Notes: generated by a model not told the origin, from the letters alone. A stretch of 64,000 bases of DNA from the human T2T-CHM13v2.0 reference genome, Homo sapiens (GCF_009914755.1 NC_060931.1), one strand, 5' to 3'. Numbered from the stretch's first letter, positions 1 to 64,000 are shown. Numbers and translations: made by a program.

Positions 1-1064
1 GTGTGGACCACATGTCCCAGTTTTTCTACATGGTCCTGGTTTTATGTAATTTGCCCTTCTTAATAAAGATGATTAAAACATAGCATGAAATGAACTTTTT
101 ATTTTGAGAGATTTATTTTTATTTAAAAATTTTTTATTGAGTTACAATTGACAAAAAAATGTATAAGTTTAAGCTGTACAATGTGACAATTTTATATACA
201 GATAAAGTGAAGTAATTACCACAATTAAGCTTGGTGCATCCATCACTGATTGTAATAAGTTGCACATTAGAAAACAAATCTTTTCCTGAATTACATATCC
301 CAATTTCCAATTTATATAGTTGGCTTGCTGTCATTGAGCACACCTATTTTTTGTATTGCTAATTTGAGGCACTCTATGTAGTACTACATTGTTAATTCTG
401 TTTTATGTCTTTTCATATCTCTCCTAGTAGGTTAGTCTATTTTTCTCTAGTACTTATTTATCTCTCAGAGTTAGAATTTACATTGATTATAATAATGGTT
501 CTGTGGCTACCTATTACAGACATTCAAATGGCAAAGTCCTTTTTACCCAAAATAAAAATTTCAGTTTTAAAGAGCAAGCTGACTGCCTAAGAAATGAAAA
601 CCCTGCTTTAATTTAAGGAATAAGGTCTAGTCCTTGGGCATCTCAAAGCCACAAAACTTAAAGGAAACCAAAAGCACTAGTACCAAAGTCCCTACTCTAT
701 CCACTTCCAGAGCCCTCTGGGCTTTCAGCTACTGCTTCTTTTAAAAACATACAGTGCTTCAATATAAAACAAGTGTGGGTACTAAATTATTTGTGGGTGA
801 AATAATAGGATACTTTGGATTTGTCTTAAAACATTGCAGCAAAAATAAAAACACCAAAGGGCAGTGGAGCAAACACAGATTAAACATAATTGAAAAAATG
901 TTGATAGGTATTGAATTGGATAATAAATACATGAGGGCTCAGCTCAGTATACTATGTTTGTATATGTTTGAAAATGTCTATAATAAAAAGCTCTAAAAAT
1001 GTATAGGTGACCGATGTTTATTAAACAGGGAGGATGATGATGGCCCAAGTGCTTTTCCCATCAG

Positions 1065-1213
1065 CTCTGTACCCCTATGAGGTTCTACTCATTTCACTGC
1101 CAGTGGTCAGCTCAACCCAGCTCCTCACTTAATCCCACAGTCACCCAGCCTGCTTTCACTACCCCCAGGCCTCTGAGCAAAAACAACCAAGGAGTAACTT
1201 CCATCAAGAGAAG
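1065..1213 (+). other. Candidate novel upstream exon A (149 bp), in frame with TCAF2 exon 3
   Basis: Acceptor gcttttcccatcAG (1063-64) and consensus donor AAG|GTAAGT (GT 1214-15). 49 stop-free codons plus 2 nt, ATG at 1077, ends in phase 2. No transcript evidence available. Confidence 0.4.
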
Positions 1214-1254
1214 GTAAGTAAATGGAGCTAGGTCTCTTTCGCTTTATCTTTTTT

Positions 1255-1571
1255 CCTGTTTTTGTTTGTTTGTTTTTTATTTTTGTTTTGAGACAGAGTC
1301 TTGCTCTGTCACCCACGCTGGTGTGCAGTGGTACAATCTTGGCTCACTGCAATGTCTGCCTCCCAGATTCAAGCAATTCTCGTGCCTCAGCCTCCTGAGT
1401 AGCTGAGACTACAGGCACACAACACCATGCCCAGCTGATCTTTGTATCTTTAGTAAAAACGGGGTTTAACCATGTTGGCCAAGCTGGTCTCAAACTCCTG
1501 ACTTCATGTGATCCACCCACCACAGCATCCCAAAGTGCTGGGATTACAGGCATGAGCCACCGTGCCTGGCC
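1255..1571 (-). mobile_element. Alu (AluS-like), full length
   Basis: Reverse-complement Alu: ttttgagacagagtcttgctctgtcaccc ... gtgctgggattacaggcatgagccaccgtgcctggcc, with a T-rich tail. Confidence 0.95.
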
Positions 1572-3498
1572 TTTTTTTCCTGTTTTCTATCTGTTCTTCT
1601 GTCCACCAACCTATCTCCCTCCCTGTCAGCCCACCCAACTGCCCACCTGCACATCTGCTGCCCTTCCTTGCTCCAGCTCCATCAGTTTTTGAACTAGCCA
1701 AAACTCTTTGGCCAACTCTGCCCAGATCTTCATAATATTTCACCTAAAACTAGTGCAGGTATCTCAGCTATCCATCAGTTTTTGTCAACTCTTTGACTAA
1801 TATTAATAATATTTCTCTTAAAATCTTTGTTATTAATTGATGCCAGGAAAACAAATCTTCTGCTTTTCTCTGCCTTCTTGTGTCCTTTTGACTCTTTCTG
1901 ACAATGTAAATCCTGACTCCACTGCTGCCCCATTCCGAACCTTCTGTGCATGGTCTACTTCCAAGATCCTTCAGATGGTGCCTCATGATACACAACGTCT
2001 GGCCTTAAAGAGGCAGGGGAGCATGTAATAGAAATGAACTTCTCCTATCATAAAAGCCAAAGAAGAAAGAGATTCAAGGATACAGTGATCAAAGGGGCAA
2101 AATGCATTAGAAAAACCTATAGAGATTAAGTAGCTAGAAGAAGACTTTGATAACTAGGAAATTATTACCAATGATTAGTTCAGAAAGAATAGAAATGGAT
2201 TCCAAGTGCATGTAATTCAGTCAAGAAGAAGGCATAGATAACATGCCTAACGATAAGCACAATGATAGGCAGGAGAAAAATATGAAAGAATCTTTTACAG
2301 AAAAACATTCAGACCTGGGGGTTTTCAAGACAAATTAGACGTAGGCATATTGAAAGGCCAAAAAAGGAGCCAGTGGAAGAGACTGAAGAATCTAGAAGTC
2401 AGAAGGCAACAAAACAGGGCCTTGGAAGTGACAGAAAAGACAGAGGATGAAAATACATATCAAGGTGTTGGTCTTGGACAGGGTGAGCAGACCTCTTTTG
2501 TGAGATTAAAAGGTGTTACTTTATAAGGAAATCAATTTTGAAAAAAGCTAAAGATTACTTTTTGAATGGTTTCAATGTTCTCAGTAAAAATATATTAAAT
2601 TATATGAGATGATACGTGTAAAATACTTGGCACAAGGCTTGACACATAATAAATGTTCACCATGTGGTGGTCCTAGGAGACTTAACAGTAGTGTAGTAGC
2701 ATTGATAAGAACAGCAGTGAACATTTACTGAGTGTTTACTATGTTCCAGGAGCTTTCCTAAGCTATTGTAGTGGTAGTGGTAGAGGGAGAAGGAGCAGGA
2801 GCAGGAGCAGTAATAATAAATAAAAAACATCTGTCTGAGAATAAAGTGAGCAGGATTAGGCTTGAGAAAAGCAGAAGGTTGATTGGCAGAGATATAGAGA
2901 TTTCATCAGCAACTGAGCAGACAATTATTAAGCATGTATAGGAACCCACGTGAACTTTGGCCAGGCACTGGTAATCAAAAAAGTTGCTAAGTGTCTGATC
3001 AGAAGTAAAGCTAATGGAGTGGCTGAAATTATAATAAATGGGCAGTCTTACTATATAAACAAGGGTTTATAGTTAAAAGGTTCAGGAGATATCTTAGAGG
3101 ATTAGTGACAATTGGTCATGGGGCTTAAGGATCTCCTTGCTACTAGCTAAGCAGAGGAATAGAAATAGTAAAGAATGGGAAGCATGGTTAGCATATTATA
3201 ACATAAATGCTGAAGTCACTGAAAATGTACCAGAAGACAGATGGACAGGAAAATTGACAACAAGTTTCCATAAATGAAGTATTACTTCATTTAGGAAACT
3301 GATTATGTGACTGCAAGTAGATCAAAAATATTGTCTGCATCCCTATATTGCCCAGCCTTTATTACCAGAAATCATCAAAGATGGTAAAAGTAATCTTAGA
3401 AATTTATAGACAATGGTAACAAGACTTTCTGATATCAACTCGTGATACCATAGACCTCAAATGAGAAAAATGGATAATAAGAGAAGGAACAATCATTA

Positions 3499-3620
3499 GA
3501 ATGGTATTAGTTATCAATAAGCAATTATGAATTATGAATGGTATTAGTTATCAATAAGCAATAAATGAATTGATAGAATGAATTCATAGAATGAATGAAT
3601 TCATAGAATGAATGAATTGA
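3499..3620. repeat. Short local duplication plus (GAAT)n-rich simple repeat
   Basis: gaatggtattagttatcaataagcaat occurs at 3499 and 3536, followed by gaatgaattcata repeats. Confidence 0.8.
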
Positions 3621-3879
3621 TGTAAGAAAATGTGCAGCACACTAAATGTGAATGGAAATTATATACATGAGACTCACACTGACCCAAATCGTTTGTAGCT
3701 CCTAATAGTTCTATTTTTTAATTTTATTTACTAATTTTGAAGGTTACTGCAAATTTTATTTTTATTTTAGAGGCAAAAAAACTAACTTTACAACAATCAG
3801 CTTATAGTAGAATATTATCAGTGATGCAGGATTGCTCTTTTTATATCCTTATATTTGGTAGTATTATAATAACATTACA

Positions 3880-6860
3880 TGCAGGTACTCACTCTTGTGT
3901 TTTTAACATACTTGGCATTTTGCTACATTTCTTCTTCTAACTTGTTTTACTTATCATCATATTTTTGAGATTTATTAATGTAGATGTACTTAAATGTAGT
4001 TTATTACTTCTAACTACTGCATGGTACTCCACTACTTGCATATTTCACATTTTGATTATCCATTTCTCACTAATGGGCATTCGAGTTATTTCCAACTCTT
4101 TGTTGGTTCAAACTGTGCTGCAGTAAGTAAACTTCTGAGAACTTATCTTTAATATATCTCCAGAAGAGTAACTGAGGGGTGTATACTCAGTAATGAAACT
4201 GCAAAGCCATAGAATATGAATATATGTAATTTCACTAGTATTATTAAATTATTCTCCAGAATAACAACATTAATTTATCCCTCCACTCTCAGTAGAGAAG
4301 AGTTCTTGTTTCTCTACAACCTCACCAACACTTATGCTTTCCAGCATTTTAATTTTTGCCAATGCAATGATTATAAATGGGTTTCTCATTTGTTCCTGCT
4401 GGATTCATTTAATATTTTACTTAGCACCTTTTAAGCACCAAGTGTGATGCTCAAATGTGTTAAACCACCTGGCTGAAGTTGGTAATGTAGCCTCAAAGTC
4501 ACGTTTGGTAAATAGTTCAAAAAGTGTCACATATGTTTATTAGTGAATTTAAGAAAACAAGGGAAAAAAACTTCAATGGGTTGCAATTTCCAGCAAATTG
4601 TAACTAATAACTGTGAAAAATATTTCTGCTCAGAGGATCATGAGAAGGAACGTGGAACCAATGCAAGATAGATGTGTGAGCCAACACACGTGGCTAGCTT
4701 CATGTAAGCCCAGCATACTCTCCAATGTGTCTTCTTAGAGTCACACCTGAACTGACTACTGATTTTCACTTAAATCTGTTGAGAAAAAGGCAATTTTGCT
4801 TTTGTTTCTTAGCAACAGATAGCTTGATCCTGAAAGTCTAATGGTAAGACGTGGTTAAAATGAAGAAGAAAGAGATTGCATGGTAATTTAAATGTTACTC
4901 TCTACCTAAAAGCAATGCTGAGAAGACTCTCTTCAAAGACTTGTCCATTCAAATTCCTCTTGTTAAACAGTTTAATTGCATCCTGTGTCTAATTTTTAAA
5001 TTAATTAGTGATTTTCCTTATATAGCTCTAGAATTTTTGTCATTAATGATGTAAATATCACTTCCTGGACTATTATTTTGACTTATGCTGTCCTGTGTTA
5101 GCCAAACTATTTATTTTTATAGTCAAATCCATCAATTTTTCTTGAAAAGTCCTATGTATTTTATATCTTCTTGGTATATCTGGAGCATTTAACTGATTAT
5201 TTCTCATATAATTAGCCTACTTTCCATAGAACATTTATTTTAAACTTAAAACATTTTCCGCTGATTTACGATGCCATCACCATCATTTACCAAGTTCATG
5301 TAGAGATATCAGTCTGTTTCTGGACTGTCGATCTTGTACTGTATATCTACTTATTCTTATACAAAAATGAATGTATTTTACTAATTGTTGCTCTGCAGTA
5401 TTTGTTAATATCTAGAAGGATTAGTCATCCTTTCTTCTCTCCACCTTAATTCAAAAGTTAAAATCTGTGTTAACTATTTTAGGACCTTTATTTCTCTCTA
5501 TATATTTTAAATCAATATGGAATTTTTCCCATGATTCTTCTTGTAATTATTATTGGAAATGCATTAAATATATTCCAAACTTAGAAAAACCGATGTATTT
5601 ACAAGATAAAGTCTCCCCATTCATGAACATAGTGTATTTCTCCATTTATTTGAACTTTCTTTCTTGTGCTTTACTAGGGCTTTATAATTTTTTTATAAAT
5701 CCTATGCATTAAAAAAATTCATTTCTATATATTTTATGAGTGTGTTGCTTCTTTTTATTATGGTTTCTAATATAATATTGTTGATATAGAGAAAACTTAT
5801 TTACTTTTATATGTTGATCTTATGTTAGAAAATTTTGCTGAACTTTCTTATTGGTGTGACTAGTTTGCCATTAATACTCTTGCATTTTAAATGTAAATGA
5901 TCATATCATCAGCAAATAATTACAATGTATTATTTATAACAATTATTTTCTTTTTCACTGTATTGACTAAAATTGTTAGCACACTGTGCTGACAGGTATC
6001 ACTTATACAAAGCATATATATCTAGTTCCTGACTTGAAAATAAGTGCCTCAGATTTATCCATTAAACATGAAATTTGTTGTGGAATATTTGTACATAGGG
6101 TTTATTAGATTATAAAATTCCTGTGTATTTCTAGCTTTCTAATAATTTTCATCTTTTTTTCATGTATATTGAGATGACTCTGTTTTAGATTTTCTGGAGT
6201 TGAACTATCTTTCTATTCCTGAGAAAATTGTAAAAATGTGTTGCTTTTTAAAATGTTGAACTTGGATAATATTTTTAAATGCTTTTATCTATAAAATTAG
6301 TGTATGCATTTTCTAAACTATGCAAATTTTATAAAATGAGTTGTTAATGTTTTCTTTTTTTCATTTTCTGAAAAAACTTACATAATATTTGGGAATCATG
6401 TGTCTCTTGAAACGTTGGTAAAATCTACCCATAAAATCATTTTACATGGGAGTAGTGAAGAGGGCAGAGATATTATTTTTTCATAGCCATTCAAAGCCAT
6501 TAATGATTGTTATTGTAAGTTTTCTGCTTTTTAGGGGGTCAATTCGGCTTTTATCTTCAGATATGTGCCTATTTTATCCACCAATACTTTTTAATAATAT
6601 TCTTTTATTATTTTTAATCTCTACTAGACCTATTTTAATTTCTACCTTTTCATTTTTTATTCATTTGTATCTTTTCACTTTTTTGCTCATTGAAAATTCC
6701 AGAAATTTATCCACCTTCTTAGAATTTTCAAAAAAAAAAACTTATGGTTTTTGGTAACAATCTCTTTTTTTGTTTCTTTTCTATGCTGTTTATTTCCTAT
6801 GTATTATTTATTTTTAATAATTTAGGTTTACCCTATTGCTTTTTTCCATCATCTATATTT
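3880..6860 (-). mobile_element. Highly decayed ancient L1 (L1M-type) fragments
   Basis: T-rich antisense L1-like tracts (e.g. gatcatatcatcagcaaataat, ccaacacttatgctttccagcatttttaatttttgccaat). Interrupted; boundaries approximate. Confidence 0.6.
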
Positions 6861-6921
6861 CTATAAATTTGTTTTAAAACATTATGCAAACCCTCAAAAG
6901 AAATTAACTTTTCCTCCTTAG

Positions 6922-7068
6922 GTTCATAGATAGTCATCAAATTCGTAATTTAACCAACCTCTTCTCAGCTGGAGTCAGAGAAAAGCAGTATCTTTTCTCT
7001 CTAGAAACAGGCATCCCACCAGTCAATCTGCAGTCTGGTGACAAATGGCTAAGAAATGTGGAGATGAG
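6922..7068 (+). other. Candidate novel upstream exon B (147 bp, symmetric phase 2-2), in frame with TCAF2 exon 3
   Basis: Branch-point-like ttaac, pyrimidine tract ttttcctccttAG (6920-21), donor GAG|GTAAGC (GT 7069-70). 48 stop-free codons FIDSHQIRN...WLRNVEM, with ATG at 7064 just before the donor. Confidence 0.45.
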
Positions 7069-7958
7069 GTAAGCATTTCCAGTCTCTGTTCAAACACAGA
7101 TCCCACAGGACTCTAAGTTTGAGGAAACTCACAGCAAGAGGAGACAGAAGTACCACCAATCAAGAATCCCAGTCCCAAATAGAGAATTCCATTTGTTGAC
7201 AGAACTCTTCAACTAAAGCCAGGCTCCAGCCAAAGAAAACATGAAGAAGAAAACGTCAAACTCTTGGCACTGGTAAACTTTACTTTAGTGCAGGGCTTAT
7301 ACACCCTGAAAATTATGTCCAAGATCCTCCTGGCACTGTTTCCAAAATTCTGAACCATGACTACACTGCTGTTTGCGAATAATATCATCACATTCGTGAC
7401 TCTTAATCGCCACGGAGGCCTGTCCAGCCCGAATCTTTTCTCAGCTGGTTTTCACTTTACCGGGAGACTATGCGCAGAAAAAGAATGAGAAGGAGAAGGA
7501 ACTCTAAGTCCTGAAAGCTCAGTCCCAGGAAAAGTTGAGAGGGACTTCTAGATTGGAAATTGTGTTGATCATGGCTGTACAATATAATAGGTGATATTGG
7601 TGTGGTGCTTTAAGATTAACAAAATGTTTTCATGAATAGATCTCATTTAAAATCTCAAAACAATCTGCCAATTAGACACAGTGGGTATTAATATTCCTAT
7701 ATTTTAGTCATGTGATCTAGGTGAGGTAAATTCTTTCTGAAAGTATACATAGCCAAAAAAAAGCTGCCCAAATGAGTACCATTCAACCCTCCCCATTACC
7801 TTTAGCATAAGAGTTGTGTAGGGACTGACATAATTGTTTGTTATCAATAGGGGAAGTCACTCTACTATATCATAGAATCCTTATCCATGTAAATATTCTA
7901 CAATGCTGTACATGTGCGAAGTGGGAGATAGGCAGAACACAAGCCTGTGGTTTGCTCA

Positions 7959-9092
<1,134 letters not shown>

Positions 9093-9768
9093 CAGAGCAT
9101 GGTATCCTGGAATCTAATTTTAAAACTTTTTCCATTAAGCATTTTTCAAGTTACCTAATAATTATTTTAATCACTATATGGTTTGCAATCTATTGTTAAC
9201 CATAATTTATTTAACCAACCTCCTATTGCTTGACATTTACAGTATATACAAATTGTTTTAAAAAAATTCTTGAAATACAAAGCCTTTTCTTGATTCATTA
9301 CATTTTGACCATTCCTTAAGAAGAAGTGAATACTCTAACCAGATCTAAGTGAAGTTTTAAAAACAGTGTGTGTTTGTATAAATCTTCAAGCGTAGTGTTA
9401 AACAATTTAATTGTGATGTGTTCCTAGGTCAGAACTACCCTACGGAGAGTCCAGATTTGGTGTTTTTACAGCCTTCCTTTGCAGAAAGTTAGATCGAGAA
9501 ATTCATAAGCAGTACTACTTTCTCTGGGCATAATAAACTAGTTTTTCTAACTTGTTTATATGTTTAATTATTTTAAAAGTCAAGAAACTGAAGCCAAAAT
9601 ATTCAACACATAGTTGACTAAATGGGAGGAATTCCTGGAGGTGTTCATTTAGAAAATGTGGATTTTAAGATATGCAAGTAAGGGCACTACCTCTATAGCG
9701 TTTCCTCAAATCTATGACAAATTGATTGTGAGAAATGCCATTATTTTATGTATCACTAAGAAAGACCA

Positions 9769-10098
<330 letters not shown>

Positions 10099-10338
10099 CT
10101 AAACATTGCCAATTAAATGATAATATGCCATCAGTTGTAAAAACAGTGAAAAAATATGCCTTAAACATGATAAAAATAAATGATATTAGCATGCTAAAAT
10201 CCTAATATTAGTAAGAATGTGAAGATTGACATGAACCGTGCAATCTTCTTACCTGCACATAGATTTCTCTACTCAATGAGTTCGATTCAGTGGCTCATTA
10301 ACTGACTGTAGCCTCATTGTTTCTCCTGTCTCTTCCAG

Positions 10339-11330
10339 GTATGGGGAGGATGTCAGGCAGGACCAGCAGCAGCTCCTGGAGGGGATCTCAGAGCTGGACA
10401 TCAGGACAGGGGGAGTCCCCTCACAGCTGCTTGTACATGGAGCCCTGGCCTTCCCTCTGGGGCTGGATGCCTCACTCAACTGCTTCCTGGCGGCTGCTCA
10501 CTATGGCTGGGGCCGGGTGGTCCTGGCTGCCCACGAGTGCCTGCTCTGTGCTCCCAAGATGGGGCCCTTCTTGCTCAATGCGGTGCGCTGGCTGGCCAGA
10601 GGCCAGACAGGCAAAGTTGGGGTGAACACAAATCTAAAAGATCTGCGTCCTCTCCTATCGGAGCATGGCCTGCAATGCAGCCTGGAGCCCCATCTGAACA
10701 GCGACTTGTGTGTCTACTGCTGCAAGGCGTACAGTGACAAGGAGGCTAAGCAGCTGCAGGAGTTTGTGGCTGAGGGTGGGGGGCTGCTGATTGGGGGCCA
10801 GGCCTGGTGGTGGGCCTCCCAGAACCCTGGCCACTGCCCCTTGGCTGGCTTCCCTGGTAACATCATCCTCAACTGCTTTGGCCTTAGCATCCTGCCTCAG
10901 ACTCTCAAAGCAGGCTGCTTCCCCGTTCCCACCCCTGAGATGAGAAGCTACCACTTCCGCAAGGCGCTCTCTCAATTCCAGGCTATACTGAACCACGAGA
11001 ATGGGAACTTGGAAAAGAGCTGTCTGGCAAAGTTGAGAGTTGATGGTGCAGCCTTCCTACAGATTCCTGCGGAGGGGGTCCCTGCTTACATATCCCTGCA
11101 CAGGCTCCTGAGGAAGATGCTACGAGGGTCTGGCCTCCCAGCTGTGAGCCGGGAAAATCCAGTTGCCAGTGACTCCTATGAGGCTGCCGTGCTCTCCCTG
11201 GCCACTGGGCTGGCTCACTCTGGAACTGACTGCTCCCAGCTGGCCCAGGGGCTTGGCACCTGGACCTGCTCCTCCAGTTTGTACCCCTCAAAACACCCCA
11301 TCACCGTGGAGATCAATGGAATCAACCCAG
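10339..11330 (+). CDS. TCAF2: TCAF2 (paralog copy) exon 3, 992 bp
   Basis: AG at 10337-38, GT at 11331. Encodes (R)YGEDVRQDQQQLLEG...ITVEINGINP(G), collinear with the TCAF1 exon ending at 63173. Confidence 0.93.
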
Positions 11331-11443
11331 GTATGAAAACAGGAGAGAGTGCCCAGAACATTAAAGATGTAGGGGAAAGTGGGATTGGCTGACACTACAC
11401 AGGACATTGCAGGTACCTACCCTCAGGAAGATTGACCCCATTC

Positions 11444-11735
11444 TTTTTTTTTTTTGAGACAGAGTCTCACTCTGTCATCCAGGTTGGAATGCAGTAGCGC
11501 GATCTCAGCTCATGCAACCTCCACCTCCTGGGTTTAAGCAATTCTCCTCTCTCAGCCTCCTGTGTTGCTGGGACTACAGGCACACGCCACCATGCCTGGC
11601 TAATTTTTGTATTTTTAGTAGAGAGGGAGTTTCACCATAAAGGTAAGGCTGGTCCGGAACTCCTGACCTCAGGTGATCCACCTGCCTTGGCCTCCCAAAG
11701 TGCTGGGATTACAGTCGTGAGCCACTGGGCCCAGC
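11444..11735 (-). mobile_element. Alu (AluS-like) in intron
   Basis: Poly-T followed by Alu reverse complement; TSD-like tgac(c/t)ccattc on both sides. Confidence 0.95.
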
Positions 11736-11937
11736 TGACTCCATTCTTCATCAGGTACTTTCAAGAAGATGGGGATTGGGACACTGCTTAAGGTTTAGAG
11801 GGGATGAGTCTAAGAAGTATGGATGACTTGAGATACACAGGGGAGAAGCTGTACCACTGGGAGGGGCTGGGAGGCCCCAAGTGGAGATATACTCACATAG
11901 GAAGGAAGAACTGAGCCTTCTCTGTGACTTTTGTCAG

Positions 11938-12035
11938 GCAACAATGATTGCTGGGTGAGTACCGGGCTCTACCTCCTGGAAGGACAAAATGCAGAAGTCT
12001 CACTGTCTGAAGCTGCTGCCTCTGCTGGCCTGAGG
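11938..12035 (+). CDS. TCAF2: TCAF2 exon 4, 98 bp
   Basis: AG/GT boundaries; (G)NNDCWVSTGLYLLEGQ...SAGLR. Same length as the TCAF1 exon at 62787-62884. Confidence 0.93.
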
Positions 12036-12294
12036 GTAAGGTCTGAACACCCACATCTGCCACCTCTCAAAACCGTAGAGCTGTGTCATTCTCATCCACT
12101 GTCTAGTTCCAGCTCATGGCAATGCTGCCAGGAGTACAGAGATGGATTATTCTGCCCATTTTACAGATTTTACAGATGAAGCAGCTAAATTTCAGGGCAT
12201 CTAAGTGAGTGACTGAAGTGCCTAGTGTTATCAAGCAAGAGAAGCTCACTGCAGAATGGACTAGAAGCCAAAACTATGACACTTGAGTTTTTCA

Positions 12295-12338
12295 CCAAAA
12301 AAAAAAACAAAAACAAAAACAAAAGAAAACATTTTATT
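12295..12338 (-). terminator. Candidate minus-strand poly(A) site
   Basis: AATAAA on the minus strand (tttatt 12333-12338), followed on that strand by a long GU/U-rich tract. Lies at the edge of an LTR-like fragment (~12330-12610). Confidence 0.5.
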
Positions 12339-13313
12339 GCAATTTGATTAACAAGGAGACAGGAGCCCAGCTCAAATCTGTCCCATTGTACTTATTTTAA
12401 AGAGTTATTTTAGTAGAAAAGGTGTAGGGAGTGGATTCTGTGATTAGTAGGTGATTGACAGAAAGAAAAGGAAGGGCTGGAAAATCCTCGGGCATGGGCA
12501 GTTACCTCTTCATGCCTCCTCATGGGTCCCATGTGCAAACTCAGAGGGAGTTAGTATGAAACATGCGGTACAAATTTAGGCTGTGTGTCAGCAAGCTCAT
12601 TCTGTACAAACTCTGGTTTTATCTCTTTATCTTGACACCTGAAGGGTGTGCATAATCCCATCACTCCCCAAAATATGCCCTACATGCAGAATTTAAATTC
12701 ATCCTGCCTCCTTGACTCTGAGGGCCACTTCCTACCACAGCTAGGGTCCCTTTTCTGTCAGCATTCTTTCTGGAGCTTGCTTATATCAAACCTAAGAAAA
12801 GCAACTCCAGGACTCCAGACAAAACAGATCTCCACCCATCTGGCGGCCAGAAAGGGAAGCTCTGGGCAAAGAGGGAGAGAGAATCAACCTCACTCACTCT
12901 GGATGGGCCTCCTGTGTGTTCACAGAGGACAGAGCAGAGTCCCCCAGCTCATCCTCAATATCAGCGTCCCCAGACTGGCTTAGGTCCTGCTAGAAGAACC
13001 CAGGATTTTGCCTGGCAGAAAGACACAAGACCTTTGCCAGGATCAGCCTGGTCTCTCACCAATTCATGTCAGGTGAAGACTTATAGTGGAGCTGTTTAAA
13101 TCCTTAGAAAAATGATTTTAAATGCCTTGAAGTCCAAATGACTTTGGAGTGCTAAAATTTCATAAGTTTCCATGCCTAGCACATAGAAAAGGGAAGCTGG
13201 GGTTTCATGGGCATGTTTGTCTAATACCTTCCATCTACACAACCTCACACGCACATCACAAAGCATCACAAAGACTCTAATTTCTCCAACGCTTGGTGGA
13301 ATCACCTGTCCAG

Positions 13314-13527
13314 GTACAGATTGGCTGCCACACCGATGACCTTACCAAGGCCAGGAAGCTATCTCGAGCCCCCGTGGTGACTCACCAATGCTGGATGGAC
13401 AGGACTGAGCGGTCAGTCTCCTGCCTCTGGGGCGGCCTCCTCTACGTCATCGTGCCCAAGGGCAGCCAACTAGGCCCTGTGCCTGTCACTATCAGGGGAG
13501 CTGTGCCTGCCCCATACTACAAGCTGG
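13314..13527 (+). CDS. TCAF2: TCAF2 exon 5, 214 bp
   Basis: AG/GT boundaries; [10 protein letters not shown]...APYYKL(G). Same length as TCAF1 61466-61679. Confidence 0.93.
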
Positions 13528-13866
13528 GTAAGTGGAGTGAACATTTAGGGAGGAGGAAGAGTGGCAGATGCCGTGGGAACTGTGGGGTGGTTGCTAAATG
13601 GGAGAGGGATGAGCTTTGGTGGAGAGAAAGAGGAAGAACTGTTGGGAGGGAACATGGAGGCAGAAGATACGGAATACCCTGTGTCCATGGAGACTTCAGG
13701 GCAGACAAAGAGAAGAGTCAGGAAGCCTTTTCTTCACTTTACAGCCTATAGACACCTGTGATAGTAGTTCATTATTGCAATGTTCTTCCAGAGTTCAAAT
13801 GGTATTTTTCAGCTCAAGGGAAGTTGGAGAAGTGGGTGTGGTAGGTTCCATGATATTTATTCCCAG

Positions 13867-14106
13867 GTAAGACATCGCTGGAGGAGTGGAAGAGGCAGAT
13901 GCAGGAGAACCTGGCTCCCTGGGGAGAGCTGGCCACGGACAACATCATCCTGACAGTGCCAACCACAAACCTTCAGGCCCTGAAGGACCCCGAGCCTGTG
14001 CTCCGCCTCTGGGATGAGATGATGCAGGCTGTGGCCAGGCTGGCGGCTGAGCCCTTCCCTTTCCGCCGTCCTGAGAGGATTGTGGCTGATGTGCAGATCT
14101 CAGCTG
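13867..14106 (+). CDS. TCAF2: TCAF2 exon 6, 240 bp (M60-like domain)
   Basis: AG/GT boundaries; (G)[24 protein letters not shown]...ADVQISA(G). Confidence 0.93.
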
Positions 14107-15015
14107 GTGGGTGCTCCCAGGGAATCCTCCTAGTCAGTGGAAACCATGTATCTATTACTTTGCCTTTTATGAATGTCCAAAATGTGTAAGCATAATTTTA
14201 TTAGTAAAGCAAGGGAAAAAGATATAAAAGACATTGACCATGATGGGGATGAAAGAATGTTTACATGTGAAAAACAAATTATTGACATCTACAAGGTGAG
14301 ATTTCACTGGATGGTAAAACAATCTCAGAAAACGTTGTATTGGGAATTCATAGATGGCAACCAGAGTCATTTCAAGGACAACATAGAAAATCAACTATTT
14401 TCTTCAAACATAAGCCAGAGTTGAAAATGAAAAGAGGAAATACGTAAGGAGGTTTATGGTAAGTACTGAGTGGTTAAAAAGAAAGAGGTACATAGGAAGA
14501 GAAATAAGGAACTCTGGATCCCAAATGGGGAAAGTTCTTTGGACCTCAATTTTCATACCTTCAAATAAGGACAAAAATTATCTCTGTCATAGAGTGTAAA
14601 TTTGGACAAAAGTAGTATACATGGGGAAGAAAGAATGACACTGTTCTAGCCCTCAAGGATCTCAGATCCAGTCAGAGGACATCATATCTCAGACTGACAT
14701 GTAAAGGACACTCACACACACAAAATGAAGGTGTCGAATTACAGCAAGAATGACTATGTAAAGTATAACCAAATTCTCCAGGGCCAGATTGAGGAGGAGG
14801 CCACAACTCAGGTGTGAGAGACTAAGAAGGGGATTAGGTACTATTCAGTTTCTGACCAAGTAGGGGAAAGCTATTTGCTTTCCAATCAGCACAGAGATTC
14901 TGCAATTATTGGGGATAACCAGGATGGTGAAGAAAAGTCCAATAATGGAGAAGAATGAAGGAGATAGTTTGGGCGGACCCTCCTTAATGCTCATCTCTTC
15001 CTTCTGTGTTCCCAG

Positions 15016-15353
15016 GCTGGATGCATTCAGGATACCCCATCATGTGCCACCTGGAGTCTGTGAAGGAGATCATCAATGAGATGGACATGAGGAGCAGGGG
15101 TGAGTGGGGCCCCATCCATGAGCTGGGCAACAACCAACAGTGGCATGGATGGGAGTTCCCCCCACACACTACTGAGGCCACCTGTAACCTTTGGTCAGTC
15201 TACGTGAATGAAACAGTCCTGGGGATCCCCAGGGCTCAGGCCCATGAGGCTCTGAGCCCTCCAGAGCGAGAGAGGAGAATCAAGGCCCACCTGGGAAAGG
15301 GAGCCCCCCTGTGTGACTGGAATGTATGGACAGCCCTGGAAACATATCTACAG
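15016..15353 (+). CDS. TCAF2: TCAF2 exon 7, 338 bp (peptidase M60-like core; motif reads HELGN)
   Basis: AG/GT boundaries; (G)WMHSGYPIM...[12 protein letters not shown]...[10 protein letters not shown]...ETYLQ. Confidence 0.93.
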
Positions 15354-17431
15354 GTACTGAGCAGAAATTCTGGGAGAAGGGGATGACCAGACCCCTCAGT
15401 CATGTAGCGACCTGGATCCCAGTAGCTCTCCACCTCCTTCGCCACTCCACCAGCCTGGACCTCCACCTCCCCTGGAAATGAGAGAGACTGGGCCGCAGGG
15501 TGGTGCTTCTTGGGTTATACCCCTCTAAGGCAGAGAGAATGGCACCTGTCTCACTCACCTTCTGATTTTGCAATGTAAGAGGAAATGAAAAATATTATGA
15601 AAAAAATAGAAATATAGCGTATTATTCAAGGGCAGAAACTCTGTTAGACATTCCTGCAGCTGAATCACAGCTCTTGCCCTCATTGGTTTTGTTCTTGGTC
15701 TCCTAATAAGTGTTCCATAAATGGTCATTGCTTTGTTTAGTTTTGTTTTATTTCACCTGAGTTTTATGAGTCAAATGAGTTATGCTTTTTTATAATAACG
15801 GAGGGTGTCTGCAATGCAGCTGCATTACAATAAGAAGGCATTGTTGGAGACAAATCTGCTAACAAGGGTCTCATCATCCATCACCCCACTTGAAGCCAAA
15901 ATGATTTAAAATGAAGAGCCAGTCAACCCAATAGTAGAACACTGAATTCATAAAGCAAGTCTACTTCCTGTGAAATAAACACAAATCCCTGCCCCCTCCC
16001 CTAGCCCTGCATTGAATGTCGATGTTTTCAAGTTGTCAATGTTGTTCCCCTTTCAGATCTCCTGCAATGTCTCCCACAGCTCTATGGATAGGAGCTGTCT
16101 GGCCCACTTTTCACAGAGGCACACACTATTTTAAAGAATTTAAGCAATCTTTCCAGTAGCCCCCATTTAAGTGAAGGACCTAGAACTTAAAATCAGGACG
16201 TAATGACAAGCCCCAGGCTTTCGCATTGCCATACCCTCTCTTAGTTTTTTGTGCCTTTCACTAATTTTCTGAAGAGTGAATGTGAGACAGTCCCAGTCAA
16301 TGAGGTAACTTTGTATTGCATTCATTTCCATATCCTTAGATAGCCAGTCTGGGGGTATACAGGACCACTGACCACAATGGTAGGTTGCCCCTAAACTGTA
16401 AGTTTAAGCCCTAATTCTGTCCTAGTCTGCTACCTACTCACTGTGGAGCCCCGAATATCAGTTCTCAATAGCTCTAGAGAGACCAAGTCTGAGACTTGGC
16501 CTCAGGATAAACAGGCACCTTCTGACTCCTCTTCCTGCTAGAGGGCTTCTCCCCAGCATCCGTGCCACTGCTGCCTTAGCTCAGGCCTCGTTAGTCTTCC
16601 CTCAGTGTATTCCAGTAGCCTTCTAAGTTGTCCCAGCATCTTGCCTCAATCCTCTATGATCCATCTTCCTTACACTCCTTCCAAAATAATGTTAATACTC
16701 TGTCTATCAAATGCTTACAGTGTTCTCTAGCACATATAGGGTAAAGTCAAAGCTCATTAGCAGGGCATAGGAGGCCCTTCATGACCAGCCTCACCAGCAC
16801 CTCTAGCTACATCTCCTACTGCTCTCACCTCCACATTTACCCTTCGGCATGCCAACCTGCTTATGGTTACGGACACAGCTTGCTGTTTTGGCTTCTGTGC
16901 CTCCCCTTGTTTGCTTCCTGCTGCTGAATCATGCTGGAACATCTTGTCCATTAGCTGTCAAGTCACCTGTCCAAATTCAGCTCTGTTGGCCCTTTCTCTC
17001 CTGGACATCGCCTCCTTGATAAACCAACAGTTTTACCAATGTGTTTATTTACGTGTGTTTCTCCCTTTGGCCAGTGTTCTCTAGAAGGACAAGAGCTCTT
17101 AATGATGTTTGCCTAGCACAGTAGCTGGCGGTGTGTGGGTGTCTAATACATGTTAAACGTTTAATAAATGCTTAATTTATTGATGTATTGATTAATAAGT
17201 GTCAAAGAGCAAGCCAGTGAGAACAGATGAGCAATAATAAGGATACAACAGTGAGACTCTGAGGTAGGCTTGGCTTCGGTGGTGTTATCTGTCCTTGGGC
17301 TTTTATGAGCTACAGTCAGAGAATGCTCATCTATTAAAGGGAGAGTGGGGATGTGAAACCCCAGATCCCCGCTAACTGGAAATTTGTATAATCTTAGTAA
17401 ACAAGGGCCTTCTGCCAAGGGCTTTCCGGAG

Positions 17432-17499
17432 AGCTGCCCCTTATGAAGTATGAGCCACTCTCATTAGCTGCCCCTTATGAAGTATGAGCCACTCTCATT
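17432..17499. repeat. Perfect 34-bp tandem duplication
   Basis: agctgccccttatgaagtatgagccactctcatt x2. Confidence 0.95.
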
Positions 17500-18068
17500 T
17501 TTAGCCCCTCGAGACAGGCTGGATTTTTTTCTTTTTCTGCCCTAAATGCAGTGTTCTACAGAGCAATTTTGTATCATTGCAGATAGCCACAGGTCCAAGA
17601 TGGCTATTAAAAAATAAGGATTATGATGATGTCTGGAAAGTATAGTATTGGAGGTTCGCAGCTTTTAGAATCTCAATAGGCCAGATATGTAGGAAGTGAG
17701 GGTTTCTCATCTCAGTCAGGCCCAAACCTGTCCTGATGCTGAGGAAAACACTTGAGATCTGGGAAGACAATTGTTTAAAGATACTAATAGTGGACATTTA
17801 TTGAGTATTTACCTCTATTCAGACATTAGGTTTCCCCTGAGCACCCCCACTAGATTCAGGGGGTGTTGTTTTGTGGCCAAGAGGAGGAATGAGCCAACAA
17901 GATTGCATTATTGTGCAGGGGCAGAGTGGGGAGATAGGGGCACATACCCAGGATGAAGGTAACGATTGAGGGGAGGTGATCATGTGAATGAAATATATTT
18001 AAGAACGCACATGTCACGTCACTTTTGCAAACTTGACACCTCATTCTGTTCCTTCTTTCCCTTTTCAG

Positions 18069-18323
18069 CTCCAACAGGCCTTCGGGTGGGAGCCATTCAC
18101 CCAGCTCTTTGCTGAGTACCAGACCCTCTCTCACCTCCCCAAAGACAACACTGGCAGGATGAATCTATGGGTGAAGAAGTTCTCTGAAAAAGTGAAGAAG
18201 AATCTGGTTCCCTTCTTTGAGGCCTGGGGCTGGCCTATCCAGAAGGAGGTGGCTGACAGCCTGGCCTCCCTACCAGAGTGGCAGGAAAACCCCATGCAAG
18301 TGTACCTCCGTGCCAGGAAGTAA
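18069..18323 (+). CDS. TCAF2: TCAF2 exon 8 coding part to stop codon
   Basis: AG at 18067-68; [10 protein letters not shown]...VYLRARK* (TAA 18321-23). The 3'UTR runs to the breakpoint at 18767. Confidence 0.93.
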
Positions 18324-18767
18324 AGGATGCCCCACAAGGCGGGAGAGAAAAGGCAGGGTCACGCCATCAACTCCACCATGGGGCTTTGGCCGTGTGCTCA
18401 GTATCTGGAGCCTGAATCCCGCTTCCAAGCCTGACCACTAGATGGTGGCCACGGTCATAAGAAAAAATGGAACCCCTTTCTGTAAAAGGTGCCTTGTGCT
18501 TCTTTTTATTGTTTTTCTGCCTACGCTATTGCTTTCCCCAAGAGACTCACTTCACCTCTTAGTCTTCCAGAGAGGATCTTTCATCCTGCCATCCTGAGGC
18601 TTCTATTTTTGACCAATAGCTCTAAAGACCACGGGTTCCCATAACAACCTGATATCCCTTTCTCATCCCTGCCATCCCTGAATAAGGCTTCTAATTTATT
18701 ATGCTTTAACAAGTTTTCAAATAGCAAGCGAGACACGCTGGAATAGTTGAGAGAGCCCCAAACACTA

Positions 18768-19694
18768 AATAAGCCAAATTTTGGGGTAAAAAAAATAAAA
18801 AACCAAGAAACCAGACATAGAAGCAGAACCTAAAGCATATTTATCAAAACATCTTTGTTTAAAAAAAATGTCTTCAGTGGTCGTCTTGGCTGGTGGGATT
18901 TTAGGTCATTTTAATTATCTTTATAAAACTTTATTCTCTCGAATTTTAAAATTAACATCTATTTCTCTTATAATTAAAAATTAAATGTTATATTTTTTAA
19001 AAAGTATAGTTTATTTATTCCAGTAGTAAAACATTGTTGAAAAATGTAACTCTTGTGCAGATTCTCTTTAATTTCTTTTCAGCATGAAAATGAGGAGATG
19101 GCATGTCTTAGTTTTGTCATCCCATTTTCAGACTCACATGGCAAATGTCATAGAGTTCAGGTATCAGTTCTGCCTGTGGCTTTTTGTTACCTGTTGGAAC
19201 TCAAGATATTTTGGGGAGTTAATGACATTGAGCTACAAGACTTAATAATGAAAAATTCCACTCGAAGTGTTCTTAGCATCTTCTCACAGGCACCTGGCAA
19301 AGCCTCAGCTAATGGTAGTAAAACTTCAATATGGAAAGCTGCAGTTACTTGCAGATATCCTCTCCACAGCTAATTAAAATGACTGCATATATTCATCCAC
19401 ATGCCCACACACACAAACTACAGTAGCATTGGGAATCTAGGAAGTGACTAGAATGGTTGACAAAAGCTGCAAGAACCACATAGAATTAAAGAAAAAAACC
19501 AACAACTTCTTAGCATAAAGGCAGCATAAATAAAGTTAAAGAAGGTGAGGTCACTGAGAGACAAATATTTGTAACAGACTGAACAGATACAAAATTAGAA
19601 TTCAGAATATATGAGTAATTTCTAAGGATAAACAGAAAAGCAAAAAACAGAAAATATTTTTAAAGTATATTCTCAAACAGTTCATGAAAGATGA
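18768..19694 (-). repeat. Inverted repeat, right arm (927 bp)
   Basis: Reverse complement of 8166-9092; contiguous with TCAF2 intron 2 read on the minus strand. Confidence 0.97.
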
Positions 19695-19699
19695 AATCC

Positions 19700-21330
19700 A
19701 AGTGAGATATTCAGCATTTGAAAAGATATAATCACACAAATGCAAATTATATATAATAACATATTTTACCCAGAAAATTAGTAAATGTTTCAAAAGCTGA
19801 CAATATTAAGTGTTGGCAAGAGTGTGGAGAAAACTAATCTTTCATAAAAACTGGAGATCATTTTGGCAGTATCCAATAACATTAAAAAGAGAAACAGCCT
19901 ATAGTAGTATAAATGGAGGCAGTACTAGGAAGTTCATTGCAAATTGTTGGTAATAGTGAAAAAATATGAAGAAGTTAAATGTTTACTAATATGAATGCAA
20001 ATAAAAATTGGCATTTAATCATATGATGGATTACTATTTATCAGTCAATAAGAATAGGTCCACCTATGTTAATTAACAAGGAAAGATGTTCAAAACATAT
20101 TTGTTGAGTAAAACAATTTCAAAAATAGCAGAACTTGGTGATGCAACTTATGGAAGACACAATATAAAGCAAAGTAAACATACGTCAATATATGTCCAAA
20201 ATGTCAGGGAACAACCACAATAAACTGATAAGAGTGTTTTCTTTTGGATTTTGAGATAGAGAGAAAGGACTGACATTGAAGGAGATGATGAAAAGGGCTT
20301 TTGCCTCAATAATTTGTTTCTTCAAATAAGGAGAATGTACAATTATATTTCTCAGGTAATCAAACATTAAATTTAAAATTTAAGATAACTGCTCCAAAAA
20401 TAGAAGTAAAATGTATAATCTACAAATGTGTTGAGGAAATTTAAGAAATGGATAAAGCTTAGTAGCAACCAAGGAAAAATGTAAAAAGAAATAAAGCATA
20501 AAAATAGAAAATAAAATTAAAAGGGGGTAAGAGCAAGAAATACATTTGAATCATCACAGTATATATGAATGCATTGAATTTCCATCTCACAGAAGCTGTC
20601 AGATTGGGTTAAAAACATCTGGATATAAGCTGCTTATAAAAGACACACCTGAAACTAAACATAAAAGCATTGAAAATGACAAAATCAACAAAGTTTTATT
20701 TTAAAAAATACAAAAACAAAAAAGCAGACATATCAGCATTAATAAGGGATGCAAGTGATTTCAAAGAGGAAAAATTAAAAATGAACATTTTCTATGGATT
20801 AAAGTTACACTCTAACAAAAATAAAATTTTTATTAATTTTTATGCCCTGCAAAAACACAATACTGAAAGCAAGAACTGCTACAAAGAAAATAAAAATATG
20901 AATTGACATTACATTTGGAGATGGTAATGTATTCACAGCATCCATTGGAAAAAAAAAAAGGATGGAGATGATTTGATCAGAATGACTTACAAGCTTACTT
21001 ACAGCCAGAAGACAATTGTCCTGCATCCTGAAGACAAGACATTGAGACCCTAGAAGGTTGTGTTCTGCTAACTTGTTGCAAAAATATGAAGTAAAAAGGC
21101 AGACATTCTCCAACATGATACATTAACTAAAAAATCAATGTGCAGAGCACACACACACACATAGATAAGCATCTGAGATGATCCATGTCAAACTTTTAGG
21201 ATTGGCTACCTTGGTCCAGAGGCATGAGACTGGAGCTGGTGGTGTGGTGAGGAGGATGAGTTGCCATTTTCCTCTCTATATTTCTGTATTGGTGTGCATT
21301 TTTTCAAAATAAACTTGAATTCCTTTTGAA
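19700..21330 (+). mobile_element. Decayed ancient L1 fragments
   Basis: A-rich L1-like motifs (gctgacaatattaagtgttggcaagagtgtggagaaa; gattgggttaaaaac...tgcttataaaagacacacct). Confidence 0.55.
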
Positions 21331-21359
21331 ATATTTTCATAAAAAGGCATTTCTTAAAA

Positions 21360-21460
21360 GAAAACTAAAGAAAGAAAGGAAAGGAGGAAAGAAGGAAGGA
21401 AGGGGATGACAGAGGGAGGGAGGGGGAAGGGAGGGGGAAGCAGGGAGGGAGGGAGGGAAA
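21360..21460 (+). repeat. Polypurine (GGAA/GGGA)n tract
   Basis: gaaagaaaggaaaggaggaaagaaggaagg...gggagggagggggaagggaggggg. Confidence 0.85.
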
Positions 21461-21794
21461 AGTGAGTAAGCATAGCAGTTAGTATATCAGGTAAATTTCA
21501 ACAGCTGATTTGACAATATCCTAAGGGCAATATTAATGATCTCAGACAGCTAGTTACCAATATTTAAATCTTGTATAATATCTGTTTACAATGTTTAAGT
21601 GTGGAAAACAATGAAAGTAGCTGCTATTTAATAAGGTTTAATATATGTTAGGTATTTAACATATGTATTATCTCTTTCAATCATTATAATAAACCTGAAA
21701 GTTACTATTCTCACTTTAAAGATGGAGTTTGGAAAAGCTAAGCAATTTTCCCCACGTTTCCTAGCTAATAACTGGCAGGGACAGGAAGCAAACC

Positions 21795-22368
21795 TGACAA
21801 AGCAGGAGCATCGTCATCTTGGATAAACACCGCTAATTTATGTTTCAGCTCCCTTTCTAGCCCCATGCATTTCCAGGAAATCACTTCTCTTCTAACTACA
21901 AGCAGCCGGAAAGAGCAGAACGGTAAAACACAGATGAGACAGCTCGGGCACAGAGGGAGGAGGGAGCAAAGTCTCTTGGGTAACTGCCAAACTTCATCCT
22001 CATACAATGGGCCCCAGTTAAACAGTGGGCCTTAATAAGAACATTCCTTTCCCTTTGGGTGCACTAAGTTAGGGAAGTTAAAAGATAGGAAGCTAAAAGT
22101 GGGGTATGCCTGCAGCTGCAGAAAGATATATGGGAACAGAGATACAACTCTCCCTCTCAGATAAGCACAACAAAGAGACACAGAAGCAGTCGAGGCCTCT
22201 GATAAACTCTCCCACCTTGAATCCTTAAAAACTCTTAGTCTGTAAGGGAGTATGCCTCTGACCTAACTCGGCCAGATGCCCCTCCCATGTTTATTTTCTC
22301 TAAATTAAACCTGTCTGTGACTGTCAAGCCACCTTTTGTATTTCTTTCCTATTTCTTTAATTTTTACT
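21795..22368 (+). mobile_element. Solo ERV1-type LTR (MER41-like) inserted in a MIR
   Basis: Starts TG (tgacaaagcagg), has a U5-like T-rich end and a 4-bp TSD AACC. The flanks rejoin as MIR-like sequence. Subfamily uncertain. Confidence 0.7.
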
Positions 22369-23572
22369 AAACCCAGGCTGGCTTGCTTCCAAAGCCACCG
22401 TTGTCTACACACCAGAACTCTCTCACTCAATTACTGAGTCTTTGACGGAACCTACATCTGGGTACATGGTTTTCGACAGGTATATCTTGTGCAAAGGAAG
22501 CTTTACAGGATGCAAAGGTGCGAACAATACTGTGTTTAAGAAAGGAAAAGCATGTGTTACTTCAGAGCTGGAAGTGCAGGGGAAGCCACTGAGGACTAAA
22601 GGAAAGGGATGGGATGGTATGGTTAGGAAATGTTCGCAAACCACATCTGAGCAGACAGGTAACATGGGCGATAGGTTTCTGAATGCCAATTAAAAAACTG
22701 CCAAATTAGGAAGGTACAGCACTAAATAAAAAGGTAAGTGTGAAGTGCGCTGCTGTCATTTTCACCATATTGAAGGTAAAACATCTAACAATTTATATAT
22801 TTTTTCTTGAAAATAAAAGTAATGAAGTCTACTGGTAGTAATCAAATACATCTTCACTTAGCTTGTTTTGTTTTTCTGTTGAGATTGTATAGAATGTAAA
22901 AATACTCTTCTGGATTTATTTCACTCTCTGATAAATATAAACAGGACAGAAATACTAGAATCTAGAAACGATGTTTTCTTAGGATCTATAACATCAAAAA
23001 AAGAACTAGAGAGAACTATGTTGATCAGATGCTGTAAAAAACATTTTGAAGACCTGCAGCCCCCAACACTTGAGTATCTTTTTTTTTTGTATTTTTAATT
23101 TCTTAAATACAGATAAATCATAGTAAATAAGAAAACTTTAAAAACTGTCTCCATCATCACTGAACAATATGGGCATTGATAATCAGAGAGGTGCCTTGAA
23201 ATTGTAAATGTATTTTTTTTCTTTTATTTTAAGCTGGTAAATACAGGGTAAAATCTCTTTAGATCTCAATCATGCCTATTAGACACACAATTTTATTTAA
23301 ACTATTTAACCTGTCAGATTTAAGAAAATAATTTGGAAAACTCACTTTTGTAACAAATTGCAGGTACAAAAATTACTCATTTGGAATAGTCAGAATACAG
23401 ATGCTACTCACCTGTGAGCACAGATATATTCATATTTCTATGTCAGACCAAAATCCTGCTTAAACACACAAACATTCCTAACAATGTCATAATGTTTACT
23501 CTTTCTCCTGGCTTAATAAACTATATTTCTGATATTATTGGAAGATTATTGTTAGAATTGAAGGAGATAATA

Positions 23573-23922
23573 CAGGTTGAGCAGCCCTTATGGAAAATGC
23601 TTGGGACCAACCAATAGTGTTTCAGATTTTGATTTTTTTCAGGTTATGGAATATTTGCATACACATAAGGAGATACCTTGGTGTTGGGACCCAACTCTAA
23701 ACACAAAATTCATTTATGTTTCCTATACACCTTTACACAGAGCCTAAAGGTAATTTATACAATATTTTAAATAAGTTTGTGCATGAAAAAAGTTTGTGTA
23801 CATTGAACCATCAGAAAGCAAAGGTGTCCCCAAAGTGGGATTTTCCACTTCTGGCATTATGTTGGTGGTGCTCAAAAAGTTTTGAATTTTGGAGAATTTC
23901 AGATTTTTGGTTTTTGATTAGG
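23573..23922. mobile_element. Tigger4/MER46-like DNA transposon remnant
   Basis: ta|caggttgagcagcccttatggaaaatgcttgggacc start and a characteristic ttcagatttttgg end. Confidence 0.75.
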
Positions 23923-24353
23923 CCTGGTTTCTCCGTCTTAGGGGACCTAATAAGCTAGGCCCACTTCCACCAAACCACAGATGGAACTCACATGGGGAGT
24001 TTACACTTGAAAGCTTTTTTTCTTGTCTATCCACCCAATTTGTTCACTTTTCTATGTATTAGAAAGCATTAATGATAACTATTGAATTTGTGATTTTGAA
24101 TATTTTCTTTCCATTGTACATGGAAGGTTGACTGGTGTTAGGAGATACTCCATCCTGGGCCACCCATCAATCACCTGTTCTCCTTGGCCAGTGCATAGCA
24201 ATGTATGTCATCATCATAAAAACCTTCCACATCCAGCCATTTATTAATTATTTTTCATTCATTTTGTCAGATTTGGTGGAGAGAGCAATTCTGGGATCTA
24301 GTCTCATTTCAGCTTTTACCTGGAAACTACATTCATGGATCTTGAATATAAAC

Positions 24354-24526
24354 CTCATAAACCTTCCACACAATTATCTCTGTCTCTGAGTCAGATTCCC
24401 AGGAACCCAAGCTGAAACAAGTGGAATTTAGCAGCGCCTAGCAAAATTACGTATGAATTTCCTCCGTGACTCAGAAATCCCATTTCCAGTGATATGGCAA
24501 AATATAATGATACATACACAAAGGTA
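24354..24526 (+). repeat. Old direct repeat, copy 1 (partner 27047-27220)
   Basis: Shared tctctgagtcagattccca...tgactcagaaatcccatttccagtgata...cacaaaggtat; roughly 85% identity by eye. Confidence 0.85.
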
Positions 24527-24669
24527 TGTGGTGCTTGTAACTTGGAACTCCTTGGACAAAGACTTTCCTACTCTACAGGACTGTGTTGAGGACAGAGAAA
24601 ATAAATAATTCTCAAGACAGTCATAAACCTAAGCCACTAGTACATATTTACAATTTTTACTTACCAAAT

Positions 24670-24822
24670 AGTGACAGGTTCTCACTATGTTGCTCAGGCT
24701 GGAGTGCAATGCGTATTTGCAGGTGCAATTACAGAACACTGCAGCCTTGGATTCCCAGCCTCAAGAGAGCCTCCTACCTCAGCCTCTCGAGTATGTGAGT
24801 ACCTGTGCATCAGCATGCCCAG
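24670..24822 (-). mobile_element. Alu monomer/AluJ fragment
   Basis: gacaggttctcactatgttgctcaggctggagtgcaatg...cctcctacctcagcctc. Confidence 0.75.
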
Positions 24823-27046
24823 TTACATATTTACTTTTATATGGGCAGCTGCTAACATATTTTAGAGCTTGTAGATTATACCGTGTGTAAGTGTAATGGG
24901 TGGCTGCTTAGTATCTGAGGTTAACTTTTCTTCCAGACTCTTCTGTCATGGTATAAAGGTAGCAAGTGCCTTTGGATTTGCTTTTAAATATTAAAGCAAC
25001 TGCAGTATACTCCTGTTATATAAACATAGGTGTGCCCTTGGGGATAGGATGTGAGAGGAGCTTTTGTTGGTGTTTAGAGACTGCCCCACTCCTTGGCAGG
25101 CAGAGTTGGGGCAGGCCAGCAATCAATTCTCTTAAGAAGCTCCAGGGCCTTCCAGCCGAGATTTAAAGTTAAGGAACCTGCTGGGTCAGTCCAAGCGCCT
25201 TTGACCAATATTTGTGGCAGGAATGTTCACTGAAAACCTCTAATGGGACTTGCTCTGAAGGCGGGAGGAATCTGAGCCAGAGACTCAGACTCTGACCTTC
25301 TGAGACTCTCAAGGAGTTGGTTCCCTCTGGCTCTATTGTTGGCTGAGGCTGGAAGGCTCTGGCGCAACCCCCAGCCCTATATTCCATAGTAGGAAGTTGT
25401 CTGCAGGATTAACAGTAGTATATGAGGCTGTCTTTTCTCTTGTTATGGTTTTGGATGTGTATTCATTCATATTTTTTCATTAATTTATATAGTTTACAAA
25501 TATTTGTTGATCTCTAATGTTAAGTACTCCAGGCACTGAGAATAAAGCAGTAAACGCAACAGGCAAGATCATGGAGCTCTATATTCTGGTTGGTTAGACA
25601 GGCCCTAGCAAGAAACAGCGGAGATAGTTATAGAGAGTGATAATGTTTAAGGAATAAATGGAGAAATGTGATGAAGTGAAACTGGATGGACAGTCCAAAT
25701 TTCAGTATGGCCACTGGGGAAGACTGCTCTGAGGAGGGTGTTTGAGTTGAAACTAATTAAGAAGAATAAATTGGATTTTCAAGAGCTGAAAGAAAGTCCA
25801 GAATAGGAACAAATATCTTGATATTTTATAAAACAAGAAATCTAATGTTACATGTTGTGGTCTTTACATTGAGGGACAGTTCTAAAATACTTTAAAGATG
25901 TGTATGGATAATATATGTTATCGCCAACCCCCCGATACTCAACTAGAAAATATCTGAGTATGCAACAAAGAGGAAATAGTTAAAACAAATTACAGAACTT
26001 ATGATTAAAAATTATCATTAAAAATATCATATATAAAAATGGGAAAATATTTTTAAGGAGAATACAAAATAGCAGCATGTAATCATAGCTAGCAAAAATG
26101 ATGTATTGATTTGTAAAGATATGCAAAGATAGAAGATATGTAAGCATAAACATTTTGGTTGAGGACATTACAGAAATTACAAATATTCAAATGCTTTAGT
26201 GTCATTGTTTTTTCAATAAATGTTTTAATTAATCAAAACTAACAATGTGGGAATTTATTTTTATACAGTATTAGCTGAACTTTCACTACGCTTCTCTTAG
26301 TCCTAAAATATGGACTTAAACGCTGTGGGAATTCCAGTGCCTAGAATAGTGTCTAGAACAGGCACTCACATATTTTAGATAAATTAAAACATGGATACAA
26401 GATACTAGAAAGAGGGAAAAAAACTGATATGTTAAGAAAATTTGTTCCTTTCTCCTTTTTGTTGGTGAATCAATGAAAACTATAAATGATATCAGGTCAA
26501 AGAAAGATATCTTAATGTGATCTGGGGAGAGGTTTTTTATTTTTTAAGGGTTCTGAAAAGGCAAAGAGGTAATATTAAAAATGTCTTTTTTGTCAATTTA
26601 TAATTATAGAGTATTCGGAAAGGACAAAAATATTTGAAGATGAAACCAATTACCAACTTAGCCCCAGAGACACATTACTAATATTTTATTATATTTTCTT
26701 CTAATGTTTTATTTTCCTGGCTATACATATATTGTTTTAATGAATTTAGCATCATTTTAATGCAGAGCTTTATATCTTAATTTTGTCTATTTTATCATGA
26801 ATATTTTTCATTTCCTTTAAGAAGTCTTTGAACATAGAATTTTTAATGATTGCAAAATTACTCACTCAATCACTCTAGGATATGCTATACCTTATTTAAG
26901 CAATCTTCTATTACAGACACGTTTCTTCCAGTGTTCCACTTAACAGTGAAAATATTGCTAAAAAATATTTGCCTCATAGCCCGGCTTCTCCCTGTCTCCA
27001 GTGCTTCTTCCTTCACCTTTCCACAGATGCTGATCCTGGGAGCATG

Positions 27047-27220
27047 CCCTCACAAACCTCCCACACATGTATCTCTATCTCTGAGTCAGATTCCCAGTAA
27101 CCCAAGCTGCAACAAGGGGGACTTAGCAGTGCCTAGCGAAATTACATATGAATTTCCCCCATGACTCAGAAATCCCATTTCCAGTGATAGCGCGAAATAT
27201 AAGGATACGTGCACAAAGGT
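27047..27220 (+). repeat. Old direct repeat, copy 2 (partner 24354-24526)
   Basis: Matches copy 1; spans an LTR-end/L1-like junction. Confidence 0.85.
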
Positions 27221-28791
27221 ATTCATTGCAGCACATGTGTAACAGTAGAAGTACCAGAAAAATAACACATACTGGAAACTCAAGTGCCTGTCAATAAGGG
27301 ACTTATTGAATAAACAATATCATATCCATACACCATGGTATAATAGAGTATACAGTGTATCTCTATATATTACTATCAGGCCATATCCAGGAAATAATGT
27401 TAAGTGAAAAAAAGTAAGGAGGAAAAAATGTATAGAGTATGTTATTGCCTTATCCAGTGAAGAGAAGACTACTAATATGTGTGTGTTTGTGGAGAATTAA
27501 ACCACAAAAAATGCACAGAAGGAAGAAGGGAATTGTTTGAAGGAAACAGGGACAGAATATAGGTTTCTTAAGATCTTACTTTGGACCCAGATTACTATTT
27601 TACATAATTTTAAACAAAATTAAATTACACAAGCAATTCCAAAACTAAAAAATAAAATAACCAATGAATTGACATGTACATCTGTTTAGCGGTATAACCA
27701 CAAAGAGCGGAAGTATTGGAAGTGACTTTAAAGATAGTATTTTGACTTTATATATGTATATAATAAAATATATCATTGGGACAAAAAGAACTGCAAGTAA
27801 TCTTTGTTACAATAATCATCATATTGCTGGTAGTAGTGCTATTATTCATATTTTGCAACTGTTGTTTGTATATCTTGGGATAGAGCAAATGAGTCGTTAC
27901 ATTGGTGTCTTATAGAACCGGAATTTTTCATCATGAGAGATAGGAGATACAGAGGTAAGATTGTTGAAATCAAATTAAAACCCTGTAGCCCCAAATCTGA
28001 TCCGAAGTATCAAAATATAAACCAAAAATATCTATTTCTTAGCTGTGCCTATTTAGAAGGCCTAGAAACAAAGATCAAACAATGCACAACTCTAACACCC
28101 GGACTGGAGTTTCTAAATGCAAATTAGGACTCCCAGAAATATGGGCTGTACGTTAAAAAAAGAAGGAAGAAAAAAATAGGGCTTTTTGGAGAAATGGCAG
28201 TTCTGGGCCTGAGCAGGAAATACATGAGATGAAATTGAAACCTCCTGTTATATTAAAAAACCAGGAAGCCCATTAAGGTTGGGTGGAAAAGATTCAGGAA
28301 TCATCTTGAATTGGCTCCCAATGGCCAAACAGGACAATTTCAACATCAATAAGGATAATAAATGAAACACATTGTGTTTCCAATCATGATTTCATAATAA
28401 TTCTAAGAAAAATTTAAACACATTGGTGACCTCTGGAAGATGCTAGGGAAACAACTCAATATTGGAAACTGGTTTTAAAATGAGAAAGAGAGAATTAAAT
28501 ATTTATTTTGCCTTTTCTATATAAATTATACCATAGAGTATGTAATTGGTGAAGGAAAGTGTGTTTTATAAAACTATTCCAAATAACAAATAAAAGGAAT
28601 ATTAAAATTTTAAAGCCATCATTTTATAAACACAAATTAATGGGTCTAGGGCTAAGCAACGGTTATTAAGGACTGCCAACCTCACAGTAAGAGAGAAAAT
28701 CAGACCATTGTGCTCTACCCAGTAGAAGTGCATACTACCACCTATAAAATAGGTCAAAAATTCAAACATGAATCTGATCAAACCTCTAGAT

Positions 28792-28995
28792 CAGGAGCTG
28801 AGAAAGTTTTCCTTAAAAGGTCCGACAAATATTTTAGACAAATATGGGCCATATGGTCTCTGCTGAAACTATTCAACAATGGCAGACACTGTAGCTTGAA
28901 AGCAGCCACAGTTTGTGAATGAATGGGCATGGCTGTGCTCCAACAAAACTTCATTCACAAAAACAGGGGCTGGCCTCAGTTTGTCAATCCTGACC
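28792..28995. mobile_element. MER58A-like hAT remnant
   Basis: gggccatatggtctctg...tgtagcttgaaagcagccacag...gaatgggcatggctgtgctccaacaaaacttcattcacaaaaacagg. Confidence 0.75.
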
Positions 28996-29063
28996 TAAAA
29001 TCGAGATCTAACTTTTAATTTGTATTATACAGAAAATACAAGCAAAAGATGAATATGTTAAAT

Positions 29064-29556
29064 CAGTGGTCCCTAACCTTTTGGTACCAGGGACCTGTTT
29101 ATAGAAGACAATTTTTCCATGGACCTGGCAGGGGTTTCAGGATAATTCAAGTGCATTACATTTATGGCACACTTTATTTCTATTATTAGTACATTGTAAC
29201 ATATAATGAACTAATTATACAACCCACCATAATGTAGAATCAGTGGGAGCCCTGAGCTTGCTTTCCTGCAACTAGATAGCCCCACCTGAAGGTGATGGGA
29301 GACAGTGACAGATCATCAGGCATTAGATTCTCATAAGGAGCACACTACCTAGACCCTTTGCATGAGCAGTTTGCAATAGGGTTCGTGCCCCTATGAGACT
29401 CTAATGCTGCCACTGATCTAACAGGAGGCGGAGCTTAGGTGGTAACGCAAGTGATGGGGAGTGGCTGTAAATACAGATGAAGCTTTATTTGCTCACCCGC
29501 TGCTCACATCCTGCTGTGTGTTCTGGTTCCTAACAGGCCATGGACTGGTACCCCCA
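29064..29556 (+). mobile_element. MER1A (hAT-Charlie) element
   Basis: cagtggtccctaaccttttggtaccaggg...gcattagattctcataaggagc...; 8-bp TSD-like tgttaaat/tattaaat. Confidence 0.85.
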
Positions 29557-29846
29557 TATTAAATGATACCACAGGAAGGCAATCAATTTGCCTTTCCAGG
29601 TTTTCACCATTGCGCTTCACTGTGCCTGGAATCCTCCTCCCACAGATGCACACATGGCTCATTCCCTGACTTCCTTGAGGTCTACTTTCAAAGTCCAGAC
29701 TGAAGTAAACTGTTCAACAAAGAGTAGCTGGTGTCTTCAACAACAGCAACAAAACTGCAAGAAATAGAAAGTTGGAAAGGAAACGCGTATCTTAAAAGAG
29801 ATATAAAATTTGTATCAAGAAATCAAAATATTTGGGTTTTATTTAA

Positions 29847-30160
<314 letters not shown>

Positions 30161-30914
30161 AATGTTAACACATTTTGAAAAATAAGACAATCATGGAAAT
30201 AAGTGATGACACTAAGGAATTATTCTTTTAGGTGTGATAATGATGACTTGCAGTTATGTTTTTAAAAGACTTCATACCTTTAGAGATATATATTTAAATA
30301 CTTACAGATGAAAAGACATGATGTCTGCTGTTTGCTTCAAAATAATCTTGGGTGGGGAAGAGTGGGGCTACAGGTGAAATAGGACAGACCTGGAGTTGAC
30401 TATTTTGGGGACTGGGGAATGGCTACATGGGGGTTCATTGTACTATTCTGTCTACTTTTGCATATGTTTAATATTTTCAGTAATTAAGAATTAAAATAAC
30501 AAACACACAAAATATACCTTAGAATCGGTGGCAGGGATTAAAAATGTAGATATAGATGAAGAAAAACAGGTTGAGTTAGCTAGAGAGGAGAATCCCTTGG
30601 GGCAATTAAGAGGCATTATAGTGATGAGATTTCACCTGCTTGTCCCTTCGCATTAGAATAAAAAAGTTGAAGCGAATCAGATCCACTCCAATGTCTCTGA
30701 GTAAACCCATCCCCTCCCCAAATCTCTCAGAAGGGAAGGAATTCAAAGAGGTCCAGAGCTTGGGGCTGAGGGTTCAGGGCACTGCCAGCTGCTCACTAGT
30801 ATCTGTATGCCCCTTCTTCTTTGTACAGCATCTTGATTTCTTCAGAGACGCCAGTGCCCATTTAAAAATAGCCAGCCCTTCAGATCTCCTGGTAGTTAGG
30901 TCTGGAAGTCAGGC

Positions 30915-31107
30915 CTCCCACTGATTCTACATTATGGTGGGTTGTATAATTATTTCATTATATATTAAAATGTACTAATGATAGAAATAAAGTGCATAAT
31001 AAATGTAATGCACTTGAATTATCTTGAAACTCCTGCCAGGTCCATGGAAAAATTGTCTTCTACAAAACAGGTCCTGGTACCAAAAGGCTAGGGACTACTG
31101 ATTTAAC
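30915..31107 (-). repeat. Inverted partial copy of the MER1A at 29057-29249, including its flank
   Basis: Reverse complement reads gttaaatcagtagtccctagccttttggtaccagg...gtagaatcagtgggag. Confidence 0.85.
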
Positions 31108-31944
31108 TAGGCTGGCCGTTAAAATATAAATAGAAGTCTAGGGCTTCCAGGAAATACATGGTTTTATAAACTAAAAGTAGGTGTATCCATTCCAATTTAT
31201 TATTGCATGGGTGTAATTATGGTGCCTGGAGTAGTAGTGGCAAACTTGTAGCCATAAGGATAAAATAACACACCATGACAGGGTCAGGCAGTGACAGGGA
31301 GACAGAGACTGACCATGGGACATCATAGAGTCACTGCCCCAGAGCTGGACTACCTACCTGTACTTCATGTTTCATAGAAAAAATAAACTGCTACATGGTT
31401 AATCTGCTATACTAAGGCTTCTGCTACATGTGGCCAAACATAAGTAAGTAGTCACTAATATCTGAAACCTAAAACATCCAAAATGAGACTCCTGATCTCC
31501 TCTAATCCATCTTCTCATTGTCCTTTCACAGATCACTAAACAGCAGCACCTGTGTTTAATTTTTGGTCTTTTTCAGACCAAAAATCTCAACTCCTCTTTT
31601 TCCTTACTCACTCCATCAGCCAAGCCTGTTGGGTTCTCCCTTTGAGGTGTGTCCAGAATGGAACCTGTTCTCAGTAGCTCCACAGCTTCTATCAGTCTTG
31701 TCTGGGCCACCACCATCTCTCCTGTGGTCTACTTCAGTGGCCTCCCGATTGGTCTGCTGCTTCAATCTTTGCCTCCCACAGTCTGTTCTCCACCATCAAT
31801 CAGAGGGTTCCTTTTGAAATTTAAGTCACATCATAGCAATCTTCTGTAGAGAATACAAAATGTCTTCCCATCTCACTGCAAATAAGGTCTAAAGTTCTAC
31901 TCCTGGCCTGTCAGTTCTTACATGACCTGAGCTATCATTCACTG

Positions 31945-32390
31945 AGTTCCCATCATTCTGGCTTCCCTGATTGCCAGGTGTGTCCCTGGCCAATGGATGA
32001 AATGAGTACTCAGACACAAGTATGCAGTGTAAGAACAGCTAGGTGACTGCCTGGCTGTAGTGGCCAGAGAGCAGCCCCGAGAAGCTGAAGCTGCTTGCTT
32101 TTATTTACTGCAGGCATAATGCCGAAAGCCTGGAGCCTACACAATCTGTAAATGACTAACATTTATTGTTCCTCATTCAGAGAACATCATGTGTGCGGAT
32201 GTTCAAATGTCAGCTCCTGGACAACTTCAAACAAACAGGCTTGATCAAGACAAATTCTCCTACACTCCCTTGTACCTACTCCTTGCCCTCTGCCTCAGGG
32301 TCACAGAACAGCTGCCTTCAGCTATTCTCCCCTGGAGCTTTGCAGAGCCTTCCGACCTTATAGAAGGGCCACTCCCTTTCCCTTGGAACA
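31945..32390 (-). mobile_element. Solo LTR (possibly ERVK/LTR3-like) within an L2 remnant
   Basis: Minus strand begins TGTTCC, has an internal AATAAA and is ~450 bp long. Family assignment tentative. Confidence 0.5.
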
Positions 32391-33593
32391 TACTAAGCAG
32401 GCTTCCCTTCCAGGTTTTCTCACCCTCACTCCTCACTCTGCCTGGAATCTTCCTCTCACAGATGCCCACATGGCTCATTCCCTCACTTCCTTGAGGTCTC
32501 CTTTCAAGTGCTACCTACCAGACCAGCCTTCCAAGCCGGCCATGAGCTTGTTTGCACTCATCTCTATTCCCCTTTCATCTTGGTCATCCTCCGTGTTGCA
32601 GAAAACTGCATTTCTTTGGTTCTCCTGTTCCCTGGATCCTGGTGGGTTCAGCCCATGGGAGAGAGAGGTAGAAGACTGAAATCAGGAAGGAAGAAGGAAG
32701 GAGTTTAAGTGTTTGCTTCTCTCTTCAGGCTGTATTTCTGGTAACCACAGTGTCTTCTCTGAGACTCCAGCTTCTAGCAGACAGACCTTTCATCTGTGGT
32801 TCCAGCTCCTGCTGGGAAGGCATAGCATGGCTCCAGCTTCTACCAGGTGGCCGCAGCACCTGGACTTCAGTAATACCACCATCTCCCTCTGCTGGTTCTG
32901 CTGTTGCTGATCTCTGGGTTACTTGCTGTCCCCTGTGTGTATTTTCAGCTCCTCTATCATGGGTATAGTCAATTCCCCATACTAAATCCCTTCTGCTAGC
33001 AACGCCAACAAATCCTGACCAATCCAACTTGGTCTGACTGATAGGACTTCCCTGAACGTCTTAAATAAAATAGCCTCCATCAGCCTTCCTGTTGTCATGC
33101 TATCCACTTATATTATCATCTTTCATGGATCTTAGCAATACCTGATAGAGCACATATATATTAGTTTCCTTAATACCTATCTCTCCCCTGGAATACAAAC
33201 CTCATGATGGCATGACTTGCCTGCCTCGATCTCTGCTAGACCCCCATTGTCCAGAATGCAGCATGATCAACAATCGGTGCTCACGCAAACAAACAAATAT
33301 TCTTTCATGCATTTAAGAGGTACTGATGAGCACTCTCTAGGTTCTATTTACTAGACATGGAGATAAAGTGGTAAGACAAGCTTTTCTATTCAGCTTTGGC
33401 CACAGGAGGGAGTGGCAGTGAGGGCCCAGCCTCTCTTGTGTCTTGGTGCATTTTAATCATCCTGCTTTTGATTTGTGGTGGTTCCAAACTGAGTGGAAAA
33501 TCACCTGTATTGCAATGGAAGCTTGTTGAAGAGGGGAACCAACTCTATTGTTTATCCTGAGTCAGACTCCCTAAGAGGGGAACAAACACTCAC

Positions 33594-34216
33594 CTGACAT
33601 GGAGTGGGATCTTGGGCACCTTCTTAGAGACCTTGAACCGGTCTCTGTCCCCATAGGTGTCAGTGAAGTACACTCCGGCTACACTTGTCACCTTGTTCCC
33701 AGGGAACCTGGAGAGCACCTTGTCAGGGCCGTGCTGGCTGGCCCAGTACCAGGCCTGGCCCCCGATTAACAAGCCCCCTCCATGTTTCACAAACTGGATC
33801 AGCGTTGCAGTCAAGGTGTCATTGTAGGCATTGATACAGTAAACCCCTAGGGGCTCTCCTGGTTCTGGCTTGACCTGTGCCTCAAGCCCAGCATCCTGTA
33901 GGATGTTTACTAGAGGTGCCAGGGATGGATGCACTCCCACGGGAGCCCCAGGACAGGGACAGAGCCAGCTCACTGCATTGAGGAGAAATGGAGCCAAGCC
34001 AGCATGCGACAGGTAGCCCTCATGGGACACAACCACGAGGCGGCCTCGGCCGTAGGAGGAGGCAGCAATGAGCACCTGGCCCTTGTCATTCACCATCACG
34101 GGGAAGGCGGCTTCTCCAATAAGAAGGAGTTCACTGGGGATGGGGCCTCTGGGGACATCCCAGCATGTCACTCCATCCATGAGGGCCTCAAACGCAGCAG
34201 CAGCAATGGTCGCCAT
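33594..34216 (-). CDS. TCAF2: TCAF2 exon 2 coding part (623 bp, N-terminus)
   Basis: ACC ATG G start at 34216; [22 protein letters not shown]...KIPLHV(R); donor CAG|GTGAGT at 33593. NAGNAG acceptor gives an exon start at 34230 or 34227. Confidence 0.93.
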
Positions 34217-35089
34217 GGTTCTATCAGCTGCTGCAGGGGGAAGCAAAGACTTTCATGTATTTAAGAGATACTGATAAGCACTGCTGGTCAGAACAGATGA
34301 AGGAACAGGTGAAAAAAGCAAACAACTAAATGCATTCACCTCCAAATTTTACTGGATTCCCCATTGTGGGCCAAGCACTGTTCTAGCACTGGGAGTACAG
34401 CAAGAAACAAAACAGATAAGGTTTCCCTTTTCGTGATTTGAATATTTTAGAAGGAGAAAGATAATGAATAAATAGGTAGATAAACAGATAAATAAAATGC
34501 AACAATCACTATGATGAAAATAAAACACAATGATGTGACATGGAGGAACTGGAAGACTACTTTAGATTGGGTGATAGGAAAGGACTCTGACAAAGTGGCA
34601 TTGAAGCTGAAACCTGAAATGCAGTGAGCAAAGGGCATTCCAGCAACGAGACCACTTTGGGGTGGCTGAGAGCCAGGAGCAGGGAGGAGCAGGACCCCAG
34701 GAGGAGGGAGGGACGGGCTAGATCCTGCAGGGCCAGTAAATCAAGGTGATAGTTAAGTTCGTGTGCCTGAGTGGACACAGTGCTTGATTTTTTTGAACAG
34801 AAAGGTCATAGACCTGTCAAAACATGCCTTTCTTCTGACAGCTTTGCTAAGTTGGAAAGTGCCCCCTAATTTATCAAATCTGCCCTAATGGAGAGGACCC
34901 TCCTCTATTTGGTAGCATTATGCAGTTTCCGGAGGTCTTTTAAAATTGGCTGTGCCTAACACTGAGACTATTTGTCCCTTTAAGCAGCCCCTCTTGGATA
35001 AATGACTTCAGTCTCAGTTTCCCCATCTACAAAAAGAGAATAATACAGCCATGGGAAGATTGTTTTTGAAGATTAAAGGAATATGGATA

Positions 35090-35453
35090 GGCCAGGCGCA
35101 GTGGCTTATGTCTGTAATCCCAGCACTTTAGGAGGCCGAGGCCGGTGGATCACCTGAGCTCAGGAGTTTGAGACCAGCCTGGCCAACATGGCGAAACCTG
35201 TCTCTACTAAATCTACAAAAAATAGCTGGGCATGGTGGCGTGCACCTGTAATCCCAGCCACTTGGGGAGGCTGAGTCATGAGAATTTCTTGAACCCTGAC
35301 GGTGGGGGGCGGAGGTTGCAGTGAGCCGATATCGCACCAGTGGACTCTAGCCTGTGCGAGAGAACAAGACTCTGCCTCAAAAAATAAAATAAAATAAAAT
35401 AAAATAAAATAAAATAAAATAAAATAAAATAAAGTAAAGTAAAATAAAATAAA
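35090..35453 (+). mobile_element. Alu with (TAAAA)n tail
   Basis: ggccaggcgcagtggcttatgtctgtaatccc ... gactctgcctc followed by (aaaat)n. Confidence 0.95.
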
Positions 35454-36991
35454 GCAAAGAATATGTCTAAAAATGCCTTGTCTGGGGTTGGTACACATAC
35501 AGTGAGCACGGAATAAACGAGAGTGTCTGTCCCTTTGCTGTCCTTTTAAGTTTCCCGGGTTGCCGAGGGCAGCGTTGCAGATTGCAGTAGTGCAGTAGTC
35601 CCCTGGCTGCCTGTGCCGCCTCCCTTTGCGCGTCTCTGACGAGCCCACTGTAAGGGACTTTCCTCTGTGCTCTGATGGCTTCTCACCTCTGCAGGTGCAC
35701 AAGGCAGCCCTGAAGTAGCGGTGAGTTGACACTAGGGTGAGCTTCGCCCAGTAGAGCGGGGATTCACAGAAGAGTGCCCCGTGGCTTTCCCGAGGTGCCC
35801 ATCAGAGGTCCTCGGAAGGCACCCGGAGGAAAGGAGCGCCATGTGGAAGACCCTCAGCCACATGCTCCTCCTGGCTTTCCCTTTTTTCCTTGTCTCATTC
35901 TCTCCACTTCCTCATTTGGGCTTTTTGGTCTCACTTACCCCCAAAAAATTACCTGCAGGTAAGCCCTTGCATAAGGCTTTGCTTTAGGGCAGAATCTAAA
36001 CTAAAACACACACCAAGCCCTTGAGCCACAAGTGCCTCCTTCCTCTCTCCCTCCTGCTTCTATATGCAGTCAACCACCTCATTTGGTTAATCTCTCACCA
36101 TCTCTCTCAAACATCAGTCCCTTTAGTTGGCAATCATTCCAGACTAAACCAATATGGTTTTAGTCCCCAGGATGTATTCTCATCCACAATCGTCCTCTAC
36201 AAGAACTCTAACAAGAACCGTTACATTTCGTCCACTCTCTCTAAGGTGAAACTTGCAGAGCGCCTCAGCCTGGCTTCTCCAGGGTCTGGCATGCCAGTGA
36301 TTACTGGACGTTTTTCCTGCTACTTTCTTCCACTAAATCTCTCCAAGCTCGGAAAGGTTGGCATTCTGAGCATGCCCTGCATTTCCTGTAGAATTCCATC
36401 TCTTCCCCTCTTCCCTTCCTATCCGCCACCTTTTTCTTAATACTGCTCGCGGGAAAGAAATTCACAAAAGAGAGCCAATACTCGGCAGAGCATTGAGAAT
36501 GCGGATACCTGATCTCAGCCTCAGAAGTTACCAGTGGAAAAAAGCAGCCGAGAGAGATCCGGAAGCCTGAGCTCAAGATCGTGCTAGCTACCTCCCAGAA
36601 GACAAGCGACGTCTTTCACTTCTGGGGCAGTACCAGTTTGACAGGATAAACAAAAACAGACAAAAAACCTCAGATGAGTAATATGTCCCGGAAAGCTGAC
36701 CCAGCATTCCGCAACGAAATGTGCCCTCGTGCACGCACACACCATGCACATCTTTGTCAAATTCGTAATTTACAAGTTCAAATAGGAGGGAGAAACGTGT
36801 TTTGAGACAAACTGCAAATAGCACCAGACTAACAAAACGAAATGAAACCAAAGACCTAGACCTAAGAAGGGAGGGACACCCCCTGACGCCGGGTATGGTC
36901 TGGGGCCTCCAGCACTTTGCGGCGACCCCCAGTGCCCTAGGTGCTCAGCTACCGCCCCCACCCCAGGACCCGCTGGGATTGGAAAACTCAC

Positions 36992-37080
36992 CCCTGAGCA
37001 GTGCGGATACCTAGGGACTGACGGACAGGCTCTGCAGTGGCGCCCGGGGGACGTGTCGGAGGCGAGGCGGGGCGGGGCGG
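36992..37080 (-). other. TCAF2: TCAF2 non-coding exon 1 (TSS approximate)
   Basis: Donor GGG|GTGAGT (GT 36991-36990), downstream on the minus strand of the GC boxes and upstream of exon 2. Confidence 0.7.
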
Positions 37081-37081
37081 T

Positions 37082-37322
37082 CCCGGAGGCGGGGCGGTCT
37101 CGGAGGTAGGGGCCGTCCTGGAGGCGGGGCCGTCTCGGAGGCGGGACTGTCCTGGGGACTGAGCTGTCTCGGAGGTGGAGTCCTGCGGTCCCGGAGGCGG
37201 GTTGTACCGTAGGCGGGGCTCTCTCGTAGGCTGGCCGGTCCTGGAGGAGAGGCTGTTCTGGCGGCGGGGCTGTCTTGGAGGCTAGGAGGTCTCGGAAACT
37301 GGGCTGTCCCGGAGGCGGGGCA
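37082..37322 (+). repeat. Degenerate ~17-bp GC-box minisatellite (~14 units)
   Basis: Units such as cccggaggcggggcggt / ctcggaggtaggggccgt / cctggaggcggggccgt / ctcggaggcgggactgt. Confidence 0.8.
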
Positions 37323-38568
37323 CAGGCTGGGGTGAGGCGGAGCCGACCCTGAGGCGGGCCCGGGGCGCGGCTACCGCTCCCTGAGCCACGCCCGTGGTCT
37401 CCCGTTCCATCGGTGGACCCCACCTCGGGCCGTGCTGCGGGCTCTCGGGGCGCCTACCAGGTGAGCGACCCCGCCTTCCCGGAGGGATGCTTTGGCCTGC
37501 ATGGGGCCCCAAACCGGCTCCCTCAGGGTCTCTGCGGGTTCTTGGATGCGAGAGGGGACCCAGCCAGTTTGCTGTCGCACTTGATAAGAAAAGCAAACCC
37601 TAAGTCTCCAATAAACCATATTTGGGGCGAATAGTTCCCTAACAACAACGTATGCCACGGGGGAGGCCCCGCGTGGAATCAGGCTCCCTTCCCTCCGATC
37701 TTGGGGTGGGCTCAGCAGAGCCGGTAGCCGCCGCGTCGCCTCCGTCGCTCGAGCCTCTGCGTGGAGGGCTGCCCCCTAGTGGTCAGCGGCGGGCCATGCA
37801 CTTCGAGCCCGGTGGATGCTTATGGCCATGGTGCGGGGTGCTCAACTAGGGCATTTTTCTCTCAAAGTATCCACAGAAATGCTGCCCAGCAAGTTATATT
37901 CTTGCTGGGAGGGAAACGTGCCTGTGGCATCACTAACACAGATTCGTCCGTGCATGGCTGGAGAAATTAAGCTAAAGCTATAGAGTGGCTGGTGCTCGAA
38001 TTTCTACGCAAGAGAGGTCAGAAGGTGAAAATCAAGGTGGAAGGGTGTGGTCAGGAGGAGGATTTGGTGTAGTCTGGAGTTTAGGAACGTCTTACCTAGG
38101 AAAGTGATGACTGTGCTAGAATGAGGGGAAAAAAGTAGTCTGTCTGCATTTTGCCCACCATTGAGTCCTCATTGCCTATTTTCATTTCTGACATAGAATA
38201 GGCTTTAGTTTCTTAATAAATAACTAAATATATGCTAAATAAATAAGGATATAGTGAACGTCCAAAAATATCTGTCGAATTAGTGAGTTAATAACTGACT
38301 CTTCGGAGGACTAGTGGAAATCTGATTGGCAGAGGACCAAATACATTCAGGTTTCAGAAATAAAGAGCAAGGAGAAACTTACACAGAAAAGAAATTGTGG
38401 ATAAGACTTGCCAGAATTTGGAATAATTCCGGCTAGAAATCCAACGTGCGGTGAAGTACGTTGAGTTCTTAGGCTTCATATCAGGGAACAACTGACCTTT
38501 GGGAGCTGAAGTGGGAGATGGACATCAAAGAAAGTGGGTCAGTAAAGTTCCACGTTAAAAGCTGATTC

Positions 38569-38954
<386 letters not shown>

Positions 38955-39129
38955 CTACTATTGTTCTAAATTAACTCCTGAGAGTATTTTGGTGTTGCTC
39001 TAATAGAAGAAAGGGGCTTTAAACAAAGGTGATTTTTCCAGGGTCAGAGAGCAGAAAGTACCTGCCATTTGGGAGCAGGAGCTGCCTGAGGAATGGAACC
39101 TAACAACATAGGAACGGCATAACGGTTCC

Positions 39130-39163
<34 letters not shown>

Positions 39164-39200
39164 AAGATTAAAGATGGTAACCAGCATTTACGTTCTGACT

Positions 39201-39402
39201 AAAGGGTGTCCGAGAGAGAATACAGTCATGGGTTCTTAGTTTCTGTTTTTGGTTAGGCGAGTAAAACCCCTTCCTCATCCCTCTTTTCCCCTTTCACTAG
39301 AGACAGAAACTAAAAACCGTGAGTTCAGGCAGCTAGAAACCTAAAATAAAAGAAAACGGAACAACAACAACAACAACGAAAATAAGGTGGGTTGGATAAG
39401 CT
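39201..39402. mobile_element. MER30B-like hAT remnant
   Basis: agggtgtccgagagagaatacagtcatgggttcttagtttctg...ggttggataagctt. Confidence 0.65.
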
Positions 39403-40641
39403 TCGAAATGGTTACTGCTTATGCAAAGGTGCAGGCCCCAGATCTTTCCTTTTACTTGGGAGAAAACAGACGCCATTCAGTGAAAGTCAACATATCCTTA
39501 CTGGACACTTATTCTGTGAGGCACTCTGGGAGATAGAAATGCTATTATGGTCAGTAAATCTAGAGAGGAAAAAAGACAAGAAAACAACTATACCAAAATT
39601 GGCTACGAATCAGGTGCAAGGGCACATAAAAGAAGCAGCAATTATTTCTGATCAAAGGATTAGAGAAGAATGTGCACAGAAGGTGACACAGAAACTCAGC
39701 TTAGAAAAATGTATATTTGCGGGGAGATAAAGGGGAAGGTATTACAATGTGAGGCTGTATAAGATTCCAAAGCACAGAGATATGAATGTGAAAGGCTTAA
39801 TTTGAGAAAGACAAAATGTTCATAGTGACTGAAACTTGTTAGCAGAACTTGCATAGTGCTAGCTCTAAAGAGAAGTTTGGGCTCGGTTTAGAGGGACTTT
39901 GGCTGCCATACTAGGGAGTTTGGATTCCATTCTACAGTGTGGAGGAAGATTTTTTAAAAGCACCATTTAGTAAACACTGTGGTTGCCTCCTCAACATCTA
40001 TTCCCTACACTACCCCTATTGTCCTTTCTAACCAAATCCATTTTTTTTTTAAATCAGATAATCCACCTCTCCTTTATGAGATTCAGGGGACAATGAATTC
40101 ATCTCCATTTCCAAGGATAGATCTGTATTAGCTTAAATCAGGCAGGCTAACTCATACTTCTTGTGCTTCCATGACAGACTCTTTCTGGGTTATACGTAAT
40201 AAATATACATAAACAATATTATACTTCATTGTCCAGCATATACAAGAGGCAAACACAAATCAGAAATATTATCTTTACCAGTGGTACATGAGTCCATTTT
40301 TTGTCAAATAGAGAGCAATTGCTGCAGTAATTGCAGTTTATCACTAAGCCAGATGCAGGGGTTACTCATACATATGCCTTCTAATTGTGGGCTACTATTA
40401 ATAGTCACTGGCCTCCTTCTTAAATTATTTTCAGTCATGAGCTTAACTTAATGTGGTACCATATATTCTTTCTTTTAAGGACCTTAAGAATCTGGGAAGA
40501 ATTAGCCACACTCTAATTTAGGAACAGAGATGGATGAATCCACCTATGGACATTTACTGGTATGAGTCACTGGGGAAGTTCACTAAGTCACTATTTAAGA
40601 TGATCCAGAACAGGTGTCTACAGCTGCCTTAAGAATGAGTA

Positions 40642-41090
40642 CTATGGTGGTGATGAAAATGTTCCTCTCAGATGTCCAACTGCAGGGGGTGGGTATGAAA
40701 TTGCCAGATGGCCCCAGCTGGTGTGCTCTGGAATCCTTGGCGCCAAGGCCATGCTGCCAGGGGCTTCTCCAGGCTGGTGATCAAATGTAGTGAGGATCCT
40801 CAGGCAGGCCCATTCCTGGAAGACATGGGACTCTCCCGATAGGTGAGTTTGGCTCAAGGACTCCTCATGGTCCTGAAAGAAACTCTCTGAGACCTGTACT
40901 TCAGTGGAAGCCTGTCTTTCCTTTGCTGTCTCCTTCCCAAGGGTTAAACCTACATTGCAGTCTAATGGTGGCTCTCCCGGCCTTCTCTGGCTCCCTCGAC
41001 ATTTTCTCTCACAGGCATTTCCTTTAATAAATCTCTCGCATATCTGATCCTGTCTTGGCTTTTGCTTCTTGGAGGACCCAGAATAACACA
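40642..41090 (+). mobile_element. LTR16A-like ERVL solo LTR
   Basis: aggcaggcccattcctgg...ggctcaaggactcc...aataaatctctcgcatatctgatcctgtcttggc...ggaggacccagaataacaca. Confidence 0.7.
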
Positions 41091-42524
41091 AGTACTGTCA
41101 TAATTATATCTCCTCACTTTAAATCTCTCAAGTGTAATTACTAAAATTGTGTTGTAGTGGAAGTAAAAAGCAAGGTTACTAACTTGAGAGTATCTATGAA
41201 ACACTCACCCATTAAGTTTCATTCTTTAGTACATTTATAATAACTTTTATTCCAATTGTAGCATGGCCTATCTCCAAGGGCAAGTTCCTGCCTGCGTCTT
41301 CATTGAAAACAGTGGAACTTTGAAGCAATGGGGGAGTTTGTTGCTTCTCTTGACAAGCGGCCAGCCCTAATTCAGAGTTATAAAAGTTTTCATATTCTGC
41401 TTTTGGCATATCTGTAAAATATACTTGGGCATACATTTTTTTTTTCTGTTTGGATCATAAGTGTGTGAAACATACGTGGTAAGAGCCAGTTATATTCCAA
41501 TCACAGAGGATGTCTTGGAACACATCACTGCCACTCCAGAGGTACTGAAACTTTCTTCCTCTAGTAAGGAACATGGCTGGGGTGGGGGTGAGAAGAGATA
41601 TTCTTACATTTATAAACTGTTTCTCCCACCACCAGACCAGACATAAAGTTTGATTTTGTCCTGAAGATTTCAGTTGTCTTGGAGCCAGTGGAACTGAGTT
41701 AGCCCAAGAATGAGAGTGGATGTCCTTTTTCTCTTTCTGCCTTTGAAATATCAGGTTCATTGGACAGGTGCTCAGTAGATCCAATTTTCTTTAATTGCAC
41801 CTACATCAGTGTAATATAAATGTCTTCATTCACAATCCCACAAGGGTTGTAGATATCAATATGCCGGGGGATAGTGTATGGGAATTGAGGGTCATAGTAG
41901 GTCAATACTATATAAGAAAATTCCTACAGAGAGTGAGTCTAAATCCCTACTCCTATGGGACCAGCGACTATTATTGTCTATTTATTTACTTATTTGAAAA
42001 TGTAAACAATTATTTCCCAGTGGACTAATTACAAAGTTCCTGTGACATCAAGATCATTCCTTCTCAAGGCTTTTCACTATATATTGAGACGTGTAGTCTT
42101 AATTTCATTTTGGTTTGCCCCAAGACTTCCACCAAGTCTAGGGGATCTGTACGGAACTATCCTTTCCCAAGGTACATCATGCATACTTTCTGCTATTATT
42201 TTTTTTTCAGTCTGTCCCTTGTGGTCAATCAAGAGAAATGCAGACTTCAATCTCTATAAGAAGAGCAAAGGTTCTCCCTTTTTAAACCTTTGAACTGAGA
42301 AAAAAAAAAAAAAAGCAGCAGCTCCTGCCATCCAGAAACTTGTCTGGCGCTAACAGCGAGGCCATATTGTTCTCCCATTGTACAAAAACAATTTCAGAAA
42401 ACATCAACATCAGATAAGGTCACTCAGAGACCGTCATAAAGTAAGGCACATACACGATCACCATGCAACCCACAAAATACTGATCATCCTTCTGTTATCT
42501 AAAATGAGTAATTGCACGTTTTAG

Positions 42525-42863
<339 letters not shown>

Positions 42864-44973
42864 TAGTCAGCTCTCCTTGTATATGTATTGAGATCGTAGT
42901 TGTAGAATTGTTTCTGGTTCTTGACAGTATGTCATCCAAAACAAAGTCTCCCTTCTTCAGACACTTCCCAAAACTATCCAACCAAAGCCCACAGCCTATA
43001 ATAGGTTCTTTCTGACACCTTTTTACTGATATACCCACAGTTCTCTATGGTGTGCATTTTCCCTAGCTGCAATGAACAACAGATTCAACTTGTTTAATTA
43101 TAGGTGTGTTTCCATTGGTCTTTGGCTGTAGGGCATTAATAATATTATGTACTATTAGTGCGTTAATAACATTAATAATGCCCTATAGCCAAAAGTACTT
43201 TTACCAGTGCTAGAGATCCACCAGGCTTTCTGCTAAAGGTCACTCTAACATTACGGACACAAGTCAGTTGTTTGTCTTTTAATGCTTTTGCCAGCTGAAA
43301 TAGTTTATCTCAGAGTTTTCTATGAGGATCTGAGATTTAACTCTGCTCTAGGTGTTGAGAGCAACAAGCTCATAGTGCCAGTTGTCTTGTGGTTAAATGT
43401 CAAAAGCCTTAATTAAGGCTTATTATTTTCTCCTTTGGAATAGGTCGGCTCCAAGGCTACACAAGCAGCAAGAAGAAAAGGAAAAACTCTGTTTTATTAA
43501 AGCTCCACTTGCCTATCTACCTTGGTGGAGGGTCAAGAAAAGGTTTATAACCTATTTGCAGGTTTTAGGCTCCTGTTTGCAGCACAGAAACCACAGACAA
43601 TAGGTAAGCCTGCTGGGCCCTGGCCTATGGGGTCTGTTCAGGAAGAAGAGGGGTCTTCTCTCTAAACCTGTGAGATCTCTTCTAGACTCTTTTATAGATT
43701 GTTTTTATATTGTATGTTTGATCATTTTGTCCTCCCCTAACCCCCTTTGGGCACTATCTCAGACTTTAAATATTCTAAATAATTTTGGCAGTATGTGAAA
43801 AATGAATTTTATGTCACTAAGCGATTCATGGAAATATTTTTTTAGTACCTACATGTACAGATTTCTTAACCAATTATGTATATTTGAGTTCCTAAGAATA
43901 GAAGTAACTTTTTAATGACCTTCAGGTACACATATTTGTATTAAAATAAACCTTGGTTCCTAACTGTCATCATTGGTCACTACATTTTTTTTTTAAGTTG
44001 CAGTTGCTTCCCAACCTCTATTTATCTTTCATTTATTTACTCATCCCTTTATTCTATTTATTTCTAATATAATGAGCACCTATGAAACGCACCCAGTCTC
44101 AGACTAGAACATCAATAACTTAAGCTACTCAAGCTTTCCTATCAAAGAAATGCTTCTTTATAGCACTGAAATGCACAAGAATCCAAATGCATAGGAAGCA
44201 TTTCTTAGTTGTCTTGATTGTGAGGTAAGTTGTTTTTTTGTGTAGTTAGAAGAAAGATCTCTGAGAAGTTGAAGATCACCTTCTGCCCACTCCCTATTGA
44301 AGACTGACTGCAATGATGTGGGTCAAAGAAAGAAATCATTTTAAGAGTAGAAGCCAAGCAGGAGTACAAAGGCTTTGTAAGGAGTAGAGAACAGAGGAGG
44401 GAAATAGTCTTGAAAGAAGGGATAGAGTCTGCTACTTTTGTTGGCAAAAAAGAGTCAACATCTAAGGCCTAGTTACCTGTTGGCCTGTTAGGTACATATA
44501 TTAGGTGAGGTTTTGACCTTGGGTGAGGACATTGCTTTAAGCACTAAATAGATCAGATTAATCCCGTGAAGAGGAGATAGGAAGTGTTTCTGATAAATAC
44601 TGCTTTGAAGATTGGCTGCAAGGCCAATACTCATCAGAGAGCTCCAGTTGACTATGGGAGTTAGACAACAGAGGAAAGTAAACTCATGACATATCTCAAT
44701 TTCTCTTTACAGAAATTCAGACTCAGTGGTGTGGCAGAAGATAAAATAATTTGGGTTATTTCTGTGATAACATGGGCAATCTGGAAACTACTCCCATTTG
44801 TGAGGGTAAATCTCTATTATGATACATGGAAAATAGGACAGATGCTAATTCAGGTAAGAAAAGGTCTTTGTATTATACAAATATTTACCTTCAGACAGAA
44901 ATGTTAATGAAGATGGAGAAGGAACAGTTACCAAGAAACTAGGGATAGTAGGACACAAAAAACCTGGTAACCT

Positions 44974-47900
44974 GGTAGTGAGTATGAACCAGTCTGGTGC
45001 CTTGCCTCCAGAGGAGCAGCAACTGAGCAGAGCTACTGGACAACCAGCCCTGCACTTCCCTAGAGCACAGACCAGCTCACTATGCAGCCACCAAGAGATA
45101 AGCACCGAAGGAGAACCTACCAGCCATGGATCCTCAGAAAACAGACCAGCTAAGTGCCCAGCCTTCAGGGGACAAGCAGCTGAGTGGGCATACCAGCCAC
45201 ACAAACTTCTGCAGCCAAGGCCACTGAGGTACTTGCAGGCACCACTGACATTAACTACAGCTAAAGAAGCTGCATGGAGACTACACTACTGCATCCACCC
45301 AGAACAAAAACAAATGTACCTTACCCAACCAACATGCTAGGACACATCTGCAGGTGTAAGTCTTTTCCGCTGAAAGTTATGCTACCAAGTTAGAAAAGGT
45401 GATTATTCCATCAGATGCACAGATGCCAGTGCAGGGATACAAGAAACATAAAAAAGCAAGGGAACATGACACCACCAAAGAAACACAATAATTCTCTAGT
45501 AACTGACCCCAATAAAAAAATAAAAATTTATGAATTGCCTGAAAAGGAATTCAAGATAGTGAGCCTAAGGAAACTTGGTGAGACATGAAAGAACACAAAC
45601 GGATCATTCAACAATCGGGAAAAACAGTTCATGATCTGAATGAGAAATTCAACAAAGAGAGAGATATCATAAAAAAGAACAAAATAGAAATCTTGGGGCC
45701 AAGAAATTCAATGAATGAAATAAAAAAACGCAATTGAGAGCTTCAACAGCAAAATAGATCAAACAGAAGAATTTTTGAACTTGAAAACAGGCCTTTTGAA
45801 ATAGTCCAGTCAGAGGTAAAGAAAAAAAAAAGGAATGAAGAAGCCTATGGCATTTATGGGACACCATAAGTGAACAAATGTTTGCATTTTGGCAACTTAA
45901 GAAGAAGAGATGAAGAAAGGCAAAGAAAGCTTATTTAACAAAGTAATAGTTGAAAACTTCCCAAGTCTTGGGGAGATATGGACATCCAGATCCATGAAGT
46001 TCAAAGGATCCCACAAAGATTCAACTCAAAGAGGTCCTCTCTGAGGCATATAACCAAACTGTCAAAAGTCAAAGACAAAGAAAAAAATACTAAAAGCAGC
46101 ATGAGAAAAACATCAAGTCACATATAAGGGAATTGCCATTGGACTATTAGCAGATTTCCCAGCAGCAACCTTGCAGGCCAGGAGAGAATGGGATGATATA
46201 TTTAAAATACTAGAAGAAAAAAAGCTGCTAGCCTAGAATACTATACCAGCAAATCTTTGCTTCAGAAATGAAGGAGAAATAGTCTTTCCCAGATCAGCAA
46301 AAGTTGAGGGAACTCATTACCACTGGACCAGACTTACAAGAAATGCTTGAGTATTTCTATTGGAAAAAAAAGTTTTCATGATAATTGCTACCATAAAAAA
46401 ACATGAAGTATAAATCTCACTGCTGGAGATAAATGCATTATCAAATTCATAATGCTTCATTACTGCAATGGTGATATGTAATGTTTCAAACCTCTAGTAT
46501 GAAGGTTAAAGGCCAAAACAGCTGGGTGCTGTGGCATGTGCTTGTAGTCCCAGTTATTTAGGAGGCTGAAATGGAAGGCTCATTTGAGCCCAGGGGTTTG
46601 AGTCCAACCTGGGCAACATAATGAGACCCCATTTAAAAAATAATAATAATTAAAAAAATGCAGCTCTGTGGGATGCCAAAAAGTGAAAATTGTAATAATG
46701 ATTATAGCAATGATAAGTTGTTAAGGAATAAACAATATATAAAGATGTATATTAAAGCAACAAAATTATAAATTTGGGTGCAGAATGAAAGTCTAGAGTA
46801 TTGGTATGCAATGAAAGTTAACTTGTTATCAGCTTAAAATAGTCTATTATAAGTATGAGAGATTTTTAATGTAACCCCAATACTAATCACAAAGAAAAAA
46901 TTACAACAGATATACAAATGAGAAAGAGAAAGGAATCAAAGCTTAACACAACAAATACCCTAATCAAGCCACAGAGATAAACATGAGAGAGGAAGAAAGG
47001 AACAAAGGATAAACAAAACAACCAGAAAATAATGAACAAAATGGCAGAAGTCCTTACCTATCAATAATAACTTTGAATGTAAATGAAATAAATTCCCAAT
47101 TAAAACATACGCCGTGGCTGAATGGATTAAATTAAAAAAAAAAAAAAACAAGATTCAGCAACATGCTGCCTACCAGATAGGCACTTCACCTATAAGGCCA
47201 CACATAGACTGAAGTGAAAGAAGAGAAAATGAAATTCTGTGAAAATGGAAACCAAAACAAAGCAGGGGTAGTAATACTTACATCAGACAAAATAGGCTTT
47301 AAGTAAAAAACTGTCAAAAGAGAAAAGAAGGTCATTATATAAAGAAAGATAAGGAAATCAGTTCAGCAGAAGGTTAGGACAGTTGTCAGTATATGAGCAC
47401 ACAACACCAGAACACCCAATATATAAAGTAAATATATAAAGCAAATATTATGAGATCTAAAGGGAGAGAAAAATTAAAATAAAATAAAAAAGGACTTTAG
47501 CACCCTCTTTCAGCAATGGATGGATCATCTAGATAGAAAATCAACAAAGAATTATCAGATTTAAATTACATTCTAGACCAAATAGCCCCAGCAGATATTT
47601 ATAAAACATTCCCCTCAATAACTACTGAATGTACATTTTGCTCAACAGCACATGGAACTTTTCTCCACGATAGAATATATGTTAGTCCACAAAACATATC
47701 TCAAGCAATCAAAAAAATCAAAATCTTATCAAGTATCTTCTCTTACCACAATGCAATAAAAACTAGAAATGAATACCAAGAGGAACTATGGAACATATAC
47801 GAATATGTGAAAACTAAAAACAAGTTTTTACAAAACCAGGGCATCAATAAAGAAATTAAAAAGAAAATTTAAAAATTCCTTGAGACAAATAAAAGGAAAC

Positions 47901-50900
47901 ATAATGTACCAAGACCTATGGGATACAGCAAAAGCTATTCTAAGAGGGAGTTTATAGCAATAGATGCCTACATCAAAAAAGTATAAGAATCTTTTATAAA
48001 AACTTTATGTGGCACCTCAAGGAATGAGAAAAACGAGGGCCAGCTGAACCCTAAACTACTAGAAGAGAAGACTGATAAAGATCAAGCAGAAATAAGTGAA
48101 ATAGAGCCTGAAAATAATATAAAAATCAGTAGAACAAAAAGTTGGTCCTTTGAAAGATAAACAAATGTTTTAGCTAGACTAACAAAAAAGAGAAGACTCA
48201 AATAAATATAATCAGAGCTAAAAAAGGAGATGTCACAGAAATACAAAGGATCATAGAAGACTTTTATGAGCAATTATATGCCAATAAACTGGAAAACCTA
48301 AAAGAAATAAATAAATTCCTGGACACATGCAACCTACCAAAGTTGAACTACTATGAAGAAATAAAATACCTACACAGGCCAATAATGTGTAACAAGAATG
48401 AATCAGTAATAATAAGTCTCCCGTCAAAGAAAAGCCCAGGAACTGATGACTTTACTGCTAAGTTCTACCAAACATGTAAATAATAATATCACTTCTTTTC
48501 AAACTATTCTAAAAAGTTGAAGAGGTGCAAATTCTTCCACACTCATTCTATGAGGCCAACATTATCAAAACCAGACAAGGATAACTTGATAAAAAGAAAA
48601 CTACAGGCCAATCTCCTTTATCAACATAGATGCAAAAATCTTTAACAAAATATAAGTGAAACAAATTCAACAGCATATTGAAAAAATAATTCACCACAAT
48701 CAAGTGAGATTCATCCCAGGGATGCAAGGATGGTTTAACATATGTAAATCACAAATGTGATACATCACATTAACAGAATGAAGGACAAAAATGACATAAT
48801 CATTTTAATAGACAAAGAAAAAAATTTGATAAAATTTAACATCCCTTCATGATAAAAATTCTCAGCAAATGAGATGTAGAAGTAATATACCTCAACACAA
48901 TAAAGGCCATAAATGAGAAGCTCATAGATAACATCATACTGAAGAAGTTGAAAGCTATTCCTCTATGATCTGCAATAAGACAAGGATGCCGCATTTATCA
49001 CTTTTGTTGAACATACTACTGGAAATCCAAGCCAGAGCAATTAGGCAAGAGAAATGAAAGGCATCCAAATAGGAAAGGGGGAAGTCAAATTGTCCTTGTT
49101 TGCAGATGACATTATCTTATATATAGAAAATCCTAAAGATTCCACAAAAAACTGTTAGAATAAATAAATTCAATAAAGTTGCAGGATACAAACTCAACAT
49201 GCAAAAATCAGTAGTGTTTCTATATGCCAGTAGCAAGCTACCTAAAAAAAGATATCAAGAAAGCAATCCACTGACAATAGCTATAAAATAAATACCCAGG
49301 AATATAGTTAACAAAGGAGGTGAAACATCTTGAGTGGAAACTATAGAATATGGATAAAATAAATTGAAGAGGACACAAATAAATAGAAAGATAATAATGA
49401 ATTGCAAAAATTAATATTGTCAAAATGTCCATATTATCCAAAGCAATTTACTAATTCAATGCAATCCCTATTCTTCACAGAAATAGAAAAAAAAATCCTA
49501 AAACTTCTATGGAACCACAAAAGACCCCAAATAGCCAAAGTAATCCTTAGCAAAAATAAAGCTCGAGGCATCACACTACCTGACTTTAAAATATACTATA
49601 AAGCTATAGTAACCAAATCAACATGGTACTGGTATAAAAATAGACACATAGATAACTGAAACAGAATACAGAACAGAAATAAATCCATGCACTTACAGCC
49701 AACTGATTTTCAACAAAAGTGTCAGCAACATGCATTAGGAAAAGGAGAGGCTTTTCAATAGATGGCACTGGGAAAACTGAATATCCACATGTAGAAGAAT
49801 AAAATTAGACCCCTGTCTCTTACCATATGTAAAAATTAGTTCAAAATTGATTAAAAACTTTAATGTAAGACCTGAAACTGTAAGCATCCTAGAAGAAAAC
49901 ATGGGAGAAACAATTCATGACATTGGTCTCGGCAAGAATTTTTTGAATAAGACCTCAAAAGCATACAACAAAAGCAAATATAGAGAAATGGTACTATATT
50001 AAACTAAAATGCTTCTGTACAGCAAAGGAAACAGATTGAAGTTAACTTAAGGAATGGGAGAAAACATATGCAAACTATGCATCTGACAAGGGGTTAATGC
50101 CTAGAATATATAGAAAAATAACTCAATAGCAGAAAAATAAATAATTCCATTTAAAGATGGGCAAAATGCCTAAATAGACATTTCTCTAAAGAAGACATAC
50201 TAATGCTTAGCATCACTAATCATCAGGGAAATGCAAATAAAACCATAATGACATATCACCTCAGTCCAGTTAGAATGGCTATTATCAAAAAGACAAAAAA
50301 TAACAAATGTTGGGGTAGATGTGAAGAAAGAGGAAGTCTCATATGCTGTTGTAAATTAGTCCAGCAATGATGGAAAACAGAATGAAGGTTCCTAAAAAAG
50401 TTAAAAAATAGAAGTACCATATGATCCAGAATCCCACTACTGAGTATATATCCAAAGGAAATAAAATCAGTTATGTGGAAGAGATATCTGCATTCCCATG
50501 TTTATTGCAGCATTATTCACAGTAGTTGCATGGAATCAACCTAAGTGTCCATCAGTGGATGAATGGATAAAGAAAATGTGGTGTATATATACAATGGAAG
50601 ACTATTCAACCATAAAAAGAAATTTTGTCATTTGTGGCAACGTAATTGGGCCCAGAGGACATTATGTTAAGTAAAATAAGCCAGGCATGTAAAGACGAAT
50701 ACTGTACAATCTCACACAAAAGTGGATTCTATAATTTAAAAAGTTGATTTAATAGCAGCAGAGCGTAGAATAGTGGTTGCCAGAGGCTTGGGAGGGTAGT
50801 GGGGCAGGGGAGATGGGGATAGACTGGTCAACAGGTACAAAGGTTCAGTTAGATAGGAATAAGTTCTGGTGTTCTATTGCACAGTAGGGTGACTATAGTT

Positions 50901-51115
50901 AACAATATTATATTGTATATTTCAAAATAGCTAGAAGAGAGGATTTTGAATGTTCTTACCACAAAGGGATGATAAATGTTTGAGGTGAAAAATATGCTAA
51001 ATACCCTGATTTGATCATCACAAAATATATACGTGTATCAAAACATCACACTATACCCTATAAATATGTACAATTATTATGAGTCAATTAAAAGTAAAAT
51101 AAAACTTAAAAAAAA
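44974..51115 (+). mobile_element. Near-full-length decayed L1 (L1MA4-like 3' end) with a nested Alu monomer at ~46520-46660
   Basis: ORF1-like (gaattgcctgaaaaggaattcaag) and ORF2 EN/RT-like sequence (tttgcagatgacattatc = FADDII) with many frameshifts. L1MA-type 3'UTR, A-tail, and degenerate TSD aaaaaacctggtaacct / aagaaacttggtggcct. Confidence 0.9.
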
Positions 51116-51719
51116 GAAACTTGGTGGCCTAAAGATTTCCACTAGATAGTTGGCTGTTTCTCCCAAGTACAGGGTTAAAAATAGCTGAAAAGAGGTTACG
51201 ATGTTCAGGGAAAGTAGCAAAGAGTACACCAGGGAGACTGACAGATGGACAGAAATGCTCTGACACTAGCTGGCCTCATATAAGACTAAAACTTATTAAA
51301 GCTGTCAAATGAAGGGGAGTGCAGGAAAGCTTAGGGCCCTGGATGGTCCTTCTTGAAATGTTTCCCAGAACAGGGGCAAACATCAAAGGCCTTCTTGGAA
51401 AAGAATGAAGTTGGCAAACTTCATTCAATGCTGTATTGGACATTCCTTCATTCAACAAATATTAAAACCCACTAGATGGTAAGCTTACTCAGCAGACATG
51501 GTGAGATCAGCAGTAGGCTTTGTTTTTTGTGGAACACCTATACAAACAAAAGAATGTGAAGTGTGTTTTAATAACTGGAAGATACTTAATCTGGTTGGAA
51601 ATAGAGACTTGTGGGGAGATATCATGAGCCTGGACACATCAAGTGGACCTAGATACTTGAGGACCTTGAAAACCATTTTAAAGGCTTTAGCTGGGTTGCA
51701 TCTTAATCAATGTGAAGTC

Positions 51720-54482
51720 ACTGGAAGATTTTTATTTGGGTTTATTAAAAATTTTTTCAAAGTAATACATGCACAAGGTAAAAAATTAAATAGTACAGAA
51801 GGACTTAAAATGAAAAACACAGTTTCCCATCCCACCCTTTTTAAATCTAAATCCCATTCCCTAGAGGTAATGCTTTTAACAATATTTATTTTAGATCGTC
51901 TGGTAACTTTCTAACTTTAAATAATATGTTTGAGCAATAATTTCTTGACTTACTGACTTTACAACATCTTTAATAATTCCCCATTACAAAAGATAAGGAT
52001 TTAACTTACACTATCGCCACTTTCCTTTGTCCATCTCTCTCCAAATGTCTGATAGTTACATCACTTTTTAATACATCTATTGGTTTGATTTTATAGCTTT
52101 GAACAATACACTAATCCTCTAGTTCTTGTTCCATTAACTGAAGATCTTTTCATCCCCACTTTGAATATATAAGTATCTCTACCTTTGATTCCACTTCTCT
52201 TCCTCTAATTCTCAATCTCTTTCTGCTTTCTTTCCCTTTGTCAGCATTAATTACTTTCAACTTCAGTTCTGAATAAAAAATGAAACCTTTCACACTTTGT
52301 TAATAGGCTGATCTGAACATTGAATACTAATAAATGATATCCACATTATTTTGGCTATTTAAATACTTCTTACTGGGAGCCTAGTATAAGCTAGGATATT
52401 TTCTTCCCTACACACCCAATATCATCATGCCTGTGCCATAGAAAAGGAAATGTACCTATCAAGCCTCTTCTTATTCTTCATGAATAACTCAAAATCATGC
52501 CTCATTTTATTTTGCTCTATAATTGGACCTGAATTTTTTGACATATTGTTGATTTGTCTTTCTTTTTTCTTGACTAAATAATCTTCTCAAGCATCCCAGC
52601 TCTTCAATGATACTATCTATGGCACTGAATGCACATTCTTCCCAGAAAGCCCGAGACAGTATGCTCTCATCTGAAATTAGTCTGCTGGATAGCTGTCACT
52701 CTAGGGTGAGATACCCTTTTGGCTGTCACTCTAGAATGAGACATCCTAAGTAAGGTCCACTGTTTTATGGATCCCATTTCTTCTTCTTTCCTGGTTTTCA
52801 TCCTCATTTTGCTGGAGAATTTCCTCAAGATACTTCCTCAGTAAGGGTGCAAAGGAGACTTTCTGAAAATTTGCCTGACAGAAAATGTCTTCACTTTGAT
52901 GTTCTTCTTGACAGTCTGCCTTACTATGAAATTCTAGGTACAAAAATTTTCCTTAAGCTCTGAAGATGTTGATCCATTGACTTCTGGCATTCAGTGTTGC
53001 TGATGACAAATCTGTTAGCAGTCTATTTCTCATCCATTTTTGTGTTGAGCTAATCGTGATGACCTCATTTGTTTTCTCCCTGGCCACTTTAATATCTTCC
53101 TTCTATCCTTAATATTCCAAAATTTTACAATATTGTGTCTAGATGTAGATTGTATTGGGCCCTCTCAATCTGGAGACTTAGCTTGCTCTGTTCTTCAATT
53201 CTTTTTCTTTTTATTTCTTCACCTACACTGTCTCTGTTCTCTCTTCCAGGAACTCCTAACATTACATATTGATTGTCTATGTCTTTTTTCTTTCTTTATA
53301 TTTTTCTATCTATTTCTTTTTGCTCTTTATCTGGAGAGATTCCCTCAACTTTATTTTCCAGACTGTATACCAAATACTTTTAGCAGTCTTATTTTATTTT
53401 CAAAGAGATCTTCTTATTCTCAGTCTTCTCTTTCTTTTCTTGCTTTTTAAGAGACAGGGTCTCACTCTGTCCCCCAGGCTGGAGTGCAGTGGCACCATCA
53501 TGGCTCACTGAAGCCTTGAACTCCTGGGCTCAAGTGATCTTCCCACTTCAGCCTCCCAAGTAGCTAGGACCACAGGCACATGCCACCATGCTTGGCTAAT
53601 TTTTAAAAATTATTTTGTAGAGACGGGATGTTGCCATCTTGCCTAGGCTGGTCTTGAACTCCTGAGTTTTCCGTTTCTTTGTAGTATCCTGTTTTTCATC
53701 TTAAATACACCTCAAATCTCTCTGGAGATGGAATTAAAATTAAGTTATTCTTTCCACATTGTCTTTGTTTCCCTCAGAGTTTGTCATATTTTCAAGGCCC
53801 CTAATTCTACCTCGTGACTTTTCTTATTCCTCTTCCCTCCCCATCGCCCATGTCTGGGAATTTCTAACTCACCATTCCCATTTAAGAATCAACATAACTG
53901 TTAACTTGTATAACAGTTGGCATGGGTTTCCTCTGCTGTTGTACAGTTAGGTCTGTTTCTTCAGGAAACCTCTTCTATACCTGAAGGCAACAGGCACTTG
54001 AGTAGGAGGTCTCAGCTGTCAGTAGAGAATTAGCTGACCGGCTGGGGGTAGGGGCACTTATTTCCACTAGAAGAGAAATTTTTTTCTGGAGCACCAACTC
54101 TTATCTCTCTGCAAGCAGCCTGTTCAATTCCTTTATACAAACAACAACAGCAACAATAACAAGAAATTTTTAACTGGTATCAATAGTGGAGACTGCCTGT
54201 GTTCTGTGCATAAGAGTTGGGGGAGAGTAGGAGAGGGCTCAATCTTACAACTGGAGTAATTCTTCAGTAGACAAGCTTTTCAGGTGCGCAAGTCTCTTTG
54301 GGGTTATGTTGTTCAGATCAGCTTACATTTTATCTGAAAGGTTCTTCACTCTTTCATTATCATGCTTCATCCACTTTCTATCTTCCAGAAATATGCTGAG
54401 ATCCTCTCCACTTATAACCAAATCCCTTCAGTTTTCTTTGCTGAGATGTGTCAGTTCCTTTTTGCATTTCTTGACTTCAATT
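51720..54482 (-). other. TCAF1: TCAF1 long 3'UTR (terminal exon)
   Basis: Follows the stop at 54483. Tandem minus-strand AATAAA at 51741-46 and 51731-36. Contains an AluJ-like fragment (~53445-53666). Confidence 0.6.
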
Positions 54483-54492
54483 TCAGTGGGGC
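54483..54492 (-). CDS. TCAF1: TCAF1 terminal exon coding part (completes ...TQMPH*)
   Basis: Acceptor ccttccctccctccccAG|G CCC CAC TGA, joining the donor CAG AT|GTAAGG at 57450. Confidence 0.8.
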
Positions 54493-55427
54493 CTGGGGAG
54501 GGAGGGAAGGTAAACTTATGTTTACTCCATTATCTCAAATTAGAAATTCCAGTGGAGGCTTTTAGACACGGAAGTAACATGGATAACTTTATATTTTAAA
54601 TATATCCCCGGGATGTACTGCTAAAAATATATTAAAGAGGGCAAGGATGGATACACATATTCTCAAAGATGGAGGATCTAATTTCCTCTCTGAGAACATG
54701 CAGTGTTTGGGATCTCTGGGAGTCAGGCACTTCACTGAAATAGTCCATCATTCAAAATCCAACAAACTAGAGAACACTTTCATGGTACCCTAGAAAGAAT
54801 AACTGAAACTTGAGTAATGCAGAACCTAAAAGATCTGGCTGATGCTAAAGGGCTCACTCCAGCACTATCTATTGGGAAGCACTTCAGGAGCCTACCTTAA
54901 ATTCTTTGAATTGTCATTTGGGATAAACAAAATGATTTTTTGTTCTGATAAAAGTAGATGATAGGTAAGTATATGCAGCCAAAGCTCTGGCAAGTAGGAA
55001 CATAATGATCCTTTGGTTTGCTGGTCGGCTTCTTTATTTACCCATTGATGGGGTCATTCAAAGCACTGTAGTTATGAATGCCCATTCTGTAATCAGAATG
55101 CCTGAATTCAAATCCCAGATCAACCACTTATTAGCAATATAGCCTTAGATAATTTACCTTATCTTCCTTAACTTCAGTTCTCTCGTTCATAAAATAAAAT
55201 GGGAGTGATAATGGTTGCCATGTCATGAGATTATTGTGAAGATTAAATGAAACAATCTATAGAAAGGAATCACTACAATAACTGGTACACACCCAATAAT
55301 TGATAACAATTATTTTAAATGTTGAACAAATATCCAATGTCTCATGTTTAAAGCACCTAGGCAATGGATATTTGTGCAATCAGGAGAAATAATCCTAGGA
55401 CCGACAAATAACATGACAAAGAAATCT

Positions 55428-55700
<273 letters not shown>

Positions 55701-57445
55701 AAACTCTATAGGTCAAATCTTACAGTCTACATATCTACCCAATTACCAATTAAGCAAATAAAATGATATATTAAAATAACTAAAATAAAAAGTGAGCTAA
55801 AGAAAAACTGGCTGGATGTATATGACATCAACCAAAAGGACCCAACTTTAGTTAAAACTGTAAAGAAATAGGGGATTCTGAATAAAATTAAAAAGAAATA
55901 AGTTTGGGTCAACTCTATCCAACCATCTTGTTTCAGAGTAAAGTCCTCTATGTGTGTGGACTTCGTCTGCCAAACTGTTGAGTAACTCTTGACAGGCACT
56001 ATGTCTTGAATCTGTGTTACAGAAATAAAAACACTGTCATGAAACCAGATACCCTCTGTTTGCTAAGGACAAATGTCATTATGGAATTGATCTGGTTTCT
56101 TCAAGACATCTACTCTTGATTTAATCAAAGAAGGAATTGGATCTGTAAAATACAATTGGATAAGGAGATCCAAGGAAGAGCTCCAAATTCACAATGAGGT
56201 TCTTATAAATAGCTTTACAAATCTAAGTTAAAAAGAAACAAAATTTTTTAGCTATTTAAAAAAACCCATTGTGAATTTAGAGTTCTTCCTTTAGATTCAT
56301 AAGGCAACATAGCAGAATCCTTTCAGAAGTTGCTGTATAAAGTGCAAGATGGGCTAGGATTAACTACAACTGCCTCTGTAAATGTCATCTAAAAATAAAG
56401 TCTAGCTCATAAAGAGTATTGAGTCAATTAGATAATAATAATGGCAGCAGACATTTTCTCAACACCTACTACCTGCCAGGGACGGTTCTCATTGCTTTTT
56501 AAAGGTATTATAAAATGTAATCCTCACAATGATCCTATGAGATAGATCCTATTTTATAGATGAGAAAACTAAATCACAGAGAAGTTAAGGAAATTGCCAG
56601 GGTTATACAACTCGTAGGTGAAAGAACCAGGATTTGAACACAGGGAAGCTACTTGTAGAGAGAGTTATCCTAACCTCTAAATTCTGGAGACAGGATGGAA
56701 AGTAGTAAGCTCATTATCCTGTGGACCAGCATAAAATAGAAAATCCCCTTAGATGACATGCTCTGCAGACCTCACAAGCCTCTTCAGAATTTATCACTCT
56801 GAACCTCCACGACAACCCTGTGAACTGGGAATTTTTATCCCCATTTTACACACAGGAAATGAGAGTACCAAGTTGAAATGACTTTCCCGAGAGCTAACCC
56901 TACCTAGTTCTGGGCTCTTCCCACTATACCAGAATGCTTGTCTACTTTGAAAACTACTCAAGTCACAAAATATATGAGTCCATCCAAGAGCTATCTGGGT
57001 CTCACGGTAAATTTGTGTTCCAGTTGAGTTTTATGGTCAAGTTTTTGGAACAACTGTTCAAAAACAAAAGCCCAAAGGGAGTCTTCAGGATGCCAACATG
57101 AGAACTACCCCCTCTGGGCTATGACCTATGATGGTGAATCCAGGGCTGATATAGAAGCAGGTGCCAAAGCTCTTGGAACTGGGCCAGTGCAGGGTCAGGA
57201 GGGAATGTGACAGCTGAAAGCAGACGAACAAGATGCAGAAACAGAAGCCCTTGCACCTGAGAAATTCTGATTCCACTTTTGGCTGTGTTCTGAACCCACT
57301 TCCTAGAGACAGAGGTCGGTAATAAGGTATAGGGCAATGAACTAAGAGGACAAGGCCAGACCCTGGGAGGCAGAGGTAGAGGAGTGAATCCCCACCTCTG
57401 CCTACCTCCCCAAACCTCTCTACCTGCCACCTCGATGGGCACTCC

Positions 57446-57700
57446 TTACATCTGTGTGAGGAGGTACAATTTCATAATATTTTCCTTCCATTCAGGCAGA
57501 TAGGCCAGGCTGGTAGCCACTTCCTTCTGGATGGGCCAGGCCCAGGCCTCAAAGAACGGAGCCAGGTTCTTCTGCACTTGGTGGGAGAACATCTTGACCC
57601 ACAGATTCATTTTGTCAACATTTTCTGTGGGCAAGTTGGTCTGGTTCCTGTACTCGGTGAAGAGACGGATGAATGGCTCCCAACCAAAGGCTTCCTGGAG
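57446..57700 (-). CDS. TCAF1: TCAF1 exon homologous to TCAF2 exon 8 (read-through stop at 57446-48, or donor after 57450)
   Basis: AG at 57702-01; [14 protein letters not shown]...LYLLTQM*. Confidence 0.95.
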
Positions 57701-59173
57701 CTGGGAAAAGAAAGAAAAATACAGATCAGATTTGGAAATAAAAAAGGGTCCAACAACAACCACTATAATAAGTGAACTTAGTATATGTAACCCCTTACCC
57801 ATCAGCTTCACGTCTATCACCGACCTGCTCTCCTCCATTTTGCCTCCTGGCCTCATGCCCTGCTCTTCCACATTCTAATCTTAGGAAGGGCCTTGGGACC
57901 AGCACGGTGTTCAACACCAAGTGGATACTAAATCAGTGAGGGCCATGGTAACAACTGCAATGATTAATATCAATATTTTCTACCAGTATCATTACCCACG
58001 TATCCCACTAGATCACGCAAATAGAGATAGGATATTACACAAGGATTTAAAATTGGCAGAATTGGAAAAATCCTCTTCTCAAGAGTTGAAAAGTGAAACC
58101 TCAACAATAGGGAAACTTCCACCTCATCCTGGCACAAAGAAATCCTCATTAATCATAGATCTTTGTCAATGTGCAAGGGTATTAAAATGGCTTTTGGGGA
58201 AAAAAAGTGAGTTGGATAGAAGTAGAAGACTGCAGATTGTCTGGGTAACTAGAATTAAGAATAAGTTGTAATTTTTGAAAAAGGCAGCCATCTTGAGGCT
58301 GTTGAGTTACAGAGCTTGAATTATGAGGCACTTGAGCAGTTCCCCAGACCAACTTCACATTTATTTCACCAATGAGAAACTTGGTGTTCCTGGGGCAAAG
58401 CAGCCATAACAAGGTTAAAGTGGAGCCTCCTTGGTTTTCCCATAATTCTCACGGCAGTGGGAATGAATAAGAGAGCCTCCAGCAGGTGGAAGAACCAGAA
58501 TAGAGCATGCTTGGCCTGAGACTGAGTTCTGAAATTCAAGGTGATGAAACTCTCCAGTCTCATGCCAGGAACTGATCCAGGCATTGCAGGGAGGGAACTA
58601 GGCATTAAACAACTGGTCAAAGGCAAGGCCACCTCCTTGTCCAGGTCAGTGAGGACTCTTGGATTGCCTACATAATGGGGGCTCTGAGGCACGGCCAAGG
58701 CATAGTGAGAAGATGGTACATTCATCTAAGGAAAAAAAAAATAAGTCATATCCTATGGATTATGTGTATGGTTGGGGGGAACTGGTTTTAGATAGCTATT
58801 AAGTAGGAGAGTTTGGCTTCAGTCTCAGGTATGTCTGGCTTTAAAGCCAGAGAGAGTGAATATATGTATAGTACTTTATTTGTCTCTACCATTTTTAACC
58901 TTTCTCAGTGCTTTCTATTTACTATCATATATCTCTATGGGGTGGAAGGTGAGGCTCAGGCAATGAAATCCACTTGAGGGTCATGCAAGGCGATGCACTA
59001 AGAGACATCATCAATACGACTGTCACAGTTGGACTTTGTCAGGGCCTCCCATATCCCAGTGTGGGAGACAGGGGCCATGGGTGGTCTTCTGGGCCACTAG
59101 AACATTATCCGATAGTTGCCCTGATGGTCCCCGCAGTAGGGGTCCCCCATCACCCGCCATTCTTGCCCAGTAC

Positions 59174-59511
59174 CTGTAAATACGTTTCCAGTGCGGTCCA
59201 TGCATTCCAGTTTTTCACATTGGGACCCTTGCTCAGGTAGATTCTGACTCTCTTCTCCCGAACTGGGGGCCACAGAGCAATATTGGCACGGCTTCGAGGA
59301 ATGCCCAAGACCGTCTCATGCACATACACACACCACAGGTTGCAGGTGGCCTCGGTGGTGTGTGGTGGGAACTCCCACTCCTGCCGCTGCTGGTTGCGGC
59401 CCAGCTCATGGACGGGGCCCCACAGCCCCTTGGTTCTGATGAGCTTCTCGTTGATGAGCTCCTGCACTGACTCCAGATGGCACATGATGGGGTACCCTGC
59501 ATGCATCCAGC
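59174..59511 (-). CDS. TCAF1: TCAF1 exon, 338 bp (M60-like core, HELGR)
   Basis: AG/GT boundaries; (G)WMHAGYPIM...[28 protein letters not shown]...ETYLQ. Confidence 0.95.
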
Positions 59512-60204
59512 CTGGAAAATGCAGAAGGAGGGAAGAGAGAGTTAGGGTCCTCCCCATTTAAGTCGTAATATTCTTCTATGTTTTGTGTGTGTTCCAAAAC
59601 ACTCAGTAACCCCAGCCAAATTCCAGCACACCATAATACTCAGAAAAGCAACCCAAACCAAGACCCTGCTAGGTGTTCCTTCTCCTCTTTTCATTCTGGA
59701 AGAATTCCTTCATCTCTACTCTGACCCAGAATAGTGTGGCTATGGAAGGAGATGCAGCTTATATATAAGGAGCTGTTCATGTTACCATTCAATTTTTCTA
59801 TTTTGATGAGGATGCCTTATCCATGTGAATCTGTGTCACTATAACCTTTTCTCAAAATTCAGAGCTCTTTAAGGGTAGCTCCTCTCTCATTGTTCAGATA
59901 TGGAGTTGCCATATCAACACAAGTTTACAGTGAACATCCGTATAAGAAAGAAAATGAGGGTCCAGAGAAATTCCCATGGTTCTTTAATGTCTGTATATTT
60001 CCCTCACTTTTCATGTTCCTTGACCATAGGCAAAGATCGCTTTATTCAGTGTGTTCTTAAAGTTGTAAAATTCCCTTTTCCAACCCAACAACTCTGACCT
60101 AGGTCACGGCCCTCTGCCATTTTTACCGGCTTGAAGTCCCTGATGAATACCTGTGAAAGCTCAGGTGGCATTTCTTGATGTCCTTGACATGCTGACCTAA
60201 ACTG

Positions 60205-60432
60205 TTTTATATACATATATATATATACACACATATACATATATACATATATATAATATATATTATATAATATATATTATATAATATATATTATATAATA
60301 TATATTATATAATATATATTATATAATATATATTATGTAATATATATTATATAATATATATTATATATTATATAATATATATAATATATATTATATATAT
60401 AATATATAATATATATTATATATTATATATAT
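60205..60432. repeat. AT-rich (TA)n / TATATAA low-complexity repeat
   Basis: About 225 bp almost exclusively A/T with repeated tatataatatatat units. Confidence 0.95.
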
Positions 60433-60578
60433 TTCCTTCCCATTTAAATAACAAGGATACATCTATATGTCTTGCTAGCAAAATATGTTTCCCCTACTGG
60501 CTGCCCACTGCATGGCTGATGAAAGACAGGAAGGCGCTCAGAGGCAGCATGCACAGAGGGTTTGCTTGGAGCACCCAC

Positions 60579-60818
60579 CCACTGAGATCTGCACGTCGGC
60601 AACAATCCTCTGAGGCAGGCGCAAAGGGAAGGGCTCAGCTCCCAGTCGCGCCACAGCCTGCATCACCTCATCCCAGAGGCGGAGCAGCGGCTCAGGGTTC
60701 TCCAGAGTACGAAGATTTGCGGTCGGCACGGTCAGAATGATGTTGTCCGTGGCCAGCTCTCCCCAGGGCCCTGGATTCTCCTGGATACGCCTCTTCCACT
60801 CCTCCAGGGTGGTCTCCC
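60579..60818 (-). CDS. TCAF1: TCAF1 exon, 240 bp
   Basis: (G)[24 protein letters not shown]...ADVQISV(G); AG/GT boundaries. Confidence 0.95.
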
Positions 60819-60932
60819 CTAGGAAGAGAGACCATGGAGCTTGAAATCCTTTCCCAAATCCCTTAAATTACAACATACAACTTAGACTCCAGGAAGAGAA
60901 CAACAAAATCATGAACTGCCATATCCCTCCTC

Positions 60933-61235
60933 TTTTTTAAAAAATGTAAAGTTCCGGGATACATGTGCAGGACGTGCAGGTTTGTTCCATAGGTAAACAT
61001 GTGTGATGGTGGTTTGCTGCACCCATCAACCCATCACCTAGGTATTAAGCCCAGCATGCATTAGCTATTTATCCTGATGGTCTCCCTCCATCCACCCCCG
61101 CTACCCACCCCACTGACAGGCCCCAATGTGTGTTGTTCCCCTCCCTGTGCCCATGTGTTCTTATTGTTCAGCTCCCACTTACAAGTGAGAACACGTGGTG
61201 TTTGGTTTTCTGTTCCTGTGTTAGTTTGCTGAGGC
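60933..61235 (-). mobile_element. 5'-truncated L1PA 3' end
   Basis: gggatacatgtgcaggacgtgcaggtttg...gagaacacgtggtgtttggttttctgttcctgtgttagtttgctgagg; TSD-like atatccct. Confidence 0.9.
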
Positions 61236-61465
61236 TATATCCCTTTTCTCTATCCTTCTATGAAGTCTCCAAGGATGTGGTTTGGTCTTTATCTGTACAA
61301 CCCCAAAGCTGAATCTAAGGAAGCTGACCCTTATTCCTCTGTTAGCCCGTGTCTCTCTCCTTCTGCACCAAACAGACTCTAGTCACCTCCTGGACTCCCA
61401 TGCTCTCTGGAATCCTCATCTCAGTTCTTCCCCTTCCCTCAGGGGCACCCAGAGCTCCCACTCAC

Positions 61466-61679
61466 CCAGCTTGTAGTATGGAGCATGCACAGCCCCCTTC
61501 ACGGTGACAGGCACAGAACCCAGTTTGCTGTTCTGAGGCACAATTATATAGAGGAGTCCACCCCAGAGGCACGTGATCGATTTTGTGGGTTTGTCCAAGC
61601 AGCACCGGTTAATTACGAGTGGGCCTCGGAAAAGCTTGCTGGCCCTGGTCAGGTCATCTGTGTGGCAGCCAATCTGTAT
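61466..61679 (-). CDS. TCAF1: TCAF1 exon, 214 bp
   Basis: [10 protein letters not shown]...HAPYYKL(G); AG/GT boundaries. Confidence 0.95.
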
Positions 61680-62786
61680 CTGGAGCAGAAAGATCCCCCC
61701 CTCAAGGAGTCACCATGGGGCACGAGTGGGTGGAAGAAGAGAGCCCAGCAAGGGACTCAGGATGGGTCATTCAGCCATGAACCCAAGCGAGCCCAGCCTT
61801 CCCACCACAGATGAACCATGTGTGATACCCCAAGAAACTGTAGCATTCCTTGGGGCATATGGACTGAAGTATATATAAATATTTTCCCAAAGCATTCAAA
61901 CAGCTCCATAATGGGTCATGTTAGATAGACATTAATGTGAGAAGTGCCAGGTGTAACCTGTAAGGCCAATTCTGAGGAGGGCTGACTCCCACACCCGGTC
62001 TCCTGGTGTTGCTAACAAATAGAACACTTGATCGCCTATCTCATGGTGGTGATTCTGGCATTTGGAATGGGGCAGAGGGAACCCTGCCTTTTGCTGATCA
62101 GAGAGAGGGCCCAGTGGGAGGTGGTGTGATCTGGCTAAGATAGTGGAGGGTTTCTCCAAGCCCTCTTCCTGGGCAGGTACTTGGTAGAGTCCTAGGATTC
62201 TTTTCCCTGGGTTTATGCTAATCAAGTTCCAGGATAGGTACAGGCACAGAATAGATGCTAACCATCACAGTGACCCCCAAGGGGGATAGGGAAGGACAGC
62301 AAACTAACTTTGCAAATGGGTTCTATGTGAAAGTGACAGAGGGAAGGTGAACTGGGCAATTGAGGAATGGTCTTGGATGTCATGGGGAAGAAGCTGAAGT
62401 CAGAAAGACCTTGTGCTACCATGGGAATGGATACGGAGATGAACAGTGAACTCAGATTTACTGAATGCCTACTCTGTGCTAGGTTACCTTCCATTTGATA
62501 CCTCTTATTCCCTACTCTAGGATGTAGGTCAAAAGCACAAAACTTAAGAGCCAGAAATTAGTTAGGTTTGAGTCCTGGGCACTTATTTGTATTAGCTCTA
62601 TACATTTCAATCGATCAATCAATCAATCAGCTTTTCTGCACCTTAGTTACTTCATCCTTAAAACAAGGGTAAAATCACCTGCTCTGTATTACCAACAGGG
62701 CTTTGTGAGAATCAAATAAGATACTGACTGTGCTAGGAAGAGCCTTTGGCTTCCATGTTACATGGTGAGGTGGGGCATGGCCTTAC

Positions 62787-62884
62787 CTTCAGGTCGGCAG
62801 AGGCAGCAGCTTCAGGCAGTGAGACTTCTATAATTTGCCTTCCAGGTATGTAGAGCCCAGTACTCATCCAGCAATATCTGGTGC
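62787..62884 (-). CDS. TCAF1: TCAF1 exon, 98 bp
   Basis: (G)[14 protein letters not shown]...SADLK; AG/GT boundaries. Confidence 0.95.
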
Positions 62885-63172
62885 CTGCCAAAAGCAGGAG
62901 GGGTAGGCAGACTTTATCCCTCCTCCATGATGCCACCTCCACCCAGCATCACCAGAGACCCTTCGTAAGCACGTATCTTCCCCTACATGCTGCCTTGACT
63001 CAACTCTTCCAAACAGTACTTAAAATCCCAACCCTTATCTTCTTCAAAGTTCATGGTAAAAAATGGAGACCACCTTCTGGACATGATCGGGTCCCTGAAA
63101 TGGACTGCTGATGTCAGCCTGTCCCCATTCCCCCATTCCCATAATACTGAGCTTCCAACCCTTGTTCCTTAC

Positions 63173-64000
63173 CTGGATTGGTGCAGTTGACCTCGACGGT
63201 GATAGGAGATTCTGAGGGGCGCAGATAGGGGCTGCTGTACATATCTTCAATTTCTGGGACTAACAGAGAGAGGTCGCTTCCAGAGTGGGCCAGCCCTGTG
63301 GCCAGGGAAAGCATAGCACCTCTGCAGCAGTCATTGATAACAGGGTTCTCTCGGGTTGCTACTGGAAGCCGATATCGACTTAGCAGCTTCCTCAGGAGTC
63401 GATGCACAGACATGTAGGCAGGGATCTCTTCTGCGGGAATCTGCAGGAAAGCTGCACCATCTGGTCCCAGCTTTGCCAACCAGCCCTTTTCCACATTTCC
63501 TCTCTTCCTGCCCATTATAACCTGGAACTCGGCCAAGGTGGAGCGGAAGTGATAGGTCCTTATCCCTGCTTTAGGAGTACGAAAGGGCCCTGGATTGAGG
63601 CTTTGGCTTGTAATGCTGATGCCAAAGGGGTTGAGGAGGAGGTTTCCTGGGAATCGAGCCAAAGGGGACACTCCGGGGTTCTTGAAGGCCCACCACCAGG
63701 CTTGGGCTCCAACAAATAGCCCGCCACCCTCTGCTACAAACTCCTGCAGTTCCTTGACCCCCACTTCACTCACGGGTTCAAAGCAGTAGACACTTGCATC
63801 ACTGGTCAGATTGGGCTCGATGCTGGTGTCTATGCCCCCCACTGCGAGGAGGCCACTCAGGGTTCTCAGCTCTGTCTGCACCACAATCTTGCCTCTGCGG
63901 CCCCCATCCAGCCAGCGGACAGCATTGAGCAGAAAGGGGCCCAGTTTACCAACAGTGAATAATACCTTATGGCCAGTCACAACCACCCGGCCCCGGCCAT
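63173..64000 (-). CDS. TCAF1: TCAF1 large exon (homolog of TCAF2 exon 3), cut by the window edge
   Basis: [14 protein letters not shown]...[10 protein letters not shown](G); donor CAG|GTAAGG at 63172. Confidence 0.95.

What the first reader, a model, noticed from the sequence alone, without database searches (positions are those of the whole stretch)
1065..18323. Two stop-free, phase-matched upstream exon candidates could give the orphan TCAF2 3' half a new N-terminus (chimeric gene)
Seen: upstream of the rearrangement junction, in non-TCAF sequence, exon A (1065-1213, donor AAG|GTAAGT) and exon B (6922-7068, donor GAG|GTAAGC) both end in phase 2. Both are open in the frame needed by TCAF2 exon 3. 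A+B+exons 3-8 from ATG 1077 gives 2421 nt = 806 aa: MRFYSFHCQW...SIKRR-FIDSHQ...NVEMR-YGEDVRQ...RARK. A joined directly to exon 3 gives 757 aa; starting at ATG 7064 (GAG ATG A) gives 713 aa. Inference: the rearrangement placed exons 3-8 under an upstream plus-strand transcription unit, creating a new TCAF2-derived protein. Caveats: the exons were picked by eye, ATG 1077 has a weak context, no promoter is visible in the window, and published TCAF2C-type isoforms may already cover this.
Basis: partly seen in the sequence, partly recalled or inferred. Interest (0 to 1): 0.8.

Follow-up and report, generated by a model that had tools for sequence, protein, structure and literature searches.

The report
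Orphan TCAF2 half, unproven upstream exons
The two upstream exon candidates are really in the sequence and do fit the reading frame of the stranded back half of a duplicated TCAF2 gene, but nothing shows that they are used, and the stranded half is drifting like a pseudogene.

Summary
The observation reproduces exactly. Exon A (1065-1213) and exon B (6922-7068) have AG/GT borders, end in the phase that TCAF2 exon 3 needs, and give 806, 757 or 713 aa. They lie in non-TCAF sequence. TCAF2-derived DNA starts at 8166, after a 122-nt Alu filler.

I found no CpG-island promoter in the 50 kb upstream. The hub's RefSeq table lists no plus-strand gene there except two pseudogenes. Neither peptide has a credible homologue. 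The phase match has a chance probability of 0.1-0.3% by a strict rule and about 9% by a lenient one.

TCAF2P1 is a 10.6-kb copy of the TCAF2 3' part. Its coding divergence (12/2140) is no lower than its non-coding divergence (38/8461). Seven of the eight amino-acid differences are private to TCAF2P1 and derived, and one removes the invariant second His of HEXXH.

The chimeric reading frame that fits published Iso-Seq lengths runs the other way. LOC154761 reads a 259-aa frame into the antisense of TCAF2P1.

No RNA data could be examined, so use of A or B stays open.

The parts
1065..1213 (+). Candidate exon A (unannotated). Acceptor 3.6 bits, donor AAG|GTAAGT 8.1 bits. Sits inside the stop-to-stop frame 1041-1217. 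ATG 1077 is in a weak context (C at -3, A at +4).
   Evidence: Identical in the paralogue at C7:144883949-144884129. Only 2 full-length copies in the genome. No protein or Pfam match.
6922..7068 (+). Candidate exon B (unannotated), 147 nt, keeps the phase. Acceptor 7.9 bits, donor GAG|GTAAGC 6.3 bits. Sits inside the stop-to-stop frame 6908-7072. A rival acceptor at 7005 (7.2 bits) would shift the frame relative to A.
   Evidence: One difference from the paralogue (7030 G vs A). 2 copies in the genome. No credible protein match.
8044..8165 (+). 122-nt Alu 3' fragment without a poly-A tail. It fills the junction between the L duplication block (ends at 8043) and TCAF2 intron-2 sequence (starts at 8166).
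8166..9095 (+). Left arm of a 930-nt inverted repeat, 99.35% identical to 18765-19694. It is a piece of TCAF2 intron 2 that is present in both halves of the broken copy.
10339..11330 (+). TCAF2P1 exon 3 (992 nt), acceptor 8.0 bits. The first in-frame ATG is at 10559, behind five out-of-frame ATGs.
11938..12035 (+). TCAF2P1 exon 4
13314..13527 (+). TCAF2P1 exon 5
13867..14106 (+). TCAF2P1 exon 6
15016..15353 (+). TCAF2P1 exon 7, the core of the Peptidase_M60 domain. It carries 4 of the 7 private replacements, including HELGH to HELGN. RefSeq NR_110549.1 reads on to 15739 as an alternative 3' end.
18069..18326 (+). TCAF2P1 exon 8 with its stop codon at 18324-18326. It is not part of the RefSeq pseudogene model.
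18765..19694 (-). Right arm of the inverted repeat. It ends the inverted 99.90% copy of the TCAF2 5' region (18765-39525 as far as I fetched).
21209..21340 (-). Alternative first coding exon of TCAF2 isoform B (44 aa, 100% identical). In this copy it is on the strand opposite to exons 3-8.
33594..34230 (-). TCAF2 exon 2 copy (start codon at 34216). It is exon 2 of LOC154761.
36992..37069 (-). TCAF2 exon 1 copy. It lies inside the only CpG-island-like stretch (36801-38000) found in window coordinates -50000 to 40000.
12318..14129 (-). Terminal exon of LOC154761, antisense to TCAF2P1 exons 5-6. It supplies the last 52 aa of a 259-aa reading frame.
   Evidence: hub annotation

Best explanation
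TCAF2P1 is the stranded 3' part (end of intron 2, exons 3-8, and 435 nt of flank; 8166-18763) of a human-lineage duplicate of TCAF2.

It lies head-to-head with an inverted copy of the TCAF2 promoter, exons 1-2 and most of intron 2 (LOC154761). A 930-nt piece of intron 2 is present at both ends of the stranded part. On its upstream side, a 122-nt Alu fragment joins it to an unrelated duplication block, which I call L.

Cut off from both known TCAF2 start exons, it behaves as a transcribed pseudogene. Its frame is still open only because it is young, and its protein sequence is changing at the neutral rate or faster.

Exons A and B are good-looking cryptic exons in block L. Their openness in the phase of exon 3 arose before they came to lie upstream of exon 3, because the paralogous copy of L has the same two exons. 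The match is therefore most simply coincidence. It cannot be the result of selection for a chimeric protein.

Shown here: the anatomy, the frames, the divergence counts, and the lack of a CpG island or a homologue. Inferred: that A and B are not used to make a stable protein.
For: 1. Anatomy.
- Window 8163-18763 matches the TCAF2 gene at C7:144997835-145008460 in direct orientation at 99.275%.
- Window 18765-39525 matches C7:144998767-144978001 inverted at 99.899%.
- The two blocks overlap by about 930 nt of intron 2.
- Only 2 TCAF2-type and 2 TCAF1-type copies of exon 3 exist in the genome.

2. No constraint.
- There are 50 substitutions and 3 indel events over 10.6 kb. Coding divergence is 12 of 2140, non-coding 38 of 8461. 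The coding changes are 8 non-synonymous and 4 synonymous.
- Against the human TCAF2 protein P0013 there are 7 differences in 711 residues. At all 7, TCAF2 keeps the state shared by chimpanzee, bonobo, gorilla, orang-utan, gibbon and macaque, so 7 are derived in TCAF2P1 and 0 in TCAF2.
- H553N hits a position that is H in 115 of 115 other sequences. H579N hits one that is H in 108 of 110, and E630Q one that is E in 111 of 113.
- Five human-derived states are shared with TCAF2, so the copy arose on the human lineage.
- With 3 indel events in 8.46 kb, 2 of them in simple repeats, an unbroken frame is what neutrality predicts.

3. No sign of an upstream transcription unit.
- None of the 200-nt windows in 1-10338 is CpG-island-like.
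- The only such stretch in -50000 to 40000 is the LOC154761 promoter.
- The hub's RefSeq table has no plus-strand gene upstream other than two pseudogenes.

4. A and B have no relatives.
- Among about 5.8 billion proteins, 3 candidates each shared words and none scored E <= 10.
- There are no Pfam hits at E <= 1.
- phmmer with B against 1.84 billion representatives gave 3 hits. All are internally repetitive proteins; two match over 13-20 residues and the third lists no matched stretch. I judged them spurious.

5. A and B are older than their position next to exon 3.
- Block L has an inverted paralogue at 99.54%.
- Exon A is identical there and exon B differs at 1 base.
- No TCAF exon follows in the 40 kb fetched.

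6. Rival splice choices would break the frame: pseudo-exon 9485-9677 (acceptor 6.2, donor 4.1 bits, closed in all phases) and the acceptor at 7005.
Against: - A and B are the only two strong plus-strand donors in the 10.3 kb upstream, and both are open only in the needed phase.
- Under the strict rule this is rare: 2 of 1500 shuffles, or (4/78) squared.
- Their splice-site scores equal or exceed those of real TCAF exons.
- The RefSeq transcript NR_110549.1 starts exactly at the exon-3 acceptor. A promoter inside the exon or intron would not give that, so an unannotated upstream exon probably exists.
- Truncated TCAF1A paralogues are expressed with reading frames of 736-738 aa (Hsieh 2021, supplementary file 10). 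Stranded TCAF halves can therefore gain working 5' ends.
- No RNA-seq, Iso-Seq, CAGE or proteomic data could be examined.
- Lack of a CpG island does not exclude a tissue-restricted promoter.
- The substitution counts are small.
Confidence: 0.7

Rival explanations
1. Chimeric transcript. Exon A and/or exon B are real exons of an unannotated plus-strand RNA that starts further upstream in block L and splices into the strong exon-3 acceptor. This gives a TCAF2P1 RNA with a new 5' end. Some of these RNAs may be translated into the 757/806-aa forms.
For: - Consensus splice sites, and the only two strong donors upstream.
- The exon-3 acceptor scores 8.0 bits.
- The annotated transcript begins exactly at that acceptor (hub annotation).
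- The phase match is rare under the strict rule.
- TCAF1A gives a precedent.
Against: - No promoter-like CpG island within 50 kb, and no annotated plus-strand gene upstream.
- Exon A has an acceptor, so at least one further unknown exon would be needed.
- The competitor pseudo-exon and the alternative acceptor would break the frame.
- ATG 1077 is in a weak context.
- No constraint on the coding part.
- Under the lenient rule the coincidence has a probability of about 9%.
Confidence: 0.18
2. N-truncated protein without any new exon. TCAF2P1 RNA is translated from the first in-frame ATG inside exon 3 (10559, context A at -3 and G at +4). That gives 564 aa with the RefSeq 3' end, or 638 aa with exon 8.
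For: - One search gives these two frames.
- The lengths equal Hsieh's TCAF2A isoforms 4 and 5 ('565' and '639' aa), if their counts include the stop. Compare '920' with the 919-aa orthologues, and '756' with the 755-aa chimpanzee form.
Against: - Five out-of-frame ATGs precede 10559 in exon 3.
- Hsieh assigned those isoforms to TCAF2A, not to this copy.
- No constraint is visible.
Confidence: 0.08
3. The plus strand of TCAF2P1 is hardly transcribed at all. The RefSeq model would then reflect TCAF2 transcripts (same exon structure, about 99.4% identical in the exons) assigned to the wrong paralogue.
For: - The model has the same structure and reading-frame length as a TCAF2A isoform.
- The two copies differ at only 12 of 2140 coding bases.
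- The model starts at the splice acceptor, as a clipped alignment of a TCAF2 cDNA would.
Against: - RefSeq labels it a transcribed pseudogene (hub annotation).
- It appears as a differentially expressed gene in one RNA-seq paper (PMC11673482, passages seen), although short reads could be misassigned there too.
Confidence: 0.1

Closest known systems
TCAF2 isoform B (human, 815 aa, P0013) and the 755-aa form (chimpanzee isoform X3, P0018; probably Hsieh 2021 TCAF2A 'isoform 7, 756 aa')
   Same: An alternative 44-aa first coding exon, ending in the same phase, is spliced straight to exon 3. The exon-2 domain is dropped and exons 3-8 are kept.
   Different: That exon lies in TCAF2 intron 2 and is present in chimpanzee, bonobo, gorilla, orang-utan and gibbon proteins. 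In this copy it sits at 21340-21209 on the opposite strand, so TCAF2P1 cannot use it. Exons A and B are unrelated to it and have no homologues.
TCAF1A1/TCAF1A2 (Hsieh et al. 2021, PMC8387397)
   Same: These are human-specific stranded 3' copies (the last seven exons of TCAF1) that still give reading frames of 736-738 aa. Iso-Seq reads support them (section 8 and supplementary file 10).
   Different: Their expression is documented, and their proteins are reported as 100% identical among paralogues. I found no such data for TCAF2P1, which has 7 private replacements. The names TCAF2P1, TCAF2B and LOC154761 have 0 occurrences in the 11 supplementary files. TCAF2B has 0 in the main text; the main text was not searched for the other two names.
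TCAF2C2 / LOC154761
   Same: It is a product of the same rearrangement. It is the other half of the broken copy, and it has a chimeric frame of 207 aa of TCAF2 plus 52 new aa.
   Different: It runs on the minus strand from the CpG-island promoter and reads the antisense of TCAF2P1. Its 259 aa match the most abundant published TCAF2C2 form ('260 aa', 956-957 esophagus reads). Equating LOC154761 with TCAF2C2 is my inference from position and length.
Transcribed unprocessed pseudogenes of segmental duplications
   Same: Intron-containing partial copy, no promoter or start exons of its own, neutral divergence, annotated non-coding RNA.
   Different: The frame is still fully open over 711 codons, and frame-compatible cryptic exons lie upstream.

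Membership tests
TCAF family (M60-like_N + Peptidase_M60 proteins that bind TRPM8) | M60-like_N and Peptidase_M60 domains | tested here: met
   The exon-7 translation hits PF13402 at E 1.9e-33. The stand-in P0018 (alternative exon plus exons 3-8) has PF17291 at 360-468 and PF13402 at 469-725. Exon 3 is 99% identical to human TCAF2.
TCAF family (M60-like_N + Peptidase_M60 proteins that bind TRPM8) | Residues conserved in TCAF2 orthologues, including the second His of HELGH | tested here: not met
   TCAF2P1 reads HELGN. H is found in 115 of 115 other aligned sequences. TCAF1 in this window reads HELGR, so the loss need not abolish TRPM8 binding.
TCAF family (M60-like_N + Peptidase_M60 proteins that bind TRPM8) | N-terminal exon-2 domain and start codon on the same transcription unit | tested here: not met
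   Exon 2 (34216-33594) and the alternative start exon (21340-21209) are on the minus strand, while exons 3-8 are on the plus strand.
Chimeric gene born from a segmental duplication | A parental gene fragment placed next to non-parental sequence that offers frame-compatible exons | tested here: met
   Junction at 8043-8166. A and B are in phase and give 806/757/713 aa.
Chimeric gene born from a segmental duplication | Transcripts that join the new exons to the parental exons | not testable with these tools
   No RNA data are available here. Literature searches for TCAF2P1 (2 papers), TCAF2B (1 paper; from its title it concerns a different gene), LOC154761 (11 papers), and TCAF2C or TCAF1P1 (10 papers, 9 listed) listed no title or abstract on such junctions. 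Only two of these papers were opened: PMC11673482 (passages) and PMC8387397.
Chimeric gene born from a segmental duplication | A promoter upstream of the new exons | tested here: inconclusive
   No CpG-island-like stretch in window coordinates -50000 to 10338. Promoters without CpG islands cannot be excluded.
Chimeric gene born from a segmental duplication | Purifying selection on the retained coding part | tested here: not met
   Coding 12/2140 versus non-coding 38/8461. 8 non-synonymous to 4 synonymous changes. 7 derived replacements in TCAF2P1 versus 0 in TCAF2.
Transcribed unprocessed pseudogene | Partial intron-containing copy that lacks the parental promoter and start, and diverges neutrally | tested here: met
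   That it is transcribed rests on the RefSeq label in the hub annotation, which I did not test.

The most novel reading that the evidence does not exclude
In some tissue a plus-strand RNA from block L splices exon A and/or exon B onto TCAF2P1 exon 3. It would make a human-specific 757- or 806-aa TCAF2-like protein. That protein would lack the first N-terminal domain, carry a new N-terminus, and have an altered M60 motif (HELGN). It would compete with TCAF1/TCAF2 at TRPM8, in the way that truncated SRGAP2C antagonises SRGAP2A (a comparison made in the discussion of PMC8387397).

A second reading is also not excluded. The 99.35% inverted repeat (8166-9095 / 18765-19694) could flip the 9.7 kb between its arms by recombination. 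By geometry this would rebuild a complete TCAF2 gene on the minus strand, next to TCAF1.
Probability: 0.05. Interest if true: 0.55.

Novelty: already known. Interest (0 to 1): 0.25.

Why it matters
TCAF1 and TCAF2 regulate the cold sensor TRPM8 in opposite directions, and their human-specific duplications have been linked to cold or dietary adaptation (PMC8387397 abstract; PMC4284226 abstract and passages). A translated chimeric TCAF2 fragment would be another human-specific modulator at this locus.

The evidence here says that this stranded half is most likely a decaying by-product. The rearrangement product whose predicted length fits published Iso-Seq data is the short 5'-half frame on the other strand.

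The practical value is a precise map of the junctions and a list of copy-specific bases. With these, the question can be settled from existing long-read RNA data.

Tried and rejected
- Repeat origin of A and B. There is no second copy in the window. The genome holds only the window copy and its paralogue, plus one 40-nt match for the A query. No repeat library was available, so an ancient repeat origin is neither shown nor excluded.
- Protein homology of A and B: nothing credible.
- A whole-genome search with the full 10.6-kb TCAF2P1 block was swamped by Alu matches and did not list the TCAF2 copy. I solved this by fetching the TCAF2 locus by coordinates and by exon-only queries.
- Simple in-place inversion of the 3' half. 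I proposed this after and rejected it. The sequence downstream of the real TCAF2 3' flank (C7:145008461-145018000) gave no match of 400 nt or more to block L, so L is not the natural downstream flank. The copy is better described as three duplication blocks of different identity (99.54%, 99.28%, 99.90%) joined together, one of them inverted.
- Gene conversion from TCAF1 as the source of the private replacements. At five of the seven changed positions (57, 553, 557, 579, 630), read by eye from the translations, the TCAF1 residues differ from the TCAF2P1 residues. Positions 103 and 544 were not checked.
- An intact reading frame as evidence of selection. Rejected, because only 3 indel events occur in 8.46 kb of non-coding sequence.
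- Structure and complex predictions were not run. They would not bear on whether the exons are used.

Full report
**Observation.**
- Exon A (1065-1213) follows ...cccatcag and ends AAG|gtaagt. Exon B (6922-7068) follows ...ctccttag and ends GAG|gtaagc. Exon 3 of TCAF2P1 starts after ...cttccag at 10339.
- Each candidate is open in one frame only, the one that leaves two bases for the first base of exon 3.
- Joined by coordinates in a script, A+B+exons 3-8 gives 806 aa from ATG 1077, A+3-8 gives 757 aa, and ATG 7064 gives 713 aa. Exons 3-8 give 711 open codons ending at 18323.

**How unusual is it?** I scored splice sites with a simple weight matrix. Its frequencies are recalled, so the scores are rough.
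- A scores donor 8.1 / acceptor 3.6 bits, and B scores 6.3 / 7.9. This equals or exceeds the real TCAF exons in the window.
- On the plus strand of 1-10338 there are 9 donors of at least 4 bits and only 2 of at least 6 bits. Those 2 are A and B. All 3 pseudo-exons built on them are open only in the needed phase.
- The stop-to-stop frames that hold them (1041-1217, 58 aa; 6908-7072, 54 aa) each end at the TAA inside the donor. The region has about 45 plus-strand frames of this size.
- Among the 19 other strong donors in the window, 6 of 57 donor-phase combinations have at least 49 open codons upstream.
- In 1500 locally composition-matched Markov shuffles, two or more complete phase-matched pseudo-exons appeared 2 times with donors of at least 6 bits, and 9 times with donors of at least 4 bits. 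One or more appeared 38 and 166 times.
- In 77.7 kb (both strands) of neighbouring non-exonic DNA the rate per donor and phase was 4 of 78 (donor at least 6) and 24 of 423 (donor at least 4).
- My arithmetic from these rates gives about 0.3% for both strong donors, and about 9% for at least 2 of 9 weaker donors.
- The coincidence is real but depends on the threshold, and the exons were chosen by eye.

**Anatomy of the locus.**
- A 930-nt inverted repeat (8166-9095 against 19694-18765, 99.35%) brackets exons 3-8.
- The window's own genome is held, so I could place the pieces:
  - Window 8163-18763 is a direct copy of the TCAF2 gene's 3' part (C7:144997835-145008460, 99.275%).
  - Window 18765-39525 is an inverted copy of the TCAF2 5' region (C7:144998767-144978001, 99.899%; cut by what I fetched).
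  - The two copies overlap in TCAF2 by about 930 nt of intron 2. That overlap is the inverted repeat.
- The minus-strand 5' half carries exon 1 (36992-37069), exon 2 (start codon at 34216), and the alternative first coding exon of isoform B (21340-21209, 100% identical).
- The inner ends of the two TCAF2 5' copies lie about 100 kb apart. This fits the inverted DupC pair and the roughly 100-kb inversion of Hsieh et al. 2021 (PMC8387397, sections 7-8 and supplementary file 8). That assignment is my inference.
- Upstream, block L (at least window -11810 to 8043) has an inverted paralogue at C7:144877150-144897000, 99.54% identical.
- Between L and the intron-2 sequence sits a 122-nt Alu 3' fragment without a poly-A tail (8044-8165).
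- The genome holds only four copies of exon 3: TCAF1, one TCAF1A-type copy, TCAF2 and TCAF2P1.

**Are A and B older than the junction?** Yes. Exon A with its flanks is identical in the paralogue of L, and exon B differs at one base (7030 G versus A). That difference falls at a third codon position and is silent by my reading. The paralogue is not followed by TCAF exons in the 40 kb I fetched: the 4 tblastn hits there all match the Alu-derived part of isoform B. The open frames of A and B therefore existed before, or independently of, their position next to exon 3. Their phase match cannot have been shaped by selection for a chimeric protein. It is either luck or the trace of some older use.

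**Do A and B have an older use?** I found no trace of one.
- Each peptide shared words with only 3 candidates among about 5.8 billion proteins, and none scored E <= 10.
- Neither peptide hit Pfam at E <= 1.
- phmmer with peptide B against 1.84 billion representatives gave 3 hits. All are internally repetitive proteins; two match over 13-20 residues and the third lists no matched stretch. I regard them as spurious.
- Neither exon region is repeated elsewhere in the genome, apart from one 40-nt match.

**Is there an upstream transcription unit?**
- None of the 200-nt windows in 1-10338 is CpG-island-like, and the region holds only 58 CpGs.
- In window coordinates -50000 to 40000 the only such stretch is 36801-38000, the promoter of the minus-strand 5' half.
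- The hub's RefSeq table lists only two pseudogenes on the plus strand in the 45 kb before the window.
- Exon A has an acceptor, so as an internal exon it would need a further, unknown exon.
- Rival splice choices would break the frame: pseudo-exon 9485-9677 (acceptor 6.2, donor 4.1 bits, closed in all phases), and an acceptor at 7005 inside B (7.2 bits) that gives a 64-nt version out of phase with A.
This points to an unannotated upstream exon, or to a clipped alignment of a TCAF2 cDNA.

**Is the coding part under selection?**
- Aligned to the TCAF2 gene of the same genome, the 10.6-kb block has 50 substitutions and 3 indel events.
- Coding exons carry 12 substitutions in 2140 nt (0.56%), and non-coding sequence 38 in 8461 nt (0.45%). 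Eight coding changes are non-synonymous and four are synonymous.
- One of the eight is the known R479Q variant of TCAF2 itself (PMC8387397, section 8).
- Against the human TCAF2 protein P0013 there are 7 differences in 711 residues. At all 7, TCAF2 keeps the state shared by six other primates, so all 7 arose in TCAF2P1 and none in TCAF2.
- The seven changes are R57W, C103R, V544E, H553N, R557W, H579N and E630Q. H553 is the second His of HELGH and is H in 115 of 115 other sequences. H579 is H in 108 of 110, and E630 is E in 111 of 113.
- Five human-derived residues are shared with TCAF2, so the copy arose on the human lineage.
- With so few indels, and 2 of the 3 in simple repeats, an unbroken frame is expected by chance.
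- This is the pattern of a young pseudogene. The counts are small, and faster-than-neutral change cannot be excluded.

**What is known.**
- The proposed architecture has a natural model. TCAF2 isoform B (815 aa) and the 755-aa ape forms start with a 44-aa alternative exon that ends in the same phase and joins exon 3. In this copy that exon is on the other strand.
- Hsieh et al. report expressed truncated TCAF1A paralogues (736/738 aa) and ten TCAF2A isoforms (supplementary file 10). None of TCAF2P1, TCAF2B or LOC154761 occurs in the 11 supplementary text files, and TCAF2B does not occur in the main text. Their supplementary figures could not be read.
- A transcript with the RefSeq structure has its longest frame, 564 aa, from ATG 10559, behind five out-of-frame ATGs. 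With exon 8 the frame is 638 aa. These equal Hsieh's TCAF2A '565' and '639' aa if their counts include the stop.
- The RefSeq model of LOC154761 gives a 259-aa frame: 207 aa of the TCAF2 N-terminus plus 52 aa read from the antisense of TCAF2P1. Its length equals their most abundant TCAF2C2 form ('260 aa', 956-957 esophagus reads).
- So the chimeric frame at this junction that fits published RNA lengths is the 5' half reading into the inverted 3' half, not the reverse.
- Literature searches for TCAF2P1, TCAF2B, LOC154761, and TCAF2C or TCAF1P1 listed no title or abstract describing a chimeric TCAF2P1 transcript. In most cases I saw listings and abstracts only. I saw passages of PMC11673482, where TCAF2P1 is merely a differentially expressed gene.

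**Verdict.**
- The structural premise is confirmed and now mapped to the base.
- The claim of a new protein is unsupported, and the evolutionary pattern weighs against it.
- I put about 0.7 on 'transcribed, neutrally drifting orphan fragment; A and B are cryptic exons that match the phase by coincidence'. I put about 0.18 on 'A and/or B are used in some RNA', and about 0.05 on a stable chimeric protein.
- The question can be settled from existing long-read RNA data, using the copy-specific bases listed in the next steps.

Noticed in passing
window 12318-14129, 33594-34230, 36992-37069 (minus strand): The RefSeq pseudogene model LOC154761 carries a 259-aa reading frame: 207 aa of the TCAF2 N-terminus plus 52 aa read from the antisense of TCAF2P1. 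Its length matches the most abundant published TCAF2C2 isoform ('260 aa'). LOC154761 is therefore probably the TCAF2C2 of Hsieh et al. 2021.
   Followed up: partly
window 8166-9095 and 18765-19694: These 930-nt inverted arms are 99.35% identical and lie 9.7 kb apart. By geometry, recombination between them would flip exons 3-8 and rebuild a complete TCAF2 gene on the minus strand next to TCAF1. I could not check whether any human haplotype carries that orientation.
   Followed up: no
window 8044-8165: A 122-nt Alu 3' fragment without a poly-A tail fills the junction between duplication block L and TCAF2 intron-2 sequence. It is absent from the paralogue of L at this point, and no Alu adjoins the other arm of the inverted repeat.
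   Followed up: partly
window -11810 to 8043 versus G000:C7:144877150-144897000 (L005, L006): Block L, which holds exons A and B, is itself a 99.54% inverted segmental duplication about 203 kb away. Reads from A or B alone therefore cannot be assigned to one copy. Only position 7030 distinguishes exon B between the copies.
   Followed up: yes
window 15103-15207 (exon 7): Four of the seven private amino-acid replacements (V544E, H553N, R557W, H579N) fall within 36 codons around the M60 zinc-binding motif, together with one synonymous change at codon 591. This could be a mutational cluster, a patch that escaped gene conversion, or chance.
   Followed up: no
window 10339-10559: Exon 3 holds five ATGs in another frame (10341, 10350, 10437, 10467, 10503; frames of up to 94 aa) before the first in-frame ATG at 10559. 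Any transcript that starts at or near exon 3 would be a poor template for the TCAF frame.
   Followed up: yes
window 11434-11642: This is the Alu-derived alternative exon that human TCAF2 isoform B inserts between exons 3 and 4. It is present in this copy too, with a 7.2-bit donor at 11642.
   Followed up: partly
G000:C7:144953432-144954394: This is the only other TCAF1-type copy of exon 3 in the genome (100% identical over 828 nt, plus strand), presumably a TCAF1A paralogue. It lies about 25 kb upstream of the TCAF2 promoter copy.
   Followed up: no
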